DNA from: Takakia lepidozioides
Lineage: Eukaryota; Plantae; Bryophyta
NCBI GenBank assembly: GCA_030704615.1
Contig: CM060733.1
Coordinates: 50,220,001 to 50,284,000, forward strand
Length of the DNA stretch: 64,000 bases
Direction of reading: 5' to 3'
Of this stretch, positions 1 through 64,000 are shown piece after piece; positions within the stretch are counted from its first letter, which is position 1, and every line of letters begins with the position of its first letter. The translations under genes were made by a program, and so were the position numbers. Below the pieces are notes generated by a model. The model was given only the letters and a program-made list of their open reading frames with translations, did no database searches and had not been told where the DNA came from.

Positions 1-207
1 GCACCGCACTTTGCGACCCCCCCCCCCCCCCCCCCCACGGTGCTAATTCAGCAATGCAGAGTAGGGGTTTTTATTTATTTATTTATTTGACGACGCCCGG
101 CGTCGCAAATTTGGTTCTTCCCCCCTACCCGAAAAGGGCTGTTTTACGACGCGGCGGCGTGGCCGCGACGTCGAAACCCCCCCCCCCCCCCCATTTTTTG
201 TGTAGTG
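1..207. mobile_element. Right end of a CACTA (EnSpm) DNA transposon; left end outside the window
   Basis: Ends in TTTTTTGTGTAGTG (reverse complement CACTACACAAAAAA, the CACTA TIR). Short inverted subterminal repeats TTTGCGAC/CGTCGCAAA and poly-C tracts are present. It abuts and truncates the Copia integrase remnant at 208. Confidence 0.75.
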
Positions 208-2110
208 CATGTGATGCAGAATGCAGATCACATAGGTTGGAATGTACGAGTTCCAGTACATGAGCAGGTCTATGTGTTGCTAGGTCTATGTGTTGCTTGT
301 TTTAGAGCTTTCATGATGTTGTTTCCAGTGTTGGGCGGATATAGAATGATCCGGATATCAGAATTAGTGTATCCGAATCCGGATCCGGCAGCTCTTTGAA
401 TATATCCGACTACTATTTATATCCGGGGATACATAAAACAGAGGATCCGGATAGGATCTTAGCCGCCGGATATATAAAAAAGATTAATACCGGATTGTAT
501 CCGGTGTAGCAAACATACCATATCTCAACCCGATATAAGAAGGGTTAAGAAAGAAACAAATTAATAGAAATTTAATAAAATATAAAATAATAATATTTAT
601 TACATTTTGTTTTTTTGAGAACAGGGTTAATTTCCCTGATTAATTTTATTCATAAGTTATATTAGAATTGTAATGATTTAAATGATTAAATGAAAAAATT
701 TAAAGATATTATTTTTATGATTCATATATCCGGATTACTCTATAACCGCAGGATATTATGATCTGAATATCTGGACTTATTTATATCCTGCAGATTTTAA
801 AAAACTTCTACTATGCATAACTAGCGGATATTAGAAATGCAGATTATTCTAATATCCGGATCCACAGGATATATGATTCTCTAATTTGTGAAGTATCCGG
901 ACCCGGCGGATATTAAAAAAAGCTAAGAACCGCCCAACACTGGTTGTTTCCCCTCCTTGTATCCCTAATAAATGTGCGAAGATAGATTGATAGGAGGTAT
1001 GCCAGAGTGGCCAGGCCCTTAGTGGGAAGGAAGTGTACACTTTGAGGATTAAGGTGTCCAAGTCTATGATGCCATAGCCAAGAAGGATCTTCGACTGAGC
1101 AAATCTGAGTTGGTATCTTTTGCTGCAAAGTATTTTTTGTCGTCATGTACAGCCCAGTTGTTTTGTCTGGGGTTCCATGGCCAATGACATTCACAATCAA
1201 TCATTGATTGTCATTAAAGGTCAAGATTAAGAGAGTCCCCAACTGAAAGTAAATTTTTGGTAAGATTTGGCACATAAAGAACATCATCAATCTTTATTTC
1301 CCCATTTGTGAAGGCAAGATTCACAGTGCCTCTGCCCTAAATGGCATGAGGTTCTCGTCCTACAGTCTTAAGATATGACTATGTGATCTGGGGGAGCTAT
1401 CGAATGAAAGTCCGTTCTCTCTGCTGCTACGTGCCTAGATGCACCTGAGTCAATGTACCAATCTGTCTCCGTCCTAAATCTAGGGCATTGACGCTACATT
1501 CAAAAAGATCGAGAGATGTGTGTTCTTCATCGGTGAATTTGCTTTGGTTTGAGCCAACGTCCACTGCGTTGGCATGTGGACGATGCGCATTACGGCGTTC
1601 CCGAGCTCTCGTTGCCATTTCTTTTGCCAGCTTGGAACAGCTCCGCATGAGGTGGGCCCATGTCACCACAGAAGTTGCATGGTCCAAGTGTTCTTGGTCG
1701 GAAAGAGCTCCTCGACTGATCGTCATTTGATGTTTGAAAGAATCTGTTTGGTTCACCGCTAGATGGACGTCGACCTTGGTAGCCAGAATGGTGGAAAGAA
1801 TGATTCCTCATTCTTACCATGAGGGCTTCTGAGTTATCGCTTCCTCCCATAGCCTTAGCTCTAAACGTGAGTTCCCTCTCTTCTTGCAGCAACCTGCTCG
1901 AAACTTCAGCAGATTCAGTTGGTAGTTGCGTGTTGCCCGTTGAAGGACTATAATTTTCGGTGTCGTTTGATAGCATCTTTGTGATGACGGACATTCTCAT
2001 TTGTAGTGCCTCATTCTGTGGCCATCGAATCCATGATCTTGGCACATTGAAATGGCTCTCAACTTGAACAAATGGGAATAAGAATGAGCCAAGTTCACAG
2101 AGAATGTTCA
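208..2110 (-). mobile_element. Degenerate Ty1/Copia gag-pol remnant (zinc knuckle, protease, GAG-pre-integrase, start of integrase), interrupted by a hAT MITE
   Basis: Minus-strand motifs occur in Copia order: CNFCGDMG..H knuckle (~1640-1670), DWYIDSGASRH protease (~1430-1463), WLWHHRLGHLN (~1045-1080), GKQH spanning the hAT insertion site, and VLELVHSNLC (~228-258). Frameshifts and stops are present. Confidence 0.85.
326..942. mobile_element. Non-autonomous hAT element (MITE), 617 bp
   Basis: Perfect 13-bp TIR CAGTGTTGGGCGG / CCGCCCAACACTG. 8-bp TSD GTTGTTTC at 318-325 and 943-950. Many ATCCGG/CCGGAT subterminal repeats surround an AT-rich core. Confidence 0.93.
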
Positions 2111-2399
2111 TAATGACAATGGTGCCTGTATTGCAAGATCACCCTTGAGTTATGATGACATAGAGTTGTGCCCACATCTCCAAATGTACACATATTACTC
2201 TCGAATTCAATTTTATGATCACTTAGTATGTGATTTTGCAAATGTCAACATGATACCAGAGCCTAGCATGACTGAGTCTATAGTTTGTTGAGATCCAAGA
2301 ACGTGTAGCAAAGCTCCCGTTCCCTCTTCGCTTTCCCAATGACCAGTTAATATCAAGTCTCCGAGGTCAACAAGTTGAGTGGTCCTTTGAATTACACAA

Positions 2400-2830
2400 C
2401 CTGGAAATTCAGACTCAAGAATATCCTCCTTCAAGAGGACTTATATGGGACATCGTTGATCACCTCACTCCCACGAGAGCATTCGACCTTGAGAATGCTG
2501 ATCAAGTTGAGAACATGCGAAAGATGAGAGTGAAAGCTCTCACCACTTTGAATCTTTCTGTCAACGACCATATTGATCAAGCCTTCCATTGCACATTTTT
2601 TGGATCCAAAACAGAGCTGGAGACCTTACCTTGCTGTTTTTACATGTATGGCTCCTAACAATGCAGCTCGTTTGATGTTAAAGGACAAGCTAACTATGAT
2701 TAAGTTTGGTAATACGTCTGTTGTAGATTATCTTGCAAAGATCCAAGAAATTCAGTTTGAGCTCACGGGCATCGGGGGAAGCAGTTGCTGATAGAGACTT
2801 GGTTGAGAGAATGCTCAATACTCTCCTCAC
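2400..2830 (+). mobile_element. Second Copia gag (UBN2/Retrotran_gag_2-like) remnant, opposite orientation
   Basis: KALTTLNLSVNDH and ARLMLKDKLTMIKFGNTSVVDYLAKIQEIQFELTGIG resemble Copia gag. The reading frame is disrupted. Confidence 0.7.
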
Positions 2831-5800
2831 ATCTATAGTGGGGTCCTAAGGCAAGCCGCAGTACAAATTGTGGTGGACCCAACAATGAAAGAGAGAGTCC
2901 TGAAGACGATCGATGTGAGTGCTAAGTTCTCCTAGGGACGTGCTTGCTAGCGAGCTCGTGGGAAAGGGGAGATCCCCTCCGTCTCGTGCCGAAATTCGGC
3001 TTTCAGAGGCATGCTAGGCGCTGCGCAGATGGCCTGAACGCTACTGATGGATGCAGCACGCCTCGTGAGCAATAGTCCACTAAAGTAGTGGACACATTGA
3101 ATGCTCCATAGCCGCTCGACTGAATTATGAGTTATTCAACGCTCATCACTACAGAGTACATAGCTCACTATTCAATATAGCTGAGCCACCGATGTGTGCT
3201 GCTTCCAGCACCTTAACTCGACCGGCCCTCTGACTCAGTCTACAGGCGTTCCACAATGGGACAGCATCATGTGTCGAAACCACAACAAATAACTACTACG
3301 CGCCGATGAAATCTTCCACTAAAACTTGAAATCTTCCTTTTGAACACACAGCTCCTTAAATAGGATTGTCTATGGACACTGGTGGTTCAATGCGTAGTAC
3401 TCAGCTTAATTTCAAGGGACTTGGAGAGCTCTATCCTTGCAAATTTATGTACAATAAGTATCATTCCGTTCATTCTACCCATTGTCACACTAAAATCTAG
3501 GTAGGTACCAGCTAAAGGAATTGCGTGTTTGTTACTCACTGTACATTCCAATCCCTTTGAACTTCAAGGCAGTGCCCTCTGAATTTACTTGTTCATGCTT
3601 GTTCCTTCTCTAGGCCTGCTCCTTCCAAGACTTTGGAAACACGTTCCTGGACACTCGAGAATTGACATACAACCCATTTGGTAACATGTGTTCACTGAAA
3701 TTTAGGAGAGAAGGGATCAGCTTATGGTGGTCCATGGTGGTGCGATCAAGTGGCAAGGTGAGCATGATCAGAGCTCTGTCATACTCACAATTGTTTTTGG
3801 ATCATATACCTCATCAAGTTAGTACCATTGTTGCAAACATCAGGCCAACCCATTTTTCGCCATCTGTTCAAACACTTGATTCATGTATGGAGGCCATATC
3901 CTGTACTCGAAAGTCACATTCCGTGTGACTAAGTGAATGACGATGTGAAGCACCCACCCAATAGAGGTGGTCCAAGTCATGGAATCTTTTGCTGGTGGCG
4001 ACAACCCACATCAGTGAACACTCATTTGTCCTCGCTAGCCGAATGAAATGTAGATGCTGTGGACCTAATTGAATGTTTGCCAGAGGGTTTGAGCTCTAAA
4101 GCCACTACTAGTGAAGCTGGGACCTATCTGTATTCTAGGGCAGAGGCATCGCGACTCTTGAGTGAACTTGCTGAAACGAGTGAACCTGCTGGAACATGTG
4201 ACGAACAAATCTAATGGCCGGTGCATTCTGCATTTCGGAATGCACTCAAGGGAGCTGATGAATTCTGCTTTTTAACGGCACGATAAATACACACAAAATG
4301 TTTTGGCAGTGCTATACGCTGCAGGAACCTAACCCCCAAGCTTTGACCAAGTACAAAGTTCTAAATACGGGATCAACAGAAGCCTGCCTTGGTTCATTGG
4401 ATATATCCCACATGGATAAAGTGCTTGAACCCCCATATGCAAAAATGAAAAAAACTACTCCCAAATCAATAAAAACGTATACAAATTCAAACGTCTGATC
4501 AGCCTGAAAGTTCGCCACTATGTGCAGCTGGTAGGTGAGTAGCTAATGTCCGGTCAGTTTTTTAAAATTTTGTTTTACCCCGGAGTTATGCCAACTTTTT
4601 GAGGCAGGGGTCTTGTTTGTTGGCAAAGGTCAAAGATAGCCACGCGGCGTTTAAGGGAAAATGCTCTGGTTCCAGAATTGGAAATGCATGATCAATCTCC
4701 ACAACGTCACGCTTTCCTTGAAAAAGCTGTTGTAGGGAGATATCATGGTTGAGCGTAGTGAAAGAGAGGAGAGAAAAGACTGCCACCAAAAGCTGGCGTA
4801 CCTAAGAGCCACATTACCTTTCAACTATTACCTCCTCTCCAAGGTGGGGTCCTATATCACTGAAATTGAATATTCCTAATTTTTCGGTTAGTAGGCCCTA
4901 TACCATTGGAATTGCATTTATCCAATCAGTGGCCCAGAGCGAGTACAATTATCTTGGTTGGTGGGTTGTGGTTTTCCAACTTTCCTGTATTTGTAATGAT
5001 TCATGCGACAATAAGATGTACATAGCACATAATAGGATAAATATGTGAATGGTGCCAGAATGCATGAACCAAGATCTGAATCGACAAACTGTCAGGCAAT
5101 AGTATTGACCCTGAAGTGGATAGTGGAGAGGACAAGGAAAAAAAAATTGCTCTTCAATCTCAATCTCCCCTCTGTCAACTCAGGTGCTTCAGTAGTCTCA
5201 AGGTTGTCTTATCGACCAAGCTGTTCAAGCTCAGAGAGTGCATCCCGCAGAGCATATAGCTCACTTCACAGCCGCCAGGCCAATGGATGCACGTCTTACT
5301 ATCACCTGTACGACGGTGGTACTACCACCACCAGGCTGCCAGCTCAAATGCACATGATCAGACACAATGATCTGATGTATTGTGCATGCCTGACTATACT
5401 CGTTGTTGCCAAATCATGCTTACATGAGAGTGTTCTCACTTCCTTTGCCATTCCTGTCCTCCCCTCCAGGGCCACTGGTTCACTCTTGTCCAGCATCCAT
5501 TTCTAAGCAATTGGCTTCCCAATGGCACTGAGCTCTGTGAAAAGGGTGTTGAATGACTGAATGAAAATAGCACTAATGAGAACAGTGGCAATTGTACATT
5601 TCCTCTCCCCATGAATCTCCCATTTGCAAGTTTAAGAATCTCATACATCAACTTCAATCCATGCTTCCACAACATGCTTTCATAACAAGAAGCCCTCCTG
5701 AGCACGCCCAAAGCTAGTCAGAATTCTTGTGAGAACTGGATAGCATGCCATTCTCACAAGTTTCTTTCTGTTTCTTTCTGTTAAAGATTCACAGATTGTG

Positions 5801-6455
5801 TGTCTGTGTGTGCGCGGGTGTGTGTGTGAGGCAAAAATAACAAACAATTCTTGTGAAAAGCAGTGAAATGGTACCATTTCCCTTGAATCGCTAGCTGTCT
5901 AGCCAAAATACATCTATTCACTTGTGCTGAGCAAAGCTCTCTTTACCCCTTTGCCAATGTCTTATATATCCAAAACAATGAAATTGATTCTAAGACTCCA
6001 GAAGAATTTACACAATCTCAAATCCAACGTTTGGATGATTTTCCCCCTGAGGCTATGCGTGACAGCTTCCCTTCGTAGGGACTATTCTCTGACATACCAT
6101 CCTGTGTCCCTGCACAACACAACCCTCCATCCTATCAGTCATCTACCATCATGAGCTGAAGTAAAATGCAATAGGGTAACCTAATTTCATGTTGACAAAC
6201 ATGACGATTGTTCCACCCAGCAAAGCTTTGGAGTTAGAATTCTAGGCTTATTATTACAAAGACTCTCAGGGTCAGCACACAGCAGAGGAAAGAAAAACAT
6301 GAAATAACTGCCAGATGTTGTTTAAGATACAATTCAAAAACTGGGTATATATGCAAACCACCATCAAATCTGCGAAAATCTTAGTCAAATAGAAAATGCA
6401 CACCAAAAAATTGTATACAGCACCTTCCATGATGTAAACAGCTACATCTCCCAGT

Positions 6456-9400
6456 TTACGTACCAGCTAATCCAGGATCGGGCGTAGCCTTTCCTCCTAG
6501 AGAAGGGACTCGCTTTGACAGAGGGTTCTCTGTAGAGGCAGCAACAGAGCCCCCATTTGTATATCTCCGCATGCGTGTTTGTCCTGCTACTGATAGTTTC
6601 CTCACTGGTGATGTTTTCCGATCACCTCTCACTGGAGGACGAGGCACTTGTGTTTGGAGCAAAGCTCTGACATAAGATTGAGCAGGAAAGAGAATCATGA
6701 GTTGCAGAAACAGACAAATGGAGAGAAATCTGGTGAGGGGTCAAAATATCTATTAAAGAATGTACAAAGCAGATGCTAAACAGTAAATCCAGGGAAGTGA
6801 GGGGTCATACTTCCTGTGAGAGAGTACTCAGCAGACAGTACAGAACTTGACTCACATCTACAGATTCCCTAAGTGAAGGTATAGGACCTTGCTCTTCAGC
6901 AGACCTATAAGAATACTCCTTGTAAGCTAAGACCTTCCAATTCCCAGAGATTGATCGTGTCCCTCTAGGCCAAGAGAACTTACAAGGACATGAACAGCAC
7001 AGGGATACAACCCACAACCTTAAGTTGACATACTTCACAACGAAGCCACCATGCAGACAAACTCACCTCCTTTCCACCCATTGTTGAGGTTTCCCAAAAC
7101 TTGGCTGTAGCTTCTTGTTATGGTCAGTTGGGGGAGTTGACAGAAGGTCGCTATCCACAGACAAACAGCTTTCTGAGAAAATACTCACATTGTCATCGTG
7201 GTCCCCATCCCGCAGGTCAAAAATTCCTCCATTCTCTAGATGTTCTTCCAAGACTACGTCGTTCAACATGTAAGTACCTCTCTTATTCAGAACTCCCCTA
7301 TTCTCCTGCCCATCAATGACCCCTGGCACTTCCAACAAAGGTGCTGAGTGACCATTAGCACTTTGAGGACCATTTGATGGGGCTTTGAGCCGATTTATGG
7401 ACCGAGAAGGGAGTTGAATGGCAACAGTTGGACAAGGCAAGTCAGGCTCAACCACATCAGGAATTACCAACTCGCCACCATTTGCAAACCTAGCCGGCCT
7501 CTCACTATCTTGAGCTGCTAATACACTATTATCTATTGTTCTGTCATAACAGTCCTTGCTCACAGCTTCCTGCTGCAAGACAAAATCGCTCTTGCTTCTT
7601 TGTATCGCGTCCAGGTGGGTATGCTCCGAGTCAGGAGAAGAGTGGTTACGGGAAGAGGCATATTGTTGTTGACTTTTTGGTAGGTTCAGCTTGTGAGTGA
7701 GGTTACTGAGACCTTCATATTGTCCAGCTGAGGGTTGATTATCTGTTGGGGAGCCCACAGGTGATCCTCCTGATGACGGATCAGTAGGATCTTCAGAATT
7801 GTGGCTGGTGTTGAGCACAAGAGAGGGCGGGTGCTTGATTTCTCGACCAGGCAGCCTCCGAAGGGATTGGCGAACCTGCAGCAGTATAGGAACTGTTAGT
7901 TCCCCGGAAACACTGCATCTGATTTCAATCAACTCAAAAAGGTTTTCATTTACTTGTGGTGCCTGATCAACACCAACTGAAACTCCATCAGCATGTTGCA
8001 GGAGAGCATGCAACCTTTCAGTCATGAGTTCATCCAGCTATACAATAGTAGCAAACCTAAATTTACATCTCTAGCAACAGTCTAGCACACCCAACTAACG
8101 CCATGACTTGTCAGCTAAAACCCCATTTGAAGACATTTCATGACGACTTTACCATAAGAAATGTTGCTACCCATAGACTAAAGACTGGGATGACAGAAAA
8201 ATTGAACAACCTGACAACTATAAGGACCAATCTCAGCACTAGCTGATGCAGCTTCACCCAGTGAAGTGGCTGTCAAGAGCTGACCTCAACCCACCTGCTC
8301 TATTACTCTGCAGATGCCAGATAACCTTACTGCCATCATTGTCTCATAACCCCAAATTCCATTCCTCCATCACATGCGAGGGTGACCTCCATAAGAGCAG
8401 ATAATGAGTATGTCTCAGAGACAACATGCATACCTCAGCATTCCCAGCTCCACCCTCTATGGTCAGCCTGCGATTCCTTTGCTTTGCCGAGGGGTCGGTG
8501 CTCATTCGTCTAGCCTGGGACACTAGATTAGAAGTTTTCACCTTGGACCTCTCCAGACTCAGAAGACGTTCAATCTCTGCATCCTTCTTCACAACAGTAT
8601 CCCTGAGCTGTGCTACCTGTACAAGCAGAAGATGCAATGCCACACAAGGTTGAAGGAAGACTAGGGATGGGTACTCCAACGAAAAGGGGAAAATGCAGCA
8701 AAACCCAACAAAATGGCTAACAATACAGGAAAGAAGAAAATGATCTAGGTAGTTGTGCTGCAAGCGTAGCTGTCCCTGATTTGGCAAAGAACATCTGAGG
8801 GGTAGCAACGATCCATCAAAACTCAGAATAATTTTGCAATGCAAGATAAGAAATACTAGAGAACTTGCATATGTTCTCCAGCAGACCAACCTGATCCTTC
8901 AGGTCTCGGACATCGCCACTCTCCTTGTTACTGCGAGCAGCTCCAAGCTCCACTGATGACACTCTTTCTGCAAACTTGAGTGTACTCACAGTCTCTCCAA
9001 AGGACTCCATATCTGGGCTAATATGCACAAACATCAGAGTTTTTGCTTGCCCACCTGCACATGGAAACAAATCATAAGCTTGACTGAAGTGCAAGTAAAC
9101 AATGACGTCACTGCAAATGATTAGGAGATATCCTCTCAGCGACCACAACAATGCGAAAGCACAAATATTGAATACATGGCCGAAGTCCAACCAGACAGTA
9201 CCGAGGAAGAGTCTTGATCACAAACCTAGAGAATCTTGAAGCAGTTGAGTTAGCTTGCTGTTCCGAAAAGGCACATGACCATTCTTCTGCGCCAGTGCAG
9301 CAATCACATCCCCAAGTGCTGAGAGGGACTTATTGATATGTTGAGCTTCTTTCAGCCTGTCTCCAGTAGCTTCTGACTTGTCAACACGCTCGCTCCCAGC

Positions 9401-12400
9401 AAGATCCACTAGGTGGAGGCAGCCACGGAGGATTGAACCCGAAGTCAGGTCTGTCCCTTGCACATGCACAGTGAGGACACTGTATACCCACAACATGGCT
9501 TAAGTTCAGTTCAAACTTTTCAGTTGTCTTCCTCCTCTTTCACTGTTACAAAAGCTGTTCATAAAGCTGTAGAGACATAAGAGGGATAGTTTGCAGTCCT
9601 TAAATTACTCAGATTTAATTTCAACATATCTGAAAGCTTTGAATACTCGAGGTGTGATTAAATTTCACATCATGTTTGTTTGAGGCATTCACGAGAAGCA
9701 ACAACAATTCCTCCTCCTGAACCAACCAAACTTTCTTTAGAATTGTCCAAAACAGTTAATCACATACCTATGAGATCTACTACTCCGCTCGTTGAGAGCT
9801 GTGGCCCCAACAGCCCTGTTGCGCTGGCCAAGTTTCATTAACTCCAAGACATCTGCCGTTGACATGACTGGTAGTTTACTGGCATCTGGCACATTCATGC
9901 CATTGAGCTGCGAGTTGTTCCGGATCTCAAGCGTACACAAGTCAAGGTTTTCTTCTGATAAGCACTATGTGCAGATACTGACCAAAAACATGCAACACCT
10001 CCAGCGGGGAGCATCCGTGCATGGTACTTAACTGTAAAAACACTAACTCTCATATGCACTATTAGAGTAAGTTGGAAGCTTACATTGGCTGAAATGCAAT
10101 TCATGATCTCAATGCCCATAAAATTAGACTAAGCCATGCTAGGCAACTCATAAAATACTCCTATACTGCATGAAAAACTAAGAGAAGGAATGGAATGGCA
10201 GCATATCACCTTAGAATATCATTTTTCACAGCACATCTTGATTTCATAGGACCCACCACAAAACCAGTTACTCTCTTATAAATTTCTGTGAAGAAGTGGT
10301 GGGATGAAGTTGCCAAGCTTTTCAATATCAAATTCTGTACAAGCCATTTTCAACTAGGCGGCTACAGTTAACATAGCTGAGGTCTAGGGCCCAGGAAGTA
10401 AATCCCAACACGGGTTGACCAGCCATAGGGTGAAAATTTGGTACCAATATCTGGGGACTCGGCCAGATCCTGGATAACACAATGTTAGGCTGGTAAGTAA
10501 ATCACCACAAACTTTAGAAAAGGATATTTCTTGTGGCCGCAATCTGGCGCAAGAAGATCGCGCACTTGCTCATTATAAATCTCAATCATTTGCACACCAA
10601 TCTCGTACCGGAAAACATCTACTCGGCTCTGAGTGATGTGGAAGAGATCATGAAGCGCTCTGTAGTTAACTCCCCAGTCTGCCTCTGACATATTACTTGG
10701 ACCACTCTATAGTGACAATACAACAAAACAGCGTGTTTAGATTTCCACATCCATCAGTACCACACCAGCCAGCTCAGCAGTAGTTGCAAGAACTGAGAAT
10801 CATGTACATGAGGTTCTCTAAGTACGCCAAGCTGCTGGTAACCGTACATTACCACCTGAGCATACCGGCTTCATACTAGAGTCTACCTGGAGTGCTGTCT
10901 GAGCGAAACCAGGAAAATGGCCTCATTGTGAACACAAACATTAAGGAGGCTAATAAAGAGAGATCACAACTATTTGTAAAATGATAGCTCCTGGTCTTCC
11001 ACCTACCATGGTGAATGTTTTCCCAGAGCCTGTCTGTCCGTAGGCAAATATGCAAACGTTGAATCCATCCAGGACAGACCGAATCAACGGCTGTGTGTCC
11101 AAGAATACTTCCTCTGCACCTCACCAGAGCCCATCCCAACATTCTCATCTTGATGTTCTGTGGGATCAGACTTCATGGTGCTTCACAGCAGATGTGCACT
11201 ACATCTGAAAACTAATGCTGCCCATTTGGTAACTTATCAATGTGACTTAAACCATGCAAACAGTTCTGCCAAGGAATTGATGAAATGTCTACCAGTTTGA
11301 TACTCTCTAGCATGCCTACCAGCACTCAACAAAAAGTGCAAACAAAATAATGTACTGATCAGGAATGAATGTTAATAGAGACATTAAAACAACAAACAGC
11401 AATCCATAAACCCACATATATAACAAATAGCCGCAAAAGCATAACAAAACGAGCTTTACTCCTGCCATGTCAAGAACTGAGAGCATCTAACAAAGCTTTT
11501 TCACCTTGTGAAACAGTGGTTCCAAAGACTTTGTTGAAGTTGAATGACCTCCTTGCCTCCTTTCCTCCCTGTTTCGCAGGATTCACTACCACCAACTCTC
11601 CATTTTCCCCTATAAAGTCCAGAGTTGTTTGTCTTCCAGCTTCATTCTCAAGAAATGGCCGCACCCGGCAGTAGACCCGGATATTACCTGGAAGTAACAC
11701 AACCCAAAAAATACTCAGAAGACTTTGGTCTGAAAACTCGAGTTTCAAATCTCCCTCAATCTGCGAAGAGGGACCAAAATCAACCAGGGCACCATGGGTC
11801 TCCATGTTCATGTCCCAGTGACTAGTCAGCCAGAAAATGTTTCGACTTCCTGCATCAGTATACATCCCAAACACTTCCAACGGAGGAGTGACTGATAAAG
11901 ATATGAACCAACTTACCTTTAAGATCCTGTACTTCATTGTATAACATACGATTCTCTGCCAGCACTGTATGATAACCAGATGCTGCCCTAGCCATTCCTT
12001 GAAGCTGTCCCTCTGCAGAAAAAGAAAGGCAAATAAGCCTAATGTTATGGAAACACAGCTGGCATGCGCATAACCAGGAAAAAAGGTAATCATATGAAAG
12101 CTAGTCTCAAATGCAATGTATCTGTTGAGGACTTGATCATGGTGATAGTTTACCAAGATTGCTGAACTGTTTTCTCCACTCCATTTGCATTCTCAAAACC
12201 TCTTCCTTGGCATTCAGTGATGTGAATCTGAGATCCTGCATGATGAAACATACAATAAGAATCGATGTAAATGAAATGAAATGGTACTTACTAGCATCCA
12301 CAGGAAGAAAGAACTTACCACTCAACAGGACTGAAAGTGGGGTAATGATTGTGAGGCAGCCACAAACCATCCCTGGGCTGCAGACTGCAAAAGATTCAAG

Positions 12401-15400
12401 ACTGTGTCTACTGCTATCCAGACAATGTGTTTATGCTGAATTGTCAACTTGCACAGGACCACAGTACCAAATGTCACCAGCAGAGGCAGACCAGAGTGGC
12501 TCCTCAGGGTGAGCCATCAGAAACTGACTTCAGATAGAGCTAAAACTCCATTCACAAAGACTGCTACCCACGTTACACCAGCCACCTGGAAAAACTCGTG
12601 TGGGAGCATATGAGAGATAGAGCTTTGCACCTGGTATTCAAGAGCTTGATGGGAGAGAAATTTTTGGTACTCAATGTCCTTCCTGCGTAGGCTGCATAGC
12701 TCTTGTGCAGATCTGACTTCAGCTTCACGCACCTTCTTCTGAGATTCTTTCACCTGCACTTCCAGGGAATCAATAATTTCTTTGGACTCCATTTCAATCT
12801 CTCTCTTCTGATTCTCCAGTCTCAGGAGATGTTCCTCATCCAGCCGCTTGATGTAATCCAACTCATTCTTCAGAACTTGGACAGCAGACTTTTTCTCCTC
12901 GCTCTCCTTCACCAACCTGTCCATCTCCTCTTGCTTTACCTTCTTCTCATCTTCCACTTGCTTCTTCTCCATCTTCAAATACCCAGAGATGTCCCACAGA
13001 ACCAGAACCATCCACTTCAATACGTGCATAACATTTCAGTGTCATGCTTGAATACTTGATCAGAATACTTGAATACTTTGGTACTAAATTAGTAGGCCAG
13101 GGACCATAGCCACAAGTACAGTATGGAGCTGGCCTGCACAAGATCTGACGTGAGGAGGGGATTTTACTTTCTGTCAGCGCTCAATACTAGGTCAATAGCC
13201 AGAGCGCCTGCCCGGATAAAGGCACCTTAAACCTCTTTGGAAGCCATCCTCCATGCAAATGGTGCAAGGCATACATATTTCATTCCACTTTCTGGCCATG
13301 GATTTTCTTCATGTACTCATGTACAGGAAAGTGAAGGATTGCACAAGTAACTCTGCACCTTTGGAATCATCTATACATATATATTGCTCTCTTGAAGAGA
13401 TAGAGAGAGCCATCAAATCAGAACACTCTCTTGAGCTTTCTGCGGACGTTATAAAGCACCATTTCATTTCTCTTAGTCTCTCAGTCGTTGTTATACTACC
13501 CTGCTCACATGAAAAAAAAATTGCAAATACAAACCACCCCATACAAAGGTGTCACTTTTTCAGTCTTTTAGTCAAATAATCCCGATCAAATTTATCAATG
13601 GAGCAGTCAATAGTCCAATTAGTCCCTGAGGGAAAGGTGTTGGGAGCAATTTTACTTCAAATCTGGGCTGGCTTGCTGATCCACATGAAGGCGGGAAACA
13701 ATCTTTGAGTTTTTCACTGGAACTTCTTGTAAAACTAGGTTCCTCCTTGGAATGTTGGGTCATCATGCCATTTGTCTGAAATCCCAGCCAAGTAAAAACA
13801 CAATGTAGAGACATGCAAAGAGAGCCCACCTTGATTTGCCGAAGCTTAGTAGTAAGCAACTGCCACCCCCACCCCGCACCGTGCCAATCAAACAATAGAA
13901 ACCCATCTCAGTGTACATGCTTGCTCCAATGTCTGGCCACTACGGGTCAATTATGTTCATCAGATCTCACCTATCCTTAAAAGTGAAATGCGTTCCTTTC
14001 GCAAATGGAATGCTCATATTGACAAAGATATGTACAGCAACACCCTGTCCTAGTGGAGGCAGGACTTTTCTACATTCAATCAAAACAGTTTGAAAGTCAA
14101 ACAGACGATGTATATGACCGTCATCAAGAATGAGTGTTCAAGCCATCTATGCGCCATAAAGATGGTGTGAACAAGGGTGCACTCTTCATACAGCAAGGAA
14201 GGCTATCGAGCGTTACAAGCAAACAGCTCCATATGGTCTGAGGCAACCTACGGTGGATTTAAGAGGCAGGCATGAACATTGCGTTTCCTACACCACATAA
14301 AGAAAATAGTCTTGGAAGGCAAAGGACATGTCAGCAGTAACATACCTTAACTTCCTCTCCTGAGCCAACTGCCAATGCCTCTAGCACCATGGACCTTGAG
14401 GAGAGTTTTTCTTCTCGCACTAATATGTCCGTCAAGGCACTTTTCATCTGCAAGTTCAACCCCACAGAAGTGCAGTTGGCACAGTTTACCCGACTATACC
14501 CACAGCAGTAGCATGCATCAGGACTGAACCTCTTCAAGAGATCAACAGAGAGCACTGTCTCGAGTAAATGAACCACTGCATAGTAATGCAAAAACCTATA
14601 CAAACACAAGCATCCCTTGAGTTTTGATTGACATGAAAAGATCACAGGTCGCCCCAAAGAAATACAAACAAAGAGGTCAAAATCACACCAGAACTGAAGA
14701 CAGCTGGAAAATGTAGCTTTATCACATACTTTTGTGACTTGTTTCCTTTGTGTGAGAAGGTGGCGCTCAAACTCCTCCATCACTTTGCGGAGCATGAACT
14801 CCACCAACTGCAACAACAAACTAGGCAACACTGCCTCAGCTTTTATTTTTTCTGATTCTTAAGTTGGAGGAAAAGGGTGTATGCCCCAAATGAGACGTTA
14901 AAACCCACTGATCTTGACCTGAATACGCATAGTGCATACCATAGGCAATACCTGATGACATATCCACAAAGTGAGCAGAATCCCCAAATGTACTTTTTGG
15001 AAGCTAATTAAATGTGAATCAATGATAGTATTCAGGCAGACAACCTTGGCTTCCAAGTCCTAACAAAAACCAGGTTTTGCAGACCATGTAACACAGTACA
15101 TTAAATGTTGACCTCACCATTGGTACTTCTTCTGCCGGCTTATCCCCAAGAATGGCACTAATAAGGCTCAACAGTGACTGGGAAGGAGCATTCTGCAACA
15201 AACATATCAATACAGTTGATGAGATGCCTATAATCAATTCCAAAGGTACTTGTCTTGTAAGGGATTCAGAAAAGCTTACTCCTGCCAAATGATTGGTAGA
15301 AGAAAGCTACACTATTCCAAAAGATACATCAAAACTGGATCAACAGATCAAGACTGGAATTGCCATACCTGCCCAAGAAGATATTTACATTCATTGCCAC

Positions 15401-18400
15401 AAATGACGTCTTCGGAAGCCGAAACCACAACACTGACAGCCAAAGTAGATATCCTGCTAAATTACAGGTCAGACTGAAAGAATGTACATACATCGATTAC
15501 CGTTGTGGATCCATAGGACTCTAAAGCAGTAGGCAGGTATTGCATACGCCTCGCCTTCACTTGCAGAATATCACGAAATTTGTGGCCAATGTGTTGAAGC
15601 CAGGTGGAAGTTGCAGCTGGAAATCAGAGGTGAAACACACTCAGGTCCAAGACTTATCTTCTAGCATGTAGCTGTTCGGTGAAAACGAACAGAGCATTGG
15701 GAGACTCATATACTCATAAATAGTATTGAAAATCTTCTCTATCAAGAAGTACAGTCCACTTCCTTTGACTAACATACATTTGTTTATATCCTTCCCCCAA
15801 CAACTCACAGTGCTCCGAAAGAAACTGTTGAATAACACAAAGAGTCACTAGAAGCCCACCCCAAAAGCCAATCTATGAAGGCATCTGCAATTATGAGACA
15901 GGCAAGGGATAGTAAAGCTAGGGGTTCCTAACCCCTAACGATTATCAAGACTTCTCGATAGCTAACTCAACAAGTAGGCTTATTGAGGCTATTGTGTCAA
16001 CCTTGGCAGATAGAGGTAGGAGCCCACAATAGCTGGGAGCTCAAAAGCATACCCAGCTAAAATATATGGTAAGACATCATATTAACATAAACAGTGGACG
16101 AGGAGAACAACTCCCAACTCAACTACCTGAAGTATTCCCATTTGACATAAGCTCGTCCACATCATAACCTCCATCCAAGCTCCCATTCTGACCAAACCGC
16201 TCACTGTTGGATGGCAAACTCCCCTCGACAGAAGCTCTACTGTCCTTTTCACAGCTCAACATATCATTGGACCAGGCAGGAGATGCCATGCCATCATCGT
16301 CAAGGCCATCCCCATCAGGAAGACCCCACTTTCTTCGAGCCTGGTTGCAATAGCTGGTGAGACTTTTAGATCGTGTTAGATATTTCCCAGGATTTGATGT
16401 ATGTCCAGTGGAACCATTGGGCGATTTGAGCCTCCAAAACCCGAGTCCCCCGCCCTGCTTCCATTCGTGGTAGGATTTAAGTCCCAATATGCAATCCACT
16501 AATTTTCCTGATGAACCTGGAGATAAACCGCCCTAATCACATTGAGCAAGACATACACGAAAGGCCAATTCTCAGTGCCCTGAAAAGAGTAAAACATAAC
16601 CCATTCCCGCCTCTTCAATCCCACCATGTGCTAATTGATAATTCTCCTTGAAGGTGGGGGGAAAGCAGAAAGGGGTAGTCAAAGCATGTGACACAAAGGC
16701 CCAACTATTAGACAACAACCAGAGTGCCTGGAAAACATATAATTGGTTTGCTCAAGCATGGATTGCTGTCCTAGGTAACACATCACTGCAACTCCTAAGA
16801 TCCTCAATTCCTGCCTCCTTGCATCAGGATGGCCAATTGCCTTTCTCAATCCCTACATATACTGAAAGTGATAAGCCAGCCTCATCATTGGTCATTTTCT
16901 ACCTGCTCCAGGTCAGAAACTTCAAACGAAGGCAGCCCCATGTCTTCAATTGCCACCAGAAAATTTCTGACATTCTCAAAATATTGATATGCTGATTGAG
17001 CCCCCTCAAGTTGACTTGAAAGTGCTGGATTCTCAACCACCTGCCCGTAAGGAGAAGCCACATGAAACACTTCAAATAGAGTCCACAGTAGAATTCTCAA
17101 ACTAGCAAAGCCTTCTCCATGTACATGAGAGGGGACTGGTAATGAAAACCTGCCTTGTCTACAAATACCACTTTGGTCCTGCATCAACACAATTATGCCA
17201 AAAAGTTGTGCACAGCCTCATACCCAACCTTTTGGTCTGATATGTTCTTTGTTGATTCTGTCGCATTGTGGAAGTGGTTGGGATGGTGTCCAGTGGCCAG
17301 AAAATTTTCTATATCATTCCCTCCCTTTCTCTCCACCTTCGTGCCACATTTATGATCGGCTTCTTCTTTTTTCATTGCAAATTGCTCTAAGAAACTTCTC
17401 TTTATTTACAGTTCTCTCTCCACTGTGCCAGACGAGCCATGGGCCTCCCAGGGGGATAATAAAATGTCTTCACATTCTCTCTCTCTCGTCCTATGGTCAT
17501 TTGAAATTCTTTCCTTACTTGTGGAACACACACAACCAGACACAACAAATTTGGTAACAATGTGAAGCTAAATGGGGGTAGCAGCAGAGATTGGCACGCA
17601 ACTGGCAGTAGGTGGCTGGTCCATGGCAGAATGAATCAACCTTTGAATTTTAAAGCTACTCCCAAGAAGAAATGCCATATGAACTTTCTACACCCCAGAT
17701 GATTGAAAATGAAGGATTGGAATCTGCACCTTTGGTACTGCTCCAGGTTGAACCTTGTTCACAACATTGCAGAGAACCAGTCCATTCCTTAAGCACAGCC
17801 TAAACTCCTCTTCAGAGGGCTCATTTGGGAGGGATAGGCATCCAACCATCTCTTGCAACCAGGATACTGCTAGAACCCTCCTACTTGCTGAAACCCCCAA
17901 TCATTCCAAGCCATTCTGCAGGTTATAAGAGTTTTTACAAGAATCCCAGGTTTTGTAATGAAAGCATCCAAGGCCCCAATTTCCACCTTATGGTCAATCA
18001 ACCAAGAAAGTCTGTAGCTAGAGTCCTGTACCTAACAGGCAGGGTTATGAAGTGGATGAATAAGCTGAGTCAACAGTAGACAAAATTAATTCAGAGGTTT
18101 AGCCATGTGCTTGTTACAGCTAGCAGGAATGTGGCCTGGTTGAGCATGATGAACGGTAACATCATCTGGGGAACAACAACGGAGCCAACAAAAATATGTA
18201 TCGTGGGATGCCTAACAAAAACAAACCTGCTTCTTCTGCCCTCCTGGAAGCCATGTGTGTGTCACTCAATCTGGCCCCTGCGTCTAAACTGCAATTCTTT
18301 ATTGGAGTTGGGAAATCTGCATCCCTGTCCTTCCTTACTCCATCTTTTGGATGGCTGTAAGACTGGCCTTTGAGCCTCTCATAGTCGAGTGCTGTCCTGT

Positions 18401-18488
18401 CTGGCAAATGAAAGGGGCTGTTCCCCTGATAGCCGGGGGGAAGACCGTTTGCTGAGCCCATAATTGCATTCCCGTACGTTTCGTGCAT
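6456..18488 (-). CDS. Kinesin-14 with N-terminal calponin-homology domain (KCH / KIN14 type), ~22 exons
   Basis: Exons with consistent phases: 18488-18227, 17887-17730, 17040-16903, 16532-16127, 15616-15501, 15192-15118, 14807-14730, 14447-14346, 13859-13830, 12972-12631, 12235-12154, 12012-11917, 11687-11505, 11113-11007, 10706-10528, 9932-9768, 9479-9226, 9054-8891, 8616-8434, 8037-7067, 6964-~6856, ~6667-6456 (last two uncertain). Domains: CH domain ([28 protein letters not shown]; [10 protein letters not shown]), coiled coil, neck [25 protein letters not shown]-loop [10 protein letters not shown], switch [10 protein letters not shown], switch [24 protein letters not shown]. Confidence 0.95.
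9933..10527 (-). other. U12-type (minor spliceosome) AT-AC intron in the kinesin motor domain
   Basis: 5' splice site ATATCCTTT, branch site CCTTGAC, 3' end TGTAC. Removal restores [13 protein letters not shown] in frame. Confidence 0.9.
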
Positions 18489-20159
18489 GGCTTCGCCACA
18501 AGGTTCTTCCGCAGGGTGTTCTGGTTGCTGTTTTCTTAGGACAATGTGGCACTATTTCGAAGTTCCAATTTCTGAATGGAGACTCGATGTTCGAATGGCA
18601 ATCCCAATAAATTTGTCAAGTCTGCTCAAATAGAAAAGCCAAAAAATCCGCGAAAGACATCGGTGTTGATGTATCATACACAAATTTCCACTTCATACAC
18701 ACTCCTTTCATTACATTCGCAGAGCTAACACAATACGTGATCTCTTCCGCTTAGAAGCTCCTCCATCGTGCCACTCTACACGTCCCCAGTCAAAAGCTTT
18801 CGTTCTATTATCCGTGTCATTCGTGTATGAAATGCCTTTAATGCGCAGACTCCAGTTGACGACCTTGCGGTGACGGTCCTTCGACCCTCCGCAACAGGCT
18901 TATTTGAATAAAATGACGCGAGCATCGCCAACGACATTCGCAAGAGCTGCATTGGCATTGAATTAGAAGTCTTCAGGACTCTTCCACTAACCGAAGAAGA
19001 TAGTGAAAAGCAATTGGAGACAGATCATCTCTAACCATGAATTGCGCACAATTAGTGATATAAACCCTACATTTTTAATCACTGTGGACTCTCGAATGCC
19101 GTCTATTTCCTCAGCCATGCTTTCTCACATTTCCTTGGGCGTCCCCCCACCATAGACTTTTTCGAATGCCGAAGGTAGATACTTAGATAGATAGACAACA
19201 ACAAAGCAACGAGTCACACACCGAACAGAGAACGTTCGTTCCTACATCACACTCGTCCAAATTTGCGCTGTACGCAAACCACAATGGTGGAATGATAATG
19301 AAAGGCCAGCCGTGCTACGGTGTCCTCAAAGAAAAAAATTGTTCCAGAAATAGGTTTATTATCCCCAAACAGAGGGGAAGACGGACGGACGGACCATAAG
19401 AAGAGCAAAAGCCAACAAATGGAGCGGAGTTGATGTGAATGCCAATACCTCTCTCTCCTTCACCACTCGACATAGGCACCGCGCTGCAGCACAAACCGCG
19501 CTCGATACACTCCACCACCTCAAGAGACTAGACTATACAGAGCAGATTGAAAAAGAACAGCCGAGATTACAGAGAAGCTTCACAAACGTAACCAAAGTCC
19601 GAGAAATCCTTAAACAGCCACGAAATTGAGCGGCGAATCCTACGAAACGATAATCAATCACAACAACTACCTACAACACACCACAGCACTAGAAATTTGG
19701 TGAGAAACATGCACAGTGCACACCGACAATCTTCCAACAACCAAGCCAAGATCCGATTGAGCAACAGTGAGGAGCATGCGCGCGGATAATGGCATGCCCC
19801 CCTCTCGAAACTCTCCCATGCCCATCGCGGCATGGCATTCGGCCGACTGATCTCGGGGTCACCCATCCGTTGGGCTGGGCCAACCAACCAGAAGGCTGCA
19901 GCCTATCTCACTAGTAAATGCGCGAGCAGACAATCAATACGAATTAATGCGACTAGTTAGCCGCCGTAGTTCTACTAGTAACTCGCCATAACACCGGCTG
20001 TAAAGCCGCCCGAAGTTTAAAACGGTCCGCTGAAACCGCCGCGCAGACAACGAGACGACCGCGCGGCCACAAATTCAAAATTGGCACCATGGCCATGTGC
20101 ATGGCCCGGCATGGCATGAAGAAAGTGCACTTTAACGTTCGGGGAGCCAATAATCAGCA

Positions 20160-20202
20160 TCCACGTAAAGTGCGGGGAGGTGGCCACGTTCGCTGACGTG
20201 GC
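20160..20202. promoter_or_regulatory. Cluster of ACGT-core (G-box/ABRE-like) motifs upstream of the kinesin transcription unit
   Basis: CCACGTAA, GCCACGTT and TGACGTGGC lie within ~45 bp in a GC-rich region 5' of the kinesin leader. Function is inferred only. Confidence 0.3.
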
Positions 20203-22418
20203 AAGCCCACGATATTTGACTGGGCGGCGACTACGGTCCCCCCGGTAACGGTATAATTAGGGTTGGGAGCTTGAGATCCTCCTTGTTCCACTACACTACC
20301 TGCACCAAGGTAATTTTCAGTATTCACTGCTGTTCAGAGTCCGACTTTGTGTGTGTGGTGTCTGCCTGCCCGTTTAGAAGTGCTTGCTATCATACACATG
20401 GCAGTCATGGAAAGGTAATTGAAATGACAAGCCATAGATACTTTGATGTCACACTTCGGGTGACCAGCTTCACTACAGGTCACATACACATTTATCTTGG
20501 ATTCATATACAAAGGATATATGATTTAATCTCGCCCTGCAATGCCTGAAAATATATATCAGCCTTTATCTTTTATCTGGAGGGCAATTTTTTTTTAAGGA
20601 AAGGGAGGGCAATTTAAATCATTAAGTTTCGAATTACCCTTATCCCTACTGAGAGTGAGTCTGGTGACTATGGTTAGTGTGTACTTACTTTACTTTACTT
20701 ACGTTTCCAAAAATAGGTACATAGGTAGTTCATTGTGACAGTATATAAATAGCCACATTTGTTTTTTATGTTTTTTCTGGCTGATAATTTCTGTTAAACT
20801 ATTGTCATAAACTTTAATGAAAAATATCTTGTACATCTCTGGAAAACGGAGAGACTCGTTCTAGAAAAGCCAGTGTAACAAAGAGCCACTTCACCTTGCG
20901 GCTATTGGCCTACGGGGCGATGAGGCTTGGAAGCTCTGGGACAATCATAGTTGGGGCCACTTTAGTACCAAGACTAAGACCAATTCAAAATGCAATGATC
21001 GAGGCCATTTTTTGGTCATATTTTTATACACCAGGGAAGAAGACCAAGAATGACAAGGCGGGTAAGTGACGTTGATTATGGTGGAAGATTGTTGGTCTAG
21101 GTACCGAGACAGGAACCCAAGTGTTTGGAGGACCAACTCTTGGACCCTGGACCAAGTATGGAAACATTAGAATAGAATATATGTGTCTCACATGATCGTT
21201 AGAATCAACCTAGAACGCCAAGCGTCAAGTGGGAAAGTGAAGATAAACCTCATTTTAAGTTTTCTTCGTGCCTTTACAATGTGACACACCAACTTTGGTC
21301 ATTGATACATTAATATTTTAATATGTATCTAAGGGCCAAGATCTGGATCAATTTGAAGCATATTGGGTCGTTCGTGTATCTTTCATCGGTGTCTAAAGTG
21401 GCCTTTATTTGGAAATTGATTTCCAATGATATATCATCCAACAAAACATTGTCCACTGTACTAAAGTAGCCATTAATTTGGATGTAGTTTCCCAATGGGA
21501 AAAAAATGTTGGGCTACCTGGGAGGCAAAAGGACTCTCTCATATTGCCAATGTCTGGGAAGATGGTCAGTTTCCGGCCTCTTGTCCTCTATTATTTCGGC
21601 CAGATCCATTGTTTGTGCTTGGGATCATATTAAAAGAGGGGTACATTACGTTCAGCCCGAGGTCCATGCACAACCAGCGAACTACCAGTACGGTTTGGAT
21701 GCTCTCAAGGAAACCGCAGGCTTGCCCTCTTGGCCACCTCCACCTCTGTTAATCATTAGGAAGGACTTCTCTTCTAGGCTGGGAAGGGTAGGCATTTGAC
21801 CCTTCTAGGCACAGGAGAAATGCATCATGATCTAGCTTACCGGATACGGGTTTTTGAAACGTCATCTGGTTCAACAGAACCCAGCCCGCCCTTTGATGCG
21901 CAGATTTGCTGGGCTTAGAAACTATCTTTTGTTTGGATCCTTTCTTTTCCCCTAAGTAGGCTGCAGTTCGACCCTGGAGAGTGGTCATGGATGGATGGCA
22001 AGAAAACACCATTGTTTGGGTTCAAAGTCAAGACAGGATACAAAATGCTTCTCAGGCAGAACAATTTTACTGCCAAGTGGAATCTTGACCTACAAATCCC
22101 TGGCTGGAACTCTATCTGGAAGGATATCTGGGCCAAGCACCATTCGGCCAAGATCAGTGTTTTTTTTGTGGAAATTGGCAAACAGGATTCTCCCAATGGC
22201 AACCTGCTTCCCTGAGCAGGATACTACTTGTCATGCCTGTAACAGAAATTTGGAAGAATCAGTAGAGTATGTTTTTATAGAATGCAATTCTGTTGTTAGA
22301 ACCTAGCAGCTGGTGATAAGGTTCTACCTAAACTGGAAAGTAGTGTCACCTACTGATGCTCCCTTACTGATGCTTAATCTACGCAATGGCTCGATCTGCA
22401 ACTCCTGCCCAATTTGGG

Positions 22419-22828
22419 GGGGGGGATGCTAGAGTGTGAGCCTAGCCACGCGAGCACAGGAGCTTGTGAGCCCAAGAGCCTGACGTGAGCCCAGTCCACG
22501 TGGCACGAGAATGGGGGAAGATGCAGGGTGTATTTCCGCTGATGAGCACTCATTACCGTGGAAACATGACAAACATGGCAAATTGGCAAACACGGCAAAC
22601 CCTAACCCCTAACCCTTAGCGAACTGCCATGTTCGTGAAGGGAAACAGGTTGGGAATTAAGGTGATGTCATTACCGCGGAAACACGGCAAACCGGGGAAA
22701 CGCTGCAAATCGTAACTCCAAACCCTAACCCTAACCCTAGCGAACTACCATGTTCGTGGAGGGAAACAGGGTTGGGAATTAAGGGGCATCAGGCACATGA
22801 GAATTCAAAAATACATTGAAAAAAAATA

Positions 22829-22870
<42 letters not shown>

Positions 22871-24467
22871 CCCCTCCTTGCATTTGGATAGATGTCGTCG
22901 ATGATCATCGTGAAATCATGATCATGAAGCAATTGAGTGACGCACTTAGTTCTTCGCAGGGGAAGGGAATATATATTGTGTTTTTTTTTCTGTCCCTCCC
23001 CCCCCCCCCCCCCCCCCCCCGCGCAGAACTGAGTGCATCAACACACTCAATTTCTTCATGATCATGATTTCAGGATGATCATCGTTGACATCGACGACAG
23101 TATTGTGCGGGTCCGGATTTTCACCCCGAGTACCCGGCGGGTTGGAGAAAAAAAAAATATATATATATTGTTTTTTTTTGGTTCCCACCCCCCGCAGAGA
23201 ACTGAGTGCGTCAACACACTCAATTACTTCATGATCATGTTTTCAGGATGACCATCGACGACAGTGTTGTGCGGGTCCGGATTTTCACCTTGGGTACCCG
23301 ATGGGTTAGGGTCAGCGTTTTTTTTTATTGGCGATTTTTCGCCATTTGGCCGCCTACAAATCCCCTTGGCGAATGAAACAAAGGGAAAAAAATGTCCAAA
23401 TAAGGCAGTTTTCGCCAAAAATTGGGGGTCTCAAAAAAATCCTCGCCTGTGGACACGCACGGGGCCAACACAAATGTAGCCATGGCGGGCCCCATACAGG
23501 ATGATCTGACGGGCCAGATGAGGAGTGGGTTGAGGATTGTGGGGCCTCCTCCGTTTCCCATCCCAAGGAGATGCTCGTCGCCGGTTTCCATTTGATTCGC
23601 GAAATATGGCAAGGGTGGAAATACATGTAGCCTACCAATTCGAGGAAAATACCTAGAGTGGGCCACTTGCACTAGCCTACACCCAATATATATAGCCACT
23701 CCTACTCATTTTCAAAATCCCTTAAAAAAAACCATGGTCAGGGTCCGGGTTACCTATCCGGATCCGGACCCGTGCCATCACCAAAAACTCGGACCCTGAT
23801 CCGGGTTCATTTTTAAAATGAACCCGGAACCGGACCCGGACCCGCCATCTAGGTCCAAAACCCGTTAAAGCCGTACTCGCGGGCCAGAGTTGGTATAGCC
23901 ATTTTCCCTAGTTCACTAGTTGACTTTCTAGAGAGTTTGACTTCTAGAGAGTTCTACTTTCTAGATAGTTCTACTATTGTCGGTGGGTTGAAAAGCAACT
24001 CACTAGTGGGTGTGGCTGCTGAGTATACTTATAAGAACAGTGACTAGAGAGGGTTGGGGCTTGGTGAGAGTGGGGCCAGGTGGGATTGCGGCTTGGGACT
24101 CGTCTTCAAGGTGGAGCGCTTGGGGCTGGTGAAGGGTGGGACCAGCTGCGTGAAGTGCTTGGGGGTGGGAGTGTTTGGGGTTGACGAAGTAGGGCTGGGG
24201 GAATTGGGTCAATTGTTGTGCTTCTAAAGGGGACTCAATATTGCCGTGTTTGTCGTATATTACCGTGTTTGCCGTGTTTGGAAGTTTTGTCGTGTTCACA
24301 TCTTCTTCTAAAATATACGTTTCCACGGTAATAGGACCCCCTCTAAACCCTGTCCTCGGTTATAGGACTTGCTTCTCCCTCTTCTAAACCCTGGGCTCAC
24401 GGTTAGAGGGCAAAGCGTAAGCCGAGCTCATGGGCTCACGCGGCTAGACTCACGCCGTAGCTACGCT
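22419..24467. mobile_element. Mutator-like non-autonomous TIR element (~2.05 kb) inserted in the LINE
   Basis: Flanked by direct repeat CCCAATTTGGG (22408-22418 and 24468-24478; 9-11 bp TSD). Imperfect ~40-bp TIRs: GGG..GCTAGAGTGTGAGCCTAGCCACGCGAGC vs reverse complement GGGAGCGTAGCTACGGCGTGAGTCTAGCCGCGTGAGC. No coding capacity seen. Confidence 0.75.
23313..23736. mobile_element. hAT MITE of the CAGYGTTTTT family nested in the Mutator-like element
   Basis: Left end CAGCGTTTTTTTT..GGCGATTTTTCGCC; right end AAAAAAAACCATG (degenerate). 8-bp TSD GTTAGGGT/GTCAGGGT (7/8 match). Confidence 0.6.
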
Positions 24468-27274
24468 CCCAATTTGGGCATGCCTGAGGGCACACACTCT
24501 ATGGACACTGTGGAAGGCTAGATGCAGCCAGGTCTTTGAAGGAAGACATCCAAGCATCAGATTCATTCTGTTTAAGCTGTATTCTGAGTTGTTGACTGAG
24601 AGGAAAAGACATGGGTGTCACTGGTTGCTACAACAGGCAGATGCAATGAAAGGAGGAGTCGTCAATTTCTCACGGATTTCGACATCACCTAAGGCAAAGA
24701 TGACAGCCTATGCACCAGGCTCGATGATTCGAGAGTCCAGTGGCACGATGATATCCCCCGGGCCTGGCAAATCGCCGGTTGAATCGGATGGTCTTGATGT
24801 CAATTGGAAACATCTCAATCTACGGGCTGCGAAGTCCAAGGCCCACCTGGAATTTGGGGTGTGAGCAATCGTTGCTCTGATGTTGCAAGATTTTAGGTGC
24901 CAAACTCTATATATGATGCAACACTAAGACCACTTCTTGTCTTCACTTCTGCATCACTGATATTCCCTGATCTTTGTTAGACAGCCTAGACTTTCACTAT
25001 CCCCCCCCTCTCATAGTGCAGGGTGCTTCCCCTTGTGATACGCCGATATGGCCCCATCAGAGGTTATTTTTTCCTCCTCTCTGTATTGTTTTGCACCTTC
25101 AATAAATTATCAGGGCCTCTACCCCCTGTTGCAAATAAATAAATAAATTTAAAAAAATCCCTATTAAAATTAGAACAAGGAAAAAATAAACCCTCTGAGT
25201 GCCGCCATATATATAACAACAATATATTATGTGACATCGTTCATATAAATGTTGTACTATAAACATAATATAACATAACTAAGAAGTGGATTAATAATTT
25301 ATATATTCTCATAGTAATCTAAAAGAAGTGAGAAATAAATATAAAATATATCTATAATATAAAATGTTGGGTAATTATTAATTTTTATTAGGTAATTATT
25401 TACTAAAACAAAAACAAAAAAAATGTTTTGCCACATTTTTAATTTTTATTCTTTTGCCACATTGTCTTACACTAACTGAGTATTCAAGGTATTGACATTA
25501 TTTGTGAGTTATCTCAAATAATAATAATAACGTATACTAGGTTGAGTCAGCTTTGGCACAGGAGCAACCACTAGGTTGAGCAAGTCGGTTGCAACTAAAG
25601 CAAATTGATTATGTGCTGTAGGGAGCAGAATTTAAGCCTGGCTTCAATAACCTTCTTGCCCTTCCTTTTTTTATTTCTTTTTTTTAAGGGCCCAATTTAT
25701 CAAATTAAAGGGCATGGGGCCCTTCTCATTAATGACGATATTGGCCTGTCATCAAACTCGATGGATTTTATTTTGTTGAAACAATTTCATAGATATGTCA
25801 TATCTGTTTTTGTCAGCAACATACCATCCTGGAAAGCTATCAAACATGAAATTGTAATGACAGATGATTAGGAATGCCAAAACTTAGTTATATCTAGTAA
25901 CACCCATGTAGCATTTATCACCTCGGCCCTTCAAACTCCAAACCTGATAGGGAGGGTGTAGCATATGGGTAAAGTGACATGCTTGCACCATAACTAGTCT
26001 ATCCCAGGTTGAGAGTTGAGAGGTAAGTATACAATTGTTTTTACGATTCGGATTCGGACGCCAATTCCCTAAGCTTATAATTATCCACCAACATTTTTAT
26101 TTTATTTTAATAGTGAAGGGGGATGGGATCCACCAACATTAATGATCAACAACCCAAATCAAAATTTCAGATATATCATTGCATGAACTTTTCTTTTTTC
26201 TTTATTTTTGCATGAACTGAATGTGCCCACTTACTATAAGAAAAAATGACATACAATTGCCTTGTTTACATATCCATTCCACACACAGTAATTGAGGTCG
26301 AGGAGATGACATAAGGACTGGTCTCTCTAAAATCATGAAAAAAAAAAAAAAAATATGGGTACCAAATTGCAAGTCAGGTACATAAATGTATAGTAGTGTT
26401 GTACAGTCACATAGAGGTGAATATACATTTTACTTTTATTACTTCTGCGAAAATTCAGATGTACCCCCGAAAACCGAGTTTGTGTTCTATTACACAGATC
26501 AGAGCAAATTGTTGTGCCTCTCTCTCACAGTGGGTATGTACACTCTGTGATGGATACAATTCAGTGTTCCATACACATCAAACAAACAAACAAACAACAC
26601 CTGTGTTCGATCAAAATTCAAATACACCAGGTCAATTTATTGAACCGCATGGGCGGCTCACCTGCATACACAGAGTCATGCTCACTATCACCACTTTGTC
26701 AAAATAGTCTTTATATTAGTGTCCTAGTATCCTACATAATCATTATCCAGTCTTCAACCAAAAACACCTCCAAAACCGGGATCAATTATATTACAGTTTA
26801 TAGGGTTGCAATGAAACTTGGAGAAGAGTTGAGGCTTATATCGGTTGCAATGAAAGAGTCTTCTCATAACTTTGGGCGTTCAATGGCTCAACCTGGAGTA
26901 GGTTGTGAGGTCTACGCGGTTAGTGAGAGCGAAGCTCTGGCCACGCGGTTAGTTAAATTTAAAGCAACAATTTGGAAAAACAAACAATTCATTTGTGATC
27001 GGTAAGTCACTAGGGTAGGATCTTCAGTGGTGATGAATAGATGGTCTGGTAGGTTTATCTTCATACTCAGAAGTTCAATAACGTGTTCTTGGATTGACTT
27101 GAGAAAAGTTTGCTGGATTTTTTGATGGATTATTGTGCTAGAATCTGTAGTGATGAGGATAAGGTGAATTGATGTGAGGAATGCCCCGTCCATATGTATA
27201 TTTGGGCCTCCTCTCATTAATTAACAATCCTTCCTAAACCAGACTTGAAAAGATAATTTGGTTTGCATTATCAT

Positions 27275-27580
27275 CAGCGTTTTTTTTTTTGGCGAATTTT
27301 CGCCAAATGGCGACCTCAAAAAATAGAAAAGAATATTCCGTAGCAAATTCCATGTTTTTTCATGGATGAAATCGCCAGATTTCTCCAAAAAAAGAAAAAA
27401 AAGGATAAATTCGCCGGATATGGATGATATTAATGGATGAAATTATGGATGTGGATGATTCTGTCCTAATTTGAATGGATGAACAGGTTTAGGGTTTAGG
27501 GTTTAGGGTTTAGGCCTAATCTCTGCAAAACTCTGTAGCCACTCGTGTTATTTTTCAAAAACATTTAAAAAAAAACTCTG
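27275..27580. mobile_element. hAT MITE (CAGYGTTTTT family) carrying (TTTAGGG)4
   Basis: TIR CAGCGTTTTT / AAAAACTCTG. Perfect 8-bp TSD ATTATCAT at 27267-27274 and 27581-27588. Internal sequence is similar in inverted orientation to the 41469 copy. Confidence 0.88.
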
Positions 27581-28989
27581 ATTATCATGCCAATAATATA
27601 TGTACCAGTTGATAATTTATACATGTTAATGGGCGATATTGGTTACCACTTGGTCACTATCTATCAGTTTCGAAGAAAGAAAAGAAAGTCACAGTTTTAT
27701 TTTTATTTTTTCTCAAACTAGAATTGAACATGCCGTTTAAAAAGACTAAAATCCATTACACGAAAGAATATTTGGGCCTCATCTCTTTAATTAACAGATG
27801 CATAATGAAAGGAAGGATGGGGCTCTACAAATCCCGTTGTCTATGTGAGCTTGGAACTTAGTTGTTTTTGCCTCTGTCGATGGTCTACATGGGATCCTCA
27901 AGCTTCCCCCTCACTTGGATGACATCTTGCCTCCACCTTCCCTCCTCGTCTCTCTACCCCTTGATGGCTAGATGGTTCCCTAATCATTTCTTCCCCATTT
28001 GTTCTTTATGACACTTCAATTTCTTCTCACATCTTTACACACTTGTAGACCTATGCGCTTGACCCTAGGCAGGGCACATATGCACACCTACAATGCTGCA
28101 TTAATACTTCTTTTCCCCTCACCTATCTCTCAAGAAGATATGGGCTGTTTACGCCGTTTTTTCAATCTTAAAGATTCGTCATTTTGGATGAAAGCAAGTT
28201 ACGGCGACTACATTTTTCTGTCATAGCACGTTTTTTACATGACATAGTTTGATTTTATTGTATCTTCGAGACAAATTTTTATTACACTGATGAAATGGGA
28301 CTCACTCTTATGCTTCCAACTACTACAAGCTCTAATCTATAAATTCTCATTGCGATTGAAGTTGATTTGTTGAAGTATTGGACTTTAGAAAAATCATATA
28401 CAACAGTGTCATAGTCCATAAGAAAATGTGTTATGGACTTTTTGCACTTACTATAGAAAACATATGTGATAGCTAGGACTCATATTAGTATTGCTCTTCT
28501 CTTGAAGATACTAAAGTCATATTGAAAACATTAAAAAAAAAACTTATTTTTATATATTATTATGAGCCTCGAAAAACTGGTTTTTTTATAAAGTACATGA
28601 ATGCATGGAAACAAAGTAAAATAATGGACTTGCTTCACTAAGAGATACATTTCATGTAGATGAACGATAGCCTAAGGGTCACTATGCTATATAATGAAAA
28701 TATAAAATATATAAAATACAATAAAATAATAGAAATAATATTTGCTACTAGGAAAAATAGGAGTAATGTCATAATATCTATTACTGTCAACTTTAGACGG
28801 TTCAGATCTTCCATTATGGATGAATCTAGCAGCTATATCTATCCATAATTATTAAATTAAAATTATGAAAACCCTTGGGACTTCTTGGGAGGCGAGCCTA
28901 TAGACTTTTTTTGAGATCCCGTAGCTTGCTTTCACCCTTCTGTCAGCGACGGCTATTGGCGGCCATGGCTTTAACTGCTCTGTTCCTTG

Positions 28990-31000
28990 ACCTATGGCTC
29001 CTCCATCCGGAAGTGTAAGCTTTCCCCCCTTCCTCCTTGGTACTTCTCTCTCTTCTATTCTACTCTTCCCTTCTCTCTTTGGTTTTCACTGCTACTTTTT
29101 CATCTTCTCTATGGCTTCTCATGGTGAACCTTCCCGCCACAACCGTTCGGGTGTTCCCACCAAATCCCGGAATTGGTCAAATTGTTCTTGTGCACAGTTA
29201 ATGGACACCTCCTCTATTTTGGGCTGCCCCCTCTGCTCCCATACCTTTTTCTTCCTACACTGGTATTTCCTCTTGAAAGAAACTGTTGCGCCAGTTTCTG
29301 AATCCGAAATTCTTGCACTTGACATGGAACTTGTCAAATCTCAATCAATGGTGGCAGAGCATGGGATTATTAATCTTCATTTCCCTGGCAGGATAAAAAA
29401 CAATGATTGGGCTCGTTGTTGGATCATTGAGCGTCATCTAGGTGCTGATGGTGGGCTCAAGCATCATTTTTGTCATGACTGGGCATGGGATTTTTCTCTG
29501 TTTCCTTTATTTTGCAAGAGGATCGGCCAAGGCCTTGTAGTCAAATGATCGCTCTAAGTCTCGGGGAAGTCACTTCCAAAAATTTCCAACCGACGTGCAA
29601 AAAAATATAAGGTGCAATTTATTCAGAAAAGATAAAAATTAGAAAAAATTTAAAAGTAATAAAAGGTACATTATATTGTGATCAGGGAATTTAAATTAAT
29701 ATAGGGTCTAAAATAATGACTTACTTTAATTTTTTCTTTAAATTACTATAGGGTTGAGATAATACCTAATGAAAAATTCCAAAAATATATACATATTCTT
29801 AGGGGAAGGATATAGATATTTGTATGTAGCTTACTAATACCTGGCAGCCGCATCATCGTGAGATCAAACCTCTTTTATGTTCGTTTCATTTTTTTTTTTC
29901 CGCCTCATGCACTAAGTTCACTCCCCCCGCTGCGCACAATGAGAAGGAAGGCATGAAGCAGGTGGGGGATATCGCAATAGCTTATTGATCTCCTAAATAG
30001 ACCAACCACACCAGTTATGGTGTTATTAAACTACTTCTCAAAATCTAGAGGACTATTCAAATTCAAATATGATCATACCGACAACAAGTGGATAGATGTA
30101 GACTCAATTATTAGTTCAGTCACTATGACTTTCGATAGAGCGCATAATATTTGTACTTTGAATGCTCATGATGCGAATGCTTTAAATGAATTTATTTCAA
30201 CCAAATAATAATTTTACTTATCTTGTAAGATTTTTTTATTGTATTATTAATATATGGTGTCTAAAATTCGTTTGAAACAAAAAATTATAATTAAAATAGC
30301 ATGCCAAAAATTCACCATATTACAAAATTATGTAATTATAGGGTACTAAAAAATACCCAAAGTAAAAATAATACCCCTTACAAAATACCCATTTATCTCA
30401 CGTGCCCTGTACAAGTGATAGGGAGTGACTTCCCCGGGCTCTAAGTCACATTGCAAAGGTTAGCAACTTATTTGGTCCACCCATTGGGGCCAAAGAGAGG
30501 TCCATCACTAGCAAGCCTCGGATGCTAGCACTCCATTGAGATAGGTGTTTACTTCGGGTCCTACATTAGATACATCAACATTTTTGAATCTGACAACAAT
30601 TGTATACTCAGTGTCGACTCGATGGCTGACCAAGACAATCACATTCGTGACATGTGTCCCTAAATTGTGCTCTTAATGCCTGAAGATGCAAAAATTGATG
30701 AATCCATCAAGTTTCCCATTCTGGATGGCTCTTACATTGTGGTCTCGGTGCAAGAAGAGGTTTTTGATTGTCATTTGTTTCATGTGCAATGGGGGAGGGG
30801 CATGTCAAAGCAGATTGCCCGAAAGCTAAGCCAAGCGAAGCTAAGCGTGCAAGAGAGGACTCCAGGCTTGACGATTCCGCTTCCCGCTCAGCTCCAAGAC
30901 CTCCCTTGTTGCTCTCTCCTGTCACCGCTCCACTGCCCCCATTGACTATGGGAGCTGCTTCTTCCCCTCTAATTTCTTCTAATATCAAACTTGCCTCTCA
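28990..31000 (+). pseudogene. Degenerate LINE ORF1-like remnant (DUF4283-like region and CCHC knuckle), interrupted by a TIR element
   Basis: Frameshifted ORFs 28994-29548 and 30667-31000. Knuckle-like C..(F)SC.MGEGHVKADCP at ~30770-30820 followed by Pro/Ser-rich sequence. Confidence 0.55.
29560..30438. mobile_element. Non-autonomous TIR DNA transposon (879 bp) of uncertain superfamily
   Basis: 18-bp TIR CYCGGGGAAGTCACTYCC. Perfect 8-bp TSD CTCTAAGT at 29552-29559 and 30439-30446. Internal 63-aa ORF fragment at 30017-30208. Confidence 0.88.
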
Positions 31001-33660
31001 AGCGGTCATCCTGCCATCTCATCTCCACACCCCCCCCCCCAACCGAAAAAGTTCGAAGCTAATTTCTTCTCAGCCCGACGCCAACAGAGACGACTGCCTC
31101 CATATCGAACCGCCATTGGTTTCTCAAGTCAGTAAGGACATCCCTCACCTAATGTTGCTCCCTTGCTCCCCACGCTCAAGTTCTTCTCCTATTTCCCATG
31201 CCTCATTTCTTTTCTTCTCTGATGCTAATAACCCCTCTGAAGGGTTTCCCTTTTTCTCACACAACTGCCTCTCTCTCTGTTCCTTCACCAATATCCCTTG
31301 CCCCATTTGGTACCCGGACTCTGGAGAGAGACTTGATAGGGCCTCCGTAGTCGTCACCCTTTTGATCTATGCAGTTCATGACGATGTTTCAAAACTCTTG
31401 CTTACCTCTGATTCTAACATGTTTATGAGCTCTTGGATGAGAGAACATGAAGTTGGCTCAACCCCCGTGAGGCCCGAAACGACGGTTTTGCTTGTAAAAG
31501 TTGCATATTTGAGCCGATGGTGACGTCTTTTGGTACACAGAAAAACCCCCCTTGTCAACTACTTGAATGCAAAAGTGATTTGTCAGCAAATATATTAGGG
31601 TTTGAGTGGTAGGGGGTTGGTGGCTACCTGCTCCCGCTTTTCTCTTTTCCTTTCCACGTTTTCTCTCCCATTCTCTCTCTCATGCATGCCTTGCTTTGCT
31701 TTGACCAACCACCCCGGGCTCTAGTCTTGGTCAAATGGCCTAATTTTTTCATATACAGCTCCAACACCTCGCCTAGATGAAAAACTGGGTCCACCAACCT
31801 CAGCCAATTCCAATCCGTCATCCAAATCTTATAAAAACCAAATTTTTGGGGCAGACATTAACACCGGGAAAAAATTGGGCCCCACCCGCAAGGGTGACAT
31901 TTTTGCAGATGTGGTCCAATTGGCCCAAATTTTGGCACGCAGGTGCAGGGGTAAGTGGCCACGGTTGTCCGGTCAAATTTTGAAAAATGAAGACATTCAT
32001 CTAATTTTGCAGCAGGGGTCAGTTTTATGATGGAAAGTCAAACTACCTTGCAGGCGTTTAAGGTTAATTAGTTTCTACCTTTGATTCAAATCCAAATGTT
32101 GTAAATATTGATACCAAGTGGCAATTGGCTTTGTCACGTCCTCTGTGTGCAAGTAACATAAATATATATGCAATCTACTACATCTTTGGTCATTGATCAT
32201 CTCAAAGGGATATCATTATACTAACATGTAGTACCGAAGTTCAATAGGCAAATATCAAAGTAGGCAAAGAAAGATCCCCATCATATTATTAATCCTTTCT
32301 AGCATTGGACAGATTGTTTTGTTTAAACAATAAAGTCTGTAAGCCATTGTATTTCACTATATCATTTTTTGGCTCTACATTTGTCATTTTCTCAATTGTC
32401 AATGCACCTTCATAGTGTCTAATAGTACCATATGGAGAATCCATGGCCCCACATGTGCCTTTGTAAGGCTTGCATTTCAGTTTGATCAAAAGACCTCCGT
32501 CCCCTTTATTTAAACAAAAGAACAAATAGAATCTAAATTTGGTACATTGAAACAAGACACAAGGATGCAACCTTGAGATAGTGATTCAATGAAAAAAATT
32601 CAAAAAAACATTAATCATCTTATACTTTAGGTCTAATTAATAATAGTAGTGTTCCATTCTCTAACGATGCACAGTCCTGCATTTATGAGAGGGCATGAGC
32701 GACAAATCATGAATTTCATCGAAATTATTGTAAGTCTATGCTCCAATGGCAAAGAGCTTCAAATTTTTGTCTAAGCATTTTGTGGCACTAATTATACTAT
32801 TGAGAATGTTGGCTATTTAGATCTCATCAGTTGTTCTTTTATCAACCCCAAATCCATAATCTGAGCAATAAACCAATTATAACAGCAACTTAACTCTTGA
32901 ACAAAATCTGGAAAATATTTCCACTTTTTTATTTACCACAAATAATTGATTCCTCATTATTTCAAATATGGTGCTAAAAAGTATCCGTAGATATTATCAT
33001 TTATCCAACCACCAACCATCTTGGCTATATAAAGTATTCGTCTTCTATCTTTTAGATTAGAGCAAAAAATATAGTCCATATCCTTGTCCATACCTTGGGA
33101 TTGTAGCTTATGTTTTGCCGCCGAATAACCATATTCCACAGATGCCCAGCCTATTACCTAGCCTACATGAGAGGATACTGTTGTAAATCAGATCCTCAAT
33201 CATGAATTTTTGTAAAGCAGTTGGAGGAGAAACACTCTTGTCAACACTTCGAGCATAATTCATGCTTACCGCATAATTCATGGTGTCACTTCAACCGGAA
33301 GGATTACTGCATTCCATTTGGAAGGTGGACACCGTTTTAGCGGTCATAACCAGGCCAACATGGTTTGCCAACCCTCCCCCAATGACTCGACTGTGCCGTG
33401 TGCCCACATGGAGTAATCAGTTGGGCACAATGGGTGGCAGCAAATAGCACAAGGTAGCCTTGGCCCTAAGCATTGGGCCATAGTAGTTGGAAGATTAATG
33501 CAACGTGCTTCATTGCCTTCCGCTAGGCCCAAGACGCACGCACATTGATGGGACATAACTATGACCTTTTTAGCCCAGGCCATCAAAAAAGTTGAATGGG
33601 TCCAAGCCTGCTGCTATGGAAAAAACATATATATAAGATATATATATATATATATATATA

Positions 33661-33880
33661 TATGACGCCAACCAAAGTTTGCATAAACAAGGGCCTCTAG
33701 CATATGTAAGGTTAATGGAAATTACGCATAGTTATATATATGACGCCAACCAAAGTTTGCATAAACAAGAGCCTCTAGCATATGTAAGGTTAACAGAAAT
33801 ACGCATGTGTATAATAATGGACACCAACTCAAGTTTGCATAAACAAGAGCCTCTAGCCTATGTAATGTCAATGGAAATAC
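33661..33880. repeat. Tandem repeat, ~78-bp unit x ~3, preceded by (TA)n
   Basis: TATGACGCCAACCAAAGTTTGCATAAACAAGRGCCTCTAGCATATGTAAGG recurs at ~33661, ~33739 and ~33817. Confidence 0.85.
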
Positions 33881-34851
33881 AGTGCAACAATGCAAAAGCC
33901 AATGTAATGTTTGTGGTGGAATGTGGCAATAATCTTCATTGAGATCACAGTAGTGTAAGGGGAATATGCAGAATTATCAAGCAGACCTACCTCACAAGAC
34001 TGGACAAGACTGTCTGTTACTATTAGGACTGATTGTGAGAGTCAAAACAAATTGAGCCCCCCGGCACACATGACACAATACAAAGTCAGAGGATCAAACT
34101 CGTCTTCTGGAATCGATCCTCAGCAAAGTCCTTAGAGATGCATTTTGAACAGTTGTAAAACCCCCACTGTCCTATATTTGAACACAGACGGATGATGGTG
34201 TACCATGCAGACGCCGAATAACAATGCAAGGACACAATTTGTAGCATGGCAATAAGTATCGGAGAACATTGGAATACAAGATACCTTCAAATCTTTTTGC
34301 TATCTAATATCAAAGCTTATCATGGGCCCTAATACACAAAACCACTCTGGGAGGAAGAGGAGACCTGAGACCACAATACTTATCACAATGAAGAAGACAA
34401 AGCAAAAGAGGAAAAAGGTAAACATCATTACTGTAGAAGGGTGTTTACCTCTAAACACTTGTCATATCATCCAGTGTTCTGCTTCAAACCTGAAGTCCAA
34501 ATTGCCCAGTATGACCATAAAACAAGAGGTAGAAAAAGCCTTCAAACTGCCCAAAGTGAACACAAAGCCTAGGTTCCAGTAATCACTACTTGCTGTTTAG
34601 ATGCTGTCCCTCTAATTTAACTACGACCACACTTGAGCTGATGCTCACAGCTGATCCCAATAACCAGAACAAATCAGTGATCACACTGCCAACAGATGTC
34701 CCACTAACAGAGCCCACCCCCAACAGGGACAGTACCCCAAGGGGAAGTGGCTCTTATTTACACTGGTATTGGCCAGAGTCTTCTCGCAATGCAAAGTAAC
34801 CGATCCTGGTTAGAGAGTGCCCAATTGCAGATTGAAGGATTTGACTTGTAT

Positions 34852-35648
34852 TCACAAACCCTTTTTGGCAGCTTTAGGCTCAATTTTAGCGTGTTCACCC
34901 TGCAAAAACATACACCATAAACTAGATTTGTATAAATCTTTCGCAATGTCAGAAATAAGAATACAGCATGCAAATAAACAACTGACCTCTTGATAACGTA
35001 GCAGTACACAATGCCAAGCTATTGGATTGGGTCCACACTGAATGTTTTTGTACATAGATTTCAAGGTACCCTCTCCTTTAATCTAAAGGGGCCAAAAAGG
35101 AACCTTCAGGAGTCAAGCTGTCCATATGTACACATCTCAGACCAGCAGCCACTTGTCCCTTCCTTTATGTCATGGACTCATTTTCATCTCTGTCTCACCT
35201 TTCCTCCCCTCTAGAGTCTCCCTCCTCCTCTGACAGTTCCAACTTACTTCTTTGTTCCCCTTTCCAACCCTCTCGCTTCCGCCCCCTTCTCCCTCTCTCT
35301 CTTCATCCCTCCCTCTACTGCCCCTTTTCTCCCCCCCTCCTTGCTTGCAACCTGTCTGTCCTCCTTTCCCCCAGAAGGAACCCGCCTCTCCACCTTGGTG
35401 CGATAAGTGGTCCCATCAGGCTCAATGGTCCACCCTGCTTCAGCTGCAAGTTTTCGGAGGACATCATTGATATCAGCACGTGGGGGCAGGCTGTAACCCC
35501 CGTGCTTGCGAAGGCCTGCAAAAATCTTGGTGGTTATGGCCCGCCGCTGTCTTTCCCTCAATTTGGTCTTCTCCTTCTCACTCGTACTGAGCTTAGCCAT
35601 ACTTGAGCTCTCTGATCCCTCCCCCCCTCTAGGTCCCCGATCCTGCAT
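34852..35648 (-). CDS. BZR1/BES1-family transcription factor, non-canonical (type-B-like), apparently short
   Basis: BES1_N domain [70 protein letters not shown] at 35648 or 35600. Donor AAG|GT after 35394; probable exon 2 from 34899 ([13 protein letters not shown]). 3' end uncertain. Confidence 0.88.
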
Positions 35649-37964
35649 CCATCACCCTCCTCATATTTCTTACCACAGCAGAATAGAATGAGAAGATGGT
35701 AAAACCATGCCGGCATGCATGCGGACCTTCTTTAGCAGAGTTAGGATGTACACAAACTTACTAACACAGGACTGACCAAAGTTGCATCCGGCTTACACAA
35801 GTGAACCATAGCCTTTACACCCCATCCGCAGGCCTTGGAAAATCAGTATATGTACGTATCTTTCTGGTACGAGGTATAGATGCATATAGGAAAAAGTTGA
35901 GGTGGTCAGCATGTACCTTCAGAATCCTGGACAAAAATCTAGTGATATCACAAAGCAAGCTAGTCCAAATTTGACCAAACTACGAACATGTACCCCATGA
36001 ACACCCTAAAATCTCCTTACAATGACGATCATCATTTCCAAAAACTTGCATTACTAAAGCTCTGATTGGCGCTCTAAACCCAATTTCAGATTAAAAAGAA
36101 GCTACATCCTGTATTTGTTAATTTCTTGGGCACTTGCACCACAGAGAATCTCCCAGAGAATATCTGAAGTCAAAAACATAACAGTGTAATGTGTCTTGAG
36201 TGAGATTTGCACAGAAAATTCTGTCACCAGCACAACAAAGTAATTGCTCACCTATAAGGCAAACTATAATATCAACCCTTCAATAATTTAATATTCCACA
36301 AATTGTATACTTGCGGAAATGGTTCTTTCCTTTTAGAGAGAGATAGATGTTATCCATTGGGACAAGTGAGCTTCACAATCTGTAAGGGCAAACTGAGAAT
36401 CTGCACCCTGCAAGTCCTGTTCTGCACTGGTAGGTACCCATAAGACCTGTTCAATCAACACCGGGATATCTAGTGCATGCTCAACACTCAATGAAAATTT
36501 CTCGCTTAAATGGGAACACCCACTCTGTTTTGGGCCCAATTTAACCTCTCAAGATGCCCAATGCTTGCCTGCCATCAACATTATGAAGAGCAACTGAAAA
36601 TTTTCATTCAAGGAAGAGGTTGGAGGCAGACAAGAGAAGAGCTTACCTCTGGCAGAGGCTGGTTGCTCTCCGCAATCTTGGTGTCAGACATGGAGCAGAT
36701 CTGATTGACCCGTAAATCCCCTACCCTGGTCGCTGTGAGTTCGGAGATGCTCTGAAGTGATGTAACCAGTCGACTAAAAATCGCATCAAAGGCAACTTGA
36801 TTCATCGTGTTGGCATCCCATCCTTGCCCTCCACTGTCAACTAGATCGATCAGGAAGGCAATAGGCACCGATTTCCAGGATTCACCGGTCCTAAACTGGG
36901 CAATTATCTCACGTATTTCGACCTTAGCCAGCAATTCACACTGTCACTAGTTCCGTTCATTTCACTTCCATGGATTGGCATCCGGGAATATCCGCTAATG
37001 CTCCTCACCTTCGTCTTCTTCGTCAAGTTCACGCTTCACCTGCTTCCATCATTTCATCACCGATTAATGGACTTCCAATATACTCCGCAGATATCTGCCC
37101 CAAGAAACTCGCTGCCGGATTGCCAAACATCACATAAACCATCGCTGATACCAGATCCTAACCAAATTTGCTATGCTACTCCTGCACCAAGAAACTCTTT
37201 ACCTGGATTGCCAAGCCATTTCATCCCTGCCACTTCAGATTCCCGACTTCACCCCAAGAAACAAAGGGACATCCAATGATCTGCATTACGACGTTTCTAA
37301 CCAAAATTGCGCCACCATTCCATCGTCCCAGCACCAAGAAACTCTCAACCGACTTGTCAAACCACTCCACGATCCCGATAACAAGGGGTACCGCAAGATT
37401 GCTCCCCGAGACCGCCACTCTACTCCACCATCCGCATCAGAATCTGACCCAATAATTCACAGAAATCGCGCAACACAAACTGCCGGATGGCATCGCCCAG
37501 CTGTGGAATCCATGTCTTCCTGTGGATCCAGTTCTGGGGGAGCGTGCCTCGGAATCGGGGGTCTATCTATCTAGTGCGCTCCACCTTCTGGTCACCCTGC
37601 TCCCTTCTACGGTTGTTTTGTGTGGCCCGCCTGAGTTCGACTCTCTCTACCGCCCACGCAAAAAATCCCAAACCCTGAACCTGCGAAAAAGACACTTTCG
37701 AGATGCCTGCTCGGATGCCCCCACCGGAGTTCGACTCTAGATCCACAACCCAACTCGGGAGATGAGCTCGACAGTGTAGATTTGATGTTGCAATAAAGCG
37801 ATCGAATGTCATCCACGCTGCGAGGAGCATGATCAGCGTGATTAAGGGTGACCTAATACCTAGCTGCACATATCGATTCTTTTACTGCACTAGCTCGGAT
37901 ATCCCCTGAATTCTCACAGTTTCACAACTCGTGCTGAGAAGTAGAGGCAATCCAGCGATGCCCA

Positions 37965-40544
37965 ATGGCGATAGCGAGAACTGGAGTGTATGTCGATGAC
38001 TACCTGGAGTGTAAGTATTTCTTTCTTGCAAATGTAAATGTGTGCTGAGCATTGTGAGATTCGTTCGCCATGTGTAGACAGGAGGGAGAGGAATCGGGGA
38101 AAGGAGGTGGGGTGGGATTGGGGCGGAATTAGGCACAATACAAATGATGGGCAAAGCAGGGGTGACATGGGGCTAGACATGTTGCAGATTCAAGCTCTCT
38201 TCCAGCGGATTTACAAAGGCTCCTTTCGACTATGAGGGAGCTTGATGAGCGATCTCAGAGTATACTCTCTCTCTCTCTCCTCTCTCACATATGGATGGCT
38301 GCCATGCCTTATTGCATGTCAGTGGAGAGTTGTGTAGGTGGGGGATGGGCAATGCAGCCAGAAAGAGTTTACTTGACGCGCCTAGGCAATGGCTGGCTCT
38401 TTTTTGGAGATGAGCCACTTCTCTGCTTCTAAGCGTGCTTGTGAAAGCAGTGAGTTTGGTTACCGTATTTGAATTTGGTTACAGCAGGCCAACATGTAAT
38501 GATAGATTGGACAGAGTTTGAAAAGCAGGGGACGTTGTGAAGGGAAGAGTTACTCGAAAAGTTCTTGCGTTAACCTTCGCTTTTAAACAGGTTGGCTTTA
38601 CTCAGATGGTGGACCTTGTGCATTGTCAGGCATGCTGGGGCAGTTGCGGGAGCAAGTGAAAGGCTGCCTGATGTTGCCCTCAAAGAAGAAGGAGGGCTTG
38701 GAACCTGACGAGACACTAGAGAAAATGCGGCAGCAGATTGAAACCAATCAGTCCAACACTGTGCGCCTGTGCACTGAGAAGGTGCTGCTTGCCCAACAGG
38801 CCTTTGATTTGGTGAGACCCTGCTTCCATCAAGTACAGTCCTTCTTATCTGCTGACTGCTCCACAATTGCTTTTTGATTTGCACTTTAGACTGTTCGTTT
38901 GCTCAATTGTCTCAACGGAGGTCACTTCTATCCAAGTATATCCTAGTGACTCTCTCTCTCTCTCTCACTCTCTTCCCCCAGACTCCACACCCATCATCTT
39001 TTGCATACCCATGACAGATTGACAGCCATGTGAGGCGGCTGGACGAGGATCTGAACAGCTTTGCAGAAGATTTGAAACAAGGTAGGCTGCTCCTGCTTCT
39101 ATAGGCCCATTAAGCTTCAAATTTAGACGGAAGTGAGGCTCCAGTGAGGTGTCCTTGTTCTGTATGAGATCCCTCCAGAGTGCTTCTTCTCAGAGGAATA
39201 ATGGAAAGGGAACTTCAGGAGGTGAACAATGTGTAATAAAGAATAATGGAATGTGGCAGTGTGTTTGGGAAGATTTTGATGTGACCTAAGGGCTATCTTG
39301 AAACAATTGGAGCCCATTTGATTCGCAGATTTCTCTTATTATGTTGTGAGATGTATATGCATGGAGATGAATGTCTTAGCAAAATTGAGGATTGAGGACA
39401 TATGAACAACTAGGGCTCCTTGCTCCAGCAAAGAACATATGAACAACCAGGGCTTCTTAAAAGGGCAGCTAATGAGGCCTAAGAGTGATGGGCAGAGGGG
39501 AAGTTGCAACCAGACGAGCCAGCAATCCTGCCCTTGGCCATGGGTCGGGACGAGAAGAGGAAGGGGCACTTCTTGACGCCACTGGCCAAACGCCTTGAAT
39601 CCAGAATTGACAGAGACCGGGACCGGGACAAGGAACGAGATAGAGAAAGAGACAGGGATCGGGACAGTGAGTTGATGCCACCTCCTGGCAGTCACAAAAA
39701 GAAGAGTCTTCCAGCCCCCACCGACATTGATCAGCCTGTTGATCCTAATGAGCCCACCTACTGCACTTGTCACCAGGTTTGCTCTACCTTGACCAATGTC
39801 CTTGGTCAAAGGATTTTCAGACATGTTGTTCAGGCTACTTGCAAAAGGACTGACATGGCTGAAGGGCTTTTCAGCCAGGGATACTGGAAAGAGCAGTACA
39901 GAAGAGTCAGGAGGGGGTGTATATGAAGAATAGGCAAACCAGGCATGTTTTGTTTTGCCATGGCTTGACTGGAAAGGTGTGTCAGTACGTTGCAGTACTT
40001 GATGTATTCGCCAGCTTTACTTATTGTTTAGCTTATCTCAACATTTTTGGAGAAGACATCGAGCTGATATCTCACAGATTAACGATGAGTGTTGGCCTGC
40101 AGGTTTCGTTTGGGGATATGATTGCCTGTGATAATGAAAACGTAAGTGATAACGCAAACTTCACTGTCTCTAGCTGGGCAGCTTTGCAGAGGCTTTCCAA
40201 TTAGATTTAGCTCTCCTCATTGTGGAAGTGTTAGGTCTGAAAGTCCGCAGGACGCAAGTAAATGGAAGAAAATGATGTAGGCACAACCCAACCCCTGGTC
40301 TGATGGGCTGTGCACTTTTCATGTTTTGTTGGCTCGCCCAGAAAAAGTTAGTGTTTCTTGGTGTAAGAGAGAGGGACAACCCAGGTCTTGACATGGTGGG
40401 ATGGAATCGTTGCAGTGTGAAGGAGGAGAGTGGTTTCATTATCAGTGTGTTGGGTTGAGCTCAGAGACACGGTTCAAAGGAAAATGGTATTGTCCGACTT
40501 GTAAAGCACTGCAACGGAGGGGTCTCTTGGAACCTCCTCTCTAA
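37965..40544 (+). CDS. ING2: PHD finger protein ING2 (inhibitor of growth family)
   Basis: Exons 37965-38010, 38188-38259, 38630-38811, 39018-39081, 39496-39776, 40103-40141, 40416-40544. N-terminus [16 protein letters not shown] is typical of plant ING2. PHD: [48 protein letters not shown]. Confidence 0.96.
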
Positions 40545-41468
40545 TGTTGCAGCATGTACATAGTATATATCGTGTGTAGAGCGGTGGAAAATCTGTATAA
40601 ACTCTCAGTTAGTCATGCTTCCCTTGCAGTGGCTAGAGAGAGCCCGTCATTCAGGCATGAAATTAATTGGTTTTTTCTCCAGAGAAGAGGTTGCTTCTTA
40701 GAACTTTTCACCAGTGAGTTGAGGTTGTAAGGGATACCTCTTGTGCAATCAGATTTATCTGAAAATTGATAGTGAGTTGGGACTTGATTGGTTGGGCCTT
40801 GGTCTTCAAGGCCATGGATATATGTGAAACCCTGAGGGACTGTTCATGTATGTCCCATTCTATGTTTATTACAGCACCTATGTCAACAGGGTTGAGATTT
40901 ATTCAGAAGTACACGATGAACACTTCAAGGTAGAATGATTTGGTCTCCCTGATAAATGAAATGGTATGTCATTGGTTCTTGCAAAAGTGTTCCTAGGTTA
41001 TTCATTCCGTACCCAGTCATGCACTTGGAAATTTCTACCTGTGCACTGAGAGCATATTTTTGCTGGCGTTGAGGGGTCAATTGCAGCTGCAATCAGAATA
41101 GCCTTGTTGCAGAGTGCCATCTTTTCCCCATGGACTTCAGTTGCCCTCCGCTTCTCTTCTGTTAGCAACTTTCAGCTAGTGATACTTGAGTGGTCATCCT
41201 GGATCCAGTAAACATTATGCATCTTCCTGTATGCATCATCAAGAAGTTCCTAACATTATCTCTAAGTGGACTGAAAAAGATGGAAGCACCTTGCAACTTC
41301 CAGGACAGTAGACTCCACACCTCATGGGTAGTGTGCACACCGCCACTGTGGAGCGTAGGAGAATATACATAGAATATCACTAATATTCTTTAATGAATCA
41401 AAAAGCCCATATGTCAAATGGTTACCAAAGTTGGCTAGGGAAGGTTCTAGGTTGGAGGAGGTGTGGCG

Positions 41469-41761
41469 CAGCGTTTTTTTTTTCAAATTTGGAAAAGAAC
41501 AGGAGTGGCTACTGAGTTTTGCAAAAAACAGCCATATTTTCTGCTCATCCACTGAAATTTGGACAGAATCATCCTCCGCTGTATTTTCATCCATGTATAT
41601 CATCCATATTAGGCGAATTCATCCAAGATTTATATTTGTTTTTGAGAATTTTGGCGATTTCATCCATGAGAAATAGGGAATTTACGACAGAATATTCGAT
41701 TTTGATTTTTGAGGTCGAAAAAGTGCGAAATTTCGCCAGAAATAAAGAAATAAAAACACTG
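41469..41761. mobile_element. hAT MITE (CAGYGTTTTT family), 293 bp
   Basis: TIR CAGCGTTTTT / AAAAACACTG. Perfect 8-bp TSD GTGTGGCG at 41461-41468 and 41762-41769. Confidence 0.9.
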
Positions 41762-42276
41762 GTGTGGCGAGGTCATTTTGGCAAGCTATAGCCAAAGAGG
41801 GAGCTTGGGAAGAGATGGAGGGTCCAATAGGGAGTGCAAAAGATGCACAATTCAGGGAGGGTGGATTAGTTGGCGGCAAGGTGGGCAGGGCAAGCACTAG
41901 TGGCAATGGCAAGGGCCCATCGGCATGGGATCCAGTTATGTTTAAGGTCCGGCTGTACATTACCTCTTTCTCTCTCTCTTGAAGTTGAAGTGTATAGGTG
42001 GATTGGTCTTCATTGGAGTCTTCTTAGCAGTCTCATGTTGCTACTACAAGAGCTGGTATAACGACCGACACTGATTCATTTTTAGCTCAAAATTACATCT
42101 CTGATACGCTATTCTGTATTCCATTACAAAGCAATATGTCTACACCGATTTTATATGAGATTGGAGTGAATATGTTGCTAAACGGTAGACTTTGCAAAAC
42201 TATAATGAGAATGCTGGGGGTCGTTAGTCGCCCTGAACTGAGCTAAACGCGTACTTCGTAAACGTCGTCGACTCAA

Positions 42277-42369
42277 AACACGTCATATGGACGTCGGTGA
42301 CGTGGACACTTTCGTCCACGTCAACACGTTATATGGACGCCGGTGACGTGGACACTTTCGTCCACGTCA
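42277..42369. promoter_or_regulatory. Duplicated 46-bp ACGT-rich palindromic element in the DCAF12-like promoter
   Basis: Two tandem copies, each containing TGACGTGGAC-ACTTTC-GTCCACGTCA, ~400 bp upstream of the start codon. Confidence 0.55.
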
Positions 42370-42741
42370 GCGTGACCTCCCGAACCTTCGCTTGGTTAAT
42401 TTGAGGTTATCGTCGAGGTTCGTTAGTCCTCGTTCATCTGTTCGCCGTTCTCGTCGGTTTTTGTGTGTCAATTAGCTCAACGAAATTTTTTGTGTTTTCG
42501 TTGAGCTAATTGACATGATTCCGCGCGGCGATAGATTGTGCTTTCGATCGGGCAGAAGTCTGGGATTTGGCTGTAGAATCCTTGTGGGAGAATTTTCTCC
42601 AGTTTTACGCACATATGTTTTGCACTTGAAGGAGTCAGTAAGGGGCTTGAAGTGTAATTTGACGGGCTTTGCAACAGTATGGCGTGGTGGTAGCTTGGGA
42701 CTGCGGGCTTCTTCACAGTTTTCAGGAGCTCTCATGTTGTG

Positions 42742-45700
42742 ATGGTAGAATGGTGGAGAAAGGGAAAGGAAATGCATGATTTTCTCAGGAAGCGCGAGTT
42801 AAGCAACGACTGTGGGTAAGCTCATAGATCAGTCCGATCTGATGGAGGGGAAGCGAGACTAGTGCTTGACGAATTGCTTCGAAATATTCCTAATTCGGCA
42901 CGATATGTGCTAGATTTGACATTTTGCATGCCGATATTACTGGAGAGAGTAAGCAACAGCCTTACATTTCTTGCAGGTCCGAGAAAAAAATTTGCGAGGA
43001 CTATTCTGCTTCCCGGATTCCATCACTGCTTCAAGAGAGAGAGTTGCCAGGCACAGATGCATATGACAAGGTGTTCGCAGCGGCCTGGCTGGACCACGAA
43101 AAGTTTGTCGTTGGGACTAAGGATAACAAACTGGTACTTTGGAATGCTGCAAATAATAGGAGGATTGATATTTCGTTGCCGCGTCGAGCACAAGCACAAC
43201 CACAGCAGAGTGAGACCTGCGGCATACACTCCATGTACTCTGTCTCACCTTATCCTATTGTGTTCTGTGGTGTTTTCAGGCTTCCCTCCGTTTATCTGCC
43301 AATGAAAATAGTTGAGCTCGCAGCTTCAACTTCTTCATGTCTGCTAAATGGCACTTTGCCAGGAGGCCTTCCGTAGAGTTTGAGCAACCTTGCCTCCTCA
43401 TCTGACAAGAGGTCACGCGATTTTTCCCTGTAGCCATCTTGCGTTCTTAAAGGCATGTTGGAAAGCAGCTTGGCTGTTCCTGCATATCTTAGTTAACCAA
43501 TGCACTGTATTTGCTCGTAGCAGTCTTGATAGATGGCCATTATGACTTCACAGCATCATCTGATGCAATCATGTGTGCTCCATTGTGAGGGTTCGGTATT
43601 TAGATTGGTTGGAGTTCAGGGAGCTAATGGTTTTTTACTGAAGTGGTCACCATAAAACTGTCTGAGCTGCACCAAAGAAGCCATCTTAAACTACTGTTTT
43701 GTGTTGTATTGGCTCTCCTGTTAGAAAGTGTAGTAAACTTTTCCAAGAATCTCCTTGCCACTGGAGCAGACAACCCAGACGATGTTGCAGTGTTCGAACT
43801 CCCATCCTTCAATCCAGTTTGCCTTTTGTCGGTAAGATCCAAGATACCACAATGACTCTAGAACGATATGACGAACATCTAGCCAATGTTTATGGTTATA
43901 TGAGTATGACTAATGTGGGTTCTGGAGTGGCCTGCTTTTAATCTCTCTATTTTAGGGTTTTCCACCAGCAATGAGGAATGTACCACTTTCAACATACATC
44001 TCATTTACACAGCTCATTGGCATTCATGGAAAATGATATTAGAGTGTCCTTGATCTCCTCAAGATTGTGTTGCAATTTTCTTGCAGATGCAGCTTCCAAC
44101 TCCCACCTTTGAATGGGACACAGCTTGAGAAGCTTTGATAGCCTGTTTGAGGAATTGGTCTGGGACTCTCTAGTATTGTATTTTTGACCTGACAACAGCT
44201 TTTTCTTGGAAAATACAGAAGCACAGTGATTGGATGTTTGCAGCAGCATGGCTGACAGATGTATTGCTTGTAACAGGTTTGGCACCGGACTTTCCCATTT
44301 GGAATTTTGAAGTCAAGTCTTTGCCATAGTTAGTTTAGCACTTGGTGGTATTGTGTTAATATGCTGGGATTGCTTGGCTGACAGATGTATTGCTTGTAAC
44401 AGGTTTGGCACCGAACTTTCCCCATTTGGAATATTAAAGTGAAGTCTGCCATAGTTAGTTTAGCTCTTGGTGGCATTGTGTTAATCTGCTGGGATTGCTT
44501 ACGTTACTTTGAACTCTTGGCAGGCTCTCGTGATACCACAGTGAAGCTATGGTCTGTAGATGTCAACAGTCCATTCACTAACCAGTGCCCAGTCATTGAT
44601 CGATCAGTTCACGCAGACAAAGTGAGAGATCTCAAGTATTGCCCAATTTCTGAGGTATAATATCTCAATTGAGCTGCACGTTCTTTCGATATCCTTGTTC
44701 TAGCCGCTTCCTCTTTTTCTAGAAACTCCTCTCTTGTAGGGTGCATTATGTGTCCAACCCAATATGTGGAGCTTCTCACCTTCAGCACAATTCATGAATT
44801 CTACTGTGTGCAGCGGCTTGCAACCCTGGGACAAGATGCCTTGTGCAATATCTGGGATCCCCAACTCATGGAGGTGGTGAGTGCCCCTTTTGGCTTGTGG
44901 TTTATAGGCAGTCTGGCAGTGTTACCTTTTCAATAGAAGAGGGCACTTTCCAGTAACCTGTGTTTTGTGACTCTTGACCCACAAGTAAGCTTGTACCAAG
45001 TTCTGATAGGAACCTTAGCCAATTCATGTCTAATCCTTTGCTGGGATTGTGGATTATTACAGGTCTCGGGTGTGTCACTTCACCACAAAAGAGAGCTGGT
45101 CTGTCTTGCAATGGAGCATCCTCTTATTGCAATTGGATCTCAGAAGTTCATTTCCTTGGTAGACCTACGCTGTGGACATATCATTCAAGATGTTGAATCA
45201 GCAGATGAAGGGTGGGGTATGCAGCTTCTTCCTCCCTATCTTTTTTCTCTTCTTCAACAAGTGATGCATTCTGTTGACCATTTAAGGGGTGGACTTGCTT
45301 GATTCCGTTTTTTGATATCAGGTGTGCGATCATTGAGTTTCAAAGGCAATAATGTCCTTACATGCGGCGGTGGCAAAGGGAGGTTGTCATTTTTTGACCT
45401 GCGGGCTGAAAAGTATATCTCACTTTGTGAGTACCTTCTCACCTGTCTCACCTCTGCAACAGGAATTTGCCTCCTTTCACTAGTCTCTGGGAAAAATCAG
45501 GAGCATTTGCGTAGCATTGAGGTTGTATTGCATGTAACTGCATTGATTTTGAGGTTCTCTTGTGCAGACCCTGAAAAGGGTGGGTGCACCCATTCTTGTG
45601 GCAGTGCGTTGGAGCTCTCTTATTATAATACAGGCAAAGGCGCTTTGGTGATTCTCTTTTCCAAATGTCACTTGTTTAAAGTCCCTTGTAGTCATTGGGT

Positions 45701-46105
45701 ATCACTCAAGTGAAAATCAGTCAAAAGCGTATATTGGAGCAGCACTCACTATTGAGATGGGTCCTAAAATTGAGTGAGAGAGAAAAATGTTCAAGAAAGA
45801 AAAAGAAAGATTTGTACCAAAGGGCCCAAGGGACTTAAGTGGAACAACGCATAACCACGGAACCCAATGAACAGTCGAACTTGATTTGGCCTCCTGTAGC
45901 ATGTGGACCTGTTCTACAAAAAATGAAAGATTGGTTTCCAACTTTGGTGCAGGAGTCCAATGATTTGTACCTCAATCACTTCCAACGGGACCAGATTCAG
46001 CATGCGGTATATGCTCATGCATATGATGTGAGTGGCACCAAGCTCCTTGCAGCAGGAGGCCCGCTTCCATATGGTTTAAAAGGTTGCTATGTTGCGCTAT
46101 GGTAG
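42742..46105 (+). CDS. DCAF12: DDB1- and CUL4-associated factor 12-like WD40 protein
   Basis: Exons 42742(or 42772)-42815, 42977-43234, 43729-43831, 44219-44276, 44524-44654, 44814-44876, 45063-45216, 45322-45426, 45568-45647, 45953-46105. Motifs DKVFAAAWL..VVGTKDNKL, CGIHSI..NFSKNLLATGADNP, HSDWMFAAAW..TGSRD, KVRDL, ELVCLA, GVRSLSF, TGKG and C-terminal AVYAHAYDVSGTKLLAAGGPLPYGLKGCYVALW match animal DCAF12 as recalled. Confidence 0.9.
44249..44499 (+). repeat. 126-bp tandem duplication spanning an exon 3' end and splice donor
   Basis: TGGCTGACAGATGTATTGCTTGTAACAG|GTTTGGCACCG...GGGATTGCT occurs at 44249 and again at 44375. Confidence 0.9.
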
Positions 46106-47678
46106 TGGCACTGAATTGCTCCTCCCCATCGTCAAATGCCACCCACAACCTGTACTGGGTGCCTTTGCCTACCAATGTATTATTGAGTTTAGGATGTCCA
46201 AGACTCAAGTATCAAAACATGTGGGGGCTGTCAGACCTGGTATCCAAGCTCGCATGTTTCCAAGGATGACTCCTAGGTTTACATTGTAGAACTCAGTCTT
46301 CCATATCATCATTTCATGAAACTGGCACCTTGTGAAGTGTCTACACTGCAATCATGCTCAGAACCTGCTGACCACAGCGTGAAACCTGTCTCTTGTTTCA
46401 AACATCCTTCTTTTAGGTAAGTCTCTTGTCAATCTGTAGCCTCTGTTGTTCTCCGAGACATGCTTCTCAATCATAAAGTTCATGACTTGTAAAATCTGCT
46501 GCTGCATTGATGGTAATCCTTTGATGAGGATTTCCTAACATCCACTTAATTCACAAGCTGTCATCCGGGCACTCATGGACATGTAGGACACGCACTTGAG
46601 CAAGAGGATTTGGATTTTCCTCTATTCCAATCTCCATCTCCCCAGAACTTTCACAGCATAAAATTTACATGGAAGGCCCTAAATTTTTCACCACATTGGG
46701 CCTGGTTTGTGTGGGATGCCCCCCGTCTTCCAGGAATAACCCGAAATTATACACTAGACAGACACCCTGGCAACAAATCACTCTGTTCCGGACTGTACAA
46801 TGTGGTTGCAACTGTAATCTTGGAAACTGAATGAAGCATCAGTTGGATCGGCATGAAGGGCAGCCATTGCGTTGCCAATAAACCAGACAACCAGCAAACT
46901 ACAAACATTCAGCTGAATTCCTGCAAACCGAGTAGTGCGAGCTTGGCTTTGAATTTGGAAAGACTATCACATATAATAACCTTGTGTTGTATGGAGATCC
47001 CATTTCATGAAGCTTTTGGATAACAAGAGGGGGTTTGATCATATTTTCCCCTGAACTAAATTCTTAAAGGAAAAAGGAAAGAGTGCAAGAAAATGTTCAG
47101 GGAAGTTCTGAAGCTGCCGTTGCTTTCAGTGTTGAATTTGAATTTCAAAGGGGAAAGGTGATGTGAAATTGTCTATATATCATGAACACTACCCTGTTGG
47201 ACACACATACCAATTGTGAGTGCATCAAGGGTGTTCCAATACTTTCAATTTCGCGGAATGCGATGTGGTGTTATGGGATGCGGTGGTTGCACAATATGCA
47301 CAACAAGGACATGGGATGGATATCTTGCCTATTCCATGGAATCCTTTTTTTTTAATCAATCAGACACATCCAACGGCCTATTATTTTTAATTTGAAATTT
47401 TTTCTTTTAAAAACATACATTGGACTTCGATCTTCACTTCTAAGGAAACAGAGCATATTTAGTGAATAAAGTTCATTTATTACAAAGAATTCTAATCATG
47501 AGGGATTTTATGGAATCAGCTTGTTTAAAGACACCAAAAAATACATAACTTGTTTTTCTTTAATAATTTTCAATGAATGTTCTCACTTTACATTCTTCAT
47601 CTTTCAATGAACATTGGGTCAAGTCGCATTATCATTTAGCAATATCATTCACAACTACTCAAGGTCCCAAATAAATAC

Positions 47679-48279
47679 TGTTGTGACCACTGTTGGGCGG
47701 ATCTACCCATTTTTTTCATATAGGCCCGTTCCAGATATTGAAAACTTTTGGTTTTACATGTCGTGCACCTAAGCATTGTGCCACAACATACATCGCTGTC
47801 CAACCACACTTCCTAGCATATAGTCCTAGAAAGCCACGCCACAATGATACGGGAATGGTGAAAAGAGGAGAAACCACTCTATCACGTTATATAAGTCAAG
47901 CCAATGGCACCTTTGCTAAAGGACTCCACCATACAAACCTCACTCACTCTCCATCTCAAGAACTAGAGCTATGGCGGCGAGAGAGGCCTCGGGAGGCTCG
48001 ACTAGAAGAAGACGAGTCTGCCTACGTCTCACGTGGAGATAACCTCCCCACGTCCTAAGTGAGGTTCGCCACCTCACTTGGCACATGGAACCAAATGAAG
48101 TCCCAATGCCAACAAAATACAAATATAAATGTATAATGTCCTAATTAGTTAGAAATAACTATTTCTAACCAATCACAAATAAAACCATGACAGCTATCGT
48201 GCACCTAAGCACCGTGCCACAACATACATGATTGTCCAACCACACTTCCTAGCATATAGTCCTAGAAAGCCACGCCACA
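47679..48279 (-). mobile_element. Putative 3' LTR (~600 bp) of a Ty3/Gypsy-type element, preceded by a polypurine tract
   Basis: On the minus strand: PPT AGGGGGGCGA (48290-48281), then TGTGGCG..., ending ...CACAACA at 47679. Internal 84-bp direct repeat at 47761-47844 and 48197-48280. The distal end is less certain. Confidence 0.65.
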
Positions 48280-48549
48280 ATCGCCCCCCTAGCTGGTGAT
48301 TAGGTCCCTCTAACACCGGATAGCTTGCAAGTATCCACCCCAATAAGATCATCGCTTGGTCTTCAATCGCACAAGTCCCAACACTTGAAGTCGATAGATC
48401 AAGAGGCCGGGTGCAAACGTAGCCCCATCGTTAGTCGCCTTCATACAATCCATGATCTTCAGTTGAGTATCCATGGCATTGAAGCCCCACTAGCTAGACC
48501 GTGGGTCACTTGTCCGCCTCCCCATTGTCATGCCCACTACCTCTGTCCA

Positions 48550-49025
48550 AGGCATCGTAGACACAATCATTCTCCGATAGAAACCTCCTCAAGTGGCGGT
48601 GTCAAGCATCCCATGTGCCACCCCCTTGAGCATTTGTCACACACCAACATGGTTGCGGCGCCACCAGCATGCCCACATAGCATGCAACGCAACCTTGCAG
48701 GTACCACTGCAAGGTTAGGATCTATCATCCCATCCACATGTGGAAGGTGACATGGCGCACAATTGCGCACATGGTCCTTCCATACCATGTCATCTCGACC
48801 CTCCAGAATCAACACTCCTGAAGGCAACACCTCCCTGACCCTTAGAATCACACGTCTTGCGGTGACATCCAAGGTCGTAGGTGCTGTCTGCTGCAGATTC
48901 ACATAGTCCCCAGGATGGAAACGCCGAACACTTGGCCGATATCCCCTTTCACATATAGTGGCGTACCTCAATGTATCTCAGTGTTGGGCAATAACAAGGT
49001 TCTCAAAAGCCATAGGCATGACTTC
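48550..49025 (-). pseudogene. Ty3/Gypsy integrase C-terminus fused to a PHD finger
   Basis: MPMAFENLVIAQH*DTLRYA..RRFHPGDYV.L (post-integrase region), then a Cys4-His-Cys3 PHD: CMLC..MLVCDKCSRGWHMGCLTPPLEEVSIGE*LCLRC. Lies upstream of the PPT and LTR. Confidence 0.85.
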
Positions 49026-49029
49026 CCGA

Positions 49030-50500
49030 GAAGTAGTGCGGTGATCTATCAAGGCTTGCTCGCACAAAGCCTGAAACTCCCCCAAGAACTCTCTCCCTTG
49101 GTCCGTGAGTACTCCTTCAGAAGTTGGGCCTTTGGGCCTCAGAAATTCACGAAATGCGCCACTGCCTCAAGGCCTTCCTTCACGTCCCAAAGCTATTCTT
49201 CCCTGTTGTGCGTCCTGATGGACACGAGGGACAATTTCTTCCGCTTACTCAACTACCAAAGGGCACTCCAATTGACCCGAACTCAGGCCTATCTGCTACT
49301 CCATGTCACATCTTGATAAGATTCGATAGCGATACTGACATGCCAAAAGAGGAAGCCCTTTATCGCGCCAAGAAGAGACTCGAAGAAATGCAAAATCCCC
49401 CTGGGAACTGTCTTGTACAATCTAATCACGGCAATCACAAAACATGGAAACAAGATGTGGTATGGGATCCTCAAAATCGAACTGCTACACCCTGCGACTG
49501 ATGGCATCGCGCTCTTGAAAGGCGACATGGCGTTCGTCATGGAGATGGCCTCCGGGACCCCGGTGCAAGGAAAAGTAAAGAAAACATACGACCTCCTCGC
49601 CACTACCGACTACCTCTCCCTGTACATGACAAGCGAGTCTCCAATGGTGCAATAAGCCTCCATCCCTTGTCATTGATCGATTGGTCAAGTTCGACCCGCA
49701 CATCCACAGTCTGAACGGACCTGCTCCACCTGCCAAGGAGATTTTGGATCGCTTGCGCGTAGCTAATATCAATGAGGCGCTCGCCGACACCGTGAACTCT
49801 ATCAACATCAACGCAAATCCAAGCTCGGAACACGCCCAGGACCTGCTTATGCTTGAATCGACAAAAAATTAGCTCCACATGCCATTTCAATCAAAACCGA
49901 CATATGGGGGGACTTAGCAGCTCTGGACAATAGGGTCGCCACAACCATGGTGGCTCAGAAGGAGGAGCAGCACGCCTACCTAGTCTCTTTAAATGACTCC
50001 ATTACCGAGAACCTTGGCGCTAACCTCGCCAACTTCGACAATCACGCCAATGTGGTTCTTGCTAAGCTTCCCCCTCCCAACAGCTCGGCCACTCATCCCT
50101 TAGTGCTGGGAGATGCAAGCATGATACCGGAAGCAACGACGGGTGGATACAGCCCACTTGCCCTGCTGGAATTCCATCACGCTGATCCCCTCTGGGAATC
50201 ATGAGCTCTGCAACAAAACCATCCGCCGCGGTCACGCTGACCCTCCTACCACCGCAGCAGCCTGGTTTTGACACCAGGGACCCCACCGCAACATGATTAC
50301 CTGCAGCACACACTCCAAATGAGAATGTGTAGGCGACCCCTGCCAATGCTTCCACCAGCCTCAAACAAACGGGCATCCCCGGGGCGATTATTGTTGGCTT
50401 TGAACTACTGCAGCAACACTTCAAATGGTTTCCGCCTTCCTGTTCTGCTCCACTCGGCACACATAGCCAGTCTAACTGCAGGCTCCCCGTGACCAAGCTA
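49030..50500 (+). pseudogene. Frameshifted ORF remnant of a probable transposable element (family uncertain)
   Basis: Overlapping ORFs 49124-49501, 49413-49655, 49681-49872 and 49947-50204 read as one broken protein. No introns are seen, and it truncates the Gypsy integrase fragment. Confidence 0.45.
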
Positions 50501-52896
50501 TATTCTAATAGTGCTTAAAAACAAAACCATCATATCTAGCTTAGCACTAGAAAACTAGATAGATCATCTCTCTCGAGTGATATGAAAACTAAACTCACAC
50601 TGTTGACACAAGAACATGAAATACAACACCATCACTCGTTAAACTAAGAATCGAGCCAGGGGCACCCCAAGCTATGGGGACTCCACCCCACAACATCCTA
50701 TTCTCCCTTCATAAGCACACTCAAATTCTAAGCAGTGAAGGAGCTCGGTCGTGCAGGCTCAACTCGAGAGAGATGAGCCGCACGACTGACGAGCTCGTGA
50801 AGATAAGATGGTTCAGGTGTCAAGCTAAACTTGACACCTGACTTAACACTTGAACTAATTCCAAGTGTTAAATACAAATAACTAGATTTATTCTAGTTTG
50901 TTTCACATTGTGTTTATTTAACTTGACATTTCCTTACGCATCTGAAAAAACCGCGATTATAGCAACAGGCGCGGATAGAAGCAAGCAGTGAAACAGAACT
51001 CCTGCAACCACATCATGATTTAAGGCTCTTGCAAGAAGCCTTGTTACGAACAGAGTGAGATAGCGCTTCAACTTGCTCCCCAAATCTTACTACTCCTCAA
51101 TCTCCTCACTTAGCAGCCTTGGTAGCTCAAAACCTTCAAATCGCGAATATGTTATTGCAAACGCTGCCTCTCCTGCACTTCCTTTGCTTTCTGCATACCT
51201 CCTCTTTACAACCACTATTTCGATCACCCTAAAATCCTTCCTATAGTCTATACCTCTCTCTCACACACATATCTCTCTAGCTCTCGGTTACCTCTTGGTG
51301 TTTAGCTTGTTTGCTAGGGTCACGGGGAAATTTCCCCTCAGTAAGCCTCACGGCCTTGGTGGTGGTTATTTTTTCCACCTTATGACTTTTCTATTAATTT
51401 GATTAAAAGGGCCTCTGTCCCCTTTCATTAAAAAATTTATTTTAATAATAATAATAATAATAATAAACTGTTACATGCAAGTAACAAAATCTAAACAAAG
51501 TGCAATCTGAAAAATTGCCCATCATAGCTTGATATACCATATCATGAAGAACAAATGCATGGTTACATGCGAGCCCTGCCCTGACATAGTTATGAATTGG
51601 TTGTGAAATGATTAACATAATCTAGGAGTTTAAATGCGAGGTAAATTGGTATGTGGTCAGTCTTGTATGCTTCTTTTGTTCCGGATAAAGATTGTTGTAT
51701 AGGTGCATTAATCCACAAAATTAGTTGAGATAATTATAGCATAAGTGCATGCTGAACTTGAATTATCTCCAGTTGTTATTCTGGTACTACGACTTGAGTC
51801 GCTAATTTAAGACCTGTATCTAAGTAGAATTAGCTGAGATAACTATAGCATAACTGGATGCTTAGTTATTTGCAGTTGCTATTCTGCCACTATAACAAGT
51901 CACTCCTAATTATTAGCTGGGAATACATCTCATTTAACCAATCGTATAGGAAAAATAAGTTTCTTATTACTTAAGCAAATTTATTGTGTTATATAGAAAA
52001 CAATTGTGGAAAACTAAAACAATGTCTATGATTTGTATTGAAACTGTGGATTCTATATATCTACATTATTACTGTATTAAAATTATGATATAGACAAACG
52101 ACAACAGAAATTGATAAATAAATTTAATATGTAATCATTTATGAGTTTTTCCTTTTTCACTTCAGCAAATACCAAGTGACCTTTGCTGATTGCTTATGGC
52201 TTATTGCTGATTGTGTCAAGAAGCAGCTTTCGGCCTATCAAAGTCGGAGTCCGCCTCATGACCATGTATGCCATTGGGCTCATCACTCTCACCATCACTA
52301 TAGACATCAGAAGGCTACTGCATCCCTATGTTCTTTAGCAATCAAATGTAATAATTTGTAATGCAATCTTCACTTTAAAATAACAACTACATGTAGCTGA
52401 CGCAAACTCTTTTTTGTCACAGATTGTGCACATTTTTGTGAGCGATTAGCACGTGGGTAACCTTTAAGAAGAAGGAACCAAACAATTGGGTGATGGACTT
52501 CCCTGCATGGATAGAGACAACAATAGATCGAGGATATGCACACTTTCCTCACCACCCCCGCCCACTACTTGAGCTTACAACTGTCCAAAGATATACCATC
52601 GTCTTTTGGGCGTTCCTTTTTGGGGACAGATACACAAACACAGACAGAGCAGAATGGGCAGAGAGAGTTTGTATGATGTGTACCTTCCAAGAAAACATAA
52701 AATGGAGGAAGAATTGTCTGCAGTGTCGAGAAACATTTCACAGTTAAGTATGAGCTGTTAATAAGACCAAAAGGCGAACCAAAGTGTCACTAGGTCAAGA
52801 TAGTAAGCAAGGCAAATATCAGGCAACTTGAGACCCTTCTTGTAGTGAAAGATGTCTTTGTCACTCTCTCAAACAAAGTGCTACATTATACAGAAG

Positions 52897-54950
52897 TCCG
52901 TGGGGGACAGGGTGGTGACCAAGGCATGGCCAACCGGCTTCAGCAACTAGAGCAGAGGCTCGCAGCCATGACCACAGCTCAGGTGGTACCGGCTCCAAGG
53001 TCGGATGGTCCATCTCCTGATTCTGAGGGAGGAGACATGGGAGGCATGGGTTTCATGTGCGGGGCAGCACTATCACTAGTGAGTGGTGTCACTATCACTA
53101 CCACTACCACTATGAGTGGGGCACTACTACCACTAGTGAGGGGTGCCACTACCACTACCACTGTGGATGGGGCACCACTACCACTATGTACGGGGCAGGA
53201 CTACCACTGGTGCAAGTGGAGTCAGCTGCGGCAGTGATTCGAGGAGCAGCACGAGTTCCTGAGCCACGGGGTGCGAAGGTGGAGTTGCATCCACAGCGTG
53301 GGGAGGCAAACCGTCAGGCCAGGCCTCAGTCATTTACATTGGCGGAGACATGTCGACGCCATCCATGACACCTAGTTCTCGCCCGATTGCTACCGAGGCG
53401 GAGGTTACTATGCCATTGGGGAGAGCTACATGGGCAGCACCACTACCTAGTGTTTCCAAGGCTACGGAAACTAGTGTGCTGCTGGGGGCGGTCACATCTG
53501 TGTGTCAAGCTCCATTGTTCTTGGCTACCATGATTGCGACTCTGGGGGTAAGACCAGCTGAGGTGTTCAGGCTGGCAGCTACACTTTGTGAGAGTGGGGA
53601 GGTTACTTCATCTTCTGCGGAGATAGTGGGAGGCGTAGTGATGGAGGGATCCTTAGATGTGAGGGTCAAGACTGCCACGGCGGCGCCATGGCAAGCTGCA
53701 GCTGCCAGGTTGATGGAGCTGCCAGCTAGGCCAGCCATGGTGACACCTGGAGTTGTCATGTTAGACAACCAGGATGACATTTTCTGTTTGAGTGGACCGG
53801 CAGGCAAGAGGCACCGGCCACTACGAGTCTTGTTGGACTCGGGAGCTTAGCCATTGATGCTGGGTAGAACTGCTATTGCAGACTTGGGCCTCACGGAGGC
53901 GGATATGGAGCCGTGCTCTTTCCAGATACAGACATCACTGGGAGGATCAGAGCAGGCTCGGGGCATGACACGACATGAGTTGGCTATCAGACTACAGCCG
54001 GATCATCCTACAGATGGCTCAGTGATGAGAGCCAAGGCCATTATGACAGACGCGGTCTCGTACAATATCCTTATTGGTGGGGCAGTGTTGTACCTCATGG
54101 GCTTCACCCTGGATTTTTGGGAGGAGTCAGCTTCCTATGGGCCTGGATGGTAGTCAGAGGAACGGCGTGTGAGTTGGCCTAGAGAGTTGCTAGAGGGCAA
54201 TGCTCATTCAGAGGATGTGTCATCTCCGGGAGAGTAGGATGACATGTATGGTATGGTGGAGATGCCTGCCATGGTTGCTCACACTCCAAATTATGGGGCT
54301 TGAGTAAGGATTTGCAGCGGGTTGCTGATCGGCGTGTGCAACAAGCCTGGGTAGAGGCTTTTGTACCGTCAGGAGAGGATGATAGTACGGGGCACCAGGA
54401 CCACCTCAGTTGTCACCATTGGACACCACACTGATTGTGTGGCAGTGTCAGGATTAAGGCATTTGCCTTCTGGACTTGTTTGGCGGGATCAACACCGGAT
54501 TGGCTACTGTTCTACAGGCATGTGTACAAGTTCGGCGTTACCTGTATGTGGAGAGGGATGAGACCGCATGACGTGTCTCCCTACGCCATGTTGCTTAGTT
54601 GGTGCAGCAGTACCGTAAGTTGTTGCCGGTGTCTGCAGTTCGTGAATATCATCAGCAGGCCTTGCCAGTAGACATTTCATTGCTGGGGGTGCAGGATTTG
54701 GAGCGGGTTGGCTCCATTGATTTGGTAATGGCAGGTTGGCCCTGCCAAGGGCATTCATCAGTCGGGCATGGCAATGGATTGCGAGACTCGAGGTCGGGTC
54801 TGTTTTGGGAGATGGTGCGGGTTTTGCGCCACTTATAGCTTCATCAAGCTGTATCTCCAGCATATATCTTGGAGAATGAGCCACTGATGGGCGATTCTCG
54901 GGCCAGGGTGATGGCCAGTGTGCATCAAGTCTGGTCGTGGCTTGGGTCAG
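52897..54950 (+). mobile_element. Degenerate Ty3/Gypsy-type polyprotein fragment: low-complexity region, aspartic protease, C5 DNA methyltransferase
   Basis: Protease RVLLDSGA*PLMLG (D at 53836) and YNILIGGAVL. Downstream DNMT motifs I-VI lie in one frame. Truncated at ~54950 by a LINE. Confidence 0.85.
54461..54946 (+). pseudogene. C5 cytosine DNA methyltransferase domain (motifs I-VI), retrotransposon-borne, with in-frame stops
   Basis: Motif I ICLLDLFGGI, II YLYVERD, III DI, IV IDLVMAGWPCQG (Cys at 54743-54745), V GLRDSRSGLF, VI YILEN (54863-54877). Stops at 54569, 54596 and 54836. Confidence 0.9.
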
Positions 54951-57915
54951 AGCCCGGTAAGACTCTATTGGCTTCAAGAGGTGGTGGCAAGTACATAACC
55001 ATGCTAAAAAACATAAGCAGACATTGATGAATCCATAAAAAATGTTACAATGTTTGAGCGACAGCAATACAAAGGCAGCAGGGCTAGGGGAAAATGTCAA
55101 ATCTTTCTGAAATCATCAGTACAGCCGACTGCCAGTGTTGGTATGAGAGTCCAAGCTGATCCAGGTATCAGAACCTCAGCCGTGCTCTTGATTTAGTGTC
55201 CCTAGCTCTTTTATGCCTCCAATTGAATTCAGCCTCATCTCCCTCACCAGGAGACTTCCCATTGAGTGGGGATGGCGTCTTTCTAGGTAAAGCGCATGTC
55301 GGGAAGGCTGGAGCCAAGCAGGTCGCCTTTGTAGCTTGCGTCCTTGTTGTTCTGAAGTTCTGGGAATAGCTGCACACACAGAGTCCCACGCTTTCCTCCC
55401 CTCAGTTAACAAATCATGATATGTATGAAACAAGATCGATCTGCCTCTGGGGTGTTTGCCCTCATAAACCCAGGCACACCTTGTTTTCCACAAATTCCAT
55501 AAGGTATGAGCTCTCAGAGAAGCCCAAACCGGGCAGCTAACCTGAGATTGAGCAATCTGAACATTAAGGAGCAGCATTGAAGGAGGGGGTGGATTGGAGA
55601 AAGAGGCCCAGTGAGAATAGAATCCAACAATTATTCTCTATATCCTACTTGAGATATTGCAAACAGTGTTCAATAAACTCTGGTTCAAGCAAGCAGAGGG
55701 GGCAGGTAGGCTGGTCCTCATGGGTAACAAGCCTGATGGGGAGTATTCTGTGTGCCAGTTTCCATAGGAAGTCGGATACTTTTGTAGAACGGTCCTTCCT
55801 CCAAATGTCTCTCTACACTTTGTCCCAGCAGCCTTGAGGTAAAATGTGGTTGCCCCATTTGGCTGTCCATTTTCTTTGAAAAGAGCGAGGTGGGTTGATG
55901 AGAGAGTAACCCAACTTCACAGAATAACCAAAGAAAGGGGTTTTTTTGCTATCCATCCACCGCCACTCTCCTGGATCGAATTGCAAATCAGCCAAAGGGC
56001 AAGAGAGGAACCAGGATATGATTCGTGAAAGGCCCATTGCACTTCCAATCCTGGGGGAGGCAAGGGTTTGGCATTGCCTTTACTGTCCAACACTCTTATG
56101 TGGCAGAGGTTGTCCTTGTTGTGGTCTGTAATGCCTTGAAAAGCCAGACAGTCTTCGGCATCTGGTATGAAGCCTATCCCTGTTGCTGTGTTTCCATGCG
56201 TGGAGAGAACGAGGATTACCGTCCATTGATTGTCCGTTGGTGCAGCCATCCAAGCGGGGACTGACCAGTCTGTTTGTGGTTCATCAAGGATGGGCATCAT
56301 GTATTGTGGGATATTTGATAGGACAATGTTCCAAGCTCTAGACCTTCTTCCACCCAGGGATGTAGAGACTTGCTCCTCCGTCAAGAACTGGTCTTGCTCT
56401 CTAATAGAGGCGATGTGGGTGAAGCCTTTCCCTTCCAAAAAAGCCCAGGCCGGGGCATGTTTCAGGAGAGGGGTAGAGTCCATGTTGAAGTTGATGAACA
56501 GCGGCTGGCGGAGGCATTCTTGTATAGTGGCAGGCATTCTCTGTGTGAGGTTGCCCCTCAGGGCATGCCATGCTTTCCAAATTGTTTGCCATGGTCTGGA
56601 AGCCAGCTTAATTCCTGCATTTCTACCTTGGACAATCCACCTGAGAGAATGAGCCTAGAGGGGAGAAGATGCGGGGATAGATCCCATCAAATAAGGCTGA
56701 ATGAGTTTGCTCCAGGGAGCACTCCTGTATTTTATTGCCCTCGGTATCGACTTTGCCAGTAGTGCTTTGATCTGAGCTGCAATGTCCAAAATTCCCAAGC
56801 CTCCCCGCTTTTTCTCTTGGCACAGCTGGTCCCATGAGACTAGTGCCCGTCTCAATGGCGTAGAGGGGGTGGCCCCCCAGATGAAATTTCTAATGAGGGT
56901 TCTTATCGCCTTATGAAGGGCAGCCTCCAGATCCCATACTGCAACCAAAAACCATAGCGAGCCTTCCATAACTTGATTGGCTACTAGTGCTCTGCCCACT
57001 ATAGAAAGCATTGCCGAGCTCCAAAAAGCCAGGCTTCTCTTAAGTCTGGAAAACACCTCTTTCATTCGGTTGTGCTGCGTAAGATGTATGCCCATCTGGT
57101 GACCTAGCAAGGTGTGTGACTCCCCCGGTTGCAGCCATCTTAAACCAAGGTCTTGGCCCCATGATTGACAATGTGTTGTGGGAGCCCCATCTTGCCGGAG
57201 GGAGAGGATTCCCATGGACTTTCCCCAATTCACTTTCAGGCCTGATCCAATGCATAAAGTATGGAGGGCATGTAGCGCTCTGTCTATGTTGTTTTTCCTT
57301 GTATTGTCTAGCAGGAGCACCGTGTCGTCTGCATACATAGATAATTTCAGCATTTCGGGCCTGTAGGTGGGCAATTGAAGACCAATGATGTCGTGTGTAG
57401 AGTCCAGTAGATGACCCAGTGAATCCGCCGCAATCAAGAAAAGGAACGGGGTGAGTACTGGATAACCTTGTCGTACTGATCTGGATATTGGGAAGGATCT
57501 GGAGATTACCCCATTTTAAACCATTACCATGCTGGAGGCCGAATGGAGTAGTATCCGAACCCATGCCAGGAAAGGACCCCCTAGCCCTGTTTTTTCCAAA
57601 ACCTTCATGAGAAAAGGCCAGTCAATGGAGTTGAAAGCCTTCTCAAAATCCAGGATAAGGAACACCAATGGCTGGTTATTCACCTCAGCCTGTGGAGGCT
57701 CTCATGGGCTAGAAGGATGTTATCAAGAATCATGCGATCCTTGAGGAAGCCTGTTTGATTTTTCCTTATGATGTTCGGCAACAACGGTTGCAGCTTGAGT
57801 GCCAAGGCCTTTGCAATGATTTTATAGGTAGAGTTTAGCAACGTGATTGGCCGATAGTTTGCCATATTGTCTCTTTCCCCCTTTTTGAAATCAATGTTAC
57901 CAGTCCCTCCGAGAT
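54950..57915 (-). mobile_element. 5'-truncated L1/Tx1-type LINE ORF2 remnant (reverse transcriptase, zf-RVT)
   Basis: NYRPITLLNSTYKIIAKAL, QTGFLKDRMILDNI, LDFEKAF, RQGYP, SMYADDTVL, GLKVNWGKS, GGLGILDI, C-terminal RAHTLWNLWKTRC. Several frameshifts. Confidence 0.93.
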
Positions 57916-58605
57916 CTGGGAGTCACAATGACTTCAAAAAATGTATACGGAACAATGTTGCACAAACAATTGGTTGTGCACGACTCTTGATCTCTAGATG
58001 ATAAATTTAGTTGAAATCTCCATATAAATTAATGATGGTTTGTTTCAGTTATGAATGCAAGTCTTCTAAAGAGCTTTGGTTTCTTTACGATATAGTAAAT
58101 AATCCATGCGATTAATATGTTGTCATATATATTTCTTTTATAACAAAAAAATATTTATTGTGCCTCAAATCTACCATCATCGAAGTAATAGTTGTAGCAA
58201 CTTATGTGGAGCTTATGTGTTCAAGCAACATTTCATACATATTTATTTGTTGACATAGTATGAAAATTAAAGCTAGAATATCATAGTATAATTTATAATA
58301 CTATCAATTACTCATAAATATCTATATACCTCTTTGTATTGATCGCAATTTGAAGTCCATAAGAAGAATATAACAAATCAAACCCTAGCCAAATAATTAG
58401 ATATAATGTAGAGCTAGTTCTCTCACATTATAATAATGAAGTGCTCTACAATTCAAATTACTCAATATAAGTAACACACAATATTCCATGAAACATTGTT
58501 CATCCCATGTGATAAACATGAAAACATATATGTACATTAATATTTTTGTGTGCAATTCAAAATTCAAAGTCATGTATAATTGTGTACAATCTCAAAGTGA
58601 CAATA

Positions 58606-61600
58606 CTATGTAATTTCTATATTGTAAATTTTTGGCAATGGATTGAAAACAAAATACCGGGCTTTATCCCAAAATATTAGGGGGACAACTATTGAGGAAA
58701 ATCCAATAGCTACACCTATAGCAAATCCATGTATAGACACAATGTCGGATAATTGAGGTTCTTGGTGTTGTAAGGTTCTATATATCTCTATCGAAGCATT
58801 TAAATTTTGTGTGCATGAATTGTTTAGAGGTGAGCCACAAAGACCTAAATTCCCTGGCTTATAGGTACTTACAGTAAAAGAATTGAATTGATTGCCTCTC
58901 GGAATTAGCCCGGATAGATTGTTCATAGATAGTTCTAATGTACCTAAGTTTTCTAGTTTTGTAAGAGTTGTTGGAATTCCACCTGAAAGTTGATTGTTTG
59001 AAAGATCTAATGTTTCCAATTCTAATAGATTTTCAAAATTTGGCGGTATCTCACCTTGTAAAGCATTGTGAGACAAAATCAAGTACTTCAAAGCCACCAA
59101 CGTACCGATATGCAAAGGGATACTTCCAGTGAGACTGTTTCTTGATAAATCAATATATGCCAATGACTTCAAAATGTATGTATAGTCCAAGCCAATCCCT
59201 CTAGGATATAAAGTGATTTCATAATCAAGTGTCGAACCCGCGGCTAGTGAGTCATTTGAATTTTCTGTCACTTTGAAACCTTGTAATCGAGTAAGGTTGG
59301 TAGGAATATCGCCTGAAAAGTTGTTGTTTGACAAGTCAAGTACTTGAAGTTGTACCATGTTGCCAATCCAAGATGGAATAGAACCCTCAAATTTGTTTCC
59401 AGCTAAACGGAGTATGCGCAAGTTTTGCAAACTCGAATCATTGACTAGCTCAATAGGTAAGCTTCCATTTAGGTTATTCATACCGAAATCCCCCAGTTTA
59501 AGACTAGTAGAAGTGGCGAAAGATGATGGAATACCTCCAATGAGATTATTACTATAAACTGAAAATAATTGTAGATCATCGAGTTGATTAAAATCAAGTT
59601 GTAATGGTCCAGATAGCGTGTTGTTGCTCAACTCCAATATTTGCAAAAACGTACAATTGACCAAAGTCGAAGGAATGCTTCCACTCAACTTGTTTGAGCT
59701 TAAATACAGATATCGTAGTTGCGTCAAACCTCCCAATTGTGTAGGTACATCACCTTTGAACATTATTCAACACCAATTTAATAATAATAATAATAATAAC
59801 CATCACAGTAAGCAATGTGGATTAGCTATACCACTAAGGGTGTTAAGTGAATATTTTTACGAGGTTGGAATCATATTTCTTGTAAGTCGTTCATTTCTCA
59901 TTCATAGCCTTAATTTTCTCTATCATAATGACATATTTGTTCACAATCTACAAAAATTTACCAAATGTATTTGCGATTTTGAACTTTAAATTAATTTATC
60001 ATTTCTGCGCTTTTGAGTTTTCAAATAACACCATACCTTGTAATTGATTGTTGTCAAGATGAAAATATCTCATGGATGTGCAATTGGTCAAAGACGTAGG
60101 GATTTTGCCAATAAGTCTATTTTGGCTCAAATCCAGATACACCAATTGATTCATCCTTCCCATTTCAGTAGGTATGTGACCTAAACATCAAACCACACAT
60201 AATTAGATAATTTCTCATAATCAATCTCTTGTACTATAATCATGTATCCAAGTTCATTTAAAAACAACCAAACAAAATTTGTTTCACATGTCAAATGGAC
60301 AATTTAATAACATCAAAATAATTCTTGTATGTATTGACATTCTTGGTGCTGAAAAACATCATATTCAAATGTTCAACATAACCAATTCAATAAGCCTTGT
60401 GTTCTCTACGCATAATTAACATCTTAATTTTACAAGTGTTGATGGGGTTTATAGAGATATTTTCATATTGTCTTCACACAATGAAATAAGTCTAGATTTT
60501 AAAATTGTTACATTTCTAATTAACGTGTTAATTGTGATAAATGTTATTCATGCATCAAATTTCCCCACCTGACAAATTGTTGTTGTTGAGCCACAAACCC
60601 TGCAAAGAAGTGCAATTTGTCAACGAAGAAGGGATAATGTTGGTAAAATTATTTCCACTCACGTCCAAATATACCAATTTATTCAGCACTCCCAACTCCA
60701 TGGGTATATGACCTGAACATCAACCATTGCATGTTAGTACCTATAGTGTATATTACATGTTCATTACACTATACATTCAAAAATTTAGGTAACAGATTCT
60801 GAATATTCATTGACATTTCATAATATAAAAAGTTGAATGCAATATTGAATACATTATCATCAACCTTTCACATTTAGCTCTAAAAAGACTAGTAGATCAA
60901 TCATAATCCATTGATACTAATATATCTATTATTTGGGTGTTCTCATATACAATTAGATATACTTGAGACAAAAGTTTTGATGCTCTCTATTTCGTTATAA
61001 GTACCATATTAAAATTAACCCGATATTTTATTTTATCTTTTGTGAAAGGAAACCTGGGAGCGACAGCCCACAATTCAGGCCCTTGAGGAGGGGGAAAACA
61101 TAATTATACTAGTGATAAATATGGAGTTTTTACCTGTCAATTGCATGCCGTTAAGCCACAATTCTGTGAGTAGGGTGCAGTTCAACAGAAAAAGAGGGAA
61201 TTGACCCGTGAATTGATTACCACCTAGATTTAAGGAAGAGAGTTGATTCGACATTCCCAATTCCATAGGTATATCACCTGCCAAAAAAAGCATCATGGTA
61301 GAACTTGAAAGAGTGTTTTTCGAGAAAAAGGAGAAAAAGAAGAGTTTTTTTTTTTTTTTTTTTTTTTTTTGGCATAAGACTTTATAACTGAGGTCGGATT
61401 TATGATAAAATAATTATTATTTTTTAATTAAAATTACTACCATAGGTGCCTCTTGCTGTCCGCCATTAATTAAATAAAATAAAAATACAGAGCTGGAGAA
61501 AAAAAAAATTCCTCCTCTCAAAGTGCCAAATATCCATATATTTGAACCCAACACTTGTTTGAAAAGTGTTCAACCTCTTCTGCGAAAAAACAAAACAAAA

Positions 61601-63958
61601 CAAAAACAAAAATGATATGGTGTTTGTTTTTTAGATAATATGAATAAAAAATAATATCAATCTATTAAATATATATTTTGTCTTCAAAGTCAATTAATAT
61701 TTTACCTGTCAGTTGATTGTCGCTGACCCAAAAGTATACAAGGTTTCTCGATCCGATAGGTATATGACCTATACCACCATTAACCATTGTATGTCAGTAC
61801 TATTGCACAATGTTTCTGTTAATTATAGTTACATTAGTTAAAAATAAAATCATATATATATATATATGATTTTTTATTTTTTTTGAAATACAATGTTATG
61901 TACTCACCTGTAAAACTAATTAAGCCCAAGTTTAGCCTAGTAAATGATAGCTAAATCCAAATAAAGAGCCCAAGTTAAAATAATGATCTAAGTGATAGGA
62001 CGTTAAGGGTTGAGGTAGCAATTTTTTTCCTCTTCAAAGATGTTATTTAAAATACACTTAAGTTTCAGTAAGAATTGAAGATATGAGGAGTAGATGGTCA
62101 AGAGCTAACTAAAGAACTACATAGTTAAATGTAGCTAAAGACAATCGAATGATATTCTCAGATCTAAGGATGGATTGACAGTAGTCCTACAACATGATTT
62201 TGTTACATTGTTACACCAGAGCAAAATTTGCAACCATGCAAGAACCTACCTGTGAGGTTGTTGTTGTTAAGCCATACACCCAAAAGAGACGTGCAATTCG
62301 TGAAAGAAGGCGGTATATTGCCCGTGAGATTGTTTCGGCTCAAGTCCATATAGGTTAAATTTTGCAGTTGACCAATTTCTTTGGGTATATACCCTGATAG
62401 TTGGTTGTTGTGCAGCCACAGACCCACAAGGGAAGTACAACTCGCCAATGAAGATGGGATGTTGTCTATGAGATTGTTAAAACTCATATTCAAATATTTC
62501 AATTTCTTCATTGTTCCCAATACATCAGGTATACCACCTGATCAGCAACAACCATCACATATTAGAATTGCGCTCCATATATATTCATCATAATGCACAT
62601 TCAAAAATTGAGTTCAATACAGATTGCAACATGACTACACCGGGAGAAGGTTACATGTGAGGGGGAGGAGATAATCTCACCCATAAGTTTGTTTGAGGAA
62701 AGATAAATGGTACTTAGATTTTGCAGTTGTCCAATTTCTTTGGGTATAGACCCTGATAGTTGGTTGTTGTTTAGCCACACACCCACAAGAGACGTGCAAT
62801 TCGTGAAAGAAGGCGGTATATTGCCCGTGAGATTGTTTCGACTCAAGTCTATATAGGATAAATTTTGCAGCTGACCAATTTCTTTGGGTATATACCCTGA
62901 TAGTTGGTTGTTGTTCAGCCACAGACCCACAAGGGAAGTACAACTCGCCAATGAAGATGGGATGTTGTCTATGAGATTGTTAAAACTCATATCCAAATAT
63001 TTCAATTTCTTCATTGTTCCCAATACATCAGGTATACCACCTGATCAGCAGCAACCATCACATATTAGAATTGCGCTCCATATTCATCAATGCACATTCA
63101 AAAATTGAGTTCAATACAGATTGTAACATGACGACACCGGGAGAAGGTTATATGTAAGGGGGAGGAGATAGTCTCACCCGTAAGTTTGTTTGAAGAAAGA
63201 TAAATGGTACTTAGATTTTGCAGCTGTCCAATTTCTTTGGGTATAGACCCTGATAGTTGGTTGTTGTTTAGCCACACACCCACAAGGGAACTACAATTCG
63301 CCAACGAAGATGGGATGTTGTCTGTGAGATTGTTCCTACTCAAATCCAAAAGCTCCAATGTCTTCATTGTTCCCAATGCAGTTGGTATACCACCTGAACA
63401 ACAACCATCACATATTGTTAGAATTGCACATGTAATTTTAATGTACATTAAAAGATTGAGTAATATAGATTTCAACCCAAGTGTTTATGCCTGAGAGAGA
63501 ATCCATGACCTAAATGCACATGGGAGCCTACCTGTGAATTGGTTGTTGTTTAGCCACACACCCACAAGGGAACTACAATTCGCCAACGAAGATGGGATGT
63601 TGTATGTGAGATTGTTCCTACTCAAATCCAAAAGCTCCAATGTCTTCATTGTTCCCAATGCAGTAGGTATACCACCTGATCAACAACAGCCATCACATAT
63701 TGTTAGAATTGCACATGTAATTTTAATGTACATTAAAAGATTGAGTCATATAGATTTCAACCCAAGTGTTTATGCCTTAGAGAGAATCCATGACCTAAAT
63801 GCACGTGAGCCCACCTGTGAATTGGTTGCTGTTAAGCCTCAATACCACAAGGGATGTGCAATTCGCTAAAGAAGAGGGTATAGTGCCCGTGAGAGTGTTC
63901 TCACTCAGATCGATATGCGAGAGCTTGGTCAACTTTCCCAAATTTGGCGGTATGCCAC
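58606..63958 (-). CDS. LRR receptor-like protein (Cf-9/RLP type: island domain + 4 LRRs, TM, short tail); 5' part extends beyond the window
   Basis: Open phase-1 exons 63958-63815, 63675-63532, 63393-63178, 63040-62681, 62537-62250, 61768-61706, 61277-61134, 60712-60569, 60180-60037 and terminal exon 59753-58606. Plant LxxLxLxxNxLxGxIP repeats, island (YEITLYPRGIGLDY), NQFNSF..GNLGLCGSPL, TM GFAIGVAIGF, no kinase domain. Confidence 0.93.
62250..63830 (-). repeat. Recent tandem duplications of LRR exon + intron units
   Basis: Intron 63394-63531 is nearly identical to 63676-63814, and intron 62538-62680 to 63041-63177. Exon segments are shared almost base for base. Confidence 0.92.
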
Positions 63959-64000
63959 CTACGAATCCAACAGTAATTGCTCGTTAGTTCGAACAATTCA

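Follow-up and report, generated by a model that had tools for sequence, protein, structure and literature searches.

The window (the whole 64,000-nucleotide stretch of Takakia lepidozioides DNA analysed here) contains what is left of the 3′ part of a decayed retrotransposon of the Ty3/Gypsy type, and it is well supported that relatives of this element carry a DNA methyltransferase domain (DNMT) together with an integrase ending in a PHD finger (INT-PHD) in one and the same element. These relatives insert as A…B or A…B-A-B, A and B being the terminal repeats described below, with a 4-bp target duplication.

The integrase-PHD fragment and its family

On the minus strand of the window, the integrase C-terminal region (49022-48690) reads in frame into a Cys4-His-Cys3 PHD finger (48686-48552), which scored 30.7 bits against a cut-off of 24 in the Pfam scan (E 3.1e-07). 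The fusion named in the original prediction is therefore real, as is the lack of a chromodomain, Pfam giving no Chromo family match in the window or in relatives. A chance PHD match was rejected: the score lies above the cut-off, the solved neighbours are KDM5/DPF3-like, and residues are conserved across the aligned rows. The fragment had been placed at 47679..49025, which was right for its integrase and PHD content, but not for its bounds: it begins at 49112 with a remnant of the catalytic core, and the right end of the element lies at 47759. Similarly, a polypurine tract (PPT) and an LTR had been announced after the PHD; a G-rich PPT does precede the terminal repeats, but these form a split B-A-B arrangement instead of a single ordinary LTR. 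The features of the window are:

49023..49112, minus strand: integrase catalytic core remnant, 30 residues (Pfam rve E 0.0043, below cut-off; tblastn to P0013 residues 741-770, 90%)
48690..49022, minus strand: integrase C-terminal region, a long helix followed by a predicted small beta-barrel (barrel modelled for the corresponding part of L067)
48552..48686, minus strand: PHD finger, Cys4-His-Cys3 (Pfam PHD 30.7 bits; nearest solved sequences KDM5B/KDM5A PHD1 and DPF3)
48282..48314, minus strand: conserved cis element abutting B1, with the G-rich polypurine tract at its end (~88-95% identity in most related loci)
48195..48281, minus strand: repeat B1, 87 nt (93% identical to B2; 5 of 6 differences are transitions)
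48188..48199, minus strand: B1/A2 junction, a near-palindrome of right-end motif, 2-nt spacer and left-end motif (GACA-NN-TGTC in relatives)
47846..48192, minus strand: repeat A2, 347 nt (other copies have their left end where it starts)
48002..48013, minus strand: predicted self-primer, a 12-nt segment of A complementary to the sequence after A in other copies
47759..47845, minus strand: repeat B2, 87 nt, right end of the element (…GACA; contig ends at 47759)
52908..54949, plus strand: second fragment of the same family, with gag tail, aspartic protease (~53719-54150) and, at 54458-54949, the N-terminal half of a DNMT3-like domain; stops and frameshifts interrupt it

This INT-PHD copy is dead because premature stops at 48978-48980 (integrase C-terminal region) and 48567-48569 (within the PHD, whose frame ends at 48537-48539) break the frame, and about 98 codons are deleted between the core remnant and the C-terminal part (tblastn places these at P0013 residues 741-770 and then 869). 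At 49023, 23 contigs of run X1 diverge from the window into a common other sequence.

Of the 36 proteins returned by the INT-PHD protein search, those with an organism name come from Marchantia, Calypogeia, Sphagnum and Coleochaete. The metagenome scan gave 313 confirmed matches, and the best 80 loci were retained, mostly one family from a few assemblies, several being the same insertion. Among these best 80 of 313, the DNMT was found upstream on the same strand in 30 of the 35 loci with at least 5.5 kb of upstream DNA (27 of those 30 also with RT); the remaining five lack gag and protease matches too, and a DNMT was also seen in 5 of the 45 loci with shorter upstream DNA. The domain order in relatives is gag-PR-DNMT-RT-RH-INT-PHD. 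In P0075 (2811 aa), as in its cluster mate P0029, gag, protease, DNMT, RT, RNase H, integrase and PHD share a single frame; in L067, one stop separates an unbroken Gag-PR-DNMT frame of 1369 aa from an equally unbroken RT-RH-INT-PHD frame of 1047 aa. The DNMT thus lies within the Pol frame in P0075/P0029, and an in-frame stop parts it from RT in 23 of 31 loci. Both L067 and P0075 show the PR-RT-RH-INT order of Ty3/Gypsy, and their rve and H2C2 matches denote a DDE-type integrase. In the relatives, DNMT and INT-PHD therefore occur together in one element, as had been proposed; the outcome named as refuting this, that the two never share an element, is contradicted. Against it counts that no contig of the window's own organism links the DNMT piece of the window to its INT-PHD piece. 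A host gene, as opposed to a transposon, was rejected by the repeated gag-PR-DNMT-RT-RH-INT-PHD context and the high abundance in the window's organism.

In trees built from 13 of the loci and chosen proteins, the window INT-PHD falls in a 99/98 clade and the window DNMT in an 85/89 clade (below the starred level), the same DNMT-bearing loci being present in both; L064 and L067 fall outside the window group for both domains. The pN/pS values between L067 and L064 were 0.23 (DNMT), 0.09 (RT), 0.05 (INT) and 0.12 (PHD), and those between the window and three close loci were 0.28-0.36, with synonymous sites near saturation; DNMT and PHD are both under purifying selection. None of the 13 + 6 relatives scanned gave a Chromo match and most frames end within a few residues of the PHD, which sets the family apart from the chromoviruses. 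The two long L067 frames (frames of at least 200 aa scanned) gave no tyrosine recombinase match, having a DDE integrase there instead. The viral contig search found no relative, and no protein named K. nitens was among the matches (best 7991 candidates scored).

Several other features of the relatives were observed. The more distant P0147, P0148, P0149 and P0073 have a second DNMT position, between RNase H and integrase (RT-RH-DNMT-INT-PHD), and P0147 and P0073 read WECQ at motif IV and ENT at motif VI. Pieces of the element account for many Marchantia gene models in which a DNA-methylase or PHD domain occurs, and likewise for Calypogeia and Sphagnum models (P0041-P0048, P0009 and P0004 among them all); P0019, a Coleochaete transcript protein, is RT-RH-INT-PHD. 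P0032 and P0033 extend ~330-380 residues beyond the PHD, P0032 with a weak Tudor-like match (PF21743, E 0.007, below cut-off). Gaps of ~850 bp recur in the coding region or ends of L017, L033, L036, L039, L058, L069, L070, L079 and L080, which suggests one small element inserting into the family.

The protease-DNMT part of the second fragment lies on the plus strand at 53213-54949 (Pfam DNA_methylase E 3.4e-10, with tblastn in agreement); the left edge of the fragment, 52908, was placed from loose contig ends, and its DNMT ends before motif VIII. The original prediction took the two fragments for the 3′ and 5′ parts of one family. Membership of one family is borne out by the matching clades, but no A repeat or primer site was found upstream of the DNMT piece, as halves of one insertion would demand. 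The two are likely separate insertions of a high-copy family, because they face away from each other and the DNMT piece has neither A repeat nor primer site; the window search found no second A repeat or primer site anywhere in the window, including near and upstream of that piece. That both derive from a single insertion, broken and partly inverted, would account for their shared family, their similar decay and a distance of only ~3.8 kb; we nevertheless consider it very improbable, given their divergent orientation, the missing RT-RH and most of gag and integrase, the other repeats between them, and an abundance in the window's organism at which neighbouring copies are expected. Both fragments draw very high summed contig depth there, taken only as a sign of abundance and not as copy number.

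Around the fragments, another abundant repeat occupies 50371-51153, between the two (summed depth up to 4.6e5 in X1), and a decayed LINE-type reverse transcriptase (RVT_1; 55920-57922, minus strand) adjoins the DNMT fragment. A DCAF12-like WD40 gene (42894-46105, plus strand; Pfam E 4e-08) has its last long frame ending ~1.6 kb from the right end of the element. Further away are a leucine-rich-repeat gene with repeated exon-sized units of ~144-157 nt (58609-64000, minus strand) and a frame with a kinesin-type microtubule-binding match (PF16796; 11473-12192, minus strand).

Terminal repeats, permuted ends and predicted self-priming

After the window PPT, the order is B1 (48281-48195), 2 nt, A2 (48192-47846) and B2 (47845-47759). 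The G-rich tract at 48275-48314 is ~90% conserved in relatives and, unlike this cis element and PPT, the flanking non-coding DNA of related loci is not conserved. An ordinary 3′ LTR was rejected, since both the window end and the relatives carry split A/B repeats. In the window's organism, contigs stop at 47759 with unrelated flanks in 51 cases in X1 (agreement 0.39) and 48 in X3 (agreement 0.37); 11 X3 contigs stop at 48192, the start of A, also with unrelated flanks (agreement 0.41), and three contigs show A-start, 2 nt, B-end. Contig joints from 48962 to 47758 and from 49112 to 47759 link the right end of the element to integrase sequence, as expected for nested self-insertions of the family.

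Full-length relatives have TGTC at their left end, at A1, and GACA at their right end, at B. The PPT anchor was present in 60 of the 80 loci and the right end was readable in 55, equal to 40 independent 3′ flanks: 28 PPT-B, 10 PPT-B-A-B and 2 PPT-B-A-inverted A. Among the 15 visible left ends, B never preceded A1, and A followed B1 in six; a complete LTR at each end (B-A…B-A) was seen in none of the 40 flanks and 15 left ends. An exact 4-bp target site duplication (TSD) was found in 8 of 14 loci with both ends; dropping L076, L078 and L080 (cut or damaged ends) left 8 of 11 exact and two more with one mismatch, against 1 of 110 cross pairs. The B/A junction, GACA-NN-TGTC, has its 2-nt spacer in 13 of the 14 loci tested, and the same near-palindrome occurs at the B/A junction of the divergent L064 and L067 and in contigs of the window's organism. 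The A/B2 junction is precise in 8 of 10 events, and of the two imprecise ones, one has an insertion. In the best model (below), A…B-A-B is the form that the window copy had; the A…B form could alternatively arise from B1×B2 recombination or assembly collapse.

The 11 nt that follow A1 match A nt 169-179 in reverse complement, ~31 nt past a TATA-like box (exact in three of the four loci checked). In the window's family the post-A sequence differs, and 12 nt of it are complementary to A nt 180-191, at 48002-48013 of the window (chance ~2e-5; one contig each, X6 and X7). Judged by sequence, the complementarity expected of self-priming is therefore present in two families of differing sequence. 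The two inverted events present the A end, the primer site and an inverted A in succession, and an X3 joint between 47854 and 48001, on opposite strands, repeats this order, as expected if a long self-primer had been copied. In repeat A of L056 (~nt 157-179), the predicted self-primer sits on the right of a 10-bp hairpin, opposite a left arm identical to the primer site, a hairpin not clearly kept in the window's family; in L056 it could block priming by read-through transcripts.

The explanation that we favour, with somewhat better than even confidence, is that the integrase cuts the internal B/A palindrome of circular cDNA, that the PHD steers integration and that the DNMT marks new copies. 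RNA would start within A1, and its first 11-12 nt, pairing with the site right after A1, would prime reverse transcription. The product would be an ordinary linear cDNA with an LTR of B-NN-A, because the PPT directly precedes B and the primer site directly follows A. The insertions seen, however, all begin and finish at the B/A junction within this LTR. The integrase would use GACA-NN-TGTC inside this LTR, cutting after CA on each strand and leaving 2-nt overhangs as at processed retroviral ends; cleavage of a palindromic LTR-LTR junction has been described for the foamy virus integrase (PMC1180852). A one-LTR circle, or cutting of both LTRs, would give A…B, a probable dead end; an end-joined two-LTR circle would give A…B-A-B, probably the sole form able to copy again because it alone retains the A at the 3′ end that a further round requires.

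Two observations speak against circle cutting, and both favour its main rival, a replication of the PAT/Ngaro DIRS type, in which RNA would run through B2, A/B2 would be inherited, an internal B1-A2 splint would rebuild both ends of a linear cDNA and the integrase would insert it in the usual way. Random cuts of a two-LTR circle predict A-B-A…B as often as A…B-A-B, and A-B-A…B is absent from all 15 visible left ends; cutting must therefore be biased, if the circle model holds, because none of the 15 left ends is A-B-A while six have A after B1. In addition, the A/B2 junction, precise in those 8 of 10 events, is neater than host end-joining suggests. The repeat layout itself has been described as a DIRS layout, in the part of the source available (PMC5890265). 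Set against the splint, however, are the PPT abutting B and the self-primer site abutting A, which define an ordinary B-A LTR; the two inverted events, in which the cDNA stops with A followed by the primer site; the 28 of 40 ends that are plain A…B; and the two imprecise A/B2 junctions, one with an insertion. We therefore regard the splint as rather unlikely and retain circle cutting as the working explanation.

Predicted roles of the PHD finger and the DNMT

Between DNMT and RT, the stop in those 23 of 31 loci is an in-frame TAG or TAA followed by CAR. The context in L067 and L064 matches UAG-CAR-YYA, the leaky-stop signal of plant viruses, and the stop after the DNMT is probably leaky. Such a stop would make Gag-PR-DNMT abundant and RT-RH-INT-PHD scarce, the DNMT being packaged in bulk and the PHD staying on the integrase. 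The PHD is predicted to steer the integrase towards H3 tails that lack methylation, and methylation of each new copy is the predicted role of the DNMT.

The PHD of the family is nearest to KDM5B and KDM5A PHD1, DPF3, ATXR5 and BHC80, both by sequence and by the fold of the L067 model (pLDDT of the L067 C-terminus 75 with a 30-row alignment, 33 as a single sequence). In the same model, the barrel between integrase core and PHD names no function, Tudor, KOW and SH3-like folds being tied at middling Z (at most 8.2). The residue two before the zinc-binding His is Gly in 18, Ala in one and Trp in none of 19 PHD rows; 1 of 20 proteins falls outside the pattern. A Trp at this position belongs to the aromatic cage of H3K4me3-reading PHD fingers (BPTF/TAF3/ING type). 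A K4me3 reader was accordingly rejected, the cage position being Gly/Ala in 19 of 19 rows. The Asp equivalent to KDM5A D312 is present in 18 of 19 rows and the Trp of the H3A1 pocket in all 18 unbroken rows; the equivalents of D292, E305 and D315, the acidic K4/R8 pocket, are missing in most. These residues of KDM5A PHD1 have been assigned roles, in the available part of the source, as H3A1 pocket Trp, H3R2-binding Asp and acidic K4/R8 pocket (10.1101/715474). The PHD of the family likely binds the free H3 N-terminus, its K4 preference, and even H3 binding, being unsure without the acidic residues.

The DNMT domain is unpermuted and Dnmt3-like, its best solved match being DNMT3A (E 3.6e-11), and the catalytic motifs FGG, PCQ, ENV and RxR are kept in P0039 and P0046. 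It is predicted to mark cDNA or new copies. The DNMT of KnitGypsy-Dnmt3 gave no methylation in yeast, a result its authors call inconclusive (PMC5890265).

The original prediction cast the PHD as possible chromatin-reader partner of the DNMT, and this part was not supported: the PHD is fused to the integrase and, in the window's clade, the DNMT closes a separate first frame. The two more likely act apart, the PHD in targeting and the DNMT in marking cDNA, because the PHD ends the integrase while the DNMT ends frame 1. The alternative is that both serve as reader and writer in one protein or complex, the PHD aiming the DNMT at chromatin around the insertion site in the way that the ADD domain aims animal DNMT3 at chromatin. 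Purifying selection on both domains would suit it, as would P0075, which carries both in one frame, and the persistence of the pair despite two DNMT positions, including that between RH and INT (P0147-P0149, P0073). We still judge it improbable: in the window's clade the ends of frames 1 and 2 that bear DNMT and PHD are ~1000 residues apart in an element with a protease, and Gypsy-7a_cRei, a PHD-bearing Gypsy, is described without mention of a DNMT in the available text.

More tentatively, and with rather less than even confidence, one can envisage a streptophyte-wide Gypsy lineage with the integrase attachment site shifted to mid-LTR, circular cDNA as obligatory substrate, self-priming, a DNMT3 packaged at Gag levels by readthrough and H3 read by an integrase-fused PHD, whose new copies would be pre-methylated and aimed at silent chromatin.

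Relation to known systems

In the article text covered by the literature search, no paper dealt with DNMT3 and PHD in one element, land-plant copies, permuted ends or the mechanism; PMC12344493 only restates the streptophyte Gypsy-DNMT3 case. The closest system is KnitGypsy-Dnmt3 of Klebsormidium nitens (de Mendoza et al. 2018, PMC5890265), described in the part available as a Gypsy element with a Dnmt3-like domain and DIRS-like repeats, A1 … B A2 B. The window family shares both traits. KnitGypsy-Dnmt3, however, is reported only from an alga, in few copies and with the DNMT within the Pol frame, whereas the present family is found in liverwort- and moss-type sequences, is abundant and has an in-frame stop behind its DNMT; a PHD is mentioned nowhere in the readable text and supplements on KnitGypsy-Dnmt3 (0 matches; Fig. 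4c may show one), and the passages give no TSD, priming or mechanism. The range of Gypsy-Dnmt3 is thus widened from one alga to liverwort- and moss-type genomes, in which it is sometimes abundant, a PHD reader is added, and a testable reason, an LTR with a built-in integrase junction, is offered for DIRS-like repeats that had been noted but left unexplained. Search tools that rely on paired LTRs would overlook such elements, fragments of which make up several Marchantia gene models that carry a DNA-methylase domain.

The joining of a histone reader to a cytosine methyltransferase within a single LTR element, as in the window family, has a precedent in the EpiLTRs, which carry chromodomain, DAM and DNMT (10.64898/2026.05.21.726589). 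According to the portion of that source available, their reader is a chromodomain, their DNMT is sister to DNMT4 and a DAM domain is added, and the authors set them apart from the streptophyte Gypsy-DNMT3. A PHD in a Gypsy element is likewise known: PHDs in retrotransposons have been called widespread (PMC6673714; 10.1101/2021.11.30.470311, both available in part), and in Gypsy-7a_cRei of Chlamydomonas the PHD in Gag-Pol is a proposed insertion guide, with an intergenic bias (PMC9940879). Gypsy-7a_cRei and REM1 resemble the window family in having such a PHD, proposed to guide insertion, but the accessible descriptions mention no DNMT, and they have near-complete LTRs at both ends, unlike the window family. 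Self-priming has been described, in the available text, for the Tf1/Sushi and Tcn1 chromoviruses (PMC6317226), which share with the window family a primer site complementary to their own 5′ repeat and not to a tRNA, but have a chromodomain and ordinary LTRs.

The split direct repeats A1 … B1 A2 B2, here found in 10 of 40 independent ends and in the window copy, are those of PAT/TOC1/Ngaro-type DIRS elements. These elements have a tyrosine recombinase, whereas the window family gave no match to one and has a DDE integrase and 4-bp TSDs. As in foamy virus, whose integrase cuts a palindromic CA-NN-TG junction to give processed ends (PMC1180852, available in part), the proposed route depends on cutting at a junction of ends; in foamy virus, however, the junction is made by joining cDNA ends, while the LTR of the window family carries it internally, with the effect that integration would permute the repeats. 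If this mid-LTR attachment site is true, circular cDNA, in other LTR elements a dead end, would be an obligatory integration substrate, which touches on the long-standing question of whether integration can truly proceed from LTR circles.

Follow-up and report, generated by a model that had tools for sequence, protein, structure and literature searches.

We analysed a 64,000-nucleotide stretch of Takakia lepidozioides DNA, referred to below as the window, and recorded its genes and repeats (Table 1). The host genes encode a kinesin-14 with a CH domain, a BES1/BZR1 factor, a DCAF12-like WD40 protein, an LRR protein and a PHD protein of likely ING type. A kinesin-14 exon used as query returned 10 proteins, and the seven with a named source were all from mosses (Sphagnum, 52-67%; Ceratodon, 50%; Physcomitrium, 49%) in a search limited by shared words; these matches fit a bryophyte best, likely a moss outside the three genera. 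Small repeats were also observed. An array of nine diverged 157-nt units that also shows higher-order repeats (280-500 nt) occupies 60036-63970. A short inverted-repeat structure with duplicated arms at 22891-23307 is likely the remnant of a small transposon, as are dispersed inverted copies 14 kb apart at 27282-27486 and 41541-41746.

Table 1. Features of the window and full-length copies of the family in metagenome loci
Feature	Coordinates	Strand	Evidence or remarks
Host gene, kinesin-14 with CH domain	7000-18500	-	
Host gene, BES1/BZR1 factor	35244-35651	-	PF05687
Host gene, PHD protein, likely ING-type	39489-40500	+	
Host gene, DCAF12-like WD40 protein	42894-45700	+	PF23760
Element 3' end, B1-A2-B2	47759-48281	-	85-nt repeat, 94%; junction and end match L047, L071, L077
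Second piece of the family: end of integrase core, integrase C-terminus, PHD finger	48546-49112	-	PF00628 E 3.4e-07, and identity
Gypsy-DNMT3 internal fragment, both ends cut	52908-54950	+	Loose contig ends on both sides
Remnants between Gag zinc knuckle and protease, two frames	52917-53350	+	tblastn with P0008
Retropepsin-type aspartic protease	53803-54108	+	Own profile iE 2.2e-37; Pfam PF13650 E 0.011
Protease-DNMT linker, third frame	54291-54392	+	tblastn frame +3 pieces
DNMT3-like C5 cytosine methyltransferase, motifs I-VI only	54455-54949	+	PF00145; motif table; stops 54455, 54569, 54596, 54836
Decayed non-LTR (LINE-like) retroelement adjoining the truncated DNMT, ends approximate	54980-57990	-	PF00078 E 1.9e-07 and 1.2e-07
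Host gene, LRR protein	58606-59766	-	
Full copies in metagenome loci	L047:1766-10971, L071:5998-15203, L077:1679-10805		A1-coding-B1-A2-B2

Two decayed pieces of one Gypsy-type family

A preliminary description of this DNA had reported a protease motif followed by cytosine methyltransferase (DNMT) motifs. All of them were recovered where it had placed them, with LLDSGA at 53830-53847, LDLFGGI at 54470-54490, YLYVERD at 54539-54559, AGWPCQG at 54731-54751 and YILENEP at 54863-54883, and with a spacing of 622 bp against a claimed ~600 bp. YILEN, which had been given for motifs V and VI, represents motif VI only in the usual motif numbering. The further claim of a single reading frame held for the DNMT motifs, which share one, and failed for the protease (PR): tblastn placed protease, linker and DNMT in three different frames. 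The profile search that the description had proposed was clear for the DNMT frame, read with X at its stops (PF00145, E 4.5e-10; 39.9 bits, cut-off 22). For the protease, the Pfam match was weak (PF13650, E 0.011, under the cut-off), and that to a profile built from its relatives was clear (iE 2e-37). Upstream of the protease, the related protein P0008 matched 21 aa at 52917-52979 (62%, E 0.016) and 47 aa at 53213-53350 (68%), and a gap of ~31 codons relative to P0008 follows the window protease.

The copy is dead, as had been proposed. Three in-frame stops interrupt the protease frame, one of them at 53848 directly after LLDSGA, and four interrupt the DNMT frame. The window DNMT consists of the N-terminal half alone (profile positions 2-172 of 329); it reads ENE at motif VI, lacks motifs VIII-X and contains four stops, and it therefore falls short of the complete motif set of an active enzyme. 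No Gypsy reverse transcriptase (RT), RNase H (RH) or end repeat was found within 52908-54950. The identity of the window DNMT to its best relatives is 66-74%. The stretch 52908-54950 is thus, by its seven stops and two cut ends, a dead fragment; it belongs to a highly repeated Ty3/Gypsy-type family, and the identity of the element as Gypsy-type and DNMT3-bearing is almost certain. The adjoining retroelement, which we take to be LINE-like from its motifs, is unrelated, since its RT was not matched by the RT profile of the family; no target duplication was found for it. A shorter related LINE-like remnant seemingly lies at about 24450-24860.

Repetition was assessed with contigs. Those of four DNA runs from one sample cover 52755-55013, most of them 90-99% alike. 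Summed contig depth in X1, which is a sign of a strongly repeated family and not a copy number, was 1.7e5-7.6e5 on the fragment versus 62 at 58026-58527 and 58779-59000, and 200-3500 on the adjoining LINE-like element. Loose contig ends occurred at 52908 and 54950 in X1, X5, X8 and X2/X4, with X5 and X8 coming from other studies, indicating that other copies extend past both ends. Contigs of a presumed RNA run matched mostly below 95%, which carries no information on expression.

The second piece of the family carries an internal deletion near 49023, and its PHD finger occupies 48546-48686. It shares 67-73% amino acid identity with DNMT-bearing loci such as L029, L055 and L047, versus 39-48% with the best fetched proteins, and its contig depth is of the same order as that of the DNMT piece. 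The end of the element is made up of B1 (48281-48197), A2 (about 48192-47846) and B2 (47845-47761), with a terminal CA at 47759. The two pieces (47759-49112 on the reverse strand, 52908-54950 on the forward strand) lie 3.8 kb apart in opposite orientation and represent one insertion or two. A third stretch of high depth, ~50570-51100, with a summed contig depth of the 1e5 order, matched neither the related loci nor the end of the element; it is perhaps the 5' non-coding region of the family or another repeat.

The paired LTRs that the preliminary description had expected were not what we found. In place of two complete LTRs, the full copies carry a split repeat, A ... B-A-B. All three (L047, L071, L077) have a spacer of two bases between B and A at the internal junction, 4-bp target duplications and a CA end, and they start with TG in two cases and with TA in L047. 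The strict B-A junction pattern was present in 6 of the 24 loci with a PHD finger, and 21 loci were compared with themselves for ends, most of them without a full end set. Troyka was considered as a match for these odd ends and rejected, as it is described from animals only, with 3-bp duplications and CG ends (PMC12440569, in the part available).

Relatives, domain order and two architectures

We searched for relatives with the window DNMT and obtained 31 longer proteins, among them 19 Marchantia polymorpha models, one protein of Sphagnum troendelagicum and one of Calypogeia fissa; the 19 Marchantia models, labelled 'hypothetical', come from three annotations, and some may be the same locus. 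The full DNMT domain of P0008 returned 73 proteins, and 50% cluster representatives gave 269 matches at E 1e-30 or better, of which 150 were listed. No match named Klebsormidium was among the relatives found, and IMG/VR yielded only phage-type methyltransferases, 27-53% identical over short segments, and no element. These relatives bear out the proposal of a Gypsy-type family of a land plant, likely a bryophyte. The succession of protease, linker and DNMT in the window is collinear with the Marchantia, Sphagnum and Calypogeia proteins.

The domain order PR-DNMT-RT-RH-integrase (INT), which had also been predicted, was found in the relatives, both in proteins and in metagenome loci. P0006 and P0016 of Marchantia carry PR-DNMT-RT-RH in one protein, and P0101 carries CCHC-PR-DNMT-RT-RH-INT in one continuous protein. 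We examined the best 80 of 144 confirmed metagenome stretches and found a protease before the DNMT in 61, an RT after it in 56, and one or the other in 72; a DNMT unlinked to protease and RT, the case that the preliminary description had named against its own reading, is thus not the pattern of the family. All seven domains in the order Gag-PR-DNMT-RT-RH-INT-PHD occurred in 13 of the 80. Pfam assigned the integrase of the relatives to the DDE type (rve and H2C2 domains), and among 64 relative proteins scanned it detected no BAH, chromo, UBA or PWWP domain and no Phage_integrase match, so that the tyrosine recombinase of DIRS/PAT elements was not found. The full layout, like the conserved stop described below, was read in relatives that are for the most part close to each other, and not in this genome.

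A total of 232 proteins were sorted by our own profiles into 58 of type A (DNMT after PR or before RT), 111 of type B (DNMT after RNase H or before integrase), two in which a zinc knuckle was the only other domain and 61 in which the DNMT stood by itself. Most of the 111 type-B proteins have a PHD finger, and the order RT-RH-DNMT-INT-PHD was present in 47 of them. A single type-B protein has a named eukaryotic source, the chlorophyte Monoraphidium neglectum. Another bears the label of a bacterial MAG, which we take as misbinned. No description of the RH-DNMT-INT architecture was found in the literature searched.

The methyltransferase and the stop behind it

An intronless DNMT3-like domain lies within the polyprotein region of this family. 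Comparison of P0008 with PDB sequences gave 27 matches, and the top 25 were DNMT3A/B/C; the last two were HaeIII methylase (E 0.001) and 4onj (E 0.0026), the latter a plant DRM. A structure model of P0002 (pLDDT 52.8) was submitted to Foldseek, and all 42 matches listed were DNMT3. Identity to human DNMT3 is ~20-23%, and in the ESM Atlas one streptophyte cluster and two phage methyltransferase clusters were level at 0.96. By sequence and predicted fold, the methyltransferase is DNMT3-like, an assignment that reflects ranking among solved structures and trees without host plant DNMT3.

Five phage enzymes served as the root for a tree of 55 N-terminal halves. The window sequence belonged to a clade of 25 rows (SH-aLRT 99) that takes in every named bryophyte sequence; its closest neighbours were P0001 and P0034, and it lay outside the subclades of Marchantia, Calypogeia and Sphagnum. 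Type B formed one side of a branch, with a support of 0.83 in one tree and of 99 against the bryophyte group in the 55-row tree; the deep type-A rows have long, unsure branches. We also compared RT-RH and DNMT trees on 70 rows (60 type B, one type-A protein and nine loci, with an RT tree of DNMT-bearing relatives alone). The results showed that 20 of 22 well-supported RT splits recur in the DNMT tree, and the Mantel rho was 0.42 on 63 rows (0/999 shuffles). Because the rows are mostly type B, this co-inheritance of RT and DNMT applies mainly within type B. The sequences suggest a single origin of types A and B.

The DNMT is under purifying selection. Against 74 loci, the window DNMT had a median pS of 0.68 and pN of 0.21, with differences of 0.30/0.17/0.49 at codon positions 1/2/3, and the window protease had a pS of 0.72 and a pN of 0.33 against 49 loci. 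Pairs of loci, drawn from at most the first 40 per domain, were then considered. Distant pairs (dS of 0.5 or more) had a dN/dS of 0.19 for DNMT (39 pairs), 0.29 for PR and 0.08 for RT. Close pairs gave 0.58-0.69 for DNMT, above the 0.33-0.58 of RT, and these high values are mostly decay after insertion.

Catalytic residues were read from an alignment of 143 full DNMT domains, 42 of type A and 101 of type B. The catalytic Cys was present in 38/42 type-A rows, the other four being gaps, and in 101/101 type-B rows; the Glu of motif VI was present in 41/42 and 100/101, respectively, and both Arg of motif VIII were nearly invariant throughout. The Pro preceding the catalytic Cys was replaced by Glu in 8 of the 42 and 53 of the 101. 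Unlike the window copy, the family alignment contains the complete motif set (I, IV, VI, VIII, IX, X). The observed/expected CpG ratio was 0.46 in the fragment versus 0.49 in the window and 0.34 in the adjoining LINE-like element; since the fragment is no lower than these, there is no compositional trace of extra self-methylation.

In most loci, DNMT and RT share a frame and are parted by a stop, while they are continuous in P0101. We assessed the 41 loci in which 570-600 bp separate DNMT and RT; 37 carry an in-frame stop (28 TAG, nine TAA) at 112-113 codons upstream of RT, all 37 stops are followed by CAAYY, and the second commonest stop position occurred in 7 of the 41. The models P0005, P0007, P0008, P0010, P0020 and P0032 of Marchantia and Calypogeia stop 79-82 residues past the DNMT. 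There was no such shared stop between Gag and PR (at most 4/20 loci) and none as clear between PR and DNMT (at most 9/35). The window copy ends upstream of the place of the conserved stop. The TAG-CAAYY context resembles a readthrough signal, with a last base that mostly differs. As 37 of 41 loci stop after the DNMT, the DNMT is likely made at the level of Gag. Judged from these reading frames, Gag-PR-DNMT is likely the major product, and RT-RH-INT-PHD would need readthrough.

Known counterparts, proposed role and meaning

Elements of this kind are known. That a DNMT-bearing retrotransposon had already been described from Klebsormidium, as the preliminary description stated, is confirmed by de Mendoza et al. 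(2018, PMC5890265). According to the available text of that paper, KnitGypsy-Dnmt3 of Klebsormidium nitens likewise encodes, within a Gypsy polyprotein, a DNMT3-like domain free of introns, whose catalytic residues are conserved and which is under purifying selection; compared by description in the legends of Fig. 1e and 4c, it also combines DIRS-like A-coding-B-A-B repeats with Gypsy domains. It differs in its algal host, whereas the bryophyte family belongs to a land plant and is highly repeated. Its authors place the DNMT in one ORF with RT and RNase H; in the bryophyte copies a conserved stop lies in between. The capture was termed specific to the K. nitens lineage; the 2018 survey was made without a liverwort or Sphagnum, and Marchantia and Sphagnum are absent from the text and three supplements of PMC5890265. 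The same source describes SymbioDIRS-Dnmt3 and SymbioLINE-Dnmt of Symbiodinium as carriers of a C5 methyltransferase, which in the DIRS case is of DNMT3 type with A-coding-B-A-B repeats; they are either LINEs or rely on a tyrosine recombinase, and differ in this from the bryophyte family with its protease, DDE integrase, TG...CA ends and 4-bp target duplications. EpiLTRs of Cymbomonas and Euglena (bioRxiv 10.64898/2026.05.21.726589, as available in part) resemble the bryophyte family in joining a C5 DNMT and a chromatin reader in an LTR element. Their DNMT is sister to DNMT4 and accompanied by DAM and a chromodomain, whereas the reader here is a PHD finger, and their authors set them apart from Gypsy-DNMT3. 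Among host enzymes, animal DNMT3A/B are the best solved-structure matches by sequence and fold; unlike host DNMT3, including that of mosses (PMC6453930, in part), the family lacks PWWP, ADD and the plant DUF and is embedded in a retroelement.

A 2019 paper declared DNA methylase-encoding transposons absent from land plants and built an argument on it (PMC6338049, in the part available). PMC12344493 and bioRxiv 10.64898/2026.05.21.726589, in their available portions, speak of 'streptophytes' and cite the 2018 work; their trees may include bryophyte sequences. Such elements go unmentioned in the accessible portions of PMC6453930, PMC10952607 and bioRxiv 10.1101/2021.11.30.470311, and those of REXdb (PMC6317226) name no methyltransferase, PHD or Marchantia. 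The literature searched, with subscription journals and Repbase outside its scope, held no land-plant report. The element is of a kind already described, here from a new group of hosts, and the stop after the DNMT and a wider lineage with two architectures are added at the level of the family.

On balance, we favour the reading that the window holds a dead fragment of a highly repeated Gypsy family whose DNMT likely methylates the element's own cDNA before integration. It is probable that the enzyme works in active copies, and we lean slightly towards own cDNA as its main target. A leaky stop after the DNMT would make Gag-PR-DNMT abundant, and inside the particle the DNMT would be released by the protease and could methylate new cDNA, most likely at CG, before insertion. 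By reading histone tails, the PHD finger would direct integration. The element would likely gain from new copies that arrive already methylated like host repeats. In yeast, related DNMT3 domains of Symbiodinium DIRS elements showed de novo methylation of CG, and no methylation was obtained with that of KnitGypsy-Dnmt3, a result that its authors call inconclusive (PMC5890265, in the part available).

The same element might instead direct its methyltransferase chiefly at the chromatin of the host (the insertion site, further copies of the family or invading DNA), damping bursts or defending the host. We regard this as rather unlikely, although the integrase bears a PHD finger, much of the enzyme would be particle-free if Gag-PR-DNMT is abundant, and roles in host benefit or antiviral defence have been proposed (PMC5890265 and PMC6338049, in part). 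Against it, both architectures place the domain inside a precursor that the protease processes, an arrangement suggesting that it is packaged with RNA and cDNA. It is less probable still that the domain serves to bind nucleic acid or SAM, or acts on RNA, without methylating DNA. The inactivity of the Klebsormidium domain in yeast (PMC5890265, in part), the variable residue ahead of the catalytic Cys and the lack of extra CpG loss in the fragment agree with that idea, but the Cys of motif IV, the Glu of motif VI and the Args of motif VIII are near-invariant across the 143 domains, as expected of a catalyst. A processed host DNMT3 pseudogene beside a protease remnant by chance, or a domesticated host gene, is extremely improbable: the different frames of window protease and DNMT and the missing RT would suit it, but the linkage counts (protease before DNMT in 61/80 loci) refute it, the collinear bryophyte proteins and the 64 relatives free of BAH, chromo, UBA and PWWP also tell against it, and seven stops with two cut ends rule out a working gene.

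Beyond the reading of own-cDNA methylation, we tentatively propose, at just under an even chance, that Gypsy-DNMT3 is no peculiarity of Klebsormidium but a single ancient green-plant lineage of self-methylating retrotransposons. One capture of a DNMT3 may have preceded the chlorophyte-streptophyte split. The domain would then have moved (PR-DNMT-RT in bryophytes, RH-DNMT-INT in the chlorophyte type), been paired with a PHD finger and reached very high copy numbers in bryophytes, with a leaky stop that would make DNMT as abundant as Gag.

The window copy itself is inert. Split-repeat ends together with a DDE integrase present a puzzle of replication. Since 19 of the 31 proteins matching the window DNMT are 'hypothetical' Marchantia models, the family inflates DNMT gene counts in bryophyte annotations. 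With these annotated models, what a retrotransposon does with a methyltransferase of its own can also be asked in a model plant for which genetic tools and methylomes exist. Should the ancient-lineage proposal hold, early land plants may have had in this element a genuine source of de novo methylation.

Follow-up and report, generated by a model that had tools for sequence, protein, structure and literature searches.

A predicted receptor gene of Takakia lepidozioides has probably gained LRR units by intragenic unequal crossing-over within its coding repeats, in the style of Cf-2, with the introns as passengers. The gene was analysed in a window of 64,000 nucleotides (assembly GCA_030704615.1, contig CM060733.1, positions 50,220,001 to 50,284,000), and all coordinates are those of the window. 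The breakpoints of both of its youngest duplications lie within coding LRR units and were confined to windows of 3 nt and 7 nt. An ancestral single intron at the Gly codon would have been multiplied along with a two-LRR unit, and such copying of one intron would explain why all introns agree in phase and position.

Predicted from sequence and holding no transcript joints, the exon model places the gene on the minus strand, with GT..AG splice sites in all nine introns. Exons E1 to E9 and the last exon (Table 1) give an open reading frame of 931 aa, in which 33 LRR repeats are visible and whose 5′ end is beyond the window. All junctions of E1 to E9 are phase 1-1, splitting the LRR Gly codon between its first and second bases. 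With the exception of E6 (63 nt), the lengths of these exons are multiples of 72 nt (8/9), none is a single 72-nt exon, and all nine are frame-neutral. The nine exon lengths of the original prediction, the symmetry of the exons at the LRR Gly codon with all but one a multiple of 72 nt, and a constant exon with island, four LRRs and transmembrane helix 3′ of the cassettes were all recovered, the last as an exon of 1148 nt. This last exon lies outside the interval 60037..63958 that had been given for the ectodomain. A loose cassette detector recovered 9/9 exons from the window and fired in none of 200 base shuffles. Two read sets were guessed to be RNA; one gave a few short low-depth contigs of the last exon, and neither gave an intron-crossing joint, a result that speaks neither for nor against expression.

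Table 1. Predicted exons, introns and young tandem duplications of the receptor gene, in window coordinates.
Feature	Position	Strand	Description
E1	63815..63958	-	144 nt, two LRRs; first visible exon, gene extends past window
E2	63532..63675	-	144 nt, two LRRs; second unit hybrid, 5′ part resembling E3 unit 2, last bases resembling E1 unit 2
E3	63178..63393	-	216 nt, three LRRs
E4	62681..63040	-	360 nt, five LRRs; fourth unit hybrid, switch at 62789-62787
E5	62250..62537	-	288 nt, four LRRs
E6	61706..61768	-	63 nt, one shortened LRR of 21 residues; least certain exon
E7	61134..61277	-	144 nt, two LRRs
E8	60569..60712	-	144 nt, two LRRs
E9	60037..60180	-	144 nt, two LRRs
Last exon	58606..59753	-	1148 nt; six LRRs, then the island, four further LRRs and the cysteine cap, then the GxxxGxxxG transmembrane helix and a short tail up to the stop
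Intron I1	63676..63814	-	139 nt, 96% identical to I2
Intron I2	63394..63531	-	138 nt
Intron I3	63041..63177	-	137 nt, 96% identical to I4
Intron I4	62538..62680	-	143 nt; last ~80 nt common with I2, first 55 nt not
Young tandem duplication	62249..63346	.	period about 503 nt, 92.7% identity, 601 aligned nt
Young tandem duplication	63249..63911	.	period about 282 nt, 90.3% identity, 383 aligned nt

The periods of the two young tandem duplications, 503 and 282 nt, are sums of exon and intron lengths. In unit 4 of E4, 12 informative sites read as in E5 unit 4 and are followed by 7 that read as in E3 unit 2, with no switch back (P 4e-5 for the perfect split), and in unit 2 of E2, 16 sites as in E3 unit 2 are followed by 3 as in E1 unit 2 (P 0.002); both P values are optimistic because the parents were picked by eye. 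The proposal that the 216-, 288- and 360-nt exons are mosaics of LRR units produced via unequal crossover within exons was borne out, E3 to E5 being mosaic with exact switch points. Neutral divergence between the young copies is about 4%, so that duplication described beforehand as active is better called recent.

Near-identity of the flanking introns, also claimed at the outset, applies to two pairs among the nine introns, I1/I2 (131/136 aligned bases identical) and I3/I4 (131/137), and not to I5 to I9, in which at most the 3′ ends are common. For the 5′ parts of I2 and I4 the alignment score was equalled by 245 of 500 shuffles, and for the 3′ ends of I2, I4, I5, I7 and I8 the alignments exceeded the shuffles (0-1 of 500). 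Over the 38 nt 5′ of the acceptor, mean similarity was 20.5 among eight RLP introns, 14.2 among 15 acceptors picked from the adjoining kinesin gene and 12.4 across the two sets, and the similarity of the RLP introns was matched by 1 of 5000 label permutations. Judged by these alignments, the five tested intron 3′ ends are of older common ancestry. Since I2 and I4 end alike and begin unlike, one or more of the older events may have had an intronic breakpoint, as true exon-cassette duplication does, which speaks against the crossing-over reading. A reading of the 137-143-nt introns as decayed 144-nt LRR units was rejected, as 16-59 of 60 shuffles equalled the score for I1 to I4, and the search of the introns for LRR-exon likeness gave no convincing match.

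The product is likely to be a cell-surface receptor-like protein with ID+4LRR features. It matched LRR_1, LRR_4 and LRR_8 of Pfam, its repeats are of the plant-type extracellular class of 24 residues, and a single unbroken match was found to PDB 7drb chain C, residues 13-310. The island is followed by four LRRs and then the cysteine cap, and QxxT/S after the last LRR is present as QFNS. The juxtamembrane stretch has a net charge of -2 (three acidic residues, one Arg), the helix carries GxxxGxxxG, and the stop at 58606 follows about 20 residues past the helix, leaving a short tail; no kinase family was found among the scanned ORFs. The island holds neither Kx5Y nor Yx8KG and reads Rx5Y, with Arg replacing Lys; these motifs occur in more than 75% of members and are common but not universal (PMC10834447). 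Island, four LRRs, QxxS, cysteine cap, acidic juxtamembrane stretch, GxxxGxxxG and lack of a kinase are as in the ID+4LRR RLPs RXEG1, RLP23 and the Cf type, from which the gene differs in that nine or more introns interrupt its LRR region, that Arg replaces Lys in Kx5Y and that the tree places it apart from the angiosperm groups (PMC10834447). By analogy with the family, the variable LRRs would act with the island as sensor of an extracellular ligand, and signalling would run via SERK and SOBIR1-type co-receptors. Rfam gave no match within the window.

Cf-type genes of angiosperms are mostly intron-poor, and some RLP groups are intron-rich. The former had served as the yardstick in the original prediction; given the placement in the tree, bryophyte RLPs are the proper comparison. 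In a tree of 49 proteins the predicted protein grouped with Ceratodon RLPs (99/93), inside a group with Riccia (98/97). The Ceratodon purpureus proteins KC19_9G032200, M758_1G022900 and KC19_9G053600 have 43-45% identity over the last exon and fall in the same clade, with alternating two-LRR units whose number varies; compared as proteins, theirs is a separate expansion with repeat units of different sequence. The sequences of the relatives P0129, P0170 and P0250 suggest intron positions in common with this gene. All three start with a few non-LRR residues right before an LRR Gly, and P0250 does so at the repeat with which the last exon of the present gene also starts.

In the gene described here the introns belong to the repeated unit, whereas the LRR regions of the tomato Hcr2 genes are not known to hold introns. 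Cf-2 is reported to have evolved through intragenic recombination of repeated LRR sequence, and Cf-2/Cf-5 (Hcr2) share with the present gene near-identical tandem LRR sequence from such recombination and the pairing of a variable region with a conserved base (PMC7468133). Repeat change of this type, intragenic recombination in LRR coding sequence, was found here through the hybrid units and is a likeness of mechanism; descent within the Solanaceae Hcr2 family was not indicated, the protein grouping with bryophyte proteins in a tree built without Hcr2 sequences. Plant LRR receptor genes with numerous introns also occur in intron-rich LRR-RLK subfamilies such as XIII-2 (26 introns), and moss genes often have extra introns, but the structures of those subfamilies are conserved from moss to flowering plants, whereas here the structure is being remodelled and no kinase is present (PMC5296948). 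A metagenome scan gave 78 loci with 28-50% identity, read as seed-plant and bacterial LRR genes and not as moss members. A strict cassette detector that finds 8/9 of the window exons found one cassette in 1/78 of these loci, and a looser one fired in 20/78, apparently within long ORFs; 24/78 had one ORF of at least 600 aa with at least 12 LRR matches and a cap.

It is possible, if doubtful, that the cassettes are used at the RNA level, skipping giving receptors with varied LRR combinations on one signalling base. All nine exons are frame-neutral, but in-register duplication alone gives such symmetry, which would be its by-product and would also render any exon skip frame-safe. Nine frame-neutral exons make up to 512 in-frame subsets. 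For KC19_9G032200 of Ceratodon, a member of the clade, the annotation gives products of 902 aa and 854 aa that differ by exactly one 48-residue two-LRR block with ends placeable at Gly, which hints that the fully spliced form is perhaps not the sole product. Since AG|GT is a frequent reading at LRR Gly junctions, this annotated 144-nt difference could however stem from an exitron or from wrongly mapped reads. Precedents are the brown-algal ROCO genes (PMC11378527) and human NLRP genes, which likewise have two alternating LRRs per frame-neutral exon and of which NLRP3 skips two-LRR exons (PMC6642158). The NLRP genes differ in LRR class, in exons of 171 nt, in a stable layout and in skipping demonstrated by RNA, and the skipped NLRP3 form is inactive and no new specificity (PMC6642158). 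Slightly less likely again is a two-level diversifier in a bryophyte clade of surface immune receptors, in which crossing-over would mint two-LRR cassettes and skipping would recombine them in RNA on the fixed island, four-LRR and transmembrane base, so that one gene would yield many ectodomains, as a land-plant counterpart of brown-algal ROCO. Under unequal crossing-over in coding repeats, and from family knowledge, full splicing would give the main product, with diversity arising between haplotypes through repeat gain and loss.

Classical exon shuffling, in which recombination in introns moves whole exons, between loci as well, the way it does in the ROCO genes of Ectocarpus, is improbable as the driver that it had been proposed to be. 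The ROCO accounts describe type I LRR exons with the identical boundary, at the Gly of GxxP...NxLx in a 24-residue LRR, and recent intragenic rearrangement (PMC3341825, PMC11378527); in addition, I2 and I4 look like intronic chimaeras, and the 3′ ends of introns are related. Both youngest breakpoints are nevertheless exonic, and no inverted or dead LRR exon was found in the introns on the plus strand within the window. Filtered read-derived contigs gave no paralogue with E1 to E9 at ≥88% identity and no extra depth: mean contig depth of the duplicated block was 56 and 67, near that of the flank (44-62), which leaves little room for outside copies at that identity. According to those accounts, ROCO has one LRR per 72-nt exon (0/9 exons here), encodes a cytoplasmic GTPase and not a surface receptor, and has inverted or dead exons and exchange between loci, together with diversifying selection and demonstrated alternative splicing; no sign of these was seen here in the window, the filtered contigs or the young duplicates.

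Decay of the gene, with the repeats as neutral copy noise in a pseudogene, is very improbable. It would fit the shortened E6, a LINE fragment directly downstream, a 5′ end beyond the window and the presence of a frameshifted paralogue fragment, but the 931-aa frame is open and the splice sites are intact. Since the duplication, 511 nt of coding sequence have gained 5 synonymous changes (pS 0.041) and 6 replacement changes (pN 0.015), and 273 nt of intron have gained 11 changes (Fisher p 0.03), with no coding and four intronic indel events (p 0.015). Replacement changes are thus fewer, pN/pS in the exons being about 0.36, and on these small counts the exons are under purifying selection since the duplication. 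Diversifying selection was not found either, the young duplicates having no significant excess of replacements at exposed xxLxLxx positions (3/6, p 0.12).

That the duplications are assembly artefacts, the outcome that would have overturned the original prediction, is extremely improbable, because contigs built from reads include each of the two copies of the largest duplication, with roughly twofold depth. A contig of one run matches the E4 copy (62787-63123) with 0 differences at depth 79.6 and a contig of another the E5 copy (62284-62626) with 0 differences at depth 103.4, where unique contigs have 43-62 and contig depth is not equal to copy number; the copies are ~4% apart with indels, and 90-92% of sampled words are present in the read data. 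Both contigs stop at the inferred switch, among the listed contigs none crosses the duplicated block, and the supporting runs are a single sample, possibly the window's own source.

The gene offers a clean, readable case of introns in a plant receptor being multiplied as the repeats duplicate, and its breakpoints are placed to within a few bases. It also draws attention to a bryophyte RLP clade, so far uncharacterised, in which LRR number is changing fast, a usual sign of recognition genes. RNA-level diversification of surface receptors in mosses was not found described in the main texts of the open-access literature searched. If skipping were true, mosses would diversify surface receptors in RNA, and the natural LRR cassettes would be ready modules to test how RLP specificity is built.

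Exons were located by scanning the minus strand for an AG/G acceptor followed by an LRR start and then an in-phase GT donor. The scan returned nine LRR exons (E1 to E9, each followed by an intron, I1 to I9) with the lengths of the original prediction. All nine predicted introns have GT..AG ends and, as had also been proposed, cut an LRR Gly codon after its first base. The usual exon unit comprises two LRRs, and exons of 72 nt are absent. Together with the last exon, E1 to E9 give an open predicted frame of 931 aa with 33 repeats; the 5′ end of the gene lies outside the window, E1 starting only 42 nt from its upstream end. A loose detector of cassettes (frame-preserving LRR exons flanked by phase-1 introns) recovered nine of nine exons in the window and zero in 200 of 200 shuffles.

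Features of the receptor gene and its neighbors (window coordinates)
Feature	Coordinates	Strand	Remarks
LRR exons E1-E9	63958-60037	minus	144, 144, 216, 360, 288, 63, 144, 144, 144 nt
Last (tenth) exon	59753-58606	minus	six LRRs, island, four LRRs, cysteine cap, GxxxGxxxG helix, short tail
E4 copy in contig	62787-63123		
E5 copy in contig	62284-62626		
In-frame AG/GG sites within E3-E5	63249, 62896, 62752, 62393		
Element in I7	61038-61098		~55-60 nt
Region covered by paralogue contig	59071-59435		
LRR in last exon	59054-58983		begins AG/GTGAG, ends TTTCAG/G; possible in-frame 72-nt exitron
Broken LINE-type reverse transcriptase	55917-57621	minus	~1 kb downstream of receptor gene
PHD-finger protein exons	48567-48977		
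DCAF12-like beta-propeller exons	42894-45713		
BES1/BZR1 factor exons	35244-35651		
Kinesin-14 gene, multi-exon	~6021-18542	minus	related to Sphagnum calponin-homology kinesins
Kinesin-14 intron	10527-9933		AT-AC ends

The nearest named relatives of the last exon are Ceratodon purpureus proteins (43-45% identity). In a tree of 49 proteins picked from two protein searches, with none removed, the receptor clusters with Ceratodon and unnamed relatives (support 99/93), separate from angiosperm LRR receptor-like proteins (RLPs) and PSKR-like proteins; this cluster is nested in a group with Riccia (98/97), although two long branches weaken the outer group. Judged by the hallmarks of RLPs with an island and four LRRs (ID+4LRR) in the accessible text of PMC10834447, those visible in the window are present except Kx5Y, where Arg replaces Lys. 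The predicted protein gave a single continuous match to PDB 7drb chain C (residues 13-310). Six Ceratodon relatives (P0132-P0135, P0137, P0139) are annotated from the same internal Met within the repeat array and some carry odd residues at Gly junctions, which suggests that these gene models are broken by the repeats. A read-derived contig of single-copy depth contains a ~90% identical paralogue fragment, in which 20 nt stand in place of 135 nt across the island and another 1 nt is lost; it is probably a frameshifted copy.

An assembly artefact, raised beforehand as an objection to the duplications, is unlikely, since both copies of the ~503-nt tandem duplication occur letter for letter in read-derived contigs at raised depth. 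In four runs of one sample, possibly the window's own source reads, 90-92% of sampled words were present. The E4 copy was found in a contig of one run and the E5 copy in a contig of another, each with 0 differences, at depths of 80 and 103 versus 43-62 for unique contigs, contig depth not being equal to copy number. Both contigs terminate at the inferred crossover and no listed contig crosses the whole duplicated block, whose mean depth (56 and 67) is close to that of the flanks.

The proposal of unequal crossover inside exons was borne out by hybrid units with sharp switch points. Unit 4 of E4 is E5-like at 12 informative sites and then E3-like at 7, switching inside three bases, and unit 2 of E2 is E3-like at 16 sites and then E1-like at 3, switching inside seven. 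Because the switch points lie within units and each duplication period (503 and 282 nt) is the summed length of an exon and an intron, both youngest duplications broke in coding LRR units and carried the intron along. The reading frame is preserved through the 72-nt repeat register, not through intron symmetry. Near-identity of the flanking introns holds for I1/I2 and I3/I4 (96%) and fails for the remaining ones. The 3′ ends of eight RLP introns are more alike (20.5) than 15 hand-picked kinesin acceptors (14.2; 1/5000 permutations), and the final 80-85 nt of I2, I4, I5, I7 and I8 align better than shuffles. A single ancestral intron would have been multiplied together with a two-LRR unit, which would explain the uniform intron phase. 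Between I2 and I4, the 3′ part is shared and the 5′ part is not; an older break may therefore sit inside an intron, counter to a purely exonic account. The element in I7 is a very high-copy repeat (summed contig depth tens to hundreds of thousands versus ~50 nearby) and probably a small transposon end; it occurs once in the window, and an Rfam match was not found.

The 511 duplicated coding nt contain five synonymous and six replacement changes (pS 0.041, pN 0.015), and the duplicated introns 11 changes in 273 nt; indel events number four in these introns versus zero in coding sequence. Compared with neutral changes, replacements are under-represented (p 0.03), and this deficit, with the lack of coding indels, supports a working gene. 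The suggested check on exposed positions gave no evidence of diversifying selection (three of six replacements, p 0.12, little power).

From exon lengths and phases, each of E1 to E9 could be skipped without frame loss. KC19_9G032200, a C. purpureus relative in the receptor's clade, has two annotated products, of 902 and 854 aa; at the protein level, the longer one has an extra 48-residue block of two LRRs in the receptor's register, which may be taken as one positive lead for exon skipping. AG/GT is common at LRR Gly junctions, so this length difference could stem from an exitron or from wrongly mapped reads. Combinatorial splicing of the receptor's own LRR exons appears rather unlikely.

Elsewhere in the window, a search with a kinesin exon gave matches to 8 of 382 candidates, seven of them named Sphagnum (up to 66% identity). 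Taken with the Ceratodon relatives of the last exon, these matches point to a bryophyte, likely a moss, as the source of the DNA. The donor and branch signals of the AT-AC intron in the kinesin gene are U12-type.

Cf-2 evolved as its repeated LRR sequence recombined within the gene (PMC7468133). The receptor works in the same way but has introns within the repeated unit. Ectocarpus ROCO genes, for which alternative splicing is described (PMC11378527), have the exon boundary in common with the receptor (PMC3341825), which lacks their single-LRR and inverted exons. NLRP3 has frame-neutral two-LRR exons with known skipping (PMC6642158); intron-rich LRR-RLKs also occur in plants, with conserved structures, and moss genes frequently have additional introns (PMC5296948). 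The accessible portions of PMC9292849, PMC12512272, PMC12602163 and PMC12118082 held nothing further on RLP exon layout, and no description of LRR exon cassettes in bryophyte RLPs was found in the open-access literature searched. When a strict detector was applied to 78 loci, mostly outside the receptor's clade, a single locus gave a hit, of one cassette. The gene is quite likely a bryophyte ID+4LRR receptor-like gene that grows via intragenic unequal crossing-over, by which introns are multiplied.
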